Counted from the first letter of the stretch, positions 1 through 64,000 are shown. The stretch is DNA of 64,000 nucleotides from an uncultured bacterium (GCA_903854195.1 CAINVO010000029.1:2557-66556); one strand, 5' to 3'. Program-made: numbers and translations. The notes: generated by a model not told the origin, from the sequence alone.

Positions 1-144
1 AGCTTTTGTTGTGAAATGGTTGAATGGAGGCATAGTTTTATTTTAAATAATTAAAGAAATAATGAGATTTCTAAAGTAAATGGAAAAGGTCTGAAAACGG
101 CTTATTTAATAGGTTTTACTGTAATTTTCCAACCTAATTGTACC

Positions 145-1425
145 TTAAAATATGATTTTTGCAATTGCCTTTACAAATAAATCAATATCTTTTTTAGTAG
201 TGAATCGTCCGAGACTAATGCGTAGTGAACTTTTTGCACATTCATTTTTTCCAAGTGCCTCTATAACGTACGAGGAGGAATCTTCACTTGATATTTTACA
301 ACTTGAAACTGATGAGATCGATACGCCTTTTACATCAAGCTGGAGGACGATGAACTCTGCATCAATCAGGTCAAGATTGGAATCACTATTTTTTTTAGAC
401 GATTTTAGACAGATGCTTAGAAAATTTGGAGCGACATCAGGATTGTCGATTGGGACATTTAAAGAAAAATTAAATCTGTTAGACATTTCTGATTTCTCGG
501 AAACATTTTTTAACTTTTCCAAACAATAACTCCTAAGTTCTAGGATCCTCAGAGACTCTTTTGAGTTTTCAGAAATCGCGATCCTAAGTGCTTCTGCAAA
601 ACCCACTATAGCTGCTGGATTTTCAGTACCTGACCGAAGACCATTCTCCTGCCCACCTCCATAGATAATTGGTAAAATATTTTTCTGAGCATTTCTATGC
701 ACAAATAGAACACCACTACCTTTTGGTCCATAAATCTTTGACGCATCCAACGTCATAAGGTCTATGCCGAGCTGGGGTACCCCTAAATTACAAAACAGGG
801 CTGCTTGACTTGCGTCAGTATGAAAATAAATTGGAAGACCTTCTTCCCTATTTTTTCTTTCTGCGCGGATAAGCTTAGCTATGTCTTTTATAGGCTGTAT
901 AGTCCCAACCTCATTATTTACATACATTATAGAAATCAAAATTGTTTCAGGCCGAATAGACTTCTTAATTTCACCGATATCCACAAGTCCATCTTCACTT
1001 ACAGAAATATATGTAACCTCAACAATGCCTTGATTTTCTAAAGCACGGCAAGTCTCAAGAACTGAACTATGCTCTATATTTGAAGTTACAATGTGTGGCT
1101 TAACTTTCGCCAGATCACTACTGTCAACAACATTGTTCGAATTTGAAATAGCCAATATTCCTCTAACCATACCCATGATTGCAAGATTATTTGATTCCGT
1201 TCCTCCACTTGTAAAAAATATTTCGTCTGAATGACCCCCAATAATATCTGCGACACTTTTGCGTGCCTCTAATATTTTTTTAGATACAAAAACTCCCTCT
1301 TTGTATAAAGATGATGCATTGCAAAAACCACCATCAAAACCCGCCATTAAAAAAGGCTTCATGGCTTTTAGAACTCTTTTGTCTAATGGTGTTGTAGATG
1401 CATAATCTAAATATACTCGTGACAT
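145..1425 (-). CDS. iscS: Cysteine desulfurase, class V aminotransferase (IscS/NifS group I)
   Basis: 426 aa; motifs FTSGGTESNN and HTDASQ, PLP-fold pattern; full-length similarity to IscS/NifS. Confidence 0.8.
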   Translation of the reverse strand: MSRVYLDYASTTPLDKRVLKAMKPFLMAGFDGGFCNASSLYKEGVFVSKKILEARKSVADIIGGHSDEIFFTSGGTESNNLAIMGMVRGILAISNSNNVVDSSDLAKVKPHIVTSNIEHSSVLETCRALENQGIVEVTYISVSEDGLVDIGEIKKSIRPETILISIMYVNNEVGTIQPIKDIAKLIRAERKNREEGLPIYFHTDASQAALFCNLGVPQLGIDLMTLDASKIYGPKGSGVLFVHRNAQKNILPIIYGGGQENGLRSGTENPAAIVGFAEALRIAISENSKESLRILELRSYCLEKLKNVSEKSEMSNRFNFSLNVPIDNPDVAPNFLSICLKSSKKNSDSNLDLIDAEFIVLQLDVKGVSISSVSSCKISSEDSSSYVIEALGKNECAKSSLRISLGRFTTKKDIDLFVKAIAKIIF

Positions 1426-1490
1426 ATACCACCCATATTACGACACTCTTGCTTTTTTGCAAAAAGTCAGTTTTAGTGTATACTTTTCAA

Positions 1491-1991
1491 ATGCTTTTCT
1501 TCTATCAAACCGTATCTCAAAATCCGGCTTTAATTTTAGAAATAGTCACAGTGTTGGCTGTATTTTTTTTGTTACTTCTTGCCTGGATCATCAGACTTGA
1601 AATTAGAATGAAAAGACTACTAGTAGGAGAACACACAAAAAATATTCCAGAATCACTTACCTTCATAAAAAACTCTCTTTCAGACTTATCATCTTTTCGT
1701 AAGGAGTCTGAGCAATATTTAGAGACAGTTGAAAAAAGACTACGTAACAGTGTACAAGCGGTTGAGACAGTACGCTTCAACCCATTCAAAGGAATGGGCA
1801 CCGGAGGTAATCAGAGCTTCTCTACTGCACTACTTGATGAAAAAGGAAACGGGGTTGTTATTTCAAGCCTATATTCAAACGACCGAGTTTCCGTTTTCGC
1901 CAAACCAATTGTATCTGGAAAATCTGTATACGAACTGAGTGACGAAGAAAAAGAAAGTCTCACCAAGGCAAAGACCGCATTAAAAAGATAG
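1491..1991 (+). CDS. DUF4446-family protein (N-terminal TM helix)
   Basis: ORF track 1398..1991 would overlap iscS start. Internal Met at 1491 gives a TM helix then the conserved RFNPFKGMGTGGNQSF...SLYSNDRVS core typical of DUF4446. Confidence 0.55.
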   Translation: MLFFYQTVSQNPALILEIVTVLAVFFLLLLAWIIRLEIRMKRLLVGEHTKNIPESLTFIKNSLSDLSSFRKESEQYLETVEKRLRNSVQAVETVRFNPFKGMGTGGNQSFSTALLDEKGNGVVISSLYSNDRVSVFAKPIVSGKSVYELSDEEKESLTKAKTALKR

Positions 1992-2018
1992 TATGACTCA
2001 CCTAACCAACAAAAAGCT

Positions 2019-3581
2019 ATGCAGAAAAATACTCCGGATAACTCCGAACAACAAAATCAAGAACGACCTCCTGTAGTAGCAATTATGGGTCATATTGACC
2101 ATGGAAAATCCACACTTCTTGATTTCATTCGTAAATCAAACATAGTAGACAAAGAAATTGGTGGTATTACACAAAACATGTCTGCATATGAGGTATTGCA
2201 CCCAGTTGCAGCTGTTGATGGTAAAAACGCAACAAACAAAAAAATAACTTTCCTAGACACACCAGGTCATGAGTCTTTTTCACTTCTACGCAGTCGTGGA
2301 GCAAGTGTGGCAGATCTTGCCGTGCTTGTTGTATCAGCAGAAGACGGAGTAAAACCTCAGACATTGGATGCATTCAAGGCAATAACAGACGCCAACCTTC
2401 CTTATATAGTTGCTATAAACAAAATCGACAGACCCGGTGCTGATATCGAAAGAACAAAACTAAGCCTTGCTGAGAATAATATTTTCGTTGAAGGATACGG
2501 CGGCAGCATCACAGTTGTACCTATTTCCGCCAAGCTTGGAACAAATGTACCTGAACTTTTGGACATGATACTTTTAACAGCCGAGATGTCTGAACTAGTT
2601 GGAGATGTGGCTCGTACTGGCGAAGGTGTAGTAATCGAAACAAATCGCGACAAATCTGGTGTGTCAGCAACCATGATAGTGAAAAATGGCACCATCCGTA
2701 AAGGAATGTTTGTTGTGTCCGAAAAAGTCGGTGGTGGTTATACAATTGCCCCTGTCCGTATTTTAGAAAATTCAAATTCAAAACCAATAAACGCAGGCAC
2801 ATTCTCATCCCCTGTTAGAGTTGTTGGGTTCAGTGATATGCCTCAAACTGGTTCTATTTTTCATTCATTTAATACAAAAAAAGAAGCTGAAGCTTACACA
2901 GAAGATGCCGCCAACGGAAAAGAGAAAACTAGTTCAAAAAACAACAACGGAAACAACGGCATTCGCAACAAAACTCAGGCTTATGTTCTACCTATTATCA
3001 TCAAGGCCAACACATCTGGTGTTATTGATGCAATTGATTATGAAATAAACAAAATAAAAAACGACCGTATTTGTTACAAAATATTATACAGTGGCATCGG
3101 CGACATTTCAGAGAATGATATAAAAATTGCTGCTGGAAAAGAAGGAACACTAGTTCTTGGTTTTTCAACAAAAATAGATGGTTCTGCAAAAGCACTAGCA
3201 GAAAGAGTTGGTATTGAAGTAAGAGTTTTTGACATTATTTACAAGCTCACAGAATGGCTACAAGAAACAGCTCAAGCTCGTACACCCAAAATGGAAGTTG
3301 AAGAACAAAAAGGCCGCGTCAAGATTCTTAAATTTTTTAGCCGCACAAAAGACAAACAGGTTATTGGTGCAAGAGTTGAAGAAGGAAAGATTTCTATTGG
3401 TGATATCGTAAGAATTATCCGCCGCGAATCAGAGATCGGACGAGGTACCGTAAGAGAGCTCCAACAGGCCAAATCAAAGACCGGAGAGATCACCGAAGGA
3501 GAGTTTGGTGCAATGATTGAATCAAAAATTGAACTCGCTCCAGGAGACAAAGTAGAGCCTTTCCATGTTGTAAGTAAATAA
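2019..3581 (+). CDS. infB: Translation initiation factor IF-2 (short, N-terminally reduced form)
   Basis: G-domain motifs GHIDHGKST, DTPGH, NKID; 520 aa; conserved infB-rbfA synteny. Confidence 0.92.
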   Translation: MQKNTPDNSEQQNQERPPVVAIMGHIDHGKSTLLDFIRKSNIVDKEIGGITQNMSAYEVLHPVAAVDGKNATNKKITFLDTPGHESFSLLRSRGASVADLAVLVVSAEDGVKPQTLDAFKAITDANLPYIVAINKIDRPGADIERTKLSLAENNIFVEGYGGSITVVPISAKLGTNVPELLDMILLTAEMSELVGDVARTGEGVVIETNRDKSGVSATMIVKNGTIRKGMFVVSEKVGGGYTIAPVRILENSNSKPINAGTFSSPVRVVGFSDMPQTGSIFHSFNTKKEAEAYTEDAANGKEKTSSKNNNGNNGIRNKTQAYVLPIIIKANTSGVIDAIDYEINKIKNDRICYKILYSGIGDISENDIKIAAGKEGTLVLGFSTKIDGSAKALAERVGIEVRVFDIIYKLTEWLQETAQARTPKMEVEEQKGRVKILKFFSRTKDKQVIGARVEEGKISIGDIVRIIRRESEIGRGTVRELQQAKSKTGEITEGEFGAMIESKIELAPGDKVEPFHVVSK

Positions 3582-3645
3582 ACAGGTAACACAATCTAGA
3601 TAAAATAATTGCAAAGAAACGATAAATAGACTATAAACAACGCAT

Positions 3646-3969
3646 ATGGCATACAGATCAGAAAAAATTACAGAGATGTTGAAGCATTTGGCGGGAAAAT
3701 TCCTTGCTGAGGAGTCCAATGGCCAATCACTAATTACTGTAACAAACGTTACCCTTTCAGATGATGAAAAAACTGCTGTAATTTTATTTACGGTTTTTCC
3801 TGATAGTAAAGAAGCAGCTGTTCTTGATTTTACAAAACGAAAGCGAAGTGAATTCAAAAAATACGTAAAATCCAATAGTTCAATCGGACGAATTCCCTTT
3901 TTTGATTTTTCAATTGATGGTGGCGAAAAAAATCGTCAATTGATAGACAACATAAGTCACAGCCTCTAA
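3646..3969 (+). CDS. rbfA: Ribosome-binding factor A
   Basis: 107 aa, RbfA-like pattern (KITEMLKH...ITVTNVTLSDD), immediately downstream of infB with no terminator between. Confidence 0.75.
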   Translation: MAYRSEKITEMLKHLAGKFLAEESNGQSLITVTNVTLSDDEKTAVILFTVFPDSKEAAVLDFTKRKRSEFKKYVKSNSSIGRIPFFDFSIDGGEKNRQLIDNISHSL

Positions 3970-4058
3970 TTTTGAGACCATTCCATCATATGTTATCCTA
4001 GTAATGCCCATGTGGCAGACCATACCTTGAGCTTAACTCAATACTTTGATCAAAACAT

Positions 4059-4133
4059 GGCGTAGTAGCCAAGTGGTAAGGCAAGGATCTGCAAAATCTT
4101 TATACGCCGGTTCGATTCCGGCCTACGCCTCCA
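4059..4133 (+). tRNA. tRNA-Cys (GCA), CCA encoded
   Basis: Cloverleaf: acceptor GGCGTAG/CTACGCC, anticodon loop CTGCAAA, T-loop TTCGATT. Confidence 0.85.
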
Positions 4134-4186
4134 AAAACATCTAACAGGTAGATTTATCAAGTCTTTTTTGCTAAAGTATATGTCAC

Positions 4187-4270
4187 GCCCGGGTGACGTA
4201 ATTGGTAGCCGTATGAGACTTAAAATCTCAGGATCGCAAGATCGTGTGGGTTCGATTCCCACCCCGGGCA
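4187..4270 (+). tRNA. tRNA-Leu (TAA), type II with long variable arm
   Basis: Acceptor GCCCGGG/CCCGGGC, anticodon loop CTTAAAA, long variable arm, T-loop TTCGATT. Confidence 0.85.
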
Positions 4271-4333
4271 CAATAAGAGAACACTACCGCAAAAAACATA
4301 ATTTCTAAAAATGTAAGTAAAAATAAGTTCAAA

Positions 4334-5170
4334 ATATTAGACGGCAAAAAGCTGAGTGTTTTACTTGCGGAAGATTTAAAAGAAAAAATACAAAAGTTAA
4401 AAATCAAGCCAAAACTGATCATTATTCAGATTGGTGATTTGGACGCCTCAAATATTTATATTCGTAGAAAAATTTCATTTGCCCAAAAAATTGGAGCTTT
4501 AGTGGAACATAAAAAATATCCTGAAAGTACAAAAGAATCAAAAATTATTCTAGACATCGTAAAATACAACTTAGACAAAACAGTCCACGGCATTATTGTA
4601 CAACTACCAATTCCGAGCCATTTTAATAAAAATAAAATTATTGAGTCAGTTGATCCAAATAAAGATATTGATGGACTAACCTCATTTAATACAAAACGCC
4701 TATTTGATAACCAAGAAATTATTACACCCGCCACAACAAAAGGCATACTAACTTTACTTGATTATTACAAAATAAAAATTGATGGGAAAAGAGTAGCAAT
4801 AGTTGGTCGTTCGTCTCTAGTTGGTAAACCTACAGCCCTTGCTTTCCTAAACAGAAACTCTACCGTAGTTGTCTGCCATTCACATACAAAGCATTTAGAA
4901 AAAATTACCAAGGACTGTGACATCATTATTGCAGCTATTGGTTACCCAAAATTTATAACAAAAAAGCATCTCTCAAAAAACCAGACTATTATTGATGTAG
5001 GCATCAATCTTGGTACAAACGGCAAACTCGTCGGTGACACTGATTATGAGGCCATAAAAGGCTCTGTAGGGGCAATTTCACCGGTTCCTGGGGGTGTAGG
5101 GCCAATGACCATAGTATCTATTTTCCAAAACCTTTTAATTACCCATTCCCTACAAATAAAGAAAAAATAA
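4334..5170 (+). CDS. folD: Bifunctional methylenetetrahydrofolate dehydrogenase / methenyl-THF cyclohydrolase
   Basis: Conserved FolD motifs (ILDGKKLS at N-terminus, GIIVQLPIP, DVDG, VVGRSSLVGKP, PVPGGVGPMT). ORF-track TTG at 4439 would remove the conserved N-terminal ~35 aa. The in-frame upstream run back to the TAA at 4274 has no ATG/GTG/TTG, so the start is set provisionally at ATA 4334. Confidence 0.8.
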   Translation: MLDGKKLSVLLAEDLKEKIQKLKIKPKLIIIQIGDLDASNIYIRRKISFAQKIGALVEHKKYPESTKESKIILDIVKYNLDKTVHGIIVQLPIPSHFNKNKIIESVDPNKDIDGLTSFNTKRLFDNQEIITPATTKGILTLLDYYKIKIDGKRVAIVGRSSLVGKPTALAFLNRNSTVVVCHSHTKHLEKITKDCDIIIAAIGYPKFITKKHLSKNQTIIDVGINLGTNGKLVGDTDYEAIKGSVGAISPVPGGVGPMTIVSIFQNLLITHSLQIKKK

Positions 5171-5328
5171 TTCCAGACATAGACAAAAAAACTTTAAACC
5201 TGTACTGTTTTTTGTTTACGAACACAGACCACGAATATTGACAATTTGATTTTTAGTGTTAGTCTGAGGCTAGAAACAAACTGTGTCGGGTGGATACCTA
5301 ACCAGTTTACAAACAGGAGGAATAACTT

Positions 5329-6048
5329 ATGATCATTAAAATATTGCTGGAGGATGCCCAAAAAATGGGACTCTTCGAAACATCGCTTATCATTGGGCTA
5401 ACAGTTGCCTACTTTTCAGCTTTATTCATTCAAGCTGAAGAAGTGCGAAAATACTACAAAACATTTCCGCCTTCCCAAACCATCTACCACGCAGGTCTGG
5501 CAAATTTATTTATTTACTTTTGCTTTTACTGCGATTCAATGAAACACCCCGTACTGGCAGTTGCAAGCTTTCTATGTGCCAGCGGTAACGAAACAATCGC
5601 GTTATGGGCATCAAAGATAGGCCCAACTAAAAAAACAATGACTGTCGTTGTGTCGTTCGGACTAGTACCCATCATTGTCATCATGGTTGCAATGATTAGT
5701 AAAATGACGGTTACAGGCGGTCACACAGAAATCCAGATGCTTCTAGCCACGGCCGTCCTTGTGAGTTTAATTGGACTTGCAATTTCCACAGAGATTTGGG
5801 AAAAGAAAAAAGTTGAAGGTTTTGCAAATACTTGTAAAATCTACAAAAGCCACCAAGCAATATGTATTGCAATACTGTTGTTCATTTGGATTCCGCTGTT
5901 CATTGGCGAGCCTATCGATTTCCTTGGATCAAAAAGTCTGATGATTATTTTTCTGAGTGTTGCCACAGCGGCAATTTCCAGAAGAATGTTGCTAACTGAT
6001 TTAAGTCAGCAAATCAACGAAACACAAAATCCCCCTATCACAACTTGA
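5329..6048 (+). CDS. Polytopic membrane protein, unknown function
   Basis: 239 aa, about 6 hydrophobic helices, strong SD (ACAGGAGGAATAACTTATG). Confidence 0.5.
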   Translation: MIIKILLEDAQKMGLFETSLIIGLTVAYFSALFIQAEEVRKYYKTFPPSQTIYHAGLANLFIYFCFYCDSMKHPVLAVASFLCASGNETIALWASKIGPTKKTMTVVVSFGLVPIIVIMVAMISKMTVTGGHTEIQMLLATAVLVSLIGLAISTEIWEKKKVEGFANTCKIYKSHQAICIAILLFIWIPLFIGEPIDFLGSKSLMIIFLSVATAAISRRMLLTDLSQQINETQNPPITT

Positions 6049-6173
6049 GACCAAAAATCATCAAGTTCAAAACCACCGACTGGCAACCGGTGGTTTTTAT
6101 TTTAAAAACATAGTTAAAAATACCATAGGCAAACATTGCTCTTTTTGGTTTTTTTTGGTATAAAAGTACCTAT

Positions 6174-6246
6174 CCGCCCATAGCTCAGATGGTAGAGCGC
6201 TCGCCTCTTAAGCGATTGGTCGTAGGTTCGATTCCTACTGGGCGGA
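6174..6246 (+). tRNA. tRNA-Lys (CTT)
   Basis: Acceptor CCGCCCA/TGGGCGG, D-arm GCTCAGATGGTAGAGC, anticodon loop CTCTTAA, T-loop TTCGATT. Confidence 0.8.
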
Positions 6247-6354
6247 CAAGTAAAATTGATTTTTTATTATTGAAATATTAATTTTATTTTATGTTTACTT
6301 TTCCTCAGTAAGAGGGTAAAGTATTCAGGAGCCGGAAAGTTGAAAGATAAATAT

Positions 6355-6438
6355 GCCGAGGTGGCGAAATTGGCAGACGCACTTGCCTTAGGAGCAAGCG
6401 GGGTTAAACCCATGGAGGTTCAAGTCCTCTCCTCGGCA
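6355..6438 (+). tRNA. tRNA-Leu (TAG), type II
   Basis: Acceptor GCCGAGG/CCTCGGC, anticodon loop CTTAGGA, long variable arm, T-loop TTCAAGT. Confidence 0.85.
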
Positions 6439-6443
6439 CAAAA

Positions 6444-6484
6444 AACAAAATACACAACCTTACGGTTGTGTATTTTGTTTTTTG
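6444..6484. terminator. Intrinsic terminator (bidirectional)
   Basis: acaaaatacacaacc-ttac-ggttgtgtattttgt flanked by an A-run and a T-run. Confidence 0.7.
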
Positions 6485-6623
6485 TAATAGCCGAAGAGAG
6501 GACTTGAAAGCCGGACTGAAGTCTCGATGTGAGCGACCTTGCGAACCGAGACGAGGGAGGCGGGGTCTCGTGGAAAATTGCGCAGCAATTTTAACATGTG
6601 ACCAAGTCCACAAAACACATAAC

Positions 6624-6662
6624 AAAAAAACACCACCTCTTTCGAAGTGGTGCTTTTTTATT
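6624..6662. terminator. Intrinsic terminator (bidirectional; serves the minus-strand pilin-like gene 6675..6950)
   Basis: aaaaaaa-CACCACCTCTTTCGAAGTGGTG-cttttttat. Confidence 0.65.
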
Positions 6663-6674
6663 TACTCGCTTTTA

Positions 6675-6950
6675 TTATTTCTTTATTTGATTGATAGCAG
6701 TTGAGTCAGCACCAATTGTGTTTATGATTACGTTCACAATGCCGAATGCAGAAAGCATAATGGCAAGACCTACAATTCCCCACAATATATGTCTACCTCC
6801 CTTTGTGCGTGCCTCCTCACTATCTGAGTGACCCACAAACTCTAATACCCCCCAAAGAAAAACCAGAAGTGCTACAGCAACCAAAAGCAGTATTATCGGA
6901 TTAACAATATACTGGTCAATTTTGTGAATGAAATTTAAAGCCGGAGTCAT
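6675..6950 (-). CDS. Small two-helix membrane protein, VirB2/TrbC-like pilin family (paralog 1)
   Basis: 91 aa; hydrophobic helix - charged loop (GHSDSEEARTKGG) - hydrophobic helix; paralogous to 6969..7343 and 7505..7801. Confidence 0.55.
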   Translation of the reverse strand: MTPALNFIHKIDQYIVNPIILLLVAVALLVFLWGVLEFVGHSDSEEARTKGGRHILWGIVGLAIMLSAFGIVNVIINTIGADSTAINQIKK

Positions 6951-6968
6951 TTATTAGTACTAATTGTA

Positions 6969-7343
6969 TTAGTTTACTTGACCACCTACATTTGGAAGTC
7001 CAGGTGCATTGATAGGTGTGTTATCTAGTCCAGGAATACTTGTCTTCAAAATGTTAACAAGTCCCCATACTGATACCATCACAAACAAAGCAATAATGCC
7101 CCAAAGCATAAAGCTTCTTGCTTCACGTCTTTTTTCTTCATCAGCACCTGACACAACGTACAAAAGAATACCCCAAAGAAAGACCAATACTGTCAATGAG
7201 ATAATGAAAGGTAGAAGCTGGTTGATAAGTGAACTTGCTTGTGTAAGCAAAAGGAAAATACCGTTGACACCTGTAGCTGCAAAAGCTAGGAAAGGTGCCG
7301 CACTGAGTGTCACTGTTGAAATACCTATGAGTGTTTTTTTCAT
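6969..7343 (-). CDS. Small secreted two-helix membrane protein, VirB2/TrbC-like pilin family (paralog 2)
   Basis: 124 aa; predicted signal peptide (..AFAATG), then LLPFIISLTVLVFLWG..SGADEEKRREAR..GLVNIL; about 70% identical to paralog 3 over the core. Confidence 0.6.
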   Translation of the reverse strand: MKKTLIGISTVTLSAAPFLAFAATGVNGIFLLLTQASSLINQLLPFIISLTVLVFLWGILLYVVSGADEEKRREARSFMLWGIIALFVMVSVWGLVNILKTSIPGLDNTPINAPGLPNVGGQVN

Positions 7344-7504
7344 TTAGTTCTATTAAAATAATAATTTTATAAAGCGAGCTTTGATATTGAAAGATATTCA
7401 AACTCCCTTACATTTTAGCAACTTTTGTTTTGAAATACAAAGGTTTTTAAATTTATGTGGGGATAGTAAATGTTTACTAAAAATTTAAATACAGATTATT
7501 AAAG

Positions 7505-7801
7505 CTACTGGAGCTGAGGAATAATAACTGCACCTCCAAAAAGAGTACCTGTGAGAATATTTACCAAACCCCAAACTGATACCATCACGGCAAGCCCGAT
7601 AATACCGTAGATCATGAAATTTCTTCCTTCTATGCGCTTATCCTCACTTCCTGCAGACATAACGAAGTTAAAAATACCCCAAAGAAAAACTAAAATCGTT
7701 AAACTTATAATTAAGGGCAGTAACTGATTTATAAGTGCGGCAATAAGGTGCACAACATCCGTAAAATTTGCAACAGCTGCTGTTTGTGTTGATGGCTTCA
7801 T
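7505..7801 (-). CDS. Small two-helix membrane protein, VirB2/TrbC-like pilin family (paralog 3)
   Basis: 98 aa; LLPLIISLTILVFLWG..SAGSEDKRIEGR..GLVNIL core. Confidence 0.6.
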   Translation of the reverse strand: MKPSTQTAAVANFTDVVHLIAALINQLLPLIISLTILVFLWGIFNFVMSAGSEDKRIEGRNFMIYGIIGLAVMVSVWGLVNILTGTLFGGAVIIPQLQ

Positions 7802-7807
7802 ATTTAT

Positions 7808-8212
7808 TTATTTTAATTGACCAACTGTACCAGTAATTGCAACTTGAATAACACTAGCTCCCAATATAATAGCTGCTCCGACAACAACCCATGTAAGAGT
7901 TTTGTGTGCTGTTTCAATTTTTTTCACATCCCCTCCCGATGTCACGTAAAGAAAACCTGCATAAATAATAAAGAACACTGTCACAAGTGCCCCAAGAACC
8001 TTAACGACACCTAGGAGCACATTTATAAAATCAGCAAGGGTGCTAGCTGTTTTTATTGGGTTATCCAACTTAGCTTGTGCATCAGCGTTTGAAGCAAAAG
8101 CCAATGTAGATAGAGCAACCATAATAAACCCTGCAGGTTGAACTAATTTCTTAAAAATTTGCTTAATTTTATTTTGTATTTTCATTATTTTAATTTTATC
8201 TTTATGAACCAA
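7808..8212 (-). CDS. Small secreted two-helix membrane protein, VirB2/TrbC-like pilin family (paralog 4, subfamily B)
   Basis: 134 aa; signal peptide (..AFASNADA), core YAGFLYVTSGGDVKK..AHK..; start may be the internal Met at 8185. Confidence 0.55.
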   Translation of the reverse strand: MVHKDKIKIMKIQNKIKQIFKKLVQPAGFIMVALSTLAFASNADAQAKLDNPIKTASTLADFINVLLGVVKVLGALVTVFFIIYAGFLYVTSGGDVKKIETAHKTLTWVVVGAAIILGASVIQVAITGTVGQLK

Positions 8213-8597
8213 GTAAACTATAACCAGGATTCACACCAAGCCCTGTCAAAATAAACTGAACAATTAACCACGCTAGTAAAGCAACAATAAGACCGACAAC
8301 AGCCTTAAACATGACACTATGGGCCTTTTTAACCTGCGTTTCACTTCCAGCTGCTGTAAGGTATAGGAAGCCTGCATAAACAAAAAGTAAAACAGCAGCG
8401 GTTATCGCAAGATAAAGTAAAAAACCCACAACAGTGTTGACCAAAATCATGAAATCACTCCAACCACAACCCTGAGCAGCACTAAAACATTGCAACTGCA
8501 ATGTTTTAGTCTGCGCACTAGCCAGTATTGGGAAAAATAAAAAAACAAATACAGAAAAAATTGATTGGATTTTAAATTTAATTATTTTCTGCATCAT
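8202..8597 (-). CDS. Small secreted two-helix membrane protein, VirB2/TrbC-like pilin family (paralog 5, subfamily B)
   Basis: 131 aa; signal peptide (..PILASA), core YAGFLYLTAAGSETQVKKAHS; similar to paralog 4. Confidence 0.55.
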   Translation of the reverse strand: MMQKIIKFKIQSIFSVFVFLFFPILASAQTKTLQLQCFSAAQGCGWSDFMILVNTVVGFLLYLAITAAVLLFVYAGFLYLTAAGSETQVKKAHSVMFKAVVGLIVALLAWLIVQFILTGLGVNPGYSLLGS

Positions 8598-8598
8598 C

Positions 8599-9903
8599 TT
8601 ATTGTGATTGTGTCTGTGTTTTTTTAATAATACTTTGAAAATCTACTCTTGCACCCATAATTGCATCTGAAGAACTTCTCTGGTTTGTTGCTACTGATTC
8701 TACCATATTTTGAAATGAGACATTACTTGTATCTGGATCTGGGTCAAACCATCCTCGACTCTGAAGTGCAGCTTGATAAAATACTGCCTGATAACTATCT
8801 GGTGCTTGTACAGCCAAAAGATCTCTTCTAACTGGTGGTAGGCTCAACTGATCAGACAAAAATGTGACAGAAGCCTGACTTGTCAAAGCAAGAATTGCAC
8901 TCAATGAACCGGCAACGTTTGTTGAGTTTTTTGTAATAGCCATTGCATAAAGTTTTCCGTAAGTTATTTTTGTAGAATTCTGATCAGGAACAGGTAGAAC
9001 AGCAACATCAAAATTTAGATTTGGGTTTTTAGCTCTAATTTGTGACGCCTCGCTTGCGTAGCCAACATACAAAGCTAAATTCCCTGCCAAAAAAGCATCA
9101 AGTGAATTTGGCATTGATCTATTCCATGAATAATATTTATTACTTGGATCTGAAAACTGATTATAAAAATCTAAAACAGACGCAGCTGTTGATGCACCAG
9201 GTAAATTTTGATCCAAAACGCTGACAATTTCATCCGTACTTGGGTTTCTAGTAACGATAGGATTACCAGCTTGAAGGAACATTGCAGAAAGAATTGCTTT
9301 TGCATTTGTAACATTTGAAAACTCACCAAATGACACCAAAGCTCTTTGAATATTCTGTTTGTTATCAACTGCGATGATTTTTGGAGCAAGAGATGACAAA
9401 TCTGACCAGTATTTTGGTGGATTTGGAATATTAGCAGAAGCAAAAATATCTTTGTTCCAATAAAGAACAAGTGGATCCACTAAAATCGGAACGCCGACAA
9501 CCCCAGTTGAATTTAGGAACAATTGTCCTTCATCTATAAAAGTATCTTGAAACGTTCGTTGAGGATAGTTTGCAAAAGGAATAGTGAAGATTTTATTTCT
9601 CAACCTGTTTATTTGTGAATCAGGGATAATAACAACATCTGGTCCATTTCCTTCAGCTAAGGCATTCACAAGATCACTATCAAAAGTGGCTTCTGATTTT
9701 TCAACATACCGTGCATTAATAACATTTGCCTGTTGATTTACATTTTTTATAAGAGCAGAAGCTGATTCATTAGGAATCGTACCCCAAATAGTTACCAAGG
9801 CTCCAGGACCATTACTAGTTGTTCCTAGTTTAGCGAAGGTCAAAACACCAAGCACAATAAGAAATATAAAGATTCCAATCACTGTCATTTTAAAAGGTGT
9901 CAT
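8599..9903 (-). CDS. Extracellular solute-binding protein, family 1 (ABC-type, membrane-anchored; orphan with no permease or ATPase adjacent)
   Basis: 434 aa; N-terminal TM anchor, then type-2 periplasmic-binding-fold pattern typical of sugar-binding SBPs. Confidence 0.6.
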   Translation of the reverse strand: MTPFKMTVIGIFIFLIVLGVLTFAKLGTTSNGPGALVTIWGTIPNESASALIKNVNQQANVINARYVEKSEATFDSDLVNALAEGNGPDVVIIPDSQINRLRNKIFTIPFANYPQRTFQDTFIDEGQLFLNSTGVVGVPILVDPLVLYWNKDIFASANIPNPPKYWSDLSSLAPKIIAVDNKQNIQRALVSFGEFSNVTNAKAILSAMFLQAGNPIVTRNPSTDEIVSVLDQNLPGASTAASVLDFYNQFSDPSNKYYSWNRSMPNSLDAFLAGNLALYVGYASEASQIRAKNPNLNFDVAVLPVPDQNSTKITYGKLYAMAITKNSTNVAGSLSAILALTSQASVTFLSDQLSLPPVRRDLLAVQAPDSYQAVFYQAALQSRGWFDPDPDTSNVSFQNMVESVATNQRSSSDAIMGARVDFQSIIKKTQTQSQ

Positions 9904-9943
9904 GAATATTTATATTATAACCCATCAAATTTTATTAAAACAG

Positions 9944-10483
9944 CTAAGGATGCTTTGGCACTGTGAACAGTAACCCGTAATGGTGATCTCCTGCATCAAA
10001 TTCTTTTTCAAAAAGAAACCCCGCTGATTTTGCAAGAGTAATTGTTTCTGATTTTGAAATCCTCTGATCCTTTTTAGGACCTATATTTACTTCAGACTCA
10101 TGTGACCAATCAATAATGGCTAATCTTCCTTTTGATCTCAATATTCTAAATGCTTCCCCAACAATTGTACTGCGCACCTCACTAAAAAATAATGTATTAA
10201 ATATAAAAACCCTATCAACAGAATGATCAGCAAGACCACTTCCTCTTTCTTGCTCCAAATCAGCGTGTAAAATATCTACATTATCTAGCCCCTGACGCTC
10301 TGCATCTTTTTTTATCTTATGAAGTAAGTCAATTTGAACATCTATAGCATAAACCTTTCCGTATTTACCAACTGCACGAGCTGCAGCAATTGCATGATGG
10401 CCTGAACCTGATCCAAAATCTGCAACAACCATTCCTTCACCGACATATGCCTGGGTAATATTTTTTTCAGGATGAGAAAACAT
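9944..10483 (-). CDS. Class I SAM-dependent methyltransferase
   Basis: 179 aa; motif I VADFGSGSGHH, acidic motif II, Rossmann MTase pattern. Confidence 0.7.
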   Translation of the reverse strand: MFSHPEKNITQAYVGEGMVVADFGSGSGHHAIAAARAVGKYGKVYAIDVQIDLLHKIKKDAERQGLDNVDILHADLEQERGSGLADHSVDRVFIFNTLFFSEVRSTIVGEAFRILRSKGRLAIIDWSHESEVNIGPKKDQRISKSETITLAKSAGFLFEKEFDAGDHHYGLLFTVPKHP

Positions 10484-10495
10484 GTAACTATTATA

Positions 10496-13009
10496 TTACA
10501 AGCAAATCAAAGAAGCGATAGAGTCACCTTCGCGAAGCTTCATGATTCGAACACCTTGTGTGTCTCGTCCAAGTGATGGAATTTCTTTTAGGTCACATCT
10601 AATCACCTGACTCTTCTTTGAAATTGCAACCGCTTCTTCTAATTCTTCTGTAACAATAATTGCAGAAATTAGATCACCTGTCTTTGGAGTAACTTTCGAT
10701 GTTTTGATACCAGACCCTCCACGATTTTGAGTTTTATATTCTGAAATTGGAGTCTTTTTACCATATCCATTTGCGGACACAGTTAGAATATGAGCTTTAA
10801 CGCCTTCGGAACCTTTTTTAGCCATATTAGCTTTGGCCACAGAAGCCCCAACAACATAGACATTTTTATCGATTTTCATTACTCTAACTCCTCCAGCACT
10901 TCGTCCCATTTCGCGTACATCTGATTCAGAAAAACGTATAGACTGTGCATCTGAAGAAACTACAATAACCTCATCATTTTTTTCTACAAAAGACGCTGAC
11001 ACTAGATCATCCCCGGCATCTAGACGTATCGCAATGATACCGCTTCGTCGAACATCCTTAAAACTGTCTGCAGAAACTTTTTTACCTGTACCATTTTTTG
11101 TAACCAAGAATAGAGAAAGCCCACCATTATCACTTCCCTTTTTAACATCCTTTGGCATTGGCAAAATAGAAGTTATTTTTTCTTCTGCAGAAAGAGCCAA
11201 GAAGTTCATCATTGATTTTCCACGAGTAGCACGCTTTCCTTCAGGAATATCATACATCTTGATCTGATATGCTTTTCCTTTATCTGTAAAGAAAAGTAAA
11301 TCACTATGAGTAGAGGCAGTCAAAAAATGAGTTATAAAATCTTCCTCTTTTGTGTTTAGATCCATAACACCAACACCCCCTCGTTTTTGTTTACGATATT
11401 CATCTGGATCAGTACGCTTGATGTAACCTCCAGATGTAAGAACAAGAACACTCTCTTCATCAGGAATAACATCTTCAATAGAAAAATTCTTTGCGGCATG
11501 TTTGATTACACGAGTTCTTCTTTCATCTGAATATTTTGCGCGCACTTCTGCAAGTTCATCCTTAATAATTTGTGGGATGCGCTTTGGATTTTTTAGAATA
11601 TCTTCAAGATCTTTAATAAGTTCCTGTATAGCTTTAAGCTCATCTTCTATCTTCTTTCTTTCAAGACCAGCAAGTCGCTGGAGCTTCATGTCCAAAATAG
11701 CAGTAGCCTGACGATCAGAAAACTTGAACTGCTTCATCAAATTCACATGGGCAGTAGGTGTATCTTTTGAGGCTTTGATAAGCTTGATAATTTCATCAAT
11801 ATGATCAAGAGCCTTTTTAAGACCAATCAAAATATGTTCACGGTCCTTTGCTTTATTAAGATCAAACTCTGTACGACGACGAATAACCACACGTCGGTGT
11901 GCAATAAACTCCTCTAGGCAAGATTTGAGTGATAAAGTCTGTGGGACACCATCAACAAGTGCTACCATGTTTAGATGGAACATTTGTTCAAGTTGTGTAT
12001 GTTTGTATATAAAGTTTAGAACGTTCTGTGGATAACTGCCGTTCTTTAGTTCGATCACAATACGAATATCCTTAGTAGACTCATCACGTAGATCCTTAAT
12101 GCCATCTATTTTTTTCTCTCGAACAAGGTCGGCAATTGCCTCGATAAGGGTAGACTTGTTTACACGAAAAGGAATACTAGTAATGATAATTTTTGAATGA
12201 CCCACCTTATCTTCAATGATTTCGGCCTCTCCACGTACAAGCATTCCTCCTTTTCCATGGTTGTAAGCATGCGCGATATCTTTTTCACCATAAAGCACTC
12301 CACCTGTTGGAAAATCTGGACCCTTAACAAACTGCAAGAGATCTTCAGTTGTTGCATCCTTGTTGGCAAGTAAGTGAGATGTAGCATCTACAATTTCACC
12401 AAGATTGTGAGGTGGAATATTTGTTGCCATACCTACAGCAATACCAAGCACTCCGTTTAGAAGAAGGTTTGGAACAGCAGTTGGCAAAACACCAGGCTCC
12501 TTTCTTGAACCGTCATAGTTTGGATGATAGTCAACAGTCTGCTTTTCAATATCACGAAGCAGTTCTGCAGAAAGACGAGCCATACGAGCTTCTGTATAAC
12601 GCATAGCAGCTGCACTATCTCCATCAATGTTACCGAAGTTTCCTTGACCTTGGATCAATGGGTATCGAAGTGAAAAATCCTGAGCCATATTTACAAGAGA
12701 ATCATAAATAGCAACGTCTCCATGAGGGTGATAATTACCCATCACTTCTCCGACTACGAAAGCTGATTTTCGAAACTTAGCTGAAGAAGTCAAACCTCGC
12801 TCATGCATAGCATAAAGAATACGACGGTGCACTGGTTTCAAACCATCACGCACATCGGGAAGAGCACGATCAGTAATAACTGACATGGCATAATCCACAA
12901 AGGATTTTTTCATTTCTGCTGTAAGCTCACGAGCAACCACATTTTCATTTGCAATGTTTGCTGCACTGTCTAGTGGTTTACTGTATCTGTCATCGGATGA
13001 TTTTGCCAT
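10496..13009 (-). CDS. gyrA: DNA gyrase subunit A
   Basis: 837 aa; [28 protein letters not shown], active-site Tyr region, C-terminal beta-pinwheel repeats. Confidence 0.95.
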
Positions 13010-13033
13010 AAAAAAATAATTAAAATTCTGATA

Positions 13034-13408
13034 TTACTGATTTGTTTGACTAGACTGACTGCTCTGGTCTGCCGGAACAAGAGGCACAACCTGATCATCT
13101 TGATTTTGCTGATCTGAAGTGGTTGCAGGCAACAACTCTATCTGTGACGAAGCATCACTGTCAGAACTTGGTGCAGTCGCATCCTTAATACTTTGATATG
13201 CCTCTGCAGCGTTATTCTTTAAAACATTCATAGGGTTACTTTCTTGAACTAAACCTTGTTCAGCAACAGTTGAATTTGATACAACATTTAAACGGGCATG
13301 GAGCCAAACTGCAAAAACTATAGAAGTTAAAAATAAACTGACAGCAATGGCAACCATTCTTCTGACTGGTTCTGGTTTTGCGTGAAGTTTTTCTATAATT
13401 TTTCGCAT
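13034..13408 (-). CDS. Hypothetical membrane-anchored protein with Ser/Gln/Asp-rich C-terminus
   Basis: 124 aa; one TM helix, low-complexity acidic tail. Confidence 0.4.
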   Translation of the reverse strand: MRKIIEKLHAKPEPVRRMVAIAVSLFLTSIVFAVWLHARLNVVSNSTVAEQGLVQESNPMNVLKNNAAEAYQSIKDATAPSSDSDASSQIELLPATTSDQQNQDDQVVPLVPADQSSQSSQTNQ

Positions 13409-13472
13409 TTTTTTATTTTAATTTGTAAGATTAAATGTAAGACATTTATATACAATAAACATGACACAACTA

Positions 13473-14111
13473 TTATACAACAGACAGGACCATAACTTCT
13501 CCCTCCTTACCTTCCAAATCTTTTTTCTTAATAGTTAGCTTATCAACCGGTGAAACACTCTCGCCCGCTTCCTTTAAAAAAGTTTTGAGAGCGTCTTTAT
13601 CACTACCACCCTTTTCATCATAGTGCATTGGAATAACGATTTTTGCCTCAAGTTTTACAGCAAGTTTATATGCCTCAGAAGCTGACAATACGCCATTACC
13701 ACCAATTGGCACAAAAAGAATATCAACTGAATCAATACCTTCTAGTGTTTCAGGATTTAAAGTAGTTTTATCAAGAGCTCCCAAAAAACAAATATTTATG
13801 CCGTCGAGCTGAAAAGTATAAACTGTATTAATTAGAGATTTACCGTCGTGTGAAGAAGTTTCTGGAAATCCTTTAATAAAAATTCCCCCGGTTTCATATT
13901 CTCCTGGTGAGGTAACAATGAAAGGACTCTTATCTCCGTAAGTAAAATCTGCTCCGCCATTTGTATCAGGATGATTTATCGTTTGCAAAACTATGTTTGC
14001 ACCGAACTTTGATGTTTTAAAAGCAGAATCCTTTGAAGCAGGATTAGTCACGAGCGTAAGATCGCCAAATTGCAATTTAAATGACTCCAATCCTTGATAT
14101 GTAATAACCAT
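13473..14111 (-). CDS. MBL-fold metallo-hydrolase (UlaG/UPF0173-like)
   Basis: Core begins MVITYQGLESFKLQF..; metallo-beta-lactamase fold pattern. ORF-track N-terminal extension to 14321 runs through an inverted-repeat spacer and is rejected. Confidence 0.7.
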   Translation of the reverse strand: MVITYQGLESFKLQFGDLTLVTNPASKDSAFKTSKFGANIVLQTINHPDTNGGADFTYGDKSPFIVTSPGEYETGGIFIKGFPETSSHDGKSLINTVYTFQLDGINICFLGALDKTTLNPETLEGIDSVDILFVPIGGNGVLSASEAYKLAVKLEAKIVIPMHYDEKGGSDKDALKTFLKEAGESVSPVDKLTIKKKDLEGKEGEVMVLSVV

Positions 14112-14147
14112 AATGGCGACATTGTAGCACAATATTAAATGTGTATA

Positions 14148-14265
14148 AAGTATTACAAATACACCTTTTTGGAGCACGGATAAATCCTTGCTAGGATTTT
14201 CCTCGTGCTCGCTCCGTCGAGTCTCGCAAGTCTCCAAAAAGGTGCATTTGTAATATTTGTAATAC
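14148..14265. repeat. Nested inverted repeats in the MBL-hydrolase / rpsA divergent spacer
   Basis: Arms ttacaaatacacctttttggag and ctccaaaaaggtgcatttgtaa (1 mismatch) enclose inner hairpins gagcacg..cgtgctc and aaatcct-tgct-aggattt. Confidence 0.6.
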
Positions 14266-14390
14266 TTTACCAACCTTAGATGTTGTGCTACATTAGCCCT
14301 ATTATTAATAGTTGTAGCCACAAGTAACCTCGCCCATTGTTACGACAGATTTGCAGGCGAAACTTGTGGCTAGACGCATATACATTATTT

Positions 14391-15551
14391 ATGGCAAAAA
14401 AAATTGACGGTTCTGTAGACGAAAATCTAAAGGACATCGTAAAGGACAACCAAACAACGGCTCAAGAAGAGGCTGAAAAGGAGATACGTTCTAAAAAGGA
14501 TAGCCCGATGGGCAAGCTTCTAAACGAAACTGCAACACCTCCAAGTGTAGCTGATATCGTTGAAGGACCCGTTATCGCTATCGACAAGAAAGGTGTTTTT
14601 GTGGATTTACATCCATATGGAACAGGTATTATTTATGGACGTGAATACATCAACGCTCGTGACATCATCAAGAAAGTAAACATTGGTGACAGTATCGCAG
14701 CTAAAGTTGTTGGATTTGATCACCCAGAAGGATACATTGAACTTTCTCTAAAAGAAGCTAAACAGGCATTGATTTGGAGTGAGGCTGAAATTGCTATTCG
14801 AGACAAGACTGCTTTTGATATTCCTGTTCTTGAAGCAAACAAAGGAGGACTTATTCTTTCATGGCAAGGTATCCAAGGTTTCCTTCCTGCATCACAACTT
14901 AAGACAGAACACTACCCACGCGTAACAGATGGTGATAAGGATAAAATCCTGGAAGAGCTTAAGAAACTTATTGGCAAGCGCATTTCTGTAGTTATCATTT
15001 CTGCCGCTCCAAAAGAAGGAAAACTTATCTTCTCAGAAAAGAACCCTGAACAAAAAGATAAAGAAAAGATGGTTGGAAAATACGCAGTTGCAGATGAAAT
15101 CGAAGGAACAGTTACAGGCATGGTAGATTTCGGAGTATTCGTAAAACTAGAAGAAGGTCTTGAAGGTCTAGTTCACATCTCAGAAATCGACTGGGCACTT
15201 GTAGAAGATCCTCGAGCTATCTTTAAGGTTGGCGATAAAGTAAAAGTAAAAATTATCGAAATCAAGGATGGTAAGATTTCTCTTTCTATCAAGGCTTTGA
15301 AAGAAAACCCATGGAAAGCTGCATCAAAGAAATACAAGAAAGATGATGTTGTAAGTGGTGTTGTTATCAAATTCAACAAACACGGCGCTCTTGCAAGCAT
15401 TGAAGAAGGTGTCGCAGGTCTTGTACATGTTTCAGAGTTTGGAACAGAAGCAAAACTTCGTGAGTCACTAGAGCTTGGTAAAAGCTATAACTTTAAGATC
15501 AATCTCTTTGATCCAAAAGAACAAAAGATGGCGTTAGGTTTTGTGAAGTAG
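14391..15551 (+). CDS. rpsA: 30S ribosomal protein S1 (short, 4 S1 domains)
   Basis: Repeated S1-domain motifs (G.V.G.V....FG.FV.L..G..GL.H.SE); ATG at 14391 gives MAKKIDG. Confidence 0.9.
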   Translation: MAKKIDGSVDENLKDIVKDNQTTAQEEAEKEIRSKKDSPMGKLLNETATPPSVADIVEGPVIAIDKKGVFVDLHPYGTGIIYGREYINARDIIKKVNIGDSIAAKVVGFDHPEGYIELSLKEAKQALIWSEAEIAIRDKTAFDIPVLEANKGGLILSWQGIQGFLPASQLKTEHYPRVTDGDKDKILEELKKLIGKRISVVIISAAPKEGKLIFSEKNPEQKDKEKMVGKYAVADEIEGTVTGMVDFGVFVKLEEGLEGLVHISEIDWALVEDPRAIFKVGDKVKVKIIEIKDGKISLSIKALKENPWKAASKKYKKDDVVSGVVIKFNKHGALASIEEGVAGLVHVSEFGTEAKLRESLELGKSYNFKINLFDPKEQKMALGFVK

Positions 15552-15555
15552 TTAG

Positions 15556-15650
15556 ATAAAATAAAAAAGCCGTTTGCGAAGTCCTTCGCTACCCTGTTTT
15601 AAGTCTTGAGACTTCAGAATAGAGTGCGGGACAAGCGAACGGCTTTTTTA
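15556..15650 (+). terminator. Composite rho-independent terminator after rpsA
   Basis: aaaaaagccgtttgcg ... cgcaaacggcttttttatttt with an inner hairpin gaagtc..gacttc. Confidence 0.65.
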
Positions 15651-15693
15651 TTTTGCCTGCTATTCACGCCCAGCGTGGTTATTTTTAATGGTA

Positions 15694-15721
15694 TTGACAC
15701 CTCAAAATCTTTGTGTAATAC
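15694..15721 (+). promoter_or_regulatory. Sigma70-like promoter upstream of the islet ORF
   Basis: TTGACA - 15/16 nt - TGtGTAATAc. Confidence 0.4.
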
Positions 15722-15749
15722 TTTCGCTCAGAAATTCAGATAAGTTTAT

Positions 15750-16154
15750 ATGCCGAAACAGCAAGTTCAATACGCAATACTGGCAACAATCACAGCAATC
15801 GTCGTTCCTGAGGAAAGCCTCACTAATGGTAACAACCACATTTCTTCGCACCCCAGGCTCCGGATGCTGATCCTGAACCTTGAAGGCAAAGAGCGGAAGA
15901 AAGTGAAGGTGAATATCCGTTATCATTTTGAACAAGACGAGCGTGTCCCCGCAAAGGCACACGTCGCGCTGGTGACCAGCAACCGAGGTCCGATCGACCA
16001 CGAACAAATTCGCACAGCCTTCGGAAGCGATGGAAAAGTGTTCGTCAAGACGTACCAAAACGTATCGACAGATCCGAACGTTTTGAACGATCTTTTTCTG
16101 CTTGCGGATAAGGATTCGCAGGCGACAAGAGATGCGATCCAGAAAGTCGCTTAG
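15750..16154 (+). CDS. Hypothetical protein in a GC-rich (about 50%) islet; no recognisable family
   Basis: 134 aa ORF with non-repetitive composition. The overlapping minus ORF 15702..16160 is Cys-rich and junk-like. Own promoter upstream and a GC hairpin downstream. Confidence 0.35.
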   Translation: MPKQQVQYAILATITAIVVPEESLTNGNNHISSHPRLRMLILNLEGKERKKVKVNIRYHFEQDERVPAKAHVALVTSNRGPIDHEQIRTAFGSDGKVFVKTYQNVSTDPNVLNDLFLLADKDSQATRDAIQKVA

Positions 16155-16263
16155 TATCATTAGCCCTTTTTAAAGCAAGGATGGGCAAAACCAGCCGGAA
16201 CGATTTGAATCGTTCCGGCTGTAACTATTTATAAGCTATTACATATTTAGACAATACCCGAAC

Positions 16264-16887
16264 TTATCCTTGGTTCATTTCATTCATTGCAGCCGCCCTA
16301 CCTTCTTCAATTATCATTTTTAAAGCATCCGCAGCTTTTTTTGAAACTTTCTTAATTTCCTCAGCTTCCACAAGTTTAAAATCACCTATAATAAAATCTA
16401 AGACTTTATCTCCTAATGGTTTTTTCAACTTTCCACCTGGAGTAGTTGGTGAAATACCAATTTTCAAACGAACAAACGCTTCTGTCTTGAGATTTTTTAT
16501 TATTGACTCAACCCCTCGATGACCTCCTGATCCCCTATTAAAAGAAATTTTAAAAGTACCTAGGGCAAGATCCAAATCATCATGAACAACAATAAGCTGT
16601 TCAGCTTTTTTTTCACTCGTTACAAGCGTCTTAACCGATGAACCGGATTTATTCATAAAAGTTTCAGGCATAATAACCACAACCTTTTCTTTATTTTTTT
16701 TACTTGGTTTTTTTAAATCTGCTGCAGACATAACACCTTCAGAAAATAATCCGGCAAATTTTTTACTTGGCACAGCAGCAGGAAAAGCATTTTTTTTGAT
16801 AAAAGCTTCTGCAACCATTCTTCCAATGTTATGGCGCGTATTTTTGTATTCCTCTCCTGGATTACCGAGTCCCGCTATTACAAACAT
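16264..16887 (-). CDS. pth: Peptidyl-tRNA hydrolase
   Basis: N-terminal MFVIAGLGNPG..Y..TRHN(I)G, full-length Pth pattern. Confidence 0.9.
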   Translation of the reverse strand: MFVIAGLGNPGEEYKNTRHNIGRMVAEAFIKKNAFPAAVPSKKFAGLFSEGVMSAADLKKPSKKNKEKVVVIMPETFMNKSGSSVKTLVTSEKKAEQLIVVHDDLDLALGTFKISFNRGSGGHRGVESIIKNLKTEAFVRLKIGISPTTPGGKLKKPLGDKVLDFIIGDFKLVEAEEIKKVSKKAADALKMIIEEGRAAAMNEMNQG

Positions 16888-17010
16888 AATTTTATTTTTA
16901 TTAATTAAATATTTAAAAAGACTTACCCACCCTTACATATTGACCATTCTTTGCAATTGGATTGTATCATATTTTAACAAAGTAATGTCTGCAACACACA
17001 GCTAACCCTT

Positions 17011-17622
17011 GTGTCAAACCCCCCTTTCCTATATCATTTTCTCCATATGGATGTTGAAACAAAAAAAATAACACCTGAAACTATTAAAAAAACTCCAGAA
17101 CCTTCAAAGTGGGAACTCACAAAATTTGCACTAATCCTTCTTATTATTTTTCTTCCTATTAGATTTTTTGCAATCGGCCCCTTTGTTGTTTACGGAAGTT
17201 CAATGGAACCAAATTTCTATACTGGAGAATATCTTATTGTTGATGAAATCTCATATGATTTCATTGCCCCACATCGTGGTGACGTAATAGTTCTTCGCCC
17301 ACCCATAAATACAAATACTCATTTTATAAAACGCGTTATTGGTCTTCCAAATGAAACTGTAAAAATAGACGGGACAATAGTAACAATCATCAATGCTGCA
17401 AACCCAAATGGTTTTGTATTAAATGAACCTTATCTTGCCCACCACAAAGGCCCTTCAGGTTCTTGGACACTTGGATCAGATGAGTACTTTGTACTTGGTG
17501 ACAATAGAGATGTCAGTGATGATTCTCGTATATGGGGTCCTCTAAAGAAAAATATGATTACAGGAAGAGCACTTCTCAGACTCTATCCATTCAAAAGGTT
17601 AAGCTTTCTGCCTGGTCAATAA
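17011..17622 (+). CDS. lepB: Signal peptidase I
   Basis: SSMEPNF (catalytic Ser box), GDNRDVSDDSR (box E); start may be the Met at 17047. Confidence 0.88.
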   Translation: MSNPPFLYHFLHMDVETKKITPETIKKTPEPSKWELTKFALILLIIFLPIRFFAIGPFVVYGSSMEPNFYTGEYLIVDEISYDFIAPHRGDVIVLRPPINTNTHFIKRVIGLPNETVKIDGTIVTIINAANPNGFVLNEPYLAHHKGPSGSWTLGSDEYFVLGDNRDVSDDSRIWGPLKKNMITGRALLRLYPFKRLSFLPGQ

Positions 17623-17659
17623 AAACCAATAAAAGTTAGTTAAAATAAAAAATACTGCA

Positions 17660-18859
17660 ATGCAACAACACAATCACTACAAAAAAGCATCGTCTATCGC
17701 TGAACACTATGGATTTGTTCAAGCTCCCGAGATTGAAGTTGAAAAGCAAGATATTCTAAAAGCAAAAGCATTCAAAGAAGTCCTAGCAAAGGACATGCAC
17801 CCTTTCAAAGATAACGGCACAGCATTTGCTGGATATGTGGAAGAAAAAATTGCCATAATCAGAAACACTATAGAAAAAAAGTTGGCACATCTCCCTCAGC
17901 CACCAATGATTTATTATGAAGGACCTCTCAAAGGAAACACTCACCTCAAAAGAAAAGGTGACGAAAGAACATTCAACCTGGAAATTATTGGCAACGGCAA
18001 AAGCATAGCTGACGCACTACTTATTGAAACATGTTATGTAGTGGTAAAGGAATGCCGGGCTGACAAAGAAATTGTCATCGAGTTAAACAGTATTGGGGAC
18101 AAGGATTCAATTAATAAATTTGCAAAAGAACTTACAAACTATTACAAGAAAAATGGAGCGGATCTTTGTGCAGAATGCAAAGGAAGCCTTAAAAAGGAAG
18201 TTTTTGCTGTACTAAATTCTTCTTGTAAAAAGTGCTCTGGATTAAAAGATGAAGCTCCGCCATCCATTAGTTTCCTTTCAGAACCAAGTCGAAATCATTT
18301 TAAGGAAGTGCTCGAGTACCTTGAATCATTAGATGTCCCCTACACTATTAATCACAGCATGGTTGGCAGTCGCTCATATTGTATGGGTACTCTTTTTGAA
18401 ATAAAAGTGAAATCAAAGACCTCAAAAAGTGGAGACTTCGAAACTGTTGCCATTGGTGAGAGATACAACTCCCTTACAAAAAAAGTCTGGGGCAAAAAAG
18501 AAATACCTGCTATAGGCGCATCAATTTTAATTCCTCAAGACAGTAAAGGTACCGGCAAAACAACAAAGGCTTCAAAACCTAAATTTTATTTTATTCAACT
18601 TGGAATGGACGCGAAGTTAAAAAGCCTCGGGATCATTGAAATGCTACGAAAAGCAAAAATACCAGTATCTCAGTCAATTTCCCGAGACAAACTCACAAGT
18701 CAACTTGGCCTAGCTGAGAAACTTGATGTCCCTTTTGTCCTACTTGTTGGACAAAAAGAGGCCATGGAGAATAGCGTCACCGTAAGAAATATGAAGAATA
18801 GGGCCCAAGATACGGTACCTATTGGTAAATTAATAGATTATCTTAAAAAGCTATCCTAA
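17660..18859 (+). CDS. hisS: Histidyl-tRNA synthetase family protein (class II aaRS core plus anticodon-binding domain; divergent motif 2)
   Basis: Alignable to HisRS: ELNSIG, insertion with DxxCKxx as in E. coli, motif 3 GERYNSL, C-terminal anticodon-binding fold. Motif 2 arginines partly replaced. Confidence 0.6.
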   Translation: MQQHNHYKKASSIAEHYGFVQAPEIEVEKQDILKAKAFKEVLAKDMHPFKDNGTAFAGYVEEKIAIIRNTIEKKLAHLPQPPMIYYEGPLKGNTHLKRKGDERTFNLEIIGNGKSIADALLIETCYVVVKECRADKEIVIELNSIGDKDSINKFAKELTNYYKKNGADLCAECKGSLKKEVFAVLNSSCKKCSGLKDEAPPSISFLSEPSRNHFKEVLEYLESLDVPYTINHSMVGSRSYCMGTLFEIKVKSKTSKSGDFETVAIGERYNSLTKKVWGKKEIPAIGASILIPQDSKGTGKTTKASKPKFYFIQLGMDAKLKSLGIIEMLRKAKIPVSQSISRDKLTSQLGLAEKLDVPFVLLVGQKEAMENSVTVRNMKNRAQDTVPIGKLIDYLKKLS

Positions 18860-18919
18860 TATAAACAAAAGGGATCATTTGCCACATTTTTCAAGATGTG
18901 ATAATATCTTTCTACTTAT

Positions 18920-19156
18920 ATGATAAATGTCCAAATAGAGAAAAACCCAACAGAACACACAACATCGACTATTCGTCGTTTTACAAAGCGCGTTCAAGAA
19001 GCCGGCATTCTTAACCGTGTACGAGGCTTAAGATACAGTACTAGAAAAGAATCAACATACGTTAGAAAGAAAAAAACACTTAAGTCACTTAGACGCCGCG
19101 AAGAGATTCAAACTCTTCTAAAACTTGGCAAAATGCCAGTAAAAACAAGAAGATAG
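18920..19156 (+). CDS. rpsU: 30S ribosomal protein S21
   Basis: 78 aa basic protein, S21 pattern (KRV.EAGIL..VR..RY..RKES). Confidence 0.75.
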   Translation: MINVQIEKNPTEHTTSTIRRFTKRVQEAGILNRVRGLRYSTRKESTYVRKKKTLKSLRRREEIQTLLKLGKMPVKTRR

Positions 19157-19178
19157 TTTCAAAACAAAAGTTATCAAA

Positions 19179-19607
19179 ATGTCCATGGTAAATTCTTCAA
19201 ACTTTTCCATAACATCAACGTTAAAAAGCAATCCCATAAAAGGATTGCTTTTTAATAATTTCATAAAAATTAAGAATGAAGTGGTTGGAGAAAAATATGA
19301 CCTTAGTCTCGTAATAATTGGTGACAAAAAAATGCGAACCCTCAATCGCACTCACCGAGGTATCGATAAAACCACAGATATCTTAAGTTTTGGTCTTGAA
19401 GGCGGTAAGGATAAAAACACTGGAGGTGTTGGTGAAATTTTTATAAATCCCTATCGTGCACGCATAAAATCTAAGAAATTTGATCGCTCATTTGATAATT
19501 TTTTATCATTCTTATTTATCCACGGACTATTCCATTTGAAAGGATTCGATCATGGTAGTACAATGGATGCAAAGGAAGAAAAAATAAGAAAAATTTTCAG
19601 TATTTAA
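19179..19607 (+). CDS. ybeY: rRNA maturation endoribonuclease YbeY
   Basis: HGLFHLKGFDH zinc-binding H..H..H motif, TDILSF motif. Confidence 0.85.
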   Translation: MSMVNSSNFSITSTLKSNPIKGLLFNNFIKIKNEVVGEKYDLSLVIIGDKKMRTLNRTHRGIDKTTDILSFGLEGGKDKNTGGVGEIFINPYRARIKSKKFDRSFDNFLSFLFIHGLFHLKGFDHGSTMDAKEEKIRKIFSI

Positions 19608-19689
19608 TTTATTTCTTATTTAGATTTAATTAATTTCATCCTGTTTAGTTTTAGAAAAAAGTTTAGTTTAATTTTAAAAATTTATAAGT

Positions 19690-20892
19690 ATGGCTCGCAC
19701 TATTGCAGTTGGCATAGATATTGGTACTTACCAAATCAAAGTGGTAGTGGCTGAGTTAGTACAAGAAAAAGATAAGGAGGTTCCACGCATAATTTCTACT
19801 GGATACGCCGAGTCTAGAGGGCTTCGTCATGGATACATCACAAGTGTTGCTGAGACAGCAAAAAGTATTAGAGCTGCTGTTGCTCAGGCTGAAAGAAGTG
19901 CTGGCATGAAAATCAGAAAAGCATATTTGTCAGTTGGAGGAGTTGGGCTATCTGGTGTCACAACAATCGGAGGAGTTGCCCTGACAAAAAACGATGGCGA
20001 GATATCTGATTCTGATGTAAAAAAAGTACTTGAAGCTAGTGAGAATGAACTTCCACAAGCTTTTACAATGAACCGTAAGATTTTGCATACAATACCTCTT
20101 ATGTTCCGAGTAGATGGTAAGACCGTTCTTGGTCGCCCACAAGGCATGAAAGGCACTAAACTAGAGGTCCGCACGCTTTTTATCACCTGCCTGTCACATC
20201 ATCTTAATGACCTTGTAGTAGCCCTAGGTGAGGCTGATGTTGAAGTTGAGGATGTTATTGCTGCACCTATCGCAGCTAGTTTTATAACGCTCACAAAAAC
20301 ACAAAAAATTGCCGGCTGTGTCTTGGCAAATATTGGTTCTGAAACTGTCACAATAATTGTTTTCGAAAACAACATACCTATCTCTGTGGAAGTTTTTCCT
20401 ATTGGATCAAATGATATTACTAACGACATTGCACTTGGTTTGAAAATTCCAATTGAAGATGCAGAAACAATAAAACTTGGTGGACCAAAATCAGTTGAAT
20501 ATCCAAAGAAAAAATTAGACGAAATTATTCTTGCTCGTCTCTCTGATATTTTTGAACTAATTGAAGCCCATCTTAAAAAAATTGAGCGAAGCGGTTTACT
20601 TCCAGCAGGTATTATTATCACCGGTGGAGGTGCTGGAGTTGCAAGTATTGAAGAGTTTGCACGAACATCACTACGTCTACCATCCAAACGTGCATCATTC
20701 AAATTCCCTATCCCTCTGAAAGGATCATTTCGTGAGTCTGAGTGGGCTGTTGCTTATGGACTTTGCGTACTTGGACTGACTACTGAAGATAATGATATTT
20801 TGCATATAAAACCCAGTCTACACCCCGTTACACAGGTTCGAAAAAACCTTTGGACCACCATTAAAAAGGCGTTTGCCCAGTTGCTTCCATAG
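19690..20892 (+). CDS. ftsA: Cell division protein FtsA
   Basis: Actin-fold ATPase, N-terminal IAVGIDIGT, ftsA-ftsZ synteny. Confidence 0.92.
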   Translation: MARTIAVGIDIGTYQIKVVVAELVQEKDKEVPRIISTGYAESRGLRHGYITSVAETAKSIRAAVAQAERSAGMKIRKAYLSVGGVGLSGVTTIGGVALTKNDGEISDSDVKKVLEASENELPQAFTMNRKILHTIPLMFRVDGKTVLGRPQGMKGTKLEVRTLFITCLSHHLNDLVVALGEADVEVEDVIAAPIAASFITLTKTQKIAGCVLANIGSETVTIIVFENNIPISVEVFPIGSNDITNDIALGLKIPIEDAETIKLGGPKSVEYPKKKLDEIILARLSDIFELIEAHLKKIERSGLLPAGIIITGGGAGVASIEEFARTSLRLPSKRASFKFPIPLKGSFRESEWAVAYGLCVLGLTTEDNDILHIKPSLHPVTQVRKNLWTTIKKAFAQLLP

Positions 20893-20965
20893 TGATATGA
20901 TTGTGACATTCTTTATTAAACGTTTAGAAAAACTTTAAAAATCCTTAATCAAACCCTTAATATCC

Positions 20966-22186
20966 ATGCCACAAGTAAAACCTGAAGTAGAAACATTTGC
21001 ACGAATAAAAGTCATTGGAGTTGGCGGTTCCGGAAAGAATGCCATCAATCATATGATCAACAGCAAGGTCCGCGGAGTTGATTTTATTGCTGTAAATACA
21101 GACGCTCAAGATTTGCATCATTCACTTGCAAAACAGAAAATTCATATTGGAAAAAATCTAACAAAAGGACTTGGAACTGGAATGAACCCAGAGCTTGGAA
21201 AACGCGCAGTGGAAGAAACAAAAGAAGAAGTTCAGGAAGCTATCAAAGGTGCTGACATGGTATTCATTGCATGTGGACTTGGAGGAGGTACTGGATCAGG
21301 CGCAAGCCCAATCGTTGCTCGCACATCAAAAGAGCTCGGTGCTCTTACTGTAGCTGTAGTTACAAAACCATTTTTCTTTGAAGGACAACAGCGTATGAAA
21401 GTTGCTGATATTGCACTTGAAGAACTTCGAAAAGAAGTAGACGCTATTATTGTTATTCCAAACGACCGTCTTCTAAACAACATCACAAAAGAAACTACTG
21501 CAAAATCAGCTTTTGCAATGTGTGATGAAATTCTAAAACAAGCCGTAGAAGGTATTTCTGACCTTATAACTACTCCTGGTATCATAAATATAGACTTTGC
21601 CGATATTCGAAGCGTTATGTCAAATGCTGGTGCCGCCCTTATGGGTATCGGTACTGCATCAGGAGAGAAACGTGCTGAAGAAGCTGCAAAAGCCGCAATC
21701 AGTTCTCCTCTACTCGAACTTTCAATGACAGGATCAAAGGGTGTTCTCTTCTCCATCGCTGGAGGTGATGACCTTACAATGTTTGAAATCCAAGACGCTG
21801 CAAAAATCATTACTGAGTCAGTGGATCCAAACGCCAAAATTATTTTTGGTACAGTAAAAGACGAAAAACTCAAGAAAAGCGAAATCAAAATTACAGTTAT
21901 TGCTTCAAGTTTTCCAGACAGTGGCCAGGGAAAGAAATCTCTTTTTGACAACACTTCATTTGGATCTGTTAGCAAATCTGATCTTGGTCTAGCAGGTGAA
22001 AAAGGTAAAATTTTTAACTCAATAGGTGGTGGTATGGCCAAAGAAACTCCAGCACCAGCCCCACAGCAATCAGAAGAAACATCTTCCTCTAGAGAAATGT
22101 CAATTGAAAAGAAATTAGATGTTATAAGTGATGAAGATGATTGGGCAGCAGTTCCCGCCTTTCTACGACGTTCAAAGCTTAAATAA
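20966..22186 (+). CDS. ftsZ: Cell division protein FtsZ
   Basis: GVGGSGKNA, tubulin signature GGGTGSG, C-terminal conserved peptide. Confidence 0.95.
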   Translation: MPQVKPEVETFARIKVIGVGGSGKNAINHMINSKVRGVDFIAVNTDAQDLHHSLAKQKIHIGKNLTKGLGTGMNPELGKRAVEETKEEVQEAIKGADMVFIACGLGGGTGSGASPIVARTSKELGALTVAVVTKPFFFEGQQRMKVADIALEELRKEVDAIIVIPNDRLLNNITKETTAKSAFAMCDEILKQAVEGISDLITTPGIINIDFADIRSVMSNAGAALMGIGTASGEKRAEEAAKAAISSPLLELSMTGSKGVLFSIAGGDDLTMFEIQDAAKIITESVDPNAKIIFGTVKDEKLKKSEIKITVIASSFPDSGQGKKSLFDNTSFGSVSKSDLGLAGEKGKIFNSIGGGMAKETPAPAPQQSEETSSSREMSIEKKLDVISDEDDWAAVPAFLRRSKLK

Positions 22187-22222
22187 TTTAAGACGAATTT
22201 AATCGAATAAAAATTTAAAGTC

Positions 22223-23149
22223 ATGACATATGATCTAGCAATCATCGGCGGTGGACCTGCTGGAGTAGCAGCTGGCGTATATGCCGCTCGCAAGCGACTT
22301 AAGTCCATACTAATTACTGACTCATTTGGTGGACAAAGCATTGTTTCTGAAGGCATTGAAAACTGGATTGGTACAATAAAAATTTCAGGATCGGATCTTG
22401 CAAAAAACCTTGAAGACCATCTCCGAGCTTATTCTTCAGATATTCTAGACATACACGACACTGAAAGAATCACCACACTATCAAAAAATTCTGATGGGGT
22501 CTTTGTAATTACAACAGGTAGCGGGTCATACCTTGCAAAAACCGTCCTCGTAACCACTGGTAGTCATCGTCGCAAACTTGATGCAATTGGTGCTGACATA
22601 TTTGAGCACAAAGGTCTTACCTACTGTGCTTCATGTGACGGACCACTTTTTGATGGTCAGGATGTTGCAGTGATTGGTGGTGGTAATGCTGGTTTTGAAA
22701 GTGCCGCACAACTTTTAGCATATTGTAAATCGGTCACAATTATTCATAAAAATCCAGAATTCAAAGCTGATCCTGTCACGGTTCAAACTGTCCTATCTGA
22801 CCCAAAAATGCGATCCATAATGAACGCTGATATCATTGAAGTAAAGGGTGAGAAATTTGTTTCAGGTCTTGTATATAAAGATAAAACTACTGGCCAAAAT
22901 TCAGAGCTTCCTGTCACAGGTATTTTTGTGGAAATTGGTGCACTACCAACAACAGATTTTCTTTCTGGTCTTGCAGATCTAACACCAACTGGATATGTAA
23001 AAGTAAATGCCCTAAACCAACAGACAACATGTCCAGGTATTTGGGCTGCAGGAGACTGTACAGACGGTCTATACCATCAAAACAATATTGCGGTTGGTGA
23101 TGCCGTTAAAGCTCTCGAAGATATATACGTACACATAAAAACTAAATAG
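22223..23149 (+). CDS. trxB: Thioredoxin-disulfide reductase
   Basis: FAD motif IIGGGPAG, redox CxxC (CASCDG), NADPH motif GGGNAG. Confidence 0.92.
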   Translation: MTYDLAIIGGGPAGVAAGVYAARKRLKSILITDSFGGQSIVSEGIENWIGTIKISGSDLAKNLEDHLRAYSSDILDIHDTERITTLSKNSDGVFVITTGSGSYLAKTVLVTTGSHRRKLDAIGADIFEHKGLTYCASCDGPLFDGQDVAVIGGGNAGFESAAQLLAYCKSVTIIHKNPEFKADPVTVQTVLSDPKMRSIMNADIIEVKGEKFVSGLVYKDKTTGQNSELPVTGIFVEIGALPTTDFLSGLADLTPTGYVKVNALNQQTTCPGIWAAGDCTDGLYHQNNIAVGDAVKALEDIYVHIKTK

Positions 23150-23189
23150 TTTGATTTAATTAGAAATAAATAAATATAAAAACAAAAGG

Positions 23190-23228
23190 AAAGGCGCAGG
23201 TCCACGGAGTGGACCTGCGCCTTTTAAA
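23190..23228. terminator. GC-rich intrinsic terminator (bidirectional) between trxB and the convergent ORF
   Basis: GGCGCAGGTCCAC-gga-GTGGACCTGCGCC followed by ttttaaatt. Confidence 0.75.
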
Positions 23229-24077
23229 TTACCCAACAAACTGAGCTGGTATCACCATGCGCGCTCCCATTGAGCTATTCTTAAAAACACATGGGCGATG
23301 CTCAACCCGAAAATCACCATCAAATTCAATACTCTGACCTTTTTCTCGTGTAGATATTTGCCAAGCTGCCTGAAGCCTGTTATTTGATTTTGAACAATCA
23401 TTCGGAAAACAAGTAGTGGACTCTCCCCAATCAAGATGTTTTCTTTCTGAGAAATAAGCTGCTCCAAAAGCCAAAACATACCCACGAAAAGTGAGCCACG
23501 ACTTACTTCTTAACAAAAGTTCATCAATGTTCCTATTTTTGGTATTCGAATCAGAAAAAATCTCATTTTTAATGATGCTCAGCGACGGAAGACCTTGAGC
23601 CTCAAACCCATAAAATTGAGTTAGGTCGCATTTTAAAGCAGGGTTGAGATTTTGGCTTCGGAGTACTTTGTTTATTACATCAAAGTTATCCGTCATGGTA
23701 CCAGGATCGAAAACAACAAACACATTCTCCCAAGGTAATTCCTCAGGGAGAGTGAACATTTTATTTAAATCGACCTTAATACCAAGGATGCTCTCTGTGA
23801 AACGCTCAGCATCTGAAACTGCATTGATGAGATTAGTTTCTGACACTTTAAAACGGTTTAGTGAAAGTGCCACCGATAACTGATCAACTCCGAAATTCCC
23901 TTCAATCAGATCTTGTAGACAGAGTGAGAGCTTTTCCAAATCGAATGGATAGCCATTTATTTGACGAAGTTGCCGTTTTATCTCAAACAGCTTTCCATCA
24001 AGGTTACGATACGTTTCGCCTTCGACATTAGTTGCCATGACGTTATTTTCCTTTATTGTTTGTGTTTTTTCCGACAA
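23229..24077 (-). CDS. Hypothetical cytoplasmic protein, no recognisable family
   Basis: 282 aa, non-repetitive, no TM helix; likely start at the second Met (MATNVEG). Confidence 0.4.
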   Translation of the reverse strand: MSEKTQTIKENNVMATNVEGETYRNLDGKLFEIKRQLRQINGYPFDLEKLSLCLQDLIEGNFGVDQLSVALSLNRFKVSETNLINAVSDAERFTESILGIKVDLNKMFTLPEELPWENVFVVFDPGTMTDNFDVINKVLRSQNLNPALKCDLTQFYGFEAQGLPSLSIIKNEIFSDSNTKNRNIDELLLRSKSWLTFRGYVLAFGAAYFSERKHLDWGESTTCFPNDCSKSNNRLQAAWQISTREKGQSIEFDGDFRVEHRPCVFKNSSMGARMVIPAQFVG

Positions 24078-24156
24078 TTATTAATCGCCAGAACATGTTG
24101 ACAAGGGCTTTGTGTTTTTATAAAAAACACTCTGCTGACTTATTTATTTAACAGCT

Positions 24157-25509
24157 TTATATCACAAAAATAGTATAAAACAAACCAACAGCAGAAAGGC
24201 CCATCACAAAAAATGTAGTCCACACGAGCAGTCTAGAAAAAGTGCCACCTTTGTGATCACCTAATATCTCGGTATTACCATTTATTCTTGCAATCAAAAA
24301 AAGCAATGGTACTGCCGCAACACCGTTGAACACTGCAGTAAATATAAGAGCTTTAATTGGATCAATGCCAATAAAATTAATTAAAAGACCAATTAAAGTA
24401 GAGACGATAATAACACCATAAAAACCTTTAGCTTTACTGAATTTTCTGTAAAGTCCTTCTTTCCATCCAAAGGCTTCGGAAAGTGCATAAGCTGCAGAAC
24501 CCGCAAGCACTGGTATTCCTAGAAGTCCTAGCCCTATAACTCCCACTGCAAATAAATCCTTTGCAAGTTGACCGGCATTTGGAAAAGAACTTACCAGAGG
24601 TTCAAGAGCCTTAGCTGCATCAGCCGCGGTATTAATATTCACAACACCATTACTAAAAAGAACTGTTGCTGTAGTAATAATAATAAACCATTGCACCAAC
24701 TCAGAAACAATCATTCCAATAGAATTATCAATTTTTAAATTTCTTAAAAACTTTTTTGTCACATGTGGCTTTCCACCATTTTGACTCAAAAGATGACTTT
24801 TGATTTCTTCTTCAACTTCCTCTGAAGTCTCCCAGAAAAACATATACGGTGAAATTGTTGTACCGAAAACTCCAGTTACGATAAAAAGGAAAGCGAAAGT
24901 AAATTCTACATGTGGCACAAGTGTCGCGTGTAAAATCTGTCCCCAAGGTTCCTTAATAATAAGAGCTGTGACTGGATATGCGAGCATCGACAAAACTAAC
25001 CATTTTAATATTTTTACGTATTGTCTATAACTTACAAAAATTTCGAGAAAAATAATTGCCAGAGCAGTTAAAACTGCAAGAAGAGCAAATGGAACATCAA
25101 CTACAAGTTTTGTTGCACTCGCTACAGCACCAATATCTGCTCCTATATTTATAGTGTTTGCAATAACAACTAGAAGCACAACAACTGTCAAAATTTTCTT
25201 CGAATAATGTTCTTTAACAACTCCAGCCAAACCCTTACCAGTAACAGCACCAATACGCGCGCAGGCCTCCTGTACTGCTATTAGAAGGGGTAACTGATAC
25301 AAAGCAGTCCAAAGCATCCCAAACCCAAATTGAGCGCCTGTTTGAGAATATGTGGCAATTCCCGACGGGTCGTCATCTGCTGCACCGGTAATCACCCCAG
25401 GACCAAGTAATCGTAAAAAACGATAAAGTCTCGACTGCTTTTTTTTCGAATGATTTATATTAAAATTTTGATCGGGTATTTCCGATGTTCTTGTTGTTTC
25501 GCTACTCAT
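24157..25509 (-). CDS. mntH: Nramp-family divalent metal (Mn2+/Fe2+) transporter
   Basis: GPG..TGAADDDPSGIATYSQTGAQFG motif and 11 TM helices. ATG at 25509 preferred over the ORF-track TTG at 25557. Confidence 0.9.
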   Translation of the reverse strand: MSSETTRTSEIPDQNFNINHSKKKQSRLYRFLRLLGPGVITGAADDDPSGIATYSQTGAQFGFGMLWTALYQLPLLIAVQEACARIGAVTGKGLAGVVKEHYSKKILTVVVLLVVIANTINIGADIGAVASATKLVVDVPFALLAVLTALAIIFLEIFVSYRQYVKILKWLVLSMLAYPVTALIIKEPWGQILHATLVPHVEFTFAFLFIVTGVFGTTISPYMFFWETSEEVEEEIKSHLLSQNGGKPHVTKKFLRNLKIDNSIGMIVSELVQWFIIITTATVLFSNGVVNINTAADAAKALEPLVSSFPNAGQLAKDLFAVGVIGLGLLGIPVLAGSAAYALSEAFGWKEGLYRKFSKAKGFYGVIIVSTLIGLLINFIGIDPIKALIFTAVFNGVAAVPLLFLIARINGNTEILGDHKGGTFSRLLVWTTFFVMGLSAVGLFYTIFVI

Positions 25510-25557
25510 ACACAGTATTGTATCAAATTTTTTTATAAAATATCCAAAAATTTCCAA

Positions 25558-25660
25558 TAAAAAAAACCGGATCGAAGTGATCCGGCCACAGGTCTCATTG
25601 AGACCTATATAGTGGGGATGTCATTTTCCGTTCAAAAATGACATCCCCGTTTTCCTTTCT
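25558..25660 (-). promoter_or_regulatory. Structured leader upstream of mntH: three perfect hairpins, the last followed by a T7 run
   Basis: Minus-strand read: GGGGATGTCATTTT-tgaacg-AAAATGACATCCCC; GGTCTCAATGAGACC; CCGGATCacttcGATCCGG-TTTTTTT; about 50 nt before the ATG. Confidence 0.5.
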
Positions 25661-25900
25661 ATAATCTTTCGCAAGATGTTGTAGATTGAGCCTGAACGGT
25701 GCCCAACCCACAATATCTCACTATCCCTGTCGTCATTTATGTAAATTCCGAGAAACGAATTTTCATAGTTGCTGTATCTTTTGCTTATTAGGTTCCCGCA
25801 ACGTCGAAACCCAGCTCAACTCCGTTCATAGTTCTACGGAATAGTTGTATATTAGCACAAATGATTTTTATTGTCAATAGGTGCCAATAAATGGGACTTT

Positions 25901-26512
25901 CTACATTTTCTTAACATGAACAGCAAGGAATAGACAAGACGGTTTCCAGCCATCCTCGCCAGTTGAGATTTTGAGACGGTTTTTAAGACCGTCTACCTTC
26001 TCGAAGCATGGGTACCCTGGCAAAACATTATTCATCTTACTCAAGAGAGTATCCCAAAGCCATCTGCAAATAGCCTTAGATTCGTGTTGGAAGTGAATAA
26101 AGCCTTCATTCGAAGACCCGAGGGCAATCAGCGGATCATCCCTAATTATGTTTCCGAATTTCCCCGCAAACACCATTAGTTCCTTTATAAAGGCAGGCCG
26201 AAGACCAGCTTGAGCAAATTCCTTTATAATCTCATCCCTTTTCCACCCAAAGAACTGGGGTCCGAGAGCATCGAATTTTACAACTTCAAAATTGACCGTG
26301 TAAACACCCGTAAGGTAATTTTCAAAAGTCATTGAAGTTATTTCGCTTTCATTTTCGACTGAGCAGTTTGCCTCATCGAGCAAGATACCGAGAGTCTTTC
26401 TCGCGTCAATCTGAATATCCCTGAAATCATTTGTTCCGGGCCAAAACCAGTCTCGACGATTAATCCCCTCCTCGTTATCGCAAAATACAATTCTTGGATC
26501 TATTACTTTCAT
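25901..26512 (-). CDS. Hypothetical protein in a GC-elevated islet
   Basis: 203 aa, no TM helix, no recognisable motifs; local GC about 44% versus about 36% in the flanks. Confidence 0.4.
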   Translation of the reverse strand: MKVIDPRIVFCDNEEGINRRDWFWPGTNDFRDIQIDARKTLGILLDEANCSVENESEITSMTFENYLTGVYTVNFEVVKFDALGPQFFGWKRDEIIKEFAQAGLRPAFIKELMVFAGKFGNIIRDDPLIALGSSNEGFIHFQHESKAICRWLWDTLLSKMNNVLPGYPCFEKVDGLKNRLKISTGEDGWKPSCLFLAVHVKKM

Positions 26513-26643
26513 TTTTCTCCTTTCTATTTTTATTTATATTTTTTCAAATATTCATAAAATATTTATGTAGCCAAAATCTAGGCCAAGATTACATAAATGA
26601 CTTAATAAAGTCAAACAAATTTTAACTATCCTACTAGATAAAT

Positions 26644-27879
26644 TTATTTTGTAAAAATTAAACTTTCAAGACTTTTTTCAATATTTTTGGTCACAATATC
26701 GCTATAATTTTTAAAGAAATAATTACATGAAGCAGCTATAGGATCACCTGAATATACCCCACAACCATTTGAAGTGTGCACCAAATACCCAATAGTTATA
26801 TAGTTCCCCTTTTGGTGAGTTGTATAATAATAATTAGTATATAACTGACTCATCCCAGCATCAGAAGAAGACGATAAACAGAAGTTAACATTATTTAATG
26901 TGACACTTGAATTTTTTTCAGGCATCGGAGCATTAGGAGAAACGTAACAGCCATTTGTTCCAATACTTGTACTTGTTGAAGTTGTAAAAACTTCTGGGGT
27001 ACCACTTTGGCCATAGTTTAAGCTGGCCATATCACTATAAAACTTGTTGGGATATTGAAACGAAAAACCAACATTAGAATCAACGTAAGTTTTCCATAAT
27101 TCAGAAGATGCTTGTTTTGTTTGTGTAAATGAATTTAATTCCTGCTGTACGATTTTGTTTTGACCATCAAAACTGATAGGTGTAGCAACGGATGGATCTG
27201 TAGCCAAAATAGTATTTGTCAAAAAGTTAGCATCGAATACTCCAATATTATTTACCACCACAAAGTTATCAGCACTCAAAGGAACAATTTCACCACGCCC
27301 ATATGTACTATCTTGCCCAGATGAACCAAAAATATGAAGACCTCCCATTGTATTGACCGAAACATTAGCTGTAGTTGACGCAGACAATTTGCCATTTGAG
27401 TCATACCCTGAGGTCATCCAAGTATGAGTTTTTGAATTAAAAAAATATGTTTGATTAGGTGAGATACCAAAAGTATCGGTAATTATCATTGATGATGAAT
27501 GAACTTTCTGTATGTATATTTCTGGTTTTGTGTTTCCTTTTGTGTCTTTCTCACCAAGAACTAAAATTGACATGACCTTTCCTGTTTGAATATTCGAATC
27601 TGTATCAGTACTTGGAGAAATTTCTGAAACCTGCCAATCACTTGGATACCAGAAAGAAAATCCAAAATCTGCATCAGTATACTGCTTTGCACTTGAAGTT
27701 GATGCAATTGTTGATGTTTGATTCTGTTGATCTGTACTAGTACCACTTGCAACGTCCTGATTTGTGATTGGAATAGAGGAATTACTTATATTATAAAAAT
27801 ACACGATTCCAATAATTACAAACAACACTACAATAATACTTACTAGAATTCCGACAAAACCTTTTTGTGATTTTTTCAT
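26644..27879 (-). CDS. Prepilin-like (class III signal) surface protein with a large Ser/Thr-rich extracellular domain
   Basis: N-terminus MKKSQKGF + hydrophobic helix (type IV pilin-like leader, no Glu+5); 411 aa. Confidence 0.55.
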   Translation of the reverse strand: MKKSQKGFVGILVSIIVVLFVIIGIVYFYNISNSSIPITNQDVASGTSTDQQNQTSTIASTSSAKQYTDADFGFSFWYPSDWQVSEISPSTDTDSNIQTGKVMSILVLGEKDTKGNTKPEIYIQKVHSSSMIITDTFGISPNQTYFFNSKTHTWMTSGYDSNGKLSASTTANVSVNTMGGLHIFGSSGQDSTYGRGEIVPLSADNFVVVNNIGVFDANFLTNTILATDPSVATPISFDGQNKIVQQELNSFTQTKQASSELWKTYVDSNVGFSFQYPNKFYSDMASLNYGQSGTPEVFTTSTSTSIGTNGCYVSPNAPMPEKNSSVTLNNVNFCLSSSSDAGMSQLYTNYYYTTHQKGNYITIGYLVHTSNGCGVYSGDPIAASCNYFFKNYSDIVTKNIEKSLESLIFTK

Positions 27880-27897
27880 ATATGTTAAGATAATACC

Positions 27898-28230
27898 ATG
27901 TTTATTTTTACAATTATTCCTTACTGGGTATGGATAAGTCTTTCAGCTATCTTCTTTGGAATTGGGGAATTTCTATCTAAAAAATTTGCAATGAATCCTG
28001 GCTGGGCATTATTTTCAATTTTTATTCTAGTAGACATTCTAAGCGCTGTTGCCTGGCTCCCGGCAATTTTTGAAAAGAATCAATTATCAATTACTGGGGT
28101 CATTTGGTCTATTGTTTCTTTGATGGCTACAGTAGCTATTGGTGTACTTGCTTTCAATGAAGAACTGACACTGACGCAATGCATTGGCTTAGCAACAGGC
28201 CTTGTATCTGTAGTTCTACTCAGCAGATAG
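27898..28230 (+). CDS. Small 4-TM membrane protein (SMR/DMT-superfamily-like)
   Basis: 110 aa, four helices, conserved Glu in TM1 (GIGEFLSKK). Confidence 0.45.
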   Translation: MFIFTIIPYWVWISLSAIFFGIGEFLSKKFAMNPGWALFSIFILVDILSAVAWLPAIFEKNQLSITGVIWSIVSLMATVAIGVLAFNEELTLTQCIGLATGLVSVVLLSR

Positions 28231-28244
28231 TTATAGTAATTTTT

Positions 28245-29240
28245 TTATAATTGTATTTGACTAGCCAATACTACAAATGTGACCACGTTACTTGTTCCGT
28301 TCAGATTTCTGACTGCTATGGTATTAACACCAGGGCTTATTATTCTCATGTACATGGCACACATCATTCCTGGTTGGCAATCTGCACCAACAGAACCTGG
28401 AACAGAAAACGACAAACTAGTCCCATTATTTGAGGATGAAACATTATTTACTGGACCACCAGAGAAAAGTACTGTGTTTGTTTGTTGAAAACCTGATCCG
28501 TAAATAGTTACCTGACTACCAATTCCTCCTGATGTTGGAGATACTGAATTTATTGCTGGAACCTGACTATTTACACTACCGTTTACATTTATACTTGCAC
28601 TTGTTTGAGCGCTCTGACCATTACTTCCACGTACAGTGAATGTTGGTGTAAACACACCTACTGAATGATACGCATGAGTGAATGTTGATGTTTGGTTGTA
28701 TATTTGTTGAGCTGTTACTGAATATGCCCCCATCATATTGCTATAAACTTCATCACCCCAAACAACACCATAACTCAACCCTCCTCCAGTAACGTCTGTT
28801 GCATGAACTGTCCACGTACCGCTTTGATCAACGTTTAAAGTAGTAGGACTATCTAGACCATTAATAACTGGTTGGTTCTGATTATTTTGATTAACAACGC
28901 AACCTATACCAACAATCAAAGCTCTAGTTTGAGGACCTACATATCCGGCTGAATAAAGATTGTTTTCTCTCTGAAATCTTTGCACTGCAGACAAAGTCAT
29001 TGAACCAAAATATCCAGTAGGTCCAACAGATAAATACCCCTTTCCATTTAAATACGCCTGCAAACGGCTAACTTCACCGTTCGTGTAGCCATCTCGGCTA
29101 CCATAACGCATATTATAGTTTAGAGTAACGCAGCCATATGGCTGAACATTATCTGCAGACACCAAAGAAAAACCGCCAGAAATAAAGGAAACCGCCATCA
29201 AACCGAAACAAAAAACACCTGAGATTATATATCTTTTCAT
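28245..29240 (-). CDS. Secreted protein with peptidoglycan-binding domain (PG_binding_1) and C-terminal IPT/TIG domain
   Basis: Signal peptide; GEVSRLQAYLNGKGYL..GYFGSMTLSAVQRFQ (PGBD); VPAINSVSPTSGGIGSQVTIYGSGF (IPT/TIG). Confidence 0.65.
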   Translation of the reverse strand: MKRYIISGVFCFGLMAVSFISGGFSLVSADNVQPYGCVTLNYNMRYGSRDGYTNGEVSRLQAYLNGKGYLSVGPTGYFGSMTLSAVQRFQRENNLYSAGYVGPQTRALIVGIGCVVNQNNQNQPVINGLDSPTTLNVDQSGTWTVHATDVTGGGLSYGVVWGDEVYSNMMGAYSVTAQQIYNQTSTFTHAYHSVGVFTPTFTVRGSNGQSAQTSASINVNGSVNSQVPAINSVSPTSGGIGSQVTIYGSGFQQTNTVLFSGGPVNNVSSSNNGTSLSFSVPGSVGADCQPGMMCAMYMRIISPGVNTIAVRNLNGTSNVVTFVVLASQIQL

Positions 29241-29294
29241 ACACCTAGAGACGTACAGAAATGATCACTATTACAGCGGTATTTAATTTAAAAA

Positions 29295-30995
29295 TTATTT
29301 CTTCATAACCAAACGGACCAAACGAATATCCAAATATGTAAATTTTGAGCCAAGCTTATTTTTTACAGGTGCAAGAAAGAAAACTTTTGAAGAAAGATTC
29401 TTCAATTCTCTTAACGCAGATTCTATTTTTTGTCGCTTAACTGATGAAATATGAGATGCAAGATATTCAACATCAATAGATGGATCTTCCTCTATGAGTT
29501 TTTCAATATGACTGACAACAGTTTCTGGAGTTAAATCTCTTTTTTCAGCAATTCTAGTAAGCGGAGTTTTTGAAACAACATACTCCAAAGTAACATCGAG
29601 AGTTGAAAGTTTTTTAGCCTTTTCGACAACCCCAGTAATTTTATTTATTATTTTCTTTCCACCATTTGCACCAACGACGCCCCCATTTCTAATCAAGAAA
29701 TCTTCCTGTGTTCTGTGAATAGCTTCTATGGATGTTTCAGCCAAAGCATTTTTAGCAGATTCGGAAAGACTCCGGAGCTTTTGATCAAACTCCAAGACTT
29801 CTTCATTCACCTGTAGTGCCATTTGATTAAAACCAAGCAAAGACAAACCAGCAAGGGTACGCACACGTGAAAGAGCAACGTACCCCATCCCTTTTTCAAA
29901 AGATCTAGATAAATCAACCTCTACAGCATCCAAACTCATTCCCTGACTTTTGTGTACTGTGATCGCCCAAGCAAGTCTCAAAGGATACTGAATAATTTCT
30001 GCTTTTACATTTCCTTCATCTTCAATGCGCCAACTCGCTTTTGCAATTGAAAGAATTTTTCCTGTTGCTGTTCGTATCACCGGATCCTCATTTTGCTTAC
30101 ATGAGATCACTACTCCTGAAGTCCCGTTTACAAACCCTGCTTCATAATTATTTTTTACACACATAACCCTGGCGCCGACTTTTAATTGTAAAAGTGTGGG
30201 CGCCAGACACGTTTTTTTTATCAAATCAACATACTGCTGTTTTCCGCGACTAGCCATTTCATAAGTTGTCACATCCCCGCCTATTTTATCAAGAGACTCG
30301 GCATTCACTTTATCAACATCAATATTATGAGTATATAGTCGCGTCGGCTCAATATCCATTTCCACTTTTTTCTGATAACGCTCTTCTAGAAAAGAACCTA
30401 TGTCCGAATCTAAATCATTAGAACGAATAGCGTTAAGAACCGTCAAAAAATTATCATCAGTCTGTCTATACTGAGTAGTGAGATAGCATATTGCAAACTC
30501 GGAGTCTTCCCAAGCTTTTGATCTAAAAACAAAAAAAGCTTTTGGCTCCCCCATGCGGGAAACTGGCGGCAACTGAAAAAAATCACCGACAAGCACAACT
30601 TGTATTCCCCCAAAAGGTTTGGTAGAACGTCTAAAATTTTTCAATATCTTATCAATCAAATCCAATCGAAAATGGTGAAGCATAGACACTTCGTCAATTA
30701 TCAAAACTTTTACCCTTTCAAAACGTTTCCAAAGATACTGTCTACCCTCTAAATAGTCTATATCCTTTTCTGACAACGTATCGCGAATACCAAGCCCTGA
30801 CCATGAATGAATAGTCACTCCCCCCATATGAGTAGCGGCAATACCAGTAGATGCAGTAACGGCCACTTCAACGTCATTTTCATGTAAGTAGGAAATATAA
30901 CGATTTACCAAGTGTGTTTTACCTGATCCAGCGGATCCTGTAATAAAAACATTGATGCCTGTCTTTAAGATTTCGAATGCTTCGTCTTGATTCAT
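29295..30995 (-). CDS. PIF1/RecD-family ATP-dependent DNA helicase with C-terminal HTH-like region
   Basis: Walker A GSAGSGKTH, motif II LIIDEVSM, QLPPV motif, 566 aa. Confidence 0.8.
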   Translation of the reverse strand: MNQDEAFEILKTGINVFITGSAGSGKTHLVNRYISYLHENDVEVAVTASTGIAATHMGGVTIHSWSGLGIRDTLSEKDIDYLEGRQYLWKRFERVKVLIIDEVSMLHHFRLDLIDKILKNFRRSTKPFGGIQVVLVGDFFQLPPVSRMGEPKAFFVFRSKAWEDSEFAICYLTTQYRQTDDNFLTVLNAIRSNDLDSDIGSFLEERYQKKVEMDIEPTRLYTHNIDVDKVNAESLDKIGGDVTTYEMASRGKQQYVDLIKKTCLAPTLLQLKVGARVMCVKNNYEAGFVNGTSGVVISCKQNEDPVIRTATGKILSIAKASWRIEDEGNVKAEIIQYPLRLAWAITVHKSQGMSLDAVEVDLSRSFEKGMGYVALSRVRTLAGLSLLGFNQMALQVNEEVLEFDQKLRSLSESAKNALAETSIEAIHRTQEDFLIRNGGVVGANGGKKIINKITGVVEKAKKLSTLDVTLEYVVSKTPLTRIAEKRDLTPETVVSHIEKLIEEDPSIDVEYLASHISSVKRQKIESALRELKNLSSKVFFLAPVKNKLGSKFTYLDIRLVRLVMKK

Positions 30996-31118
30996 TGGGA
31001 GTGATTATACTACATACCCCAATGAAATAAATATGATCAATATATGGTATTAACGCTTAGGTGGATAACCGAGGTATAATTGTGTCTGTTACTATATTTA
31101 ATAATTAAAATAAAAAAC

Positions 31119-31427
31119 ATGTCAAAAAAAATTATAATATCGATAATAATTGCGCTATTGGTAATAGTTGGTGCTGTCTGGTATTTTAGTCAGCCTGCAA
31201 ATCCTTTAACACCAGATACTTCGGATCTATCAGCCTCAAGTTCTCAACAAATAGATCAAAATAGTGACACCAGTTCAACCACCCCCACAAACGAAACATC
31301 AGTTTCAAACACAAGCAACACAGACGTTTCAATTAATCAGGATTTAAATGGAGTTGATACACAACTCAATGCACTAGGTACTGATAATGCAACAACAGAC
31401 AAAGGTCTAAACAACCCAAATCAATAA
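31119..31427 (+). CDS. Small membrane-anchored Ser/Thr/Asn-rich protein
   Basis: MSKKIIISIIIALLVIVGAVWYF anchor followed by a low-complexity tail. Confidence 0.4.
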   Translation: MSKKIIISIIIALLVIVGAVWYFSQPANPLTPDTSDLSASSSQQIDQNSDTSSTTPTNETSVSNTSNTDVSINQDLNGVDTQLNALGTDNATTDKGLNNPNQ

Positions 31428-31452
31428 ACAATAATTTTAAAAAATAAAATAT

Positions 31453-32268
31453 ATGAATACTAAAAAAATTACCACAGCCCTTATTACCATTGCTACTAGT
31501 GCATCTTTACTAGCTGGTGTAGCAATTGTACCAACTACCTATGCTGATTCTACAAGTACAGCCAACACAGCAGGTCTAAAATCAGGCGCAAACGCCGCTG
31601 CCCGACTAGCAAAAATAATTGCAAGAAGTGATACAGCAATCACCGCACGGATTGCAGACCTAAACAAACTAAACACAAGAGTTCAGGGATTAAAAAATGT
31701 ATCTTCAACCGAAAAAACAAATATCTCCAATGATGTCCAGACTAACATCTCGGGGCTTACATCATTAAAAGCAAAAATTGATGCAGACACTGATGCAACA
31801 GCAGCACTTAATGACGAAAAAACAATAACAGGTAGTTTCAGAATTTACGCATTGGTAGTTCCTCAAGGTTCCATTTTGGCATCAGTAGATAGAGTAAATA
31901 CAATAGTTGACCTAATGACACCTATTGGATCAAAGATTCAATCACGGATCACAGCTGACCAAACTGCAGGAAAAGATGTATCAGCTCTACAAACACTACT
32001 ATCAGATTTTAATTCAAAAATAGCTGACGCAAAAATCCAAGCAGTAGCAGCTCAATCTGGTGTTGTATCCCTAGTTCCAGACCAGGGCAACAAAACAACA
32101 CTTGCTTCAAACACAGCAGCTCTAAAGGCAGCAAGAGCAAACATCAAGACAGCCACAAATGATTTACAAACTGCACGACAAGATGCAAAAAAAATCACAC
32201 AAAGCTTAAAGACTATGGACAAACAGTCTTCAACAAGCTCATCCGCTTCATCTACAGTTAGCCAGTAG
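31453..32268 (+). CDS. Secreted coiled-coil / alanine-rich protein, unknown function
   Basis: Signal peptide (..TTYADS), heptad-like Ala/Thr/Lys-rich repeats, 271 aa; followed by a terminator. Confidence 0.45.
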   Translation: MNTKKITTALITIATSASLLAGVAIVPTTYADSTSTANTAGLKSGANAAARLAKIIARSDTAITARIADLNKLNTRVQGLKNVSSTEKTNISNDVQTNISGLTSLKAKIDADTDATAALNDEKTITGSFRIYALVVPQGSILASVDRVNTIVDLMTPIGSKIQSRITADQTAGKDVSALQTLLSDFNSKIADAKIQAVAAQSGVVSLVPDQGNKTTLASNTAALKAARANIKTATNDLQTARQDAKKITQSLKTMDKQSSTSSSASSTVSQ

Positions 32269-32299
32269 GTTTGTAGTATTTCAAAAAAATTATTTAATT

Positions 32300-32331
32300 T
32301 AAAAAAACACCCCTTGCGGGGTGTTTTTTTA
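32300..32331. terminator. Intrinsic terminator (bidirectional)
   Basis: aaaaaaa-CACCCCttgcGGGGTG-ttttttt. Confidence 0.75.
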
Positions 32332-32347
32332 ATATATAAATACAAAT

Positions 32348-32656
32348 TTATTTTACATTTGAAACTTCCTTAACATTCTCAATTTCAGAATTGTCTGTAC
32401 ACCTAAGTGGATTACTTCCTGGCGCAGGAACACTAATAGTATACAAATATCCAGTATTACATCTGTACAAATAGCAATGCGACGGAACTGTTGCAGAACA
32501 AAAAACTTCTTCTGTCTTTTTCCCTGAGACAGCTTGCTGAATTGACGTTTGGTCGCTTGTCGACATGTATCCTATTTTCTCGTTTGACTTAAAGTAAAAG
32601 AAACCTGCAGAAACCAAAACAACCACAATCGCACCGATAGCAATATTTTTTTTCAT
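32348..32656 (-). CDS. Small secreted Cys-containing protein
   Basis: 102 aa, signal anchor, 6 Cys in the C-terminal half. Confidence 0.4.
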   Translation of the reverse strand: MKKNIAIGAIVVVLVSAGFFYFKSNEKIGYMSTSDQTSIQQAVSGKKTEEVFCSATVPSHCYLYRCNTGYLYTISVPAPGSNPLRCTDNSEIENVKEVSNVK

Positions 32657-32764
32657 TTGCTAATTGTACCAAAGTTTTAAATACAAAAACTGTTTATAAG
32701 GTTGAATAGTGCAAACATTATCACAACAAGGCCAGCTGTCTTAAAAAATACTACAGATTTTAAA

Positions 32765-33343
32765 CTATTGTTTAATCATAAAATCCAACTTATTACTAAT
32801 CACACTCCAAGGTTTAACATAAACCTTATATAGACCTGGTCTCATACCCACATATGATGAACAAGGTAACCCTGACTCACCCAAAGATTTCGTACACAAC
32901 TGATTGGGTAAGGTTATCGTAAGGGTTGTGGCACCAGCTGGAACATAACTGTTAGTTTCAATCACCCCAGATTGCCCTGTTTCATTTTCAAACCAAATGG
33001 CTGTTCCACCTTCAAATCCATTAAGGTAAATACCTTTAATTGTAAGAACTGTTCCTTGGTGGTCAGTCTGCTTAGGATTTATGGAATATATTTTTGGAAT
33101 TTTTGTTCCATCATTTACGAAAGAGTCTTTGGTGCTGGTAGCTATTGGGGCGACTTCACTTGAAGTACCAATCGACACACTCGTATCACTCTGAGCATTG
33201 TTTAATGAGTTAACATCCTGAGTATTTTTAATCTCAGGTTTTTTGTTATTTTGTAAATAAAGATACAAAATGAAACTGGCAATTAGAACTACAATTACAG
33301 TAATTAAAAATGGAACAATAAATCCTCTTTGTGATTTTTTCAT
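32765..33343 (-). CDS. Prepilin-like (class III signal) protein with IPT/TIG-like beta-sandwich domain
   Basis: N-terminus MKKSQRGFIVPFLITVIVVLI; C-terminal GTVLTIKGIYLNGFEGGTAIWFEN. Confidence 0.5.
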   Translation of the reverse strand: MKKSQRGFIVPFLITVIVVLIASFILYLYLQNNKKPEIKNTQDVNSLNNAQSDTSVSIGTSSEVAPIATSTKDSFVNDGTKIPKIYSINPKQTDHQGTVLTIKGIYLNGFEGGTAIWFENETGQSGVIETNSYVPAGATTLTITLPNQLCTKSLGESGLPCSSYVGMRPGLYKVYVKPWSVISNKLDFMIKQ

Positions 33344-33503
33344 ATTCTTTTAATTATATAATAAATTTATCAAACCTAAAGTAAAAATAATATATTGAGA
33401 CACCTCAACTGGTGGACTACTCGGTTTCAGTACTAAGGTAGTGAGACACTATATGGGGTTTTTAGTGCAATTTCAGGGCCTTGCTCAAGGTTCTCGGGTC
33501 GGA

Positions 33504-34097
33504 CTATAATTTTCGGAAAATGAAGTTCAGATAATTCTTTGAGCGTGGTTTAAAAGTTTCGAAATACACAAGTTCAAAACCATGATTTTTACATAAGCCT
33601 ACAACTTCATCTTTCTGATAGAAACTAAACCAGCGAGGCATATCAATCCCTGAACTTTCTTTATATTCTTCGGTGTCACCCTCAATGAGGCCAAGAGCAA
33701 AGATCCCAGAATAGTTGAGAACGCGAGAAATTTCCTTGAGAGAAATAGTAAAAGATTTCTTAGGAATATGGAGAAGTGCTGTATATGACCATACACCATC
33801 AAATGACTCGTTTTCAAATGGCAGGCTATCAAACCCTGCAAGGATAGATTTGAGACCTCTTTCGGAAGAGAGTTTCACCATCGCTTCCGAGGCATCTACA
33901 CAAAAGACTTCCTTTCCAGATTGTTGAAGCAATAATCCGTCTCTACCTGGACCACTCCCAGCATCGATTATTTTCTTACCAGACAATTCGATGAATTTAT
34001 CTAAGAACGCACGAGGAAAACGCTCCCAGAAATCGATGGTTTCGTCGTCATACTCCTTCGCCATTTTGTTGTACGTGTCGATTGTTTGTTGATCCAT
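33504..34097 (-). CDS. Class I SAM-dependent methyltransferase
   Basis: Motif I IIDAGSGPGRDG, 197 aa. Confidence 0.7.
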   Translation of the reverse strand: MDQQTIDTYNKMAKEYDDETIDFWERFPRAFLDKFIELSGKKIIDAGSGPGRDGLLLQQSGKEVFCVDASEAMVKLSSERGLKSILAGFDSLPFENESFDGVWSYTALLHIPKKSFTISLKEISRVLNYSGIFALGLIEGDTEEYKESSGIDMPRWFSFYQKDEVVGLCKNHGFELVYFETFKPRSKNYLNFIFRKL

Positions 34098-34186
34098 GAT
34101 TGATGATTTTAACTTATATTTTCGGATTCAGGTAATTGAGCCGCTATACTTAGCAAGTCTTCGGTCATACCGATATTAAGTTTTAT

Positions 34187-34276
34187 TGGCGGAGGAGGTG
34201 GGATTTGAACCCACGAGAAGCTTTCGCCCCTGCCGATGTTCGAGATCGGTGCTTTCAACCACTCAGCCACTCCTCC
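34187..34276 (-). tRNA. tRNA-Ser (CGA), type II, CCA encoded
   Basis: Reverse complement folds: acceptor GGAGGAG/CTCCTCC, anticodon loop CTCGAAC, long variable arm, T-loop TTCAAAT. Confidence 0.8.
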
Positions 34277-34377
34277 ATAATCTAATTAGCCTCATGAATA
34301 TAGCAGTTTTTTGCCTTTTTTACAAAAAATGTTATAGTACTTGAGTTATTTTTGGACAGTCAGATATTTAATTTTAT

Positions 34378-34449
34378 GGCCCTATCGTCTATCGGTTAGG
34401 ACATCGCCTTTTCAAGGCGAGAAGCAGAGTTCGACTCTCTGTAGGGTCA
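34378..34449 (+). tRNA. tRNA-Glu (TTC)
   Basis: Acceptor GGCCCTA/TAGGGTC, anticodon loop TTTTCAA, T-loop TTCGACT. Confidence 0.8.
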
Positions 34450-34493
34450 CAAATTTTAGCCAAATACAGTAATAGGAGTATACTTATCTGTAT

Positions 34494-34694
34494 ATGAACG
34501 AAGACAAAGAAAATAAAGATTCTTGCCGGAATAGTAGGCGTCATTTTCATGGGAGAGTATTCCCAGGCATTTGGCTTATTGTTATTGGTGGTATTTTTCT
34601 TTTAAATAATTTTGGATATTTACAAGGGGAAGCTTGGGGAAAGTTATGGCCCATATTTATTATCATCCCGGGATTATTTATGATATTTCGTTAA
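34494..34694 (+). CDS. Small 2-TM membrane protein
   Basis: 66 aa, basic N-terminus then two hydrophobic helices. Confidence 0.35.
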   Translation: MNEDKENKDSCRNSRRHFHGRVFPGIWLIVIGGIFLLNNFGYLQGEAWGKLWPIFIIIPGLFMIFR

Positions 34695-34708
34695 ATTCTT
34701 GATAGATA

Positions 34709-34963
34709 ATGAAAAAAATATTTAGCACGAAGAAAATTATTGAATTGTTTGGATGGTATGGAACGATTGCAATAATTCTTGCGTATATTCTAGTCAGTTT
34801 TTCTATTATCAGTGTGACCAATATTTGGTATCAATTACTCAACGGGACTGGGGCTTTAGGTATTATTTTTGATGCTTTTTATAAAAAAGATTATCAGCCT
34901 GGTGTACTAAACATTGTTTGGGCTAGTGTTGCTGTAATTGCTATTTTACGAATACTTTTTTAA
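34709..34963 (+). CDS. Small membrane protein
   Basis: 84 aa, 2-3 hydrophobic helices. Confidence 0.35.
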   Translation: MKKIFSTKKIIELFGWYGTIAIILAYILVSFSIISVTNIWYQLLNGTGALGIIFDAFYKKDYQPGVLNIVWASVAVIAILRILF

Positions 34964-34974
34964 TTTAAAATACT

Positions 34975-35466
34975 ATGAAAAATTCACAAAAAGGATTTGC
35001 TGTTCCCTTTTTAACTACTATAATTGTAATTCTGATTGTGAGCTTCGGTGTATATCTTTATTCACAAAGCAAAAGATCTCAACCTATCACCCCAGAGAGC
35101 ACAATCTCCACATCAACTCCCCCATCTGAATCTGACTTAAATAAATCGTTAAGTATTTCAACAACCACTTCTACAAACGTACCGGTAACTATTAACATTG
35201 ATTTATGTGACAACAATAGCCCCGGATACTGTTTTGGAAGTGGCGGACAACCAAGCAACAAAACAATGAAGGACGTTACTTTATGGTACAGAATTTCAAC
35301 AGATACCATGTATGTTATTGGGATACAAACTACTAACACTAATGGGAATGATAAATTTTATGGTGTCGACATTGATTTTAGTAATCATATATATACAAAC
35401 AAAGAGACTAATGAAATGGAAAATGTTGTGTTATCACTTTTTGCGGATAAAAAAATAAAATTATAG
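34975..35466 (+). CDS. Prepilin-like (class III signal) protein with Ser/Thr-rich linker and small C-terminal domain
   Basis: N-terminus MKNSQKGFAVPFLTTIIVILIV; 163 aa; followed by a terminator. Confidence 0.5.
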   Translation: MKNSQKGFAVPFLTTIIVILIVSFGVYLYSQSKRSQPITPESTISTSTPPSESDLNKSLSISTTTSTNVPVTINIDLCDNNSPGYCFGSGGQPSNKTMKDVTLWYRISTDTMYVIGIQTTNTNGNDKFYGVDIDFSNHIYTNKETNEMENVVLSLFADKKIKL

Positions 35467-35490
35467 TTTTTTTGTAATATTAGAATAAAT

Positions 35491-35537
35491 AAAAAACCTG
35501 TTCCGCAAAATCAATTGCAAAACAGGTTTTATTTTTA
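35491..35537 (+). terminator. Intrinsic terminator
   Basis: AAACCTGTT..ccgcaaaatcaattgca..AACAGGTTT-tatttttaaaa. Confidence 0.65.
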
Positions 35538-35577
35538 AAATCATATACCGACTTGGGTCGCTGATAACTGATAAATT

Positions 35578-36378
35578 TTATCTTTTAAACATCGACGCTC
35601 TTTGAAACATCTTGAGCGCTTTGATTGGATATTTTTTTGCCATGTGCCAATCAATTGGATCATGTGCATCACCGCTTGGACGAAGCCTCCCTTGGGCATC
35701 AAGACTGATGTCAGGAAACTCCTTTATCAGAGGTTCAGCCAGATACATCGTATCGGGGCCAAGACCTCCGGCGACAGCAATACCAAGATCTGGAAAGTTT
35801 TCTTTGATGGCACGGACGAATGGTATCATCTTGAGACCATTCATACCCAAACCTTTTCCTCCGCTTTTATCCAACAAAACGAAGTCAACAACCTCAGCAT
35901 AATCCTCTAGTCTTTCGACTAGTGCCGCCGGATCATCCCCCACCTGATCAAAGGCATCTCTGCCAACCTGAAGGATGACCTCCAAACGTTTCCTTGATCC
36001 GTGAACTGCGTTTGAGATTTCCGCGGGTTCAGGCCAAATCATATCCAGCTGTAGAGCGTTTACACCCATACCGCCATAGCCTATTGCGCGACAAAGCGTC
36101 TCGGCGAGATTTGGATTATTCTCGTAGTCAGCAAAATGAAGACAATTCATAACCCGAGGAGAATCAGAAGAAAATATTCCAGAAATCTCCTCCTTCTTAG
36201 GAAAAATCGAAGACCACTGTGTCTCCAACCCGTTCAGTGTTTTGTAGCTCATCATCACGCCGACGTGGAGCCTTCGGAACAAACCGAACCTGCGGCTGCT
36301 GTTAAAAACTTCAAGCATTTTCAGTACTTGGTCATACTTCGTAAAATCGGTAATACCGATATATGGAACTTTTGTCAT
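35578..36378 (-). CDS. TIM-barrel protein of the phosphoribosylanthranilate isomerase (TrpF/PRAI) family, GC-elevated
   Basis: N-terminal KVPYIGIT, VDFVLLDKSGGKGLGMNGLKM and IAVAGGLGPDTM match PRAI phosphate-binding motifs; 266 aa; about 50% GC. Confidence 0.5.
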   Translation of the reverse strand: MTKVPYIGITDFTKYDQVLKMLEVFNSSRRFGLFRRLHVGVMMSYKTLNGLETQWSSIFPKKEEISGIFSSDSPRVMNCLHFADYENNPNLAETLCRAIGYGGMGVNALQLDMIWPEPAEISNAVHGSRKRLEVILQVGRDAFDQVGDDPAALVERLEDYAEVVDFVLLDKSGGKGLGMNGLKMIPFVRAIKENFPDLGIAVAGGLGPDTMYLAEPLIKEFPDISLDAQGRLRPSGDAHDPIDWHMAKKYPIKALKMFQRASMFKR

Positions 36379-36467
36379 TCTAAAATCCTCCCAATATTTG
36401 AATTTACTTATCTAGAATGACATTAAAATAAGTGGCAAAGAAAGTCAAATATCCAAAATTACGGAAA

Positions 36468-38624
36468 TTATTTCATCAATAACGCATTTACAAAACTTCT
36501 TGTAGCTTTGAAAAAATTACCAGTTCCATGTATTAGATTAGAAGGTTTCAAAATTTCAACAGCATTAGCTTCTTGAAATTTGATAAGTGCATTTCTGGTA
36601 GCTTGGCCAAATATGTTTGTTTCATAACCCAACGATCCTGCACCTTTTTTTGAAACAAGGAATCCTTTATTATTTAAAAATTTCTGAAGACGCATTACGT
36701 CTAAATCTTTTAATCCTAACTTCAAATCCTTCAAGAAAAGAGCAATTTGACCATGTTTGAGAATATTGTCCTGGGTTGATGTCGCAACCAATCTGCCACC
36801 ACCAATTGGTCCAATTCTTGGACCTACGGACACAACCGGAAGATTTATTGAAACCACCGGCGCCACAAAATCCGGATAATTGTCTGAGTGACCATACCAA
36901 ACTGGAGATGAAAAATCCCATAACGGTTCAGAATTTAATGTTGTGGTAAAAATATCTTTAGTCTTATCATAAAACCATGTTTGGTCTCCATCTATATATC
37001 CGTCCCCTCCTCCAGATAAAATATTATATGTTACATTTGTACTCGTACCCATATTATCTACATTTCCAATTGCAAATGTTGGACCACTTGGAGAAACAAA
37101 CCAACCTAAATTTGACATAGAATCCAAATAACTTATTTGACCATCAAGTTCACCTATCAATCCTCCAACATTCGATGTTAACCCAACAACTAAACCTGTA
37201 GAGAAAGAATTACTAATAGGATCATTGTTTACCCTGCCAATGAGACCTCCGACATAGTCCTCTCCAGTAACGTTTCCTGTAGCATATGAATTCACGACAG
37301 ATGTTGGGAAAGGATAACCTCCTGCTGAACTTTCTCCAACAAGGCCTCCGACATTGTTGGTACCATGAATATTTGCTGTAGAGTATGTATTTTCAATGTG
37401 ACCCTTGTCGTTAAAGCCCACGAGACCTCCTGTGTAACTTCCTCCGGTAATGTTTCCTTTTGTAAAAACTTTCACCACCTGACCATGGACATTATATCCA
37501 ACTACCCCACCAACAGAGTTGCTACCAGTAATATTTTCATTCAATAAACCAAAATTTTTAATAACTGCACCATTAGTTTGAGAAAATAAACCGGCAAAAA
37601 ATTCAGACGAATTTTCAAATAAGTTTGAAATTACATGACCTTGACCATTAAATGTGCCGGAAAAATAAGGTGAGACTGAACCAATTGGTGTAAATCCCGC
37701 ACCATTGTTGAATAAATTAGAATTAAAATTTGGATTTAGAGAATCAGAAATATTTGTAGCAGAGCAATCAACATCATCAGTGAGTATGAAATTTTTGTTT
37801 AAAAAAATACCACTTGCTGCTGCTATGTTTTGAAGTTGTATACAGCTGTTTATTTGAAATGGACTTCCTACACTTCCGTCACCACCTGCAAAAAATGGTT
37901 CCATTGTTGTAAAGGTTTGATTTGAACTAGTAGCAAAATGACCATTTCCATCATCCATAATCACCCTAAAATTATAAGTTGTGCTAGGAGTAAGGCCATT
38001 AATATCTACAGACCATCCAGGATTTGCATTTATATTTTGACCATAACTTTCTGTTTTTCCATACTGAACAACTGCATTAATCAATGCAGGATCTGCATTC
38101 CAAACAATATTTGCAATTGTGTCTAAAGTGTTTGTGCCCCATGCATCAATACTACCGGCTGGACTTATATTTATTATGATTGGATCAATACTAACTACTG
38201 AGTCTGAGTCATTATTTATATAGTTAAAATTATAACTGCCAGAATATTTGGCATTAGCAACATTATGCAAAGTTACAGTAATAGCAGATCCTACAGGAAT
38301 ATCAGAATCAATATAAATATAGGCATCACTACCACTATAAAATGGTGCCGCGAGATTTTTCAAAACCCCATCAACAGATACAGTTGCCGTTGCATTGCTT
38401 AAATCAAAAGATCCATCAAAACTAAAATGTGCAACCACCCCGGTTGCAGGAATGTCTGTTTCGTTTGTAAAGTTGAAAGTATAGTCAGTGTTGGTATTCG
38501 CCACATAAGAATTAGCTGAATAGGAAAAATTACTAAGTGTGCCAGCGTAAACGTAATTTACCCCTGCAAAGAACAAAACCACTAAATAAAAAATACAACA
38601 AAAAAAACCGATACTTCTTTCCAT
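36468..38624 (-). CDS. Large secreted surface protein: FN3-like domain, GLUG-type repeats, C-terminal peptidoglycan-binding domain
   Basis: Signal peptide; repeats NVGGLVGES / YVGGLIGRV / NVGGLIGEL / SVGGVVGYN / YTGGLVGFN; C-terminal DLDVMRLQKFLNNKGFL..GYETNIFGQATRNALIKFQ (PG_binding_1); 718 aa. Confidence 0.6.
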   Translation of the reverse strand: MERSIGFFCCIFYLVVLFFAGVNYVYAGTLSNFSYSANSYVANTNTDYTFNFTNETDIPATGVVAHFSFDGSFDLSNATATVSVDGVLKNLAAPFYSGSDAYIYIDSDIPVGSAITVTLHNVANAKYSGSYNFNYINNDSDSVVSIDPIIINISPAGSIDAWGTNTLDTIANIVWNADPALINAVVQYGKTESYGQNINANPGWSVDINGLTPSTTYNFRVIMDDGNGHFATSSNQTFTTMEPFFAGGDGSVGSPFQINSCIQLQNIAAASGIFLNKNFILTDDVDCSATNISDSLNPNFNSNLFNNGAGFTPIGSVSPYFSGTFNGQGHVISNLFENSSEFFAGLFSQTNGAVIKNFGLLNENITGSNSVGGVVGYNVHGQVVKVFTKGNITGGSYTGGLVGFNDKGHIENTYSTANIHGTNNVGGLVGESSAGGYPFPTSVVNSYATGNVTGEDYVGGLIGRVNNDPISNSFSTGLVVGLTSNVGGLIGELDGQISYLDSMSNLGWFVSPSGPTFAIGNVDNMGTSTNVTYNILSGGGDGYIDGDQTWFYDKTKDIFTTTLNSEPLWDFSSPVWYGHSDNYPDFVAPVVSINLPVVSVGPRIGPIGGGRLVATSTQDNILKHGQIALFLKDLKLGLKDLDVMRLQKFLNNKGFLVSKKGAGSLGYETNIFGQATRNALIKFQEANAVEILKPSNLIHGTGNFFKATRSFVNALLMK

Positions 38625-38691
38625 ATTGGCTATATTATATCAATCCAAACCTTAAAAGTAAAAACCAAAAAATTACTTGAAAAAAGTCAAA

Positions 38692-39084
38692 TTAAGAAAG
38701 TATCTCTCTAATTTTTGCAATAAGGTCGTTAATTGGCCAGTCTGACTTTACAAGATAATAAGCCGATTTATCTTCCTTTATTTCTTTCATAACTTTTTCA
38801 TCATCTGCACCAAGGTTTGTAAGAAGAATAACTGGCACATTTTTTCCCCATTCATTTTCCAGTCGTAATTTTTTTAACATAGATATTCCATCCATCTTAG
38901 GCATCACCACATCAAGCAGAATAACGTGGGGTTGTTCCTTAAGTGCTGTTGAAAGACCTGTTTCTCCATCATTAGCACTTATCACAAAAAAGCCTTCTCT
39001 CGAAAATTTATCACGCAAGGCGTTCCGTAAAGAAACCTCATCCTCAATTATTAATATGATATGTCTTACAGGTATAGTGTTCAT
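38692..39084 (-). CDS. Stand-alone response regulator receiver (CheY-like)
   Basis: IIEDE, LLDVVMP (phospho-acceptor Asp), T and K signature residues. Confidence 0.8.
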   Translation of the reverse strand: MNTIPVRHIILIIEDEVSLRNALRDKFSREGFFVISANDGETGLSTALKEQPHVILLDVVMPKMDGISMLKKLRLENEWGKNVPVILLTNLGADDEKVMKEIKEDKSAYYLVKSDWPINDLIAKIREILS

Positions 39085-39090
39085 TATTTA

Positions 39091-39567
39091 TTATTTTAAG
39101 ATTCCGGCTGGCAGTAAGGATAAATTTATATCAGAGATTATATTTTCAAGTTTATTTTCAGACTTTACATAGTATTTACTTACGCCAAGTTTTTTATATG
39201 TATCAACAAGCTCAGCATCTGAAGTGTTTGAAACAACAAAAATAGGAACATCCTTCCAACGATCACCATTTGATTTAAATTTTGTGACAAAATCAAGTCC
39301 ATCATCTTCACCTAAAAGATTATGATCTAACCAAATAGCATCAACTTTTTCTAAACTTTCAAGATAGGCGAGAACAGCTGCAACACTATTAGATGTTACA
39401 TTTCCAGATCTATTTTTTTTCATGTCTACACTAAAAGCCCTTTCGACACTACGAGAAGTCATGACATTAAAATCACTCTTTTCAAGCTTAGCTTTAATAA
39501 CTTCGAGCAAAGATTTTTCGTCCTCGATTAGCAATATTGTTTTCTTTTCCTGAGATTTGGTTTTCAT
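39091..39567 (-). CDS. Atypical receiver-domain protein (REC with about 25 aa insertion)
   Basis: LIEDE, IWLDHNL (Asp), VVSN, KYYVKS; insertion between beta2 and alpha2. Confidence 0.6.
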   Translation of the reverse strand: MKTKSQEKKTILLIEDEKSLLEVIKAKLEKSDFNVMTSRSVERAFSVDMKKNRSGNVTSNSVAAVLAYLESLEKVDAIWLDHNLLGEDDGLDFVTKFKSNGDRWKDVPIFVVSNTSDAELVDTYKKLGVSKYYVKSENKLENIISDINLSLLPAGILK

Positions 39568-40770
39568 TTATTTAAATAATTTATTTGCTTCTTTGTTAAT
39601 ACTAATCGGAAACTCAACGTGAAAAATGGTACCTTTATCCTCTTTTGACTCGAACCAAACCTTCCCCCCTGAATTATCAACAACGGCCTTAACTATATAC
39701 AGCCCAAGCCCTGTACCCTCAGTATCCCTTTGTCTCACATTATCAGCTCTAAAAAGTTTTGAGAAAATCCGATTTTGCTGATTTTCTGGTATTCCATAAC
39801 CCGTATCTGAAATTGAAAATGTAAAAGTTTTATTTTTTAAATTTTGAGATAGAGTCAATTTTATTTTACCCCTATCTGGTGTGTATTTAACCGAGTTAGA
39901 TAATAAATTTTCAAAAATTATTCTTAGAACTTTAGGGTCAGACTGCACTATGGGAAATTTTGTTTCAAAATCAAAAGAAGTCTTTATTCCTTTTGCTTCT
40001 ATTTGAGGTTTTTGATCGTTAACTACGTTTTGTACAAGCTGAGTTACGTCTGTTTGTTCAAGTTCAAAAGTGAATGTTCCAAGATCCATTCGAGAAACAC
40101 TAAGAAGTGCATTTACAAGACTTACCATTCTCTGATTTCCCCTATACACCTCCTTTAGATATTTTTCTTGTTCTGGATTTAATTTTCCAACATCCCCAGC
40201 AAGAAGCATCTCTGTGTACCAATTAATAGTAGAGAGCGGCGTACGTAGTTGATGTGAAGCAAGTGAAACAAATTCCGTTTTAGTTTTATCAATTTCTTTC
40301 TCTTTTGTTATGTCTCTGAATGTCTCTACCACGCCAATAATTTCATTATTCAAAATAATTGGGGTCACAATACTACTTGCAGGAAACCTGCTTTTATTTT
40401 TACAAATATAGTAAAAGGGATTTGTTAAATCAGCCATAACAATTTCTCCTGATAAAACTTTAGTAAGAATTCTTTCATTAAACTCCACAACTTCACCCTT
40501 TTCTGACTCACGAGGCACAACCTCTACCACGTACTTTCCAATAACTTCTGCGGATTTCCAACCAACCATTTGTTCAAAGGCCTGATTAACGTAAGTTATT
40601 TTTCCCTCTTTATCCACAACCACCAGACCCTCACCAATACTTGAAAGAATCGCTTCGTCTAGCGCTTTTTTTTGAAGAAGTTCTTTTTCGTTATCAGCCA
40701 AGTCCTCAAGAATGTTTAAAATCGCTTTTTTTAATGGCATATAATCTCGTTTAACTTTTAAGACTGGCAT
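39568..40770 (-). CDS. Cytoplasmic PAS-sensor histidine kinase (HisKA + HATPase_c)
   Basis: H-box SHQLRTPL, N-box NLLSNSVKYT, G-boxes DTGYGIP and GTGLGLYIVK; N-terminal PAS; no TM helix. Confidence 0.85.
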   Translation of the reverse strand: MPVLKVKRDYMPLKKAILNILEDLADNEKELLQKKALDEAILSSIGEGLVVVDKEGKITYVNQAFEQMVGWKSAEVIGKYVVEVVPRESEKGEVVEFNERILTKVLSGEIVMADLTNPFYYICKNKSRFPASSIVTPIILNNEIIGVVETFRDITKEKEIDKTKTEFVSLASHQLRTPLSTINWYTEMLLAGDVGKLNPEQEKYLKEVYRGNQRMVSLVNALLSVSRMDLGTFTFELEQTDVTQLVQNVVNDQKPQIEAKGIKTSFDFETKFPIVQSDPKVLRIIFENLLSNSVKYTPDRGKIKLTLSQNLKNKTFTFSISDTGYGIPENQQNRIFSKLFRADNVRQRDTEGTGLGLYIVKAVVDNSGGKVWFESKEDKGTIFHVEFPISINKEANKLFK

Positions 40771-41368
40771 TTTTGAATTCTTTAAGTTCTCTAATTTCTT
40801 TTTTTAATTCTATCATTTTTAACTCTCTACCAACCATTGTCCCATTCAAAAACTCTAAATCTTTTACCTTATCAGCAATTTCTCTTGTTCTCTCTTCAAC
40901 TTTATGTTCAAGCTCTGTTGTGTATTCGGCCAGTCTTTGTTCAAGCTCCTTTCTAGCAGTAATGTCTTCCATCGCCAACACAATCATATGTGCTGTATCT
41001 ATATCTATTTGTCTAGCGTTAAGTAAAATTGTTTTTTCCCCAATTTGTTGAAACGTATGTTTAACCTCATAATCCTTAACAACTTTTTTCATCGGCAAAA
41101 TTTCTTCTAGCAAACTTTTTAAAAGTGGTATGTTCCATTGTCCATTACCTAATTCATACAAAAAAACATTCTCCGTCTGTTCTGGAGAAACTTGAAAATT
41201 TTGGTAGAAAGTTATGTTTGCTGAAACAACTCTTAGATCGGAATCCAGAATCAAAAAAGACTCTCTGGCTACCTCTACTAGGGTTTTCATATAATGTAAC
41301 GCGAGTTCTTGGGATGCTTTTAATCTATTCTTTTTGGCTTTAAGCGTTTTTTTATTGTTCATTGTCAT
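40751..41368 (-). CDS. PAS-domain protein with C-terminal coiled coil (overlaps HK start by 20 nt)
   Basis: PAS-fold pattern (FLILDSDLRVVSAN..F..ELG), coiled-coil tail; SD GGAG upstream. Confidence 0.6.
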   Translation of the reverse strand: MTMNNKKTLKAKKNRLKASQELALHYMKTLVEVARESFLILDSDLRVVSANITFYQNFQVSPEQTENVFLYELGNGQWNIPLLKSLLEEILPMKKVVKDYEVKHTFQQIGEKTILLNARQIDIDTAHMIVLAMEDITARKELEQRLAEYTTELEHKVEERTREIADKVKDLEFLNGTMVGRELKMIELKKEIRELKEFKNASLKS

Positions 41369-41653
41369 TTTTTACTCCTTCCTATTGAAAGCCAAGGCTA
41401 AGATACTATAATAAATTACTGTCTTATAAGGGTTATTTCTAATTTTACATGGAATTTTATTTATGGATGTTAGTGAAAGTCTATCTTCACTAATGGTATT
41501 GCCGGCCCAAACAACAAACCATTACAAAATACTTAAGATAAGCAAATTAGCCCTAAAAACTACATATTCATAAGGCAACTTGAGTCATATTGCCACCAAG
41601 CGAAAATTCATATATCTTGGTAGAATATTAGGCAGTTAGATAATAAAAATTAT

Positions 41654-41726
41654 GCGCGGTTAGCTCAGTTGGTAGAGCGCAACATTGACGTTGTTGATGT
41701 CGGGGGTTCGAATCCCTCACCGCGCA
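41654..41726 (+). tRNA. tRNA-Val (GAC)
   Basis: Acceptor GCGCGGT/ACCGCGC, D-arm GCTCAGTTGGTAGAGC, anticodon loop TTGACGT, T-loop TTCGAAT. Hand indexing here disagreed by 1 nt with the ORF track, so coordinates are shifted to match the track. Confidence 0.8.
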
Positions 41727-41755
41727 CAAAAAAAACACATAAAATTTTATTTATT

Positions 41756-43021
41756 ATGAAAATACTAGGAATAGAAACGAGCTGCGACGAAACAGCAATA
41801 TGCATAATTGAAGCGACAGAAAGTAATCAGGAAAACCTTGGAACTCTAGCATCGACATCGGCTCCAACGTCGACATCAACCTCAAACATTTCCATTCTAG
41901 GCAATGCTCTAAATTCTCAAACAAAAATACATGAAAAATATGGTGGAGTATTTCCAATGATGGCTAAACGTGAGCATGTCGCAAACATCATGCCCCTACT
42001 CGAGAATGCACTTAGTGAAGCTGAGCTTTTGCAAAAAAACAATCCAGTTAAAATATCACAAAATGACCTTGAAAAAATAAAAGGAATATTCAAAAAAGAA
42101 ATTGGCTTATGTGAAAATTTTATAAATTTTATTTCAACTTTTAATAAGCCTGAGATAGAGGCTATTGCCGTTACCGAAGGACCAGGACTTGAACCAGCAC
42201 TTTGGGTGGGAATAAACACTGCAATTTGTCTTGGAATCGTTTGGAGTATTCCTGTCATCCCTACCAACCACATGGAGGGTCATATAGTTTCATCTCTACT
42301 TGTTCCAAATATTTCACCAAAAGATGATAAAGAAAAAATAGTAACAGAACAAATCGCAAAAATATCATTTCCAGCAATTTCCCTACTCATTTCTGGTGGG
42401 CACACTGAGCTTGTACTACTGAACGATTGGCACTCCTATGAAATTATTGGTCAAACGAAAGATGACGCTGTTGGCGAAGCCTTTGATAAAGTAGCTCGAA
42501 TGCTTGAACTACCCTATCCAGGAGGACCTCACATTTCCACACTTGCAGCAGAATATAGATCATCAGGAATATATAGCAAAAACCACAAGGAGTCAGGCGA
42601 ACTAGAAAAAATATCTTTTCCACGCCCAATGATTAAATCTCCCGATTTTGATTTTTCTTTTTCTGGACTGAAAACTGCTGTTTTGTATTTTTTGAAAAAA
42701 AACCCTGATGCAAATAAAAACGCTGTCGCTTGTGAGTTTGAAGATGCAGCCACTGAAGTTTTGATTGAAAAAACAAAAAAAGCCTTAGAAAAATATGCTG
42801 CACAAACACTCATCCTTGGAGGTGGGGTGACTGCAAATACTTACATACGAAAAAATTTTGCTGATTTAGCTGAAAATCTTAATATAAAAATTTATTTGCC
42901 AATTCAACAACTCTCCACAGACAACGCCATAATGATAGCCATAGCTGGATACCTAAAATATTCACATGACGGGGTTAGCACTTTAGATATCAAGGCTCGA
43001 GGAAATTTATCATTGCAATAA
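41756..43021 (+). CDS. tsaD: tRNA N6-adenosine threonylcarbamoyltransferase TsaD (Kae1/Gcp family) with low-complexity insertion
   Basis: MKILGIETSCDETA N-terminus, conserved His pair region (HMEGH) and GGV motifs. The ORF-track N-terminal extension runs through tRNA-Val and is rejected. Confidence 0.85.
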   Translation: MKILGIETSCDETAICIIEATESNQENLGTLASTSAPTSTSTSNISILGNALNSQTKIHEKYGGVFPMMAKREHVANIMPLLENALSEAELLQKNNPVKISQNDLEKIKGIFKKEIGLCENFINFISTFNKPEIEAIAVTEGPGLEPALWVGINTAICLGIVWSIPVIPTNHMEGHIVSSLLVPNISPKDDKEKIVTEQIAKISFPAISLLISGGHTELVLLNDWHSYEIIGQTKDDAVGEAFDKVARMLELPYPGGPHISTLAAEYRSSGIYSKNHKESGELEKISFPRPMIKSPDFDFSFSGLKTAVLYFLKKNPDANKNAVACEFEDAATEVLIEKTKKALEKYAAQTLILGGGVTANTYIRKNFADLAENLNIKIYLPIQQLSTDNAIMIAIAGYLKYSHDGVSTLDIKARGNLSLQ

Positions 43022-43125
43022 CAAGTTGCATGTGTAATAATTTTTTTGTGTGAGTGGCAGTCATCACATGCCTAGTCGACGAGGGTATTTTCGTCACACC
43101 TACCTGCACATTGAGGTAGCATATA

Positions 43126-43190
43126 GCTCCTCGGCTCTTGTTTTGCCACATTCCATGTGTGCAAGCTAGGGCTGAGGAGCTTCTTTTTTT
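43126..43190 (+). terminator. Intrinsic terminator with a large loop in the tsaD-valS spacer
   Basis: GCTCCTCGGC ... GCTGAGGAGC (10 bp including one G-U) followed by ttcttttttt. Confidence 0.55.
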
Positions 43191-43214
43191 AGAAATTTGC
43201 ATAAATATAAATAC

Positions 43215-43243
43215 TTCAAAAAACAGTGTGTTTCTGGTAGAAT
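43215..43243 (+). promoter_or_regulatory. Candidate sigma70 promoter for valS with extended -10 (would make valS nearly leaderless)
   Basis: TTCAAA - 17 nt - TGgTAGAAT; the -10 ends 8 nt before the ATG at 43252. Confidence 0.35.
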
Positions 43244-43251
43244 AGCCTGCA

Positions 43252-45519
43252 ATGAAAGACCAAATAAACGAACAGAATACTTTTATAAATTCAGCCAACA
43301 TTCCCGAGGAATTTCTAAAACCTTACGAACCAACAGAAGTTGAACCGAATATTCTAAAATCATGGGAAGAAAGTGGTTTTTTCAATCCTGATGTATGTAT
43401 AGAGAAAGGCCTAACAAAACCTGACGCAGAAGCATTTAGTATAGTACTACCACCTCCAAATGTAACAGGCACCCTTCACATGGGTGGAGCTCTTATGGTG
43501 GCTATCGAAGACACTCTTGTTCGATATCACAGAATGAATGGTAAAAAAACTCTTTGGATACCTGGCACTGACCATGCAGGCATTGCAACCCAATCAAAAG
43601 TTGAAAAAATAATTCTAAAAGAAGAAGGCCTTAGAAGACACGATCTTGGCCGCGAAGAACTTGTTAAAAGAATTGAAAAATTTGCAAAAGAAAGTCACGA
43701 TACCCTGGTAAGTCAAATTAAAAATATGGGTGCAAGTATAGACTGGTCACGTGAAGCTTTTACTTTAGATGAAAAGCGTTCAATTTCTGTACGTACTGCT
43801 TTTAAAAAAATGTATGATGACGGATTAATTTATCAAGGAGATCGTGTGGTGAACTGGGATCCCAAAGGTCAGACTACAATTTCTGACGATGAAATTGTTT
43901 ACGGGGAACGCAAAGCTATTTTTTATACTTTTAAATATTCTAAGGATTTTCCAATTTCAATCTCGACTACACGCCCTGAAACAAAAGTTGGAGATACAGC
44001 TGTTGCGGTCCACCCAGATGACACTAGATACCAAGAGTATGTTGGAAAAGAATACGATATAAACTTTGCTGGTGTTCCAATCCATATTCGCATCATCGCT
44101 GATCGTGAAGTTGACCCAGAGTTTGGAACTGGTGCACTTGGAGTGACTCCAGCGCACAGTCAAACTGATGCTGATATTGGACGCCGACATGGTTTGCCAA
44201 CAGTTCAAGTTATAAATGAATATGCAAAAATGATGGTTGTAGGTGATCTTAATGGTCTAAAAACCACTGAGGCTCGTGAAAAAATAGTTGAATGGCTCCG
44301 ATCAGAGAGTCTGCTAGAAAAAGAAGAGGAAGTTACTCAAAATGTTTCTACAGCTGAACGCACAGGTGGCATCATAGAACCACTTCCAAAGCTACAGTGG
44401 TTTATAAATGTAAATAAAAAATTTACAATTCCTCACTCAAACATTTCTGGTATCTCTTCAGGCCAAGAGATCAGTCTTAAAGAACTTATGCATCAAGCTG
44501 TTGCTGGTGGAGATATTTCTATTCTCCCTGATCGATTTGAAAAAACATATTCACATTGGATAGATAATCTACGTGATTGGTGTATTAGTCGTCAGATTTG
44601 GTATGGACATCGCATACCAGTTTGGTACAAAAAAAATGCAGAGGAAACAGAAATGCATGTTGGAGTAGAAGCACCAGTTGGTGAAGGGTGGGAACAAGAC
44701 CCTGATACACTCGACACTTGGTTTTCATCAAGCCTTTGGACTTTCTCCACTCTTGGATGGCCAGAGAAAACATTGGATTTAAAAACATATCATTCCACTT
44801 CCCTTCTTGAAACAGGATATGACATACTTTTTTTCTGGGTAGCCCGCATGATTTTAATGAGCACCTATCTTCTTGGTGATGTGCCCTTCAAAACAGTTTA
44901 CTTACACGGACTTATTCGTGATGCTCAGGGTAGAAAAATCAGCAAATCTCTTGGAAATAACATTGATCCCGTAGACATGATACAAAAATATGGAGCTGAT
45001 GCCGTAAGAATGTCACTTATCGTAGGAACAGGTCCAGGCAATGACAGTAAAATGTCCGAGGACAAACTCAAAGCCTACAAGCATTTTGGAAATAAAATCT
45101 GGAATATTACTCGTTTTATCCTGCAATCTACTGACGGGGTAACCTTTGATGAAAATTTTGACAAATGGAGTGAGTCTGACATTGAACTGATTAAAACTAG
45201 AGATGAAGAAATAAAATCAATAACAAAAGAAACCGAGGAATACAAAATACATCTTGCGGCAGATAGACTTTACCAATACATTTGGCATGTGCTTGCTGAT
45301 AATATTCTTGAAGATAGTAAAAAAATATTTGAATCTGATCACCAAGCAAACAAAACATCTAGACAGCAATTTTTGCTTCACACCTTACGCAAGCTTTTGA
45401 TTGTTCTTCATCCATTTATGCCATTTATTACAGAAAAAATATGGGACACACTTTCTGAAGACAAAATCGGTAAAAAGTCAGCACAACTTTTGATGGTAGA
45501 AAATTGGCCGAAGGATTAA
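43252..45519 (+). CDS. valS: Valyl-tRNA synthetase (C-terminal coiled-coil domain absent)
   Basis: HMGG (HIGH) motif, KISKS (KMSKS), editing domain; 755 aa. Confidence 0.93.
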   Translation: MKDQINEQNTFINSANIPEEFLKPYEPTEVEPNILKSWEESGFFNPDVCIEKGLTKPDAEAFSIVLPPPNVTGTLHMGGALMVAIEDTLVRYHRMNGKKTLWIPGTDHAGIATQSKVEKIILKEEGLRRHDLGREELVKRIEKFAKESHDTLVSQIKNMGASIDWSREAFTLDEKRSISVRTAFKKMYDDGLIYQGDRVVNWDPKGQTTISDDEIVYGERKAIFYTFKYSKDFPISISTTRPETKVGDTAVAVHPDDTRYQEYVGKEYDINFAGVPIHIRIIADREVDPEFGTGALGVTPAHSQTDADIGRRHGLPTVQVINEYAKMMVVGDLNGLKTTEAREKIVEWLRSESLLEKEEEVTQNVSTAERTGGIIEPLPKLQWFINVNKKFTIPHSNISGISSGQEISLKELMHQAVAGGDISILPDRFEKTYSHWIDNLRDWCISRQIWYGHRIPVWYKKNAEETEMHVGVEAPVGEGWEQDPDTLDTWFSSSLWTFSTLGWPEKTLDLKTYHSTSLLETGYDILFFWVARMILMSTYLLGDVPFKTVYLHGLIRDAQGRKISKSLGNNIDPVDMIQKYGADAVRMSLIVGTGPGNDSKMSEDKLKAYKHFGNKIWNITRFILQSTDGVTFDENFDKWSESDIELIKTRDEEIKSITKETEEYKIHLAADRLYQYIWHVLADNILEDSKKIFESDHQANKTSRQQFLLHTLRKLLIVLHPFMPFITEKIWDTLSEDKIGKKSAQLLMVENWPKD

Positions 45520-45599
45520 AAACAAAAGTCACAGATAACTATTGGCAACTAGATTAGATAGATACTAAAAAATCAGATATAATATACGCAAGTAATATT

Positions 45600-46340
45600 A
45601 TGTTCTCAAAGTCATTTGATTTATTCTTTCACAGCCTCCCTGTTTTTACTGCAAGCGCAGACACTATATCTTATGCATTTATCGGTGGAATTTTTCCAGC
45701 ATTAGTTTGGCTTTGGTTTTGGCTACACGAAGACCAACACCCTGAACCAATTAGACTTATCGTTCGAACTTTTCTAATGGGAATGTTAGCGGTTATTTTA
45801 GTAGCACCAATTGAGCAAATTATTGCAAACTTTTTTCCTTCACAAAGTTTTCAGGTTTATTATTTTTGGGCTGCCGCTGAAGAAATTTTAAAATTTTTAG
45901 CTGCCTGGGTAATAGCACTAAGGAGCAAGGCATTTGATGAGCCAGTTGACGCTTTTATATACCTAACAACAGCTGCACTTGGCTTTGCAGCCCTTGAAAA
46001 TACTTTTTTTACACTTACACCACTACTACACAACGACCCAATACAGAGTATCCTCACGGGTAATATGCGCTTTATTGGAGCTAGTCTTCTACACATAGTT
46101 ACGTCTGGAACATTAGCAATTTTTATTGGATTATCTTATTACAAAAAGCCATGGCTCAAAAGAGTCGCAACAGGTGTGGGATTATTCCTTGCAATTACAT
46201 TGCATGCTATCTTCAATTTCTTTATAATGATAAATGAAGGTAGTGGAACCTTTATTGTTTTTGCTTCCGTATGGGTCGCAATAATAATAATAATTTTCTC
46301 TCTTGAAAAAATAAAATCAATTAACTATAAAACAACATGA
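45600..46340 (+). CDS. PrsW-family intramembrane metalloprotease
   Basis: EEILKF (ExxxK), FAALENTFF, HIVTSG motifs across 7-8 TM helices. Confidence 0.7.
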   Translation: MFSKSFDLFFHSLPVFTASADTISYAFIGGIFPALVWLWFWLHEDQHPEPIRLIVRTFLMGMLAVILVAPIEQIIANFFPSQSFQVYYFWAAAEEILKFLAAWVIALRSKAFDEPVDAFIYLTTAALGFAALENTFFTLTPLLHNDPIQSILTGNMRFIGASLLHIVTSGTLAIFIGLSYYKKPWLKRVATGVGLFLAITLHAIFNFFIMINEGSGTFIVFASVWVAIIIIIFSLEKIKSINYKTT

Positions 46341-46864
46341 AAGACAAAAGATCTTTTTTTGAACGATTAACTGGCAGCGTCAGCCTAGATGACGAGTACA
46401 CTGACGAACTAGAAGAAGAAACAGTGGAAGAAGAAACCTCACTCAAAACCTCTAAAAAAGCTAAGCACATTGGAGTCACAGCTTCAGCTGCTGGTAGTGG
46501 GCTTGCTTCTTGGATAGAAGAAGAAGCCGGAGAAGGCCAACTTTCTGTTGACGTGTATGAGACAGACAAAGAAATTATCATTAAAACCATGGTAGCTGGT
46601 GTTAAACGTGAAGATATGGATATTTCCCTAACACGGGACATGGTCACAATCAGAGGTAAACGAGAAGAGGAACAAAACATCTCCGATGAAGACTACATTC
46701 ATCAAGAACTTTACTGGGGTTCATTTTCAAGAAGTATTTTATTGCCCCATGAAGTAGAAATCGAAGAAGCTGAAGCCTCCGAAAGTCAGGGACTGCTTGT
46801 TATAAAACTCCCAAAGATTGACAAAGATCGTCAGACAAAACTTAAAGTTACAAAGTCACTTTAG
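46337..46864 (+). CDS. Hsp20/alpha-crystallin family small heat-shock protein
   Basis: ACD pattern LSVDVYETDKEIIIKT..GV..EDMDIS..RDMVTIRGKRE, GLLVIKLPK; overlaps the PrsW stop by 4 nt. Confidence 0.8.
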   Translation: MKDKRSFFERLTGSVSLDDEYTDELEEETVEEETSLKTSKKAKHIGVTASAAGSGLASWIEEEAGEGQLSVDVYETDKEIIIKTMVAGVKREDMDISLTRDMVTIRGKREEEQNISDEDYIHQELYWGSFSRSILLPHEVEIEEAEASESQGLLVIKLPKIDKDRQTKLKVTKSL

Positions 46865-46888
46865 GATTCAATCAAAAAAACAAAAGAA

Positions 46889-46932
46889 AAACTCGGTCGG
46901 AACAATGTTCCGACCGAGTTTTTTATTTTTTT
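46889..46932 (+). terminator. Intrinsic terminator
   Basis: ACTCGGTCGGAAC..GTTCCGACCGAGT-tttttatttttttt. Confidence 0.8.
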
Positions 46933-46953
46933 TCACCAAATATCAAATGGTTA

Positions 46954-47541
46954 TTAGACTCTCTCTGAGCTTTTTTCGTATTCGTCAGTCTTCCCTTTTA
47001 AAACAAGGAAACAGACCAAAACACAACTCATAACCAATGTGGTTATAATGCCATATGGCAGAAACAGTCCCAGCAGGAGACCAGTAACATAATATGCCGC
47101 GAACGGATCTGTGATGTCAGAATTCTTCCAAATGATGGGCCTGATAAGGCAGACCAATGCTCCAACAAAAATTCCCAAAACAATTTGAGCAAAAATGTTC
47201 CAAGCAACAATCCCCTTGTTCATAACTGAAATCATAAAGATGTCAAAGCCCACCATAATCCCAATTAAGGCGCCGTGTAGCGCATACTCTGAGTTCTTCT
47301 TGATACAGAACGGCTGCACCAAAATCCAAAGAAGAATCCCCGCTGGAATAAATGCCGTCAGGTTCCACAATGGATTTACATCCAAAGGTTTGATGAAGAT
47401 CAAATCCCAGATTTTGATTTGTGGGTTTTGACCAATATGCATCATGTAAACTGGTGGCGATATGGATGCAATGATAACAAGCATGAAGAGAAGGCTCTTC
47501 AGAATGACAAGCTCGTTGCTATTGTTACTTTCCTTTTTCAT
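46954..47541 (-). CDS. Polytopic membrane protein, unknown function
   Basis: 195 aa, about 5 TM helices. Confidence 0.4.
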   Translation of the reverse strand: MKKESNNSNELVILKSLLFMLVIIASISPPVYMMHIGQNPQIKIWDLIFIKPLDVNPLWNLTAFIPAGILLWILVQPFCIKKNSEYALHGALIGIMVGFDIFMISVMNKGIVAWNIFAQIVLGIFVGALVCLIRPIIWKNSDITDPFAAYYVTGLLLGLFLPYGIITTLVMSCVLVCFLVLKGKTDEYEKSSERV

Positions 47542-47604
47542 ATTTTCAATTTTCTCCTTTCTGTATATTACATATCTGCATGTTTGTCAAAAAAATGCAG
47601 ACAC

Positions 47605-47633
47605 AAAAAAACACCCAAATGGGTGCTTTTTTG
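47605..47633 (-). terminator. Intrinsic terminator downstream of tRNA-Phe (minus strand)
   Basis: ACACCCAAATGGGTG flanked by an A-run and a T-run. Confidence 0.6.
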
Positions 47634-47636
47634 TAT

Positions 47637-47712
47637 TGGTGCCGAGGGGCGGACTTGAACCGCCGACCCCATGCTCTTCAGGCACATGCTCTACCAACTG
47701 AGCTACCTCGGC
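47637..47712 (-). tRNA. tRNA-Phe (GAA), CCA encoded
   Basis: Reverse complement: acceptor GCCGAGG/CCTCGGC, anticodon loop CTGAAGA, T-loop TTCAAGT. Confidence 0.85.
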
Positions 47713-47796
47713 ATATATTTATCATCCTACTCAACCAACAACTATACTTACATATTACTTATAATTTAAATTTCAAAATAAGGCAAATCCTCAAAT

Positions 47797-48051
47797 CTAT
47801 ATACCTCTAAGTAAGGTATCAATACCAGGGAGATTAGTGCCAGTTACTGAATGGTATACCTCGTTCATCCTTTCAAAAACAGGCTGAATATAGTACACAC
47901 CTCCCACAATAATCGCGACCAAAATCATCCATCTAATAACGGAGAAAAACTGTGAAATCTTAACGGATCTCTGCATTTTTTTGAGGATTTTATGGTTTTC
48001 CTCAACAACGCGTCTTAGGGCAATTATTTCCTCTTTCAATTCTTCATCCAT
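47797..48051 (-). CDS. Small protein with one TM helix
   Basis: 84 aa, charged N-terminus, one hydrophobic helix. Confidence 0.35.
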   Translation of the reverse strand: MDEELKEEIIALRRVVEENHKILKKMQRSVKISQFFSVIRWMILVAIIVGGVYYIQPVFERMNEVYHSVTGTNLPGIDTLLRGI

Positions 48052-48074
48052 GGGCTAATTGTAGCAAAAGTGAC

Positions 48075-49013
48075 CTATTTTGACCAGCGAGCAAAGATAC
48101 CGCAAGAAAGTAATCTTGCAGACCTATCCTTAATTGAAAGCTCTCCTGACTCAATTTTTCCACCTAGACTATCTTTTAATGGCAGGATGATGTTTTCATA
48201 TGCTAGCGGTGAATATCCAGCAGCATATCCATTTACTAAAAAGAAAACTGGATTATCTGACAAAAGTTTAAAGCAAAGATCAAGCAATTCTGGAAGTTGT
48301 TTTTCAATTTTCCAGGTTTTACCTGTTGGGCTTCTTCCAAAGGCTGGGGGGTCCATTAGAATAGCATCGTATTTTTTACCTCGACGAACTTCTTTTTGAA
48401 CAAACTCAAGAGCGTCATCCAACATCCATCTAATGGAATCGGTTTTATTATTTTCTTTTCCCCCTTCTTTTTTTACCCCAAGACCCGACAAAACCGCATT
48501 TTCTTTTGCCCAAGCAATTGCCGCCTTTGATGCATCCACGTGAGTCACGTTCGCGCCAGACATCGCACATGATATCGTTGCTCCACCCGTGTATCCAAAT
48601 AAATTAAGAACTTCTATTTTTTTGTCTTCACCAAAGACTTGATCATCTATTCTTTTTTCAATCTGTTCTTTCATCCACATCCACTGAACTTCTTGTTCTG
48701 GAAAAAGACCCATATGCTTAAAAGGTGTTGGTTTTATAACTAGCTTTAATCCAGAATAATCAATATTCCATTTTTCAGGCATATCAGTTTTCTTTTTCCA
48801 ACTACCAGTGCGACCATCACCAACTTCAAAAGATGCGTCGATTTTTTTCCACTCTGAATCAGCCAATGCTGGTTGCCACAAAGCTTGTGGGTCGGGTCTT
48901 GATACTAAAAATGACCCGAATCTTTCGAGTTTTTTTCCATCACCCGTATCCAAAAGCTCATATTCTGGCTGGCTTTCTGTAATTAAAATTAGACTATTCT
49001 TTGAATCTTTCAT
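48075..49013 (-). CDS. Class I SAM-dependent rRNA methyltransferase (RlmI/RlmK-like)
   Basis: VLNLFGYTGGATIS (motif I), DAILMDPPAFGRS (motif IV). Confidence 0.7.
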   Translation of the reverse strand: MKDSKNSLILITESQPEYELLDTGDGKKLERFGSFLVSRPDPQALWQPALADSEWKKIDASFEVGDGRTGSWKKKTDMPEKWNIDYSGLKLVIKPTPFKHMGLFPEQEVQWMWMKEQIEKRIDDQVFGEDKKIEVLNLFGYTGGATISCAMSGANVTHVDASKAAIAWAKENAVLSGLGVKKEGGKENNKTDSIRWMLDDALEFVQKEVRRGKKYDAILMDPPAFGRSPTGKTWKIEKQLPELLDLCFKLLSDNPVFFLVNGYAAGYSPLAYENIILPLKDSLGGKIESGELSIKDRSARLLSCGIFARWSK

Positions 49014-49015
49014 AT

Positions 49016-49273
49016 TTAAAAGTCAGCATTATCGCTGGCTAAATCCAAGATAGCATCATTCATCTGAAAATCAAAACTGGCCTCAAGATCTGACTGCTCT
49101 TCAACCTCATCAACCATATCCATACGTGATTCATCAGAATCATCTTCTTTCGTATATTTACTATATTTTACATCAATATCAAGTAGTAATTTTTTTACTC
49201 TTTCTCTATCCTCTTTTAGAAATTTTCTTAGTTCCTCACCTTTTAGATTTTTTAATTTTGATTGTATGGTCAT
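49016..49273 (-). CDS. Small acidic protein
   Basis: 85 aa, highly acidic C-terminal half. Confidence 0.35.
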   Translation of the reverse strand: MTIQSKLKNLKGEELRKFLKEDRERVKKLLLDIDVKYSKYTKEDDSDESRMDMVDEVEEQSDLEASFDFQMNDAILDLASDNADF

Positions 49274-49276
49274 ATT

Positions 49277-50818
49277 TTATTCTTGGCTTAAAGAGGCCAA
49301 AGTCTTAATTGCACGCATAATATCTTTTTTTATAAGTGGAAAAGTTTTAATTTTTTTAGCTTCTGCAAGAAATACCATAGCTTTCTCTGCTATTTTTTGT
49401 TCATCCTCGTCCAAACTACCTAAATTACTTTTTAAGGACCTCTCCAATGCTGCCGCCTTCTTTTTAATTACAACCTCCTTAGGATTTCCTGAGATCAAAA
49501 CATTCTCTAAAACTTCAATCTTTTCATTTATATCTTCCAATGCCCCTTTCCTTTCATTCGAAGATTCTTCCTCTTCTAAGGCACCTGGAGGTACAACTGA
49601 TTCACCCTCTAGTTCTTGAGGTGGTTGCTGCTCATCTTCTACGTTGCCACCCTCAGATGTTTGAACAGGTGTATGAGTTTGGGTAGGGTCGACATCAACT
49701 GTTGAGCTGGAATTATTGCCCTGATCTACAACATCCTCATCCACCCCGTCTTCAGAAATGGTTTCACCTGAAGAATGATTTGGGGTGTGTTTATTCCTAA
49801 ACCTTTCCCATGATTTTATTTTTGATTCAACCCCATCAAGATATTCATCTCTTCTTTCTTTCTCACGTTTCATTGCGTCAATCTTCATATCCAAAAGTTC
49901 AGCACTATTTATATGATCCTTTAATGCTTCAGAGATTTGATGATAAGCATCCTCACCAATAAGTTCTCGATCTTCAAGCACAGTCTCATACTCAGTGATA
50001 GTATTTTCCAATTCACCCAAACTGTTTATTGCCTCCTCTATTCCCCTTCCAAGTTCAACACTTTGAATAGCCTTATTTTCATAGTCTGCTCTTTTCTTTA
50101 GACTATCAATAGCTACATCAACTTTTCCGTTAAAATCTGACTCCAGTTGAGCCATTTTTTCTTTATATTTTTCAATATCAGCTTTATATAAATCTTGTTT
50201 TCTAGCTCTCTCATCAATAGCTGTATTTAGTCTCTGTATTTTTTCATCGGCTTGAGCTTGCTTTTCATTTTTAGTCCTTTCGTAAAGTTCAACGAGAAAA
50301 GGATCTTTGATTGCTGACAAGCGTTCAGTAAAAATCTGTTGATCTTCATCGTTCTTTTTGGCAACCAACACTGACTGCTCCCTAAGATCACCTATCTCTC
50401 CAGATAATTCTTGAATGTCGCTCTCTTTCAAATCTATAAGATCAGCAGCTCCTCCGCTAGCACGTTTAAATTTCCATTTATCAACTGTTCTGAGTTTTAC
50501 ATAGTCATAAACATTACTAATCCATTCAGGTTTTTTTCTAGAAATTTTATTAATCCTAGAAGCTCTCCAATCTGCATCCTTCTTTTTCTTTTCTGTCTCA
50601 GCTCCTTCCACCTTATCTACTTGGTCCATCCTATCCACTACATCAGCTTTCTCCGCATGTATAGTTTCAGGTGGAGTAGCAGAAGAAGACTCCGCAACCC
50701 CTGGTGCATCTTTTTCAGTCACTGGAATATTTAGTGGTACTTCAGATTCTGGAACGATAGCTTTTGGAAGTTCATTAGTCTTAATGGGAATTGCACCCGG
50801 GTTTGATTCATTTGTCAT
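49277..50818 (-). CDS. Long coiled-coil / disordered acidic protein
   Basis: 513 aa, Glu/Lys-rich heptad regions, no TM helix. Confidence 0.45.
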   Translation of the reverse strand: MTNESNPGAIPIKTNELPKAIVPESEVPLNIPVTEKDAPGVAESSSATPPETIHAEKADVVDRMDQVDKVEGAETEKKKKDADWRASRINKISRKKPEWISNVYDYVKLRTVDKWKFKRASGGAADLIDLKESDIQELSGEIGDLREQSVLVAKKNDEDQQIFTERLSAIKDPFLVELYERTKNEKQAQADEKIQRLNTAIDERARKQDLYKADIEKYKEKMAQLESDFNGKVDVAIDSLKKRADYENKAIQSVELGRGIEEAINSLGELENTITEYETVLEDRELIGEDAYHQISEALKDHINSAELLDMKIDAMKREKERRDEYLDGVESKIKSWERFRNKHTPNHSSGETISEDGVDEDVVDQGNNSSSTVDVDPTQTHTPVQTSEGGNVEDEQQPPQELEGESVVPPGALEEEESSNERKGALEDINEKIEVLENVLISGNPKEVVIKKKAAALERSLKSNLGSLDEDEQKIAEKAMVFLAEAKKIKTFPLIKKDIMRAIKTLASLSQE

Positions 50819-50976
50819 ATGTTGTACAAATTATAACTCAAAAAAAATTTGTGTGCGACTGCGACATTGTTTGATTTATCAAATAATAAGTACTCCTGTG
50901 GTGCGGCATTGTTATCAGCAGGAATCGGTCACAAGTCACTAAGTCTGCTCGGCATGAAGTCGGGATTTTTTATATG

Positions 50977-51048
50977 TGCCACCAGCAGGAATCGAACCTG
51001 CAATTACTCCTTAGGACGGAGTAGTTATATCCATTTAACTATAGCGGC
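50977..51048 (-). tRNA. tRNA-Arg (CCT)
   Basis: Reverse complement: acceptor GCCGCTA/TGGTGGC (two G-U pairs), anticodon loop GTCCTAA, T-loop TTCGATT. Confidence 0.65.
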
Positions 51049-51133
51049 AAAGTGACCAAAAAAAATTTGGCCAGCAATTATAACTAGGTAAACCATAAAA
51101 CAGACTGCGAGAAGTCTGCAAACAATCTACAAA

Positions 51134-51367
51134 CTACCCTTGTGCCAACTCGAGAAGATGCTCGCGATCAAAACCAACCATGATCTGACCATCAATTTCA
51201 ATTACAGGCACCCCCATTTGACCACTTTTTTCAATCATTTCCTTACGTCTGATGATATCCGCCTGAACATTTACTTCTTCAAAAGAAATATTTTTCTCTG
51301 TTAATAAATCTTTTGCCATCTTACAATATGTACAGGTTGGTGTGCTATAAATTGTGATTTTTTTCAT
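51134..51367 (-). CDS. Glutaredoxin / NrdH-like redoxin
   Basis: MKKITIYSTPTCTYCK (CxxC), GVPVIEIDG; internal Met start preferred over the ORF-track TTG at 51436. Confidence 0.75.
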   Translation of the reverse strand: MKKITIYSTPTCTYCKMAKDLLTEKNISFEEVNVQADIIRRKEMIEKSGQMGVPVIEIDGQIMVGFDREHLLELAQG

Positions 51368-51548
51368 ATTACGACAATTATACCTGAAAGGAATTTGGTA
51401 GCAACTAAGGAAATAAATCCCAAAAAATCGAGACAATTTAAAGTTTTAACAAGAAATATATCCCCACCGGCCCCGGGCAACGCCACAAAAATAAAGACCA
51501 CCAAACGTTGTTACGTTCGGCGGTCTATTTTTACATTGCCCATTGGCG

Positions 51549-52949
51549 CTATTTTGAACGACGCAATCGTCCTAACAGGCGCGAACATTTAAAGAGAAAC
51601 TTCCTGAGGAAACCCTTTGCAAATGGGTTAAAAACACTAGTCACAACAAACGCACCATAGATCGCACGAATTGCATTTTCATAGTCATTGTTTTCAACTC
51701 CAATGATAATGCTAATTTCACTCGAACCCTGACTAATCATTCTTATATTGATTCCTTTTTTTGCTAAAGCCAAAAAAACTTTGGCCGCAACCCCTGGGGT
51801 GTGTACCATTTCCTTACCCACTACAGCGATCAATGCCATGTTGGGAATAGTCACAACAAGGTCTGGTGACATTGTGTTCCTAATAATACTTGCCACAACC
51901 TCAAGCTGCCCTCTTAGTTGACGGTCATCTATGATGACGCTCCAAGTATCAATACCACTTGGTGTATGTTCAAAACTAATACGCTTCCTTTCTAGAATTG
52001 TACAAATTTGACGAACGAAACCAACTTGAAGATTCATCAACATTTTTTCAACTTTGATTACTGAGAAATCTTTTCGGCCGGCAACACCAACAATGATATT
52101 AGGATTTTTCCCTTTAGGGCTTTCTGAAACAATCAAAGTGCCTGGATCATTTGGTTTGTTTGTATTTTTGATAACTGTGTTAATCTTTGCTTCCCATACA
52201 GGAAACATAGCCTCTTCATGAAAAACATTTGCTCCCATATAAGTGAGCTCACGTAGTTCTTGATAAGTAACGACTTCGATCCTTTGCGGATCTTTTACCA
52301 CACGAGGATCTGCCATCAAAATACCGGAAACGTCGGTCCAATTTTCATATAAGTCTGCCTTAGTTGCTCGGGCAATTATCGCCCCAGTAACATCAGAACC
52401 CCCACGTGAGAAAGTCTTGATTGTTCCATCAGGTTTTGACCCATAGAACCCGGGTATAACAACCCTGCGACCTTTCAAACTTTCTAATGCATCGCGAATA
52501 TGTTGATCATCTTTTATATGACGACCATTTTTATCAAACCGAATACAATCGGCTGCATCAAGAAATTCACAACCAAGAGCTCCTGCAACAATCTTTGCCA
52601 TGAGATATTCACCTCTACTGACAAGATAGTCTTCTGAAGCCCCCAATCTCATGTTGTTACTTATCTCATCGAACTCGCTGTTCATATTTATCTTTAAACT
52701 GAATCCGTTTGCGATTTCAACAAAACGATCAATCACGAGATTTTTAATTTCCTCCGATGACTGACCAAGACTATTTAGTCTGTACCATTCTTTGAGAAGA
52801 TCGGTGACCTTCACATCAAATGGTGATCTTTTTCCTGGAGCTGAGACTACGATATATCGACGTGAAGAATCCAAAAATACTATACATTGGACCTTCACAA
52901 TCTGGCGCGCATCAGCAAGTGATGTTCCTCCAAATTTACAAACTTTAAT
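51549..52949 (-). CDS. lysC: Aspartate kinase (with C-terminal ACT domains)
   Basis: KFGGTSLADA N-terminal kinase motif lies upstream of the ORF-track GTG at 52898. In-frame ATA/ATT at 52952/52949 is preceded by a perfect SD, AGGAGG; ACT domains at the C-terminus. Confidence 0.85.
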   Translation of the reverse strand: MKVCKFGGTSLADARQIVKVQCIVFLDSSRRYIVVSAPGKRSPFDVKVTDLLKEWYRLNSLGQSSEEIKNLVIDRFVEIANGFSLKINMNSEFDEISNNMRLGASEDYLVSRGEYLMAKIVAGALGCEFLDAADCIRFDKNGRHIKDDQHIRDALESLKGRRVVIPGFYGSKPDGTIKTFSRGGSDVTGAIIARATKADLYENWTDVSGILMADPRVVKDPQRIEVVTYQELRELTYMGANVFHEEAMFPVWEAKINTVIKNTNKPNDPGTLIVSESPKGKNPNIIVGVAGRKDFSVIKVEKMLMNLQVGFVRQICTILERKRISFEHTPSGIDTWSVIIDDRQLRGQLEVVASIIRNTMSPDLVVTIPNMALIAVVGKEMVHTPGVAAKVFLALAKKGINIRMISQGSSEISIIIGVENNDYENAIRAIYGAFVVTSVFNPFAKGFLRKFLFKCSRLLGRLRRSK

Positions 52950-53094
52950 TATTTTTCCTCCTATTTTTTACGTTATTTAAGTCAAAGATTCATTAGATTT
53001 CTAATTCGTATACTACGTAAAAGAAGTAAAAAAGCAAGGGGCCTAAAATTTTCAAAATCAACTTAATTTAAAGAAAAACATCTGTGCAAATCTG

Positions 53095-53165
53095 TGCGGG
53101 TAGCGAGAATCGAACTCGCGTCTCAACCTTGGGAAGGTCGCATTCTACCACTAGACCATACCCGC
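53095..53165 (-). tRNA. tRNA-Gly (CCC)
   Basis: Reverse complement: acceptor GCGGGTA/TACCCGC, anticodon loop TTCCCAA, T-loop TTCGATT. Confidence 0.8.
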
Positions 53166-53180
53166 ATCACCAATTTCAAA

Positions 53181-53561
53181 TTAAAAAATATTTTTAATGT
53201 CGTTCCATATATTACCAAAAAAACCCGCCTTCTCTTCTGTTGTACTAGCACTAGAAGTCGAATCAACTATTACAAAAACTTTTTCTCCATCTTTTGACAC
53301 TTGAAATTTTTGACGTATCTCCTCCTCTACCCCTTCATCAGTATCGAGGTGAGATAAAGATTTTTGTAAATCAGCCTGGCGACCCTGAAGTTTGGCTAGT
53401 TCGACTGACACACGGTCGGCATTTTGGGAACTTTCTTGATATTTTTGATAGATATTCCACGTACCTCTACCTACTAAAATAATGAGAAAAAATAATATTA
53501 CGGCAGTAGTTTTAGAATATATTTTTCTGCGTGTATTCCTCTTCTGTTGAAATTCTCTCAT
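53181..53561 (-). CDS. Septum formation initiator (FtsB/DivIC-like)
   Basis: N-terminal TM helix followed by a coiled coil (LAKLQGRQADLQKSL). Confidence 0.5.
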   Translation of the reverse strand: MREFQQKRNTRRKIYSKTTAVILFFLIILVGRGTWNIYQKYQESSQNADRVSVELAKLQGRQADLQKSLSHLDTDEGVEEEIRQKFQVSKDGEKVFVIVDSTSSASTTEEKAGFFGNIWNDIKNIF

Positions 53562-53912
53562 TAAAATGTATTATACATTAATGCTATTCGAACGAAAACA
53601 CAAAAAAACAATAAATTTCATCTGGGGAGTACTTTGTATATTGATAGCAATCAGTATGATCTTACTCTACATGCCAAACCTTTTCAGTTAGATAGAGGGC
53701 TGATTTAATAATATCCACATAGTCAAAGATTAGGAATAATAATCATTCTCTGTTTCTGAACGAGTTAGTGTAGACAGCTACAACATCATGAACTTTTTAG
53801 AACATGTTCACTGTCTGACGAGTGAAACGAGGAGTTTGAAAATATTCGTAAAAAAAGTGAATAGATATTGTTTGCTGTCGAAACGCTTTAGTGAAGGGAC
53901 GGGGGATGAATA

Positions 53913-55769
53913 TTATTCCCCACTCTTCATCATCTTCAAAAAAGTCTCATGCGGAATATTTACATTACCTCTACCCCTTTCAGCCATTTTCTTTTTACCT
54001 TTTTTCTGTTTTTCACGGAGCTTCATTTTTCGAGTAATATCTCCTCCGTACATATGTTGAGTCACATCTTTTCTCATAGCAGACAATGTCTTTGAAGCAA
54101 TAATGCGTCCAAGACCTCTTCCTTGAATCTTAGTTACGAACATTTGCTGTGGCAAAATATTTGCGAGTTTTTCTACTGCTTTTTCAGCATCCTCTTGTAC
54201 GCGACGCACTGACACTACTTTTGCAAAAGCCACTACTGGCTCATCTGCTACCAATATATCAAGTCGGCACACATCAGCCTTTCTCATGCCATCATAATCA
54301 TAAGATAGTGAAGCAAAACCGGATGACACACTTTTCAACTCATCAAAAAAGTTACGCATGAGCTCGCGCAATGGCATTTTGATAGTTAGAGCTGTACGAG
54401 TATCTCCACCGCTATCATGCCCAAAAGTTTCAGTCTCTCCTGCTTCAGCTTCATGTTCATAAAGCATTGGCATAATTGCACCAAGATATTCTGATGGGCT
54501 AATTATTTTTACTTTTACCCAAGGCTCGAGAATTTCTACTACTTCGTGCAGATCTGGAAAAAGTGAAGGTGAATAAATGATTTTTTTCTGACCATTTTTA
54601 TAAGTAACTTCGTATGTGATTGAAGGTGTGGCAATTATAAGATTTAGACGGAACTCTCGTTTAAGTCTTTCTGTAATAATTTCTAGGTGAAGCAGTCCCA
54701 AAAAACCACAACGGAAACCTCGTCCGAGTGAACCTGATGATTCTTCTTCAAAAGTAAAGGATGAGTCAGACAAACGAAGTCTACCAAGTGCCTGTCTAAA
54801 CAAATCAAAATCGTCCTGACTTTCTGGATAAATAGATGCCCATACGACTGGCGCTGGACTCATGTATCCGGGAAGTTCTGGTAAGGGTGTGCGGAAAGCA
54901 GTAACGGTATCTCCCACTGATGCAATACCTGGTTTTTTAATACCAGTCACAATATATCCAATTTCTCCAGCTGAAAGATTTTCACATGGAGTTTCTATAG
55001 GATTAAAAGTACCGACTTCTAGTGCTGTAAATTTTTCATCTGCAATTTTAAAAAGTAATGGTGTATTTTTTGCTACCATTCCATCGAAGCATCGTATAAA
55101 AACAATTACACCCTTGTGATTTGAATATTGAAAATCAAAAACCAGAGAACGAAAACTTTGACTGTTTTCAAACTCTTCGTGTGGTGGAGGAACTTTGCGA
55201 ACAATCTCCTGTAAAAGTTTTTCTACACCCTGTCCTGTTTTTCCAGAAGTCTCAAGGATTTCATCCGCTGAACACTTGAGAAGTTTCATAACTTCATCCT
55301 TTATGTCAGCAATACGAGCCAAAGGTGAATCTACCTTTGAAAGCACCGGAATGATTGTAAGCCCACTATTTCGTGCCATTTCAAGTGTGGTAAGAGTCTG
55401 TGCTTGAACCCCTTGAGTAGCGTCTACGAGCAAAATACAGCCTTCTACAGCCTTTAGGGCACGAGATACTTCATAGAAGAAATCTATATGTCCGGGGGTA
55501 TCAATAAGATTCAAGATATATTCTGGAGCACCTATCTCCTTTTCCAAATCAGCCTTAGTTTTACCAGTTGGAGTGTAATCCATGCGTACTGGACGCATTT
55601 TTATAGTAATCCCCTTTTCCTGCTCAAGTTCCATATCATCAAGGACACGATCATGCATTTTTCTTTTCTCAATCGTATTGGTAATTTCAAGCATGCGGTC
55701 AGCCAAAGTGGACTTACCGTGATCAATATGGGCTATGATACTAAAGTTTCTAATGTGACGTAAATTCAT
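53913..55769 (-). CDS. lepA: Elongation factor 4 (LepA)
   Basis: NFSIIAHIDHGKSTL, DTPGH, LepA-specific C-terminal domain; start taken at MNLRHIRNF. Confidence 0.93.
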   Translation of the reverse strand: MNLRHIRNFSIIAHIDHGKSTLADRMLEITNTIEKRKMHDRVLDDMELEQEKGITIKMRPVRMDYTPTGKTKADLEKEIGAPEYILNLIDTPGHIDFFYEVSRALKAVEGCILLVDATQGVQAQTLTTLEMARNSGLTIIPVLSKVDSPLARIADIKDEVMKLLKCSADEILETSGKTGQGVEKLLQEIVRKVPPPHEEFENSQSFRSLVFDFQYSNHKGVIVFIRCFDGMVAKNTPLLFKIADEKFTALEVGTFNPIETPCENLSAGEIGYIVTGIKKPGIASVGDTVTAFRTPLPELPGYMSPAPVVWASIYPESQDDFDLFRQALGRLRLSDSSFTFEEESSGSLGRGFRCGFLGLLHLEIITERLKREFRLNLIIATPSITYEVTYKNGQKKIIYSPSLFPDLHEVVEILEPWVKVKIISPSEYLGAIMPMLYEHEAEAGETETFGHDSGGDTRTALTIKMPLRELMRNFFDELKSVSSGFASLSYDYDGMRKADVCRLDILVADEPVVAFAKVVSVRRVQEDAEKAVEKLANILPQQMFVTKIQGRGLGRIIASKTLSAMRKDVTQHMYGGDITRKMKLREKQKKGKKKMAERGRGNVNIPHETFLKMMKSGE

Positions 55770-55861
55770 AATTGTTGTGCAAATATTCACCAGCATCTGC
55801 TGGAAAAATGCGATTGGGGTCACTATATCACAAAATACCTATATAGAAAAAATTTAAAAAA

Positions 55862-56539
55862 CTATCTATTCTTTCTATCCTCAACAACTTTTCCATCACT
55901 TAGACGAATAGTTCTTTCGGTCATTTTTCCATATTCCTCTTCGTGAGTAACCATAATAATAGTCTGTCCTTCTTTATGAAGTTCCTTAAATAAATCTATA
56001 ACTACCCGAGATGACTCCGTATCTAGATTGGCGGTTGGCTCATCTGCAAAAAGTATTTTTGGTTTATGAGCAATCGCTCTTGCAACGCTAACGCGCTGTT
56101 GTTCTCCACCAGAAAGTTGACTAGGTAGATTTCCTGGCCGATGACCAAGGTTTACTCTATCTAAGGCCTTCTTAGCTACACTATATGCATGTTCAGTTGT
56201 TTTCCCTTGCATTATTAAAGGTAGTGCAACATTTTCAAGAGCCGTAAGATCTGGAAGCAATGCATAATCCTGAAAAACATATCCAAGCTTATGGAGGCGA
56301 TATTTTGTACGATCATCACTTGAAAGATCTGTTGCATTGACCCCATCAATAATAATATCTCCGGAGCTAGGATGATCTAGTAAACTGATTTGATAAAGCA
56401 AAGTACTTTTACCTGCACCTGATCGCCCCATAATTGCAACAAACTCTCCATCCTCAATAGAAAAATTTATATCCTTAAGCACAGGTGTTTCAACCTTTCC
56501 GTCGTGATATGTTTTTATTAAGTTTTTTATTTCTATCAT
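55862..56539 (-). CDS. ABC transporter ATP-binding protein (MacB/LolD-type)
   Basis: Walker A GRSGAGKST, ABC signature LSGGEQQR, Walker B ILFADE. Confidence 0.88.
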   Translation of the reverse strand: MIEIKNLIKTYHDGKVETPVLKDINFSIEDGEFVAIMGRSGAGKSTLLYQISLLDHPSSGDIIIDGVNATDLSSDDRTKYRLHKLGYVFQDYALLPDLTALENVALPLIMQGKTTEHAYSVAKKALDRVNLGHRPGNLPSQLSGGEQQRVSVARAIAHKPKILFADEPTANLDTESSRVVIDLFKELHKEGQTIIMVTHEEEYGKMTERTIRLSDGKVVEDRKNR

Positions 56540-56568
56540 TTTTTTTATTTTATTTATCTGCAGATATT

Positions 56569-57819
56569 TTACCTACCTAGAATAGCGTCCAAAGTGTTTC
56601 TCTTTACAATAATTCTGGCTGGAATATATCCGGCGACAACTGTCGTAATCAATAGAATAATCACTCTAATTGATGTCCCGGCAACGGTTACATAAATTAT
56701 GCCATCACTAAATGGAAAATTTATAGGATGTGCATTCACATATGGCACCAAAAAACCATACAAGAACAACACCCCAAGCCCCGTACCCGAAAGTGCATAG
56801 AAAATTGATTGAAAAATATATGAATACTCAATTGCCCGTGAATCAATACCTATACCTTTCAAAATACCGATAAACTTTCTACGAGTAATTGCGTTAACGA
56901 AAATAACAATAAATATAGTAATAGATGCAACAACAAGACCGATAGAACCGAGCATATTTCCTAGAAGTGAAAATGTCTGAGCAATATCCTTAAGAAATTT
57001 AGGTTGTGCCTCTAAATATGTCTGAATTTTTGCACCCTGATCAAAACCATTTTTGACTAAAATATTTTTTACAAACAAAGGATCTACCCCAGGTTTTAGA
57101 ACAACAGAAATTTCATTAAGATTTAAATCATCTCTACCTATAATACTTCGGAGTTGAGAATCTACCATAAAAATACGTTGATCGAGCTCCCCGACCTTAC
57201 TTTTAACTATTCCTTTTATCAACACCTCTCTTGTTGTTGATCCAATATGAAGTCTGACCAACGAGCCTACCCCTGCGGTTTTTAAGTTTTTAAGTCCAGG
57301 TGTATCAATTGGTGTGTACTTATACAAAAGATCAGCACCAAGCAAAATTTTGTCATAATCATCCGGTGCCAAATATGAACCTTCAATCATTAAACCTCCT
57401 ATACCAGAAAAATTATTTTCTTTTACCGGATCAATACCAGCAATGACACCACCAGCACTTTCAGTGACATCACTATCACGTGTTTTTGTTTTATATCCTG
57501 ATTCAACAGTACCTCCTGCAAGATACCTCCCACTTAGAAGACTGACCTGCGGCAAGCCATTTAGTATGTTTAATATTCCACTTGTATTTTCAATATAGGC
57601 CTTTTGATTTAAATTAGAAATAATCAAATCCCCAGTATATTTATTTTTTTCTGCGGTCACCGCTCCTTGCATCAAACCCACCAAAACTCCGTTAATAACA
57701 ACAAGATTTAAGAATGTTAAGGTCATAACAAACATAATCAAAATTGTAGTCCAAAGACTAGCATGCTTTATTTGCCTAATTGCTAGAAAAAATCCTACTC
57801 TTATTGGAACAAATGACAT
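56569..57819 (-). CDS. ABC transporter permease (FtsX/MacB-type, 4 TM helices with large periplasmic loop)
   Basis: 416 aa, FtsX-like C-terminal helices. Confidence 0.75.
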   Translation of the reverse strand: MSFVPIRVGFFLAIRQIKHASLWTTILIMFVMTLTFLNLVVINGVLVGLMQGAVTAEKNKYTGDLIISNLNQKAYIENTSGILNILNGLPQVSLLSGRYLAGGTVESGYKTKTRDSDVTESAGGVIAGIDPVKENNFSGIGGLMIEGSYLAPDDYDKILLGADLLYKYTPIDTPGLKNLKTAGVGSLVRLHIGSTTREVLIKGIVKSKVGELDQRIFMVDSQLRSIIGRDDLNLNEISVVLKPGVDPLFVKNILVKNGFDQGAKIQTYLEAQPKFLKDIAQTFSLLGNMLGSIGLVVASITIFIVIFVNAITRRKFIGILKGIGIDSRAIEYSYIFQSIFYALSGTGLGVLFLYGFLVPYVNAHPINFPFSDGIIYVTVAGTSIRVIILLITTVVAGYIPARIIVKRNTLDAILGR

Positions 57820-57821
57820 TT

Positions 57822-59336
57822 TTATATTTTGGGATTTAGAGAAATAATTTCACCAACAGAAAGTCCTGATACAATCTCTACATTTCCCAGTACATCAGTA
57901 GCGCCAATTGTGACCAGTCTTGTTTCAAATTTATCTCCATTTTTTACTTGAACAAAATTTTGATTTCCTTTCAGAATCACAGCCTGTTGTGGAAGCGTAA
58001 TTACATTTGGTCTATTATCAATTTGAATACCAATAGTAGCCGTCATTCCAGATCTAACACGATCGTCAGGAGCATCAAACTGTAATTTTGTTTTATAAGT
58101 CGAAACTCCATCTTTTACTGTTTCTGCAGGGTCTATTGAAATAACTTTCGCAGGAAAAATAGTGTCAGCGCCATATGCATCAAGAGTGATACTTGCTGGT
58201 TGACCAACTGCAACTTTTGCAATATCAGTTTCAGGTATGTAACTGTCTATTTCATAATTTGAATTACTAATTAGACTTATAACTGGAACATTTGGTGAGG
58301 CAATTTGACCCGTCTTTGCATTTACAACAGTTACTGTGCCATCAAATGGTGCAGTTATAACAGTCTGACCAAGAGCAGCCTGAGCTTGTTCCACGGCTGC
58401 TGTTTGAATAGCAATGTCTTGCGAAGTCGCACCAGCTTTTTTTAGATTGAGTTGATTTTTTGCAACTTCAACTGCTGATAAACCACTACTATAAACCTGA
58501 TCAGCTGAATTAATTGCAGTGATCGCATTATTGATATTTGCCCTAGCTGTGGAGACATCATTTTTATATTTATCAATATTTGCTTGAGTTAGAGATCCAC
58601 CAGGAACAAAAGATGATACAGCTATAGTAATATTGCTCAAATACTGACTTAATAAATTTAAATTATTTTGAGCCTCTTGCAAATATGTATCAGAATATGA
58701 ATCCAACCCTAAACCTTGTAATTCAATACCCCAAGAAGTTAGAGTGCTGCCCCAACGTAAACGCTGATCATTAAGCGACTGACTTAATGTGTAATTATCA
58801 AATGGAATAATTGTTGGAGTTGCTGATCTTGGATTTGTATAAACTTGATCAACTTTATTTTTTACAGCATCATCTGCATTTGCATATCCAAGTTTTATTG
58901 CATTGATTAATGAAATTTCTGATTGAGTAACAGAACTTTTTGCACTAGCGACATTTGATTCTGAAACGGCCACATCCTCTGGACGTGTACCTGTTTTTAT
59001 TTGATCAAGTCTCGCAACTTGGGCATCGAGGGCAGCTTTAAGCTCTGAGTTTGAAAGATATGCCAAAGTTGAACCTTGAGAAACCTTATCGCCAACAGAC
59101 ACATTTACGGCACCAATTTTACCTGCAGTTTCAAAACCAAGGTCAACATCTTGTACTGGAACAACCTGACCAGAAACAGAAACCTTCTTTATAAAAGTTG
59201 TGGGTTTTACAGTGAGTGTATTTACTTGTGTCGATTGAAAATTCCCAAAAATAAAATATGCAACTGCGGCAAGTACAATTACAACAACTGATGCCGTGAT
59301 AATAATTTGTTTTTTCTTCATATTTCTTTTTTTCAA
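57822..59336 (-). CDS. Efflux periplasmic adaptor (HlyD/MacA-type membrane fusion protein)
   Basis: N-terminal anchor, long coiled coil, C-terminal beta-barrel domain; operon with the two genes above. Confidence 0.75.
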   Translation of the reverse strand: MKKRNMKKKQIIITASVVVIVLAAVAYFIFGNFQSTQVNTLTVKPTTFIKKVSVSGQVVPVQDVDLGFETAGKIGAVNVSVGDKVSQGSTLAYLSNSELKAALDAQVARLDQIKTGTRPEDVAVSESNVASAKSSVTQSEISLINAIKLGYANADDAVKNKVDQVYTNPRSATPTIIPFDNYTLSQSLNDQRLRWGSTLTSWGIELQGLGLDSYSDTYLQEAQNNLNLLSQYLSNITIAVSSFVPGGSLTQANIDKYKNDVSTARANINNAITAINSADQVYSSGLSAVEVAKNQLNLKKAGATSQDIAIQTAAVEQAQAALGQTVITAPFDGTVTVVNAKTGQIASPNVPVISLISNSNYEIDSYIPETDIAKVAVGQPASITLDAYGADTIFPAKVISIDPAETVKDGVSTYKTKLQFDAPDDRVRSGMTATIGIQIDNRPNVITLPQQAVILKGNQNFVQVKNGDKFETRLVTIGATDVLGNVEIVSGLSVGEIISLNPKI

Positions 59337-59358
59337 TCTAAATATTAATATTTTTTTA

Positions 59359-59844
59359 TTATAAATAATGCTTCAACTTTTCAGGGTTTGGCACTTCCTC
59401 AATCAACACCTGTTCTCCGTCACTCTTACTTATAATCAGCGTACCATAATTAAACCTTTTTTCTATACCAGTTTGAGGCTTCATGGTTATCTGAATTATC
59501 TGATTCCTGTCCACTGATTTTATTTCTCGAGAAAATATTCCTTTTTGACTTATATTAATAATTCTTCTATTTGTAAGAATCCAAATATCTAAATAATGAT
59601 CAGATATCGCGATTGCAAAAAATACAATAACAACAACAAGCCATAAACAATAAAACCCCACAAAAACCAATGTCATTTTTATGGTCAAAAGAGTTTTTAC
59701 GCTACTAAAAAATAGTATATTTAATCTAGCAAAAACATATGGGGCGACTGAAGCAATAGATAAACAAATGATTTCAATCCAAAGCGCAAGCGAGTGCCTT
59801 CTTGTAGTTTTTAATATCTCCTCATCTTTATAAAAAGCGATCAT
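59359..59844 (-). CDS. Membrane protein with bacterial PH domain (YdbS/YdbT-like)
   Basis: Two N-terminal TM helices then a bPH_2-like C-terminus. Confidence 0.5.
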   Translation of the reverse strand: MIAFYKDEEILKTTRRHSLALWIEIICLSIASVAPYVFARLNILFFSSVKTLLTIKMTLVFVGFYCLWLVVVIVFFAIAISDHYLDIWILTNRRIINISQKGIFSREIKSVDRNQIIQITMKPQTGIEKRFNYGTLIISKSDGEQVLIEEVPNPEKLKHYL

Positions 59845-59854
59845 TTAATAAAAA

Positions 59855-60121
59855 TTAGAGTGTATAAGCTATATAAAATGAAATTGCTGAAAAACTTATC
59901 AAAACAAGGCTCAAAGAAACATAAAGGACTATCAGAAGGTCAGAATACTTGTTTGGTATTGAAAAGGCTCTCCATTGATGAATGCCTACTGAGGTGACAG
60001 TAAGCCATCCTGTAAAGACAGCTAACCATGGTGCAAATGTTCTGATAGGGCCACCTTTTATAAAGAAATTTAATATACTCATAGTCATTTTTATTATACC
60101 AAACAATAAAATTAATGTCAT
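59855..60121 (-). CDS. Small 2-3 TM membrane protein
   Basis: 88 aa hydrophobic. Confidence 0.35.
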   Translation of the reverse strand: MTLILLFGIIKMTMSILNFFIKGGPIRTFAPWLAVFTGWLTVTSVGIHQWRAFSIPNKYSDLLIVLYVSLSLVLISFSAISFYIAYTL

Positions 60122-60242
60122 TGCTGGACATTGCTCGATTTCAATACTTGTGATATAAATATTGTCTTAAATGTGTCATCAATGCATTTACAAGAAAGGC
60201 GCCTCGGCGCATTTTATTTTACCCTTTTAATTTAAGAAAATT

Positions 60243-62045
60243 ATGGAAGTTAGAAACATAGCAATTATTGCCCACGTGGACCATGGAAAGACAACCTTAA
60301 CTGATGCCCTAATGCGTCAAACTGGAATGGTTGAAGAAGGTGTATCTATGGACTCAAACGCTCTAGAACTTGAGCGTGGTATTACTATTTACGCAAAAAA
60401 TACTTCCGTTGTATATAAAGGTACAAAAATAAACATTGTTGACACACCAGGACATGCTGACTTTGGATCAGAAGTTGAACGAGTACTTCGATCAATTGAC
60501 TCTGTTCTACTAGTTGTTGATGCTCAAGAAGGACCTATGCCTCAGACACGTTTCGTTTTGAAAAAGTCTCTCGAGCTTGGACTAAAGCCTATAGTTGTTA
60601 TTAACAAGATAGACAAACCAGCAGCCGCCCCAGATCGAGCACATGAGGAAGTCCTTGAACTATTTATGGATCTTGGTGCTAATGACGAGCAATTAGATTT
60701 TACAACTGTCTATGCTATTGGACGTCAAGGCATTGCAATGAAAAATCTCGGTGACGAAAGTACAAATCTTGATCCTCTACTTGATATAATTTTAGAGAAA
60801 GTTCCTGCTGCAAAAGCTGATGTAAATGCACCCCTACTGGCACAACCTTTCAACCTTGCTTTTGATAATTTCCTAGGACGTATGGGCGTGGCTCGCATAT
60901 ATGACGGTAAAATTTCTCTAGGACAAACAGTTTTTATTAAAAAACCAACTGGCGAAACTCGTACAGGACGTGTCACAAAACTATACACTTTTGATGGTGT
61001 TGCGAAAAAAGAGGTAAATGAAGCTACTGCTGGTGACATTGTTATGATCGCCGGTCTTCCAGAAATTTACATTGGAGAAACCGTCTGCGAAAGCGAAGGT
61101 CAGAACACTCTTCCATCTATTAAGATTGACGAACCTACAATTTCCCTAGATTTCTTGATTAATGACTCCCCTTTTGCGGGACGTGAAGGAAAATTTGTAA
61201 CAACAAGACAAATCAGAGAAAGACTTGAAAAGGAACTCGAAATTAACGTTGGGCTTAAAGTTGATTTTACAGGCGAAGGTAGTGATATGTATAAGGTTTA
61301 TGGACGAGGAGAACTACACATTGCCGTTCTTTTGGAAAACATGCGCCGCGAAGGATACGAACTTCAAGTTTCTCAACCAAAGGTTATTATAAAAGAAATT
61401 GATGGTAAAAGAATGGAACCTTTTGAAGAAGCAGTTGTCGAAGTTCCAACAGAATCATCAGGTGCTGTTATCGAAAAACTAGGTAAAAGAAAAGGTATCA
61501 TGACCTCAATGAAGCAGGATGGCAACATTGTCCGAATGATTTTTGATATCCCAACACGAGGACTTCTAGGTTACCGTAACCAGTTTGTTATCGACACAAA
61601 AGGCGAAGGTATTCTATCAAGCCGTTTTATTGACTTTAAGGACTACGTTGGAGAAATTGAGAAAAGAGAAACTGGCTCTATGGTATCCATGGAAAATGGA
61701 AAAGTGCTTACTTTTGCATTAGGAAACTTACAAGACCGAGGTGTGCTATATGTCACACCTGGCACAGAAGTATACGTTGGTATGGTTATTGGTAACGTAA
61801 CAAAAGGCGATGAACTTGATGTGAACCCAACTAAAGGTAAACAACTTACAAACATGCGAGCTTCAGGATCGGATGGAACGACCTATCTGAACCCAGCAGT
61901 TGAAGTAACTATCGAGCGTGGTCTTGAAACTATGGCTGAAGACGAATACTTGGAGATTACTCCAAAGAGTACTCGTATTCGAAAGAAATATTTGAACAAA
62001 ACAGAACGTACAAAAAACGCTTCTAAAATTCAAATAACTGCCTAG
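60243..62045 (+). CDS. typA: Translational GTPase TypA/BipA
   Basis: [27 protein letters not shown]; EF-G-like domains; 600 aa. Confidence 0.93.
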
Positions 62046-62228
62046 TTAAAAACCGGCTAATTGTCCGAAACAATCTCCAGACCTTTTTTAGTTTAACTTC
62101 TAGACGATTCCATTCGTCTAAATGAGCATTTATATCTTTAGTGATTCTCATGATTAATCTCCTTTTGATAAATTCTGACAAGAGTATATCAAGTGGTGTA
62201 TTAAATTTCGCTCAAAAAATAATAAAAA

Positions 62229-62261
62229 AAATCCCAATGATTGCTCATTGGGATTTTTTTT
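62229..62261. terminator. Intrinsic terminator (bidirectional) downstream of the RRM gene
   Basis: aaaaaaaa-TCCCAATGAttgcTCATTGGGA-ttttttttt. Confidence 0.8.
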
Positions 62262-62275
62262 TGGAACCTGAAAGC

Positions 62276-62572
62276 TTAGAAGCTTCTTCGATCTCCACCT
62301 CCAAAACTTCTTCGTTCTGGTCGGTCTGTCATAGGACGAGCCTCGTTGACTGTAAGAGTACGACCGTCCACATCTTTACCATTGAACATGTCAATAGCTC
62401 CCTGTGCGTCTGCATCTTCCATTTCTACGAAACCAAATCCACGTGACTTGCCAGTCATCTTGTCTGTAATAACATTTGTTGATACTACTGTGCCAGCTTT
62501 TGAAAAAGCGTCACGTAGAGAATCAGCAGTTGTATTCCAAGAAAGATTTCCAACATACAATTTTTTTGCCAT
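62276..62572 (-). CDS. RRM-type RNA-binding protein (glycine/arginine-rich tail)
   Basis: RNP-2 LYVGNL and RNP-1 RGFGFVEM; C-terminal RRSFGGGDRRSF. Confidence 0.85.
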   Translation of the reverse strand: MAKKLYVGNLSWNTTADSLRDAFSKAGTVVSTNVITDKMTGKSRGFGFVEMEDADAQGAIDMFNGKDVDGRTLTVNEARPMTDRPERRSFGGGDRRSF

Positions 62573-62717
62573 TGTGTATCTTTGTTTTACTTATATCGAT
62601 TATCGATTGCGATAGACGACCTTCCCTACGTCATAAGTAAACTTAAGACCACGAGAAATCTACGAATCACATAAAGTATAGCACAGTTGATAGAAAAAAG
62701 CAAGCGATATATCCACC

Positions 62718-63941
62718 CTAAAACTCCTTAAAGTTAGGGTTTAATCTGCAAGTCGCATGCTTCACCACTGACCCCCCTGCATTTGAACATGTCAAAGTAT
62801 ACGTAGTAGTTGAACCAATTGGAGATGACGGGGTGTATGTTCCAGATGATGAAGTAGCCACCTGAATATTCAGACCTGCTGAAGAAATTAGAGTACAAGT
62901 ATCTGGTGCGCCACCCGTTAGAGTCCAAGAAAGAACACATTTGTTTTGAGAGCTGCCGGAATTGATAATTTGTGGTGTCAAAACAATGCCTGCAGTTGTA
63001 AGAGCGGGAGGAAGAGGAAAAACACTACATGATGGATATGAATATGAACCATTTAGAGCTGGGGGGTTCCCCGCTGTACATATGCGGTTCTGAATATCCT
63101 GAGCATTACTACATGTTGATGAAGCTGAGTATCGATAAAAAATGGCACCAGAACCAATTGAGTATGGTGAATTCGGATCTAGTGGGTTGATACACTTTGA
63201 CTGACAGGTACCTCCAATCATGTTTTGGCTTGTAGAACATACTGAACAAGTTGGATAGTCAGTAGCACCATTAGAACAAGTTGTGATCACTGTAACTCCT
63301 GGGTAACTTAATGTTGTTGATCCTGCAAAACTTATCCACCCAACAACATCTGAACCCCAAGCATACCCTGTTATATTTCCAGTACTTGATGCGTAAGTTA
63401 CACCTCTTGTTCCGTTAGGTGTTGGTGATGGGTAGTTTGTTCCAGAAAGACTAATCCAACCGTCCCAACCATCAATACGAGAATCTGTAGTGGTCGTTGG
63501 ACCAGAAGGCGGAGTGTAGTATGTAAAGGTTCCTCCACCACAGATACCGTCATAAGTTCCAGCACATGCCCTAGCCCATCCAGTAACGGCACCAGTAGAG
63601 ATATTAATATTCGGCTGACATGTTCCTGATGGACATCCAGTAGTTTGGTTAAAACTAACCCAACCTATACCATCCGACCATGCGTATCCAGACAAGTTAC
63701 CAGTATTTGAATTGTAAGAAACTTGATATGGGGAATTATCTGTAGATGTTCCATTAAAACTAATCCACCCAACATTATCAGACCAGGCATACCCATTTAC
63801 AGGAAGGGATGACGACTGTGCCTTTACAGGAACTCTCACAAAAGCAAGTCCAATAAAAATAAAGGCAGCTATTGGAACTATGGCGGAAATATATTTTATG
63901 TTTTTTCTCATATTTTCTGATTTATTTTTAATGGACTGCAT
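62718..63941 (-). CDS. Secreted Cys-rich protein with three GYAWSDxxGWISF repeats
   Basis: Signal peptide; repeats GYAWSDNVGWISFNG / GYAWSDGIGWVSFNQ / GYAWGSDVVGWISFAG; more than 25 Cys in the C-terminal half. Confidence 0.5.
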   Translation of the reverse strand: MQSIKNKSENMRKNIKYISAIVPIAAFIFIGLAFVRVPVKAQSSSLPVNGYAWSDNVGWISFNGTSTDNSPYQVSYNSNTGNLSGYAWSDGIGWVSFNQTTGCPSGTCQPNINISTGAVTGWARACAGTYDGICGGGTFTYYTPPSGPTTTTDSRIDGWDGWISLSGTNYPSPTPNGTRGVTYASSTGNITGYAWGSDVVGWISFAGSTTLSYPGVTVITTCSNGATDYPTCSVCSTSQNMIGGTCQSKCINPLDPNSPYSIGSGAIFYRYSASSTCSNAQDIQNRICTAGNPPALNGSYSYPSCSVFPLPPALTTAGIVLTPQIINSGSSQNKCVLSWTLTGGAPDTCTLISSAGLNIQVATSSSGTYTPSSPIGSTTTYTLTCSNAGGSVVKHATCRLNPNFKEF

Positions 63942-64000
63942 TGTAAAAATTTTTATTCTTAATTCTATTCTATTTTTATTTTATTTTTTGTTCAAGAATT

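Follow-up and report, generated by a model that had tools for sequence, protein, structure and literature searches.

A shared prepilin-like N-terminal module without Glu5 on unrelated exported proteins of a patescibacterium

Three genes and their common N terminus

The window analyzed here is a 64,000-nt stretch of DNA whose source organism is an ultra-small Patescibacteria/CPR bacterium. Three of its genes encode proteins of 411, 192, and 163 amino acids (p411, p192, and p163) that begin almost identically. Their N-terminal segments, and a signal peptidase I gene of the same window, are located as follows:

17011-17622, plus strand: signal peptidase I gene
26644..27879, minus strand: p411, 411 amino acids, predicted to be exported; type-B N-terminal module, stalk, and two globular domains, the first PsbP-like
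27859..27879, minus strand: p411 leader M-K-K-S-Q-K-G, residues 1-7, up to Gly-1, the putative prepilin-peptidase site
27793..27858, minus strand: p411 hydrophobic helix F8-Y29, 22 amino acids, without Glu+5 and without Pro (sequence and AlphaFold helix 8-28)
32765..33343, minus strand: p192, 192 amino acids, predicted to be exported; type-B module, stalk, and all-beta (IPT/TIG-like) domain
33323..33343, minus strand: p192 leader M-K-K-S-Q-R-G, residues 1-7
33254..33322, minus strand: p192 hydrophobic helix F8-L30, Pro at +4, without Glu+5 (sequence and AlphaFold)
34975..35466, plus strand: p163, 163 amino acids, predicted to be exported; type-B module, Ser/Thr/Pro-rich stalk, and ~85-amino acid domain with two Cys and no known family
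34975..34995, plus strand: p163 leader M-K-N-S-Q-K-G, residues 1-7, identical to the consensus leader of the CPR-wide module
34996..35061, plus strand: p163 hydrophobic helix F8-Y29, Pro at +4, without Glu+5 (sequence)

All three ORFs exist with the starts and the almost identical N termini given in the first-pass annotation. That annotation carried no strands; p411 and p192 lie on the minus strand and p163 on the plus strand. The N termini read MKKSQKG↓FVGILVSIIVVLFVIIGIVYFY in p411, MKKSQRG↓FIVPFLITVIVVLIASFILYLYL in p192, and MKNSQKG↓FAVPFLTTIIVILIVSFGVYLY in p163 (the arrow follows position −1), with a hydrophobic run of 22 to 23 residues directly after the leader in each. Glu+5 had been described as missing, and neither Glu nor Asp occupies +5 in any of the three (0/3). 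Pro had been placed at +4/+5 in two of the proteins; it is present in p192 and p163, at +4 in both cases.

The back-translated 24-nt motif ATGAARAANTCNCARARRGGNTTY occurs exactly three times in the window versus 0.00 occurrences expected, and matches were found in 0 of 100 shuffles. A six-frame scan of the window revealed no other [KRQ]GF start followed by a hydrophobic N terminus and no canonical G-F-T-L-I-E pilin. While 21 of the 32 N-terminal residues are identical between p192 and p163, no significant mutual similarity of p411, p192, and p163 was detected past residue 32, so the proteins are otherwise unrelated, as had been proposed. The first 24 nt of the three genes are A-rich and nearly identical. 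The DNA upstream of them is not conserved, so the genes do not have a promoter or leader cassette in common.

The C-terminal domains had been described as Ser/Thr-rich, IPT/TIG-like, and small globular. They do differ, and the labels are borne out in part: p192 has a TIG match below threshold (16.3 bits versus a cut-off of 20.9; E = 0.0096), an all-beta model, and an orthologue, P0274, containing PF01833. p411 matches PsbP_2 (32.7 bits, gathering cut-off 27; PsbP, 27.7 bits), and for p163 neither Pfam nor NCBIfam gave a family match with a meaningful score. In the AlphaFold model of p411 (mean pLDDT 85.7), a helix at 8-28 is followed by a segment with pLDDT <50 at 32-55 and by domains at 64-235 and 262-411. 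Foldseek matched this model with probability 1.0 to the PsbP structures 2xb3 and 4rth and to BT_1490 (3hlz), indicating a PsbP-like fold; no pilin was among the matches. The p192 model has a helix at 9-32, pLDDT <50 at 35-72, and beta strands over 84-190. In both models, a short helix leads through a disordered stalk of 35 to 40 residues to a PsbP-like or all-beta domain. The lollipop architecture, an alpha1 helix of ~50 residues with alpha1C packed on a beta-sheet head, is absent from both. In p163, prolines at 37, 40, 50, and 51 are predicted to interrupt the helix shortly behind the membrane segment.

The exported proteins otherwise encoded in the window bear signal peptides of the ordinary AxA kind or anchors that are unrelated; the three proteins form a distinct class among the exported proteins of this organism. 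Judged by their sequences, p411, p192, and p163 are extracytoplasmic proteins without mutual relationship that have in common one N-terminal module specific to Patescibacteria, referred to here as type B.

Distribution and conservation of the type-B module

The module begins with seven leader residues as in type IVa prepilins, M-K-(K/N)-S-Q-(K/R)-G, and Phe at +1. A hydrophobic helix of 22 to 23 residues follows, which has no acidic residue at +5, often has Pro at +4 or +5, and ends in GGG-x-Y-x-Y in most relatives. The third part is a disordered stalk of 35 to 50 residues rich in Ser, Thr, Asn, and Gln, beyond which lies a non-pilin ectodomain.

When a 35-position profile was used as query (E ≤ 1e-3, counted as cluster representatives), the module was found in at least 2,783 protein cluster representatives, almost all from Patescibacteria. 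A lack of enrichment of the motif beyond the three proteins had been named in the first-pass annotation as grounds for refutation; the enrichment is massive, so these grounds do not apply. Among the matches listed, the profile match lies no more than 15 residues from the annotated start, and the proteins range from 53 to 720 amino acids. The domains behind the module include Kre9_KNH Ig-like (23), PsbP_2 (23), PKD, TIG, DKNYY, Big_7, and PG_binding_1. Of the 145 best library matches, 55 start with MKNSQKGF, more than with any other leader, and none has Glu at +5 (0/145).

To follow individual positions, we used homologues of p411 that were chosen by the C-terminal domain, which makes the choice unbiased with respect to the leader. 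In 60 type-B N termini of these homologues, Gly-1 is found in 57, K/R-2 in 53, and Phe+1 in 47, and Glu/Asp+5 in none. The sole invariant column of a 52-sequence alignment is Gly-1. In a metagenome scan that left the −1 and +1 codons free (n = 41), position −1 was G in 38 matches, A in 2, and V in 1, and position +1 was F in 40 and S in 1; the synonymous codons GGT/GGC/GGA and TTT/TTC were all in use. Residues at the putative cleavage site thus appear to be under selection.

There are exceptions among close orthologues. Gly-1 is lost and the anchor kept in P0002, which is 55% identical to p411 (..KKD↓YAVF), in P0003 (..RKN↓F), in P0080 (..NKD↓F), in the p192 orthologue P0272 (..SQKKH↓LAIVF), and in L125 (MKNSQKV↓F). 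Cleavage, if any, must therefore be dispensable for at least some members. The ectodomain family of p411 is also found behind plain anchors, AxA Sec signal peptides, and, in P0066 (N_methyl, 21.4 bits, plus PsbP), a canonical prepilin signal. The type-B N terminus is a shared signal module on unrelated proteins and not a protein family, and its pattern of occurrence is that of an export or anchor signal.

Relation to class III signals and type IV pilins

A class III signal peptide (SPIII) is defined by a short hydrophilic leader with Gly or Ala at its end and, immediately behind it, 20 to 25 mainly hydrophobic residues in an alpha-helix; Glu5 occurs “often, but not always” (PMC10191384). The N termini of p411, p192, and p163 fit this definition at the sequence level: a short basic leader up to Gly, Phe at +1, and ~22 hydrophobic residues. 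Type IVa pilins share these features (~21 to 22 hydrophobic residues) and, in part, the literal MK(K/N)SQKGF leader, which in the genome collection starts 33 canonical Glu5 pilins and 64 Glu5-less proteins. The canonical pilins with this leader come from Ruminococcus, Verrucomicrobia, Acidobacteria, and CPR records, among others, and every one tested is N_methyl-positive (26.5 to 42.4 bits). Pilins of Pseudomonas, Neisseria, and Dichelobacter have the classical ..Q-K-G↓F-T-L-I-E leader, which the type-B leader matches as well. With Gly-1 invariant as well, the strong resemblance to a class III signal noted in the first-pass annotation is borne out.

Differences are also evident. Type-B proteins lack Glu+5 (0/60 homologues), have F-[VI]-[VA]-P-L-L instead of F-T-L-I-E and the GGG-x-Y-x-Y helix end, and carry a disordered stalk instead of alpha1C and a globular head. 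Neither PF07963 N_methyl (E ≤ 1) nor NCBIfam TIGR02532 (E ≤ 10) matched p411, p192, or p163, while positive controls with the same leader scored 21.4 to 42.4 bits with N_methyl. The proposal of a pseudopilin/adhesin family does not agree with these null matches or with the short helix, disordered stalk, and non-pilin domains of the models: p411, p192, and p163 are not pseudopilins. We also considered them as structural subunits of the type IV pilin or pseudopilin type and rejected this, as there is no lollipop fold and no assembly gene or pilin nearby (64 kb).

Lack of Glu5 is shared with the cap minor pilins GspK, PilK, and ComGG, which are prepilin-peptidase substrates (PMC10790768). The absence of Glu5, which had been called unusual for a type IV pilus substrate, is therefore unusual in number and context but not unprecedented. 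Cap pilins differ from the window proteins in having a pilin fold, in occurring once per system, and in being encoded with H/I/J partners, by the last gene of an H-I-J-K type operon. Bacillus subtilis ComGG starts with ..RGFIYPAVL and has Pro at +4, as do p192 and p163. Assignment of the window proteins to this type was rejected, since only the lack of Glu5 is shared and pilin fold and partner genes are missing; Pfam ComGG did not match them at E ≤ 1.

Three further systems combine a pilin-like N terminus with other domains. In modular type IV pilins (Streptococcus sanguinis PilB and PilC; IPR012902 plus an extra domain), an architecture that is widespread and diverse (PMC8179133), adhesive or Ig-like modules follow an N-terminal signal of pilin type, as in type B; CPR examples encoded near type-B genes are the L118 protein (N_methyl plus Laminin_G_3) and P0066. 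In modular pilins, however, Glu5 and the N_methyl signature are retained, the pilin module is complete, and a short loop bears the extra domain, whereas type-B proteins have the membrane helix only and a long disordered linker. Archaeal non-pilin proteins with class III signals, which are processed by the same peptidase as pilins (PibD; PMC3387779), resemble type B in having no Glu5 requirement, non-filament ectodomains, and a Ser/Thr-rich linker. The sequence features of PibD substrates ([KR]-[GA]-hydrophobic plus a hydrophobic stretch, non-filament ectodomain) are present in type-B proteins, in a bacterium. Leader and consensus differ, and for the archaeal proteins cleavage and dependence on assembly genes were shown by experiment, while type B is known from sequence. 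PilX1 and PilX2 of TM7x, compared by description only, share an N-terminal helix, large non-pilin C-terminal domains, no predicted PilD signal, and a proposed adhesin role (PMC11623550), but their genes belong to pilus loci and their models are those of minor pilins with a lollipop fold.

No pilus machinery was found in the 64-kb window, and no prepilin peptidase was found among all window ORFs scanned with Pfam, in line with the first-pass annotation; there are no H/I/J-type partner genes near the three genes. In 271 kb of flanks of related metagenome loci, only two canonical pilins were found, 7 to 8 kb away, and the gene for the L118 protein lies ~3 kb away from one for a type-B protein. 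Where CPR contigs encode both kinds of protein, the leaders of the canonical pilins can be quite different (..HRSG↓F, ..TSSG↓F), giving no sign of covariation between the two sets of leaders. Nearly all CPR have PilD and type IV pili (PMC6744442).

Fate of the leader and role of the module

The type-B tag is probably a pilin-derived membrane-anchor and surface-display signal. The reading we favor, to which we give an even chance, is that it is a CPR-specific, Glu5-less signal-anchor of class III type that derives from pilins, is clipped by PilD, and displays non-pilin ectodomains at the surface. The helix would be inserted by Sec/YidC with the basic leader on the cytoplasmic side. PilD, presumably encoded outside the window, would cut the leader after Gly-1 at the cytoplasmic face of the membrane and may N-methylate Phe+1. 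The mature protein would remain tethered by its helix, and the flexible stalk would pass through the wall and place the ectodomain at the cell surface. Missing Glu5 is no bar to cleavage, as ComGG lacks it and is cleaved by ComC (PMC10790768). Lacking both Glu5 and alpha1C with a globular head, type-B proteins are not expected to be built into the filament body.

A serious but less probable alternative is that the leader is never removed and the module is a pilin-derived relic serving only as an N-in/C-out transmembrane anchor. Common descent, or a constraint that has nothing to do with the peptidase, such as targeting, helix capping, the translation-initiation region, or another demand of the membrane interface, would then have preserved G-F. 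Orthologues whose −1 residue is D, N, or V, or that have no Gly there, appear viable, as do same-ectodomain paralogues with plain anchors; the HMMs for the cleavage/methylation motif give no match, and pilus and peptidase context is missing in the window and pilin linkage elsewhere is loose. The A-rich, nearly identical gene starts and the report that Parcubacteria are rich in proteins with transmembrane helices and poor in recognizable signal peptides (PMC4508563) are consistent with this view. However, a bare anchor needs positive charge only, yet Gly-1 is invariant in the alignment, and G/A is found in 40 of 41 free-codon matches with synonymous codon variation; nor does the unconserved upstream DNA fit inheritance of a common promoter or leader cassette. 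In a cell with PilD, a K-G-F start identical to that of prepilins and followed by a transmembrane segment is expected to be cut unless counter-selected, and Gly is conserved instead.

Closest to the idea of the first-pass annotation is a third scenario, which we consider improbable: PilD-cleaved Glu5-less helices would enter the pilus machinery as a tip subunit or a bindosome-like assembly, so that the cell could exchange its tip adhesins or binding modules. In type IV filaments, the subunit without Glu5 is the cap (PMC10191384, PMC10790768), modular pilins with grafted adhesive domains are widespread (PMC8179133), and the saccharibacterial PilX1 and PilX2 combine large C-terminal domains with “non-canonical signal peptides” (PMC11623550). 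In Sulfolobus, sugar-binding proteins have class III signals and rely on assembly genes like those of pili (PMC3387779), Paceibacteria clusters are reported with several “pilin signal peptide” genes beside pilBCDMT (PMC9763046), and type-B ectodomains are adhesin-like (Ig, PKD, TIG, PG-binding). On the other hand, type-B proteins have no pilin head or alpha1C for docking onto other minor pilins, the three genes are located among housekeeping genes without H/I/J-type partners or machinery nearby, and pilin linkage at other loci amounts to the two pilins in 271 kb.

Cleavage of a Sec signal peptide by signal peptidase I after small residues ending the hydrophobic stretch, yielding soluble secreted proteins, is very improbable: although the enzyme is encoded in the window and the GGG of the consensus (..I-G-G-G↓V-Y, which formally fits the −3/−1 small-residue rule) and S-F-G in p163 formally allow a site, p411 (..VIIGIVYFY..) and p192 (..IASFILYLYL..) have none, the 22- to 23-residue hydrophobic run extends beyond the glycines into Y-x-Y, clear signal peptidase I substrates of the window have classical sites (VSA↓D, YA↓D, VYA↓G, ASA↓Q) and shorter h-regions, and the invariant Gly-1 and Phe+1 are left unexplained.

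Whichever reading applies, the type-B tag is not a local oddity, as it is found on thousands of other CPR proteins. Glu5-less prepilin-peptidase substrates were already known as cap subunits; type B would differ from them in number and in context. More speculatively, and in our view with a small chance of being right, the type IV prepilin signal may in Patescibacteria have become a surface-display route of general use, comparable to the bindosome of archaea, in which PilD clips Glu5-less leaders from many non-pilin proteins and the pilus machinery extracts the bare alpha1N helices and mounts them either at the tip, as exchangeable cargo, or in a pilus-like array on the surface. If so, these episymbionts would possess a swappable repertoire of host-binding modules.

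Three proteins with a common N-terminus and their surroundings

The near-identical prepilin-like starts, MK(K/N)SQ(K/R)GF, that the first-pass annotation had reported for three otherwise unrelated proteins were borne out by the sequences of the corresponding open reading frames (ORFs). The proteins are named here by their lengths (411, 192, and 163 amino acids), and a slash marks the putative prepilin peptidase (PilD) cleavage site between positions −1 and +1.

Open reading frames with the prepilin-like start
26644–27879, minus: p411, start MKKSQKG/FVGILVSIIVVLFVIIGIVYFY
32765–33343, minus: p192, start MKKSQRG/FIVPFLITVIVVLIASFILYLYL
34975–35466, plus: p163, start MKNSQKG/FAVPFLTTIIVILIVSFGVYLY

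The window contains the back-translated 24-nt motif 3 times, whereas 100 shuffles give an expectation of 0.00. Glu+5 is missing, as had been claimed, with no acidic residue at +5 in any of the three proteins (0/3), and the Pro noted in two of them is at +4 in p192 and p163. Past residue 32, the proteins are indeed unrelated to one another. Six-frame scans of the window revealed neither a further K/R-G-F start followed by a hydrophobic stretch nor a canonical G-F-T-L-I-E pilin. Local duplication within a gene family was ruled out, the C-terminal parts being unrelated. A common promoter or 5′-UTR/leader cassette was also rejected, since the DNA 5′ of the three ATGs aligns only as A/T-rich spacing, and so was an RNA element, as Rfam gives tRNAs only. 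That the three genes are nearly identical over their first 24 nt is as expected from A-rich codon usage.

The window (G+C of ~37%) carries the housekeeping set of a small-genome bacterium, including genes for GyrA, IF-2, LepA, BipA, FtsA/FtsZ, LeuRS, TsaD, peptidyl-tRNA hydrolase, and signal peptidase I. Of the loci fetched, those nearest to it in DNA sequence come from Paceibacterota metagenome-assembled genomes (best match, the BipA gene, 75% identical), and one p192 orthologue is labelled Candidatus Taylorbacteria. All three genes fall in a 9-kb span, inside a 12-kb stretch rich in exported proteins, which is also interrupted by a methyltransferase gene.

The exported-protein island and the genes that accompany the three ORFs
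26600–38650: island containing the three genes
28245–29240, minus: exported PG_binding_1/PKD protein
29295–30995, minus: PIF1-type helicase with HTH_40 domain, interrupts the island
31116–31427, plus: small anchored low-complexity protein
31453–32268, plus: signal-peptide protein
32348–32656, minus: small anchored low-complexity protein
34190–34276, minus: tRNA, interrupts the island
34378–34449, plus: tRNA, interrupts the island
36468–38624, minus: GLUG/PG_binding protein, 718 aa

In the rest of the window, exported proteins bear either conventional signal peptides of the AxA type or anchors unrelated to type B, which sets the K-G-F N-terminus apart as a class of its own in the source organism. 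Among the ORFs scanned with Pfam, none matched Peptidase_A24 (the prepilin peptidase family), T2SSE/T2SSF, PilM/N/O, or N_methyl, in agreement with the earlier statement that the peptidase gene is absent from the window.

Several other features of the window were recorded. Two tandem small genes (7808–8212 and 8202–8597, both minus) matched T4SS_pilin (PF18895; 33 and 30 bits) and also TrbC/VirB2; no type IV secretion genes besides this pair were seen in the window. The pair adjoins a gene for an SBP_bac_1 solute-binding protein (8599–9903, minus) with an uncleaved-looking N-terminal anchor. The longest TsaD-like ORF (41669–43021, plus) begins within a tRNA gene (41654–41726, plus), so its true start is downstream; even from 41729 the TsaD domain starts at residue 140 of 430, so that an N-terminal extension of the protein is left without explanation. 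ORFs of 203 to 513 aa without a Pfam match at the thresholds used are located at 23229–24077, 25901–26512, 35578–36378, 49277–50818, and 62718–63941, all minus; the product of the last has a signal peptide with a VKA/Q site.

Comparison with type IV pilins

We refer to the leader, Phe+1, and the Glu5-less hydrophobic helix, usually followed by a disordered stalk and a non-pilin ectodomain, as type B. The predicted signals of p411, p192, and p163 agree with the SPIII sequence definition in everything except the optional Glu5. For PilFind, position +5 has to be acidic, and these proteins would not pass it. The Pfam N_methyl model (PF07963), proposed earlier as a check, matched none of the three proteins at E ≤ 1, and NCBIfam TIGR02532 matched none at E ≤ 10. 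This is not a failure of sensitivity, since canonical pilins with the same leader, used as positive controls, scored 26.5 to 42.4 bits with N_methyl against a cut-off of 21.2.

The hallmark of type IV pilins is an α1 helix of ~50 residues packed on a β-sheet head (PMC8179133, PMC10191384). In the AlphaFold model of p411 (63-sequence alignment, mean pLDDT of 85.7), the helix spans residues 8 to 28 only, residues 32 to 55 have pLDDT below 50, and two globular domains are present; Foldseek paired it with PsbP proteins and with BT_1490 (probability of 1.0), and no pilin was among the matches. p192 consists of a helix (9 to 32), a disordered stretch (35 to 72), and an all-β domain, while p163 has prolines soon after its membrane segment. 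Judging from the two models and from the prolines of p163, all three proteins lack the long α1 helix on a β-sheet head. Thus, of the pseudopilin/adhesin family with class III signals suggested at first, the class III-like signal stands, as far as the sequence definition goes, but the pseudopilin part does not: The proteins go unrecognized by the curated HMMs, do not fit the pilin definition by structure, and are not pseudopilins.

Spread of the type-B module and exchange of N-termini

A scan of one genome per species with the 24-nt pattern yielded at least 118 loci; 121 matches were listed, translated, and grouped.

Groups among the 121 matches listed
Type B, MKNSQKGF-[VI]-[VA]-P-L-L...IGGG-x-Y-x-Y, 75–717 aa: 64
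Canonical pilins, MKKSQKGF-T-L-[IV]-E: 33
Short or spurious ORFs: 19
Other: 5

Among the 64 listed type-B records, 45 belong to named Patescibacteria lineages (Paceibacterota, Taylor-, Zambryski-, Nomura-, and Harrisonbacteria, Minisyncoccia, and records labelled Saccharibacteria), 17 are unclassified, and 2 have other labels. Canonical pilins with the type-B leader came, among the matches listed, from Ruminococcus and other Clostridia, Verrucomicrobia, Acidobacteria, Proteobacteria, and also CPR (loci L011, L048, and L068). A regex scan of type-B gene flanks indicated loose linkage to canonical pilins; at locus L118, a modular pilin (N_methyl and Laminin_G_3) is encoded ~3 kb from a type-B gene. 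Since the flanking DNA of related metagenome loci held 1 additional type-B copy in 271 kb, the three copies within 9 kb are a local cluster. As a rough guess, a genome may carry from a handful to about ten copies.

In a search of 1.84 billion cluster representatives, a 35-position profile built from 52 type-B N-termini matched 2,783 proteins at E ≤ 1e-3 (62 at E ≤ 1e-10), which is a lower bound given the short profile, though the lower-ranking matches may include some canonical pilins. In the matches listed, the module is no farther than 15 residues from the annotated start, and the proteins measure 53 to 720 aa. The best 145 of the 2,783 carry Kre9_KNH Ig-like (23), PsbP_2 (23), Psg1 (6), PKD (4 and 3), and TIG (3) domains, as well as DKNYY, Big_7, and PG_binding_1; N_methyl was found in none of these 145. 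Because these ectodomains are unrelated, type B is an N-terminal module rather than a protein family.

Homologues of p411 (n = 120) were collected via the C-terminal domain, so their N-termini were sampled without bias. About 60 have a type-B start. The same ectodomain follows plain anchors in ~12, AxA signal peptides in ~8, and, in one case (P0066), a canonical prepilin signal (N_methyl, 21.4 bits). Such interchange of N-termini on one ectodomain family shows type B to function as an export or anchor signal. Another ~25 of the 120, including P0026, P0034, P0038, P0045, P0094, P0096, and P0109, carry on a PsbP-like ectodomain a second conserved N-terminus, MNSFLGFVVGLLQ..LLGFVQQHPELPQ (pattern M-N-S-F-L-G-F-V-V-G-L-L-Q-x-x-L-x-L-L-G-F-V-Q-Q-H-P-E-L-P-Q). 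This N-terminus, absent from the window, has G-F and a short Gln-containing hydrophobic stretch without a basic leader, and may be one more lineage-specific signal for sorting or anchoring. Two adjacent CPR genes at locus L041 (CAZVAN010000002.1, ~3307 and ~3912, minus) start MKNSQKGFAVLEGLLILVIIGIIGGTGWY and MKTQKGFAVLEG; besides Glu5, both have a low-complexity stalk and a GG-x-G-x-Y end resembling that of type B. The PsbP-like-domain motif Y-x-D-x-x-Y-G-F is present in one of the two, and neither protein matched N_methyl. Judged by sequence, they seem to be transitional forms linking canonical pilin signals with type B.

Proposed leader cleavage, anchoring, and display

Conservation was assessed in the type-B p411 homologues.

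Residues around the putative cleavage site in 60 type-B p411 homologues
Position −3: Gln, 35/60
Position −2: Lys/Arg, 53/60
Position −1: Gly, 57/60
Position +1: Phe, 47/60; Ser in 7
Position +4 or +5: Pro, 34/60
Position +5: Glu/Asp, 0/60

Gly−1 is the sole invariant column of the 52-sequence type-B alignment. To avoid circularity, metagenomes were also scanned for MKNSQK-xx-[VI][VA]PLL with the two middle codons free. The 41 matches have Gly (38), Ala (2), or Val (1) at −1, and a prepilin peptidase site calls for exactly Gly or Ala there (PMC10191384). At +1 they have Phe (40) or Ser (1), and the GGT/GGC/GGA and TTT/TTC codons are all represented. In Pseudomonas, pilin mutagenesis reportedly showed that cleavage needs Gly−1 and not Glu5.

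We consider the chances about even that type B is a class III-type signal-anchor whose leader would be removed by PilD. This reading is suggested by a leader identical to that of real prepilins, by selection concentrated on Gly−1 and Phe+1, by the cleavage of the Glu5-less subunit ComGG by its own peptidase (PMC10790768), and by the near-universal presence of PilD in CPR (PMC6744442). What is observed directly is the anatomy and conservation of type B, from which we infer insertion, cleavage, and display: The helix would be inserted N-in/C-out, PilD would take off the 7-residue leader, and the protein would remain tethered via the helix, with the low-complexity stalk carrying the ectodomain outward.

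The main alternative, to which we give clearly less weight, is that the leader always stays in place, type B being a pilin N-terminus reused as a simple anchor. It is favored by the missing pilus context and by orthologues without Gly−1. Gly−1 is lost in P0002 (..KKD/YAVF), the closest p411 homologue (55% identity), in the p411 homologues P0003 (..RKN/F) and P0080 (..NKD/F), and in the p192 orthologue P0272 (..SQKKH/LAIVF). Locus L125 (position 8236, plus) has Val−1 (MKNSQKV/F), while the Ala−1 of L129 and L134 (MKNSQKA/F) would still be permissive for cleavage. All these −1 variants would be useful natural controls.

It is rather unlikely that the pilus machinery mounts type-B helices as tip cargo or a bindosome-like array. 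Precedents exist in the Sulfolobus sugar-binding proteins (PMC3387779), in TM7x PilX1/X2 with “non-canonical signal peptides” (PMC11623550), and in Paceibacteria “pilin signal peptide” gene clusters beside pilBCDMT (PMC9763046); the missing pilin head and the housekeeping gene context speak against it. Cleavage by signal peptidase I is very improbable, as it fits neither p411 nor p192.

A full-text literature search found no description of the Glu5-less K-G-F-x-x-P-L-L module; related work covers CPR pili, “pilin signal peptide” gene clusters, and modular pilins (PMC9763046, PMC8179133), and in the sources that name them, type-B proteins are listed as hypothetical or under spurious names. Class III signals, Glu5-less peptidase substrates, modular pilins, and archaeal non-pilin substrates are already known. 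A CPR-specific, HMM-negative variant without a pilin head, on thousands of non-pilin proteins, appears to be undescribed. CPR proteomes contain many unannotated membrane-tethered proteins and few recognizable signal peptides (PMC4508563).

If PilD processing is true, bacterial prepilin peptidase substrates would widen from a few pilins to a broad non-pilin set, in parallel with archaea, and pilus biogenesis would be linked to surface display. If unprocessed, type B would clearly exemplify the reuse of a pilin N-terminus for simple anchoring. CPR bacteria live attached to other cells. The type-B signal goes unseen by the standard N_methyl and TIGR02532 HMMs and stands at the head of thousands of proteins with Ig-like, PKD, TIG, PsbP-like, or PG-binding domains; a lineage-wide signal of this kind would mark out much of the CPR surface proteome, and the 35-position profile would be a simple handle for listing it.
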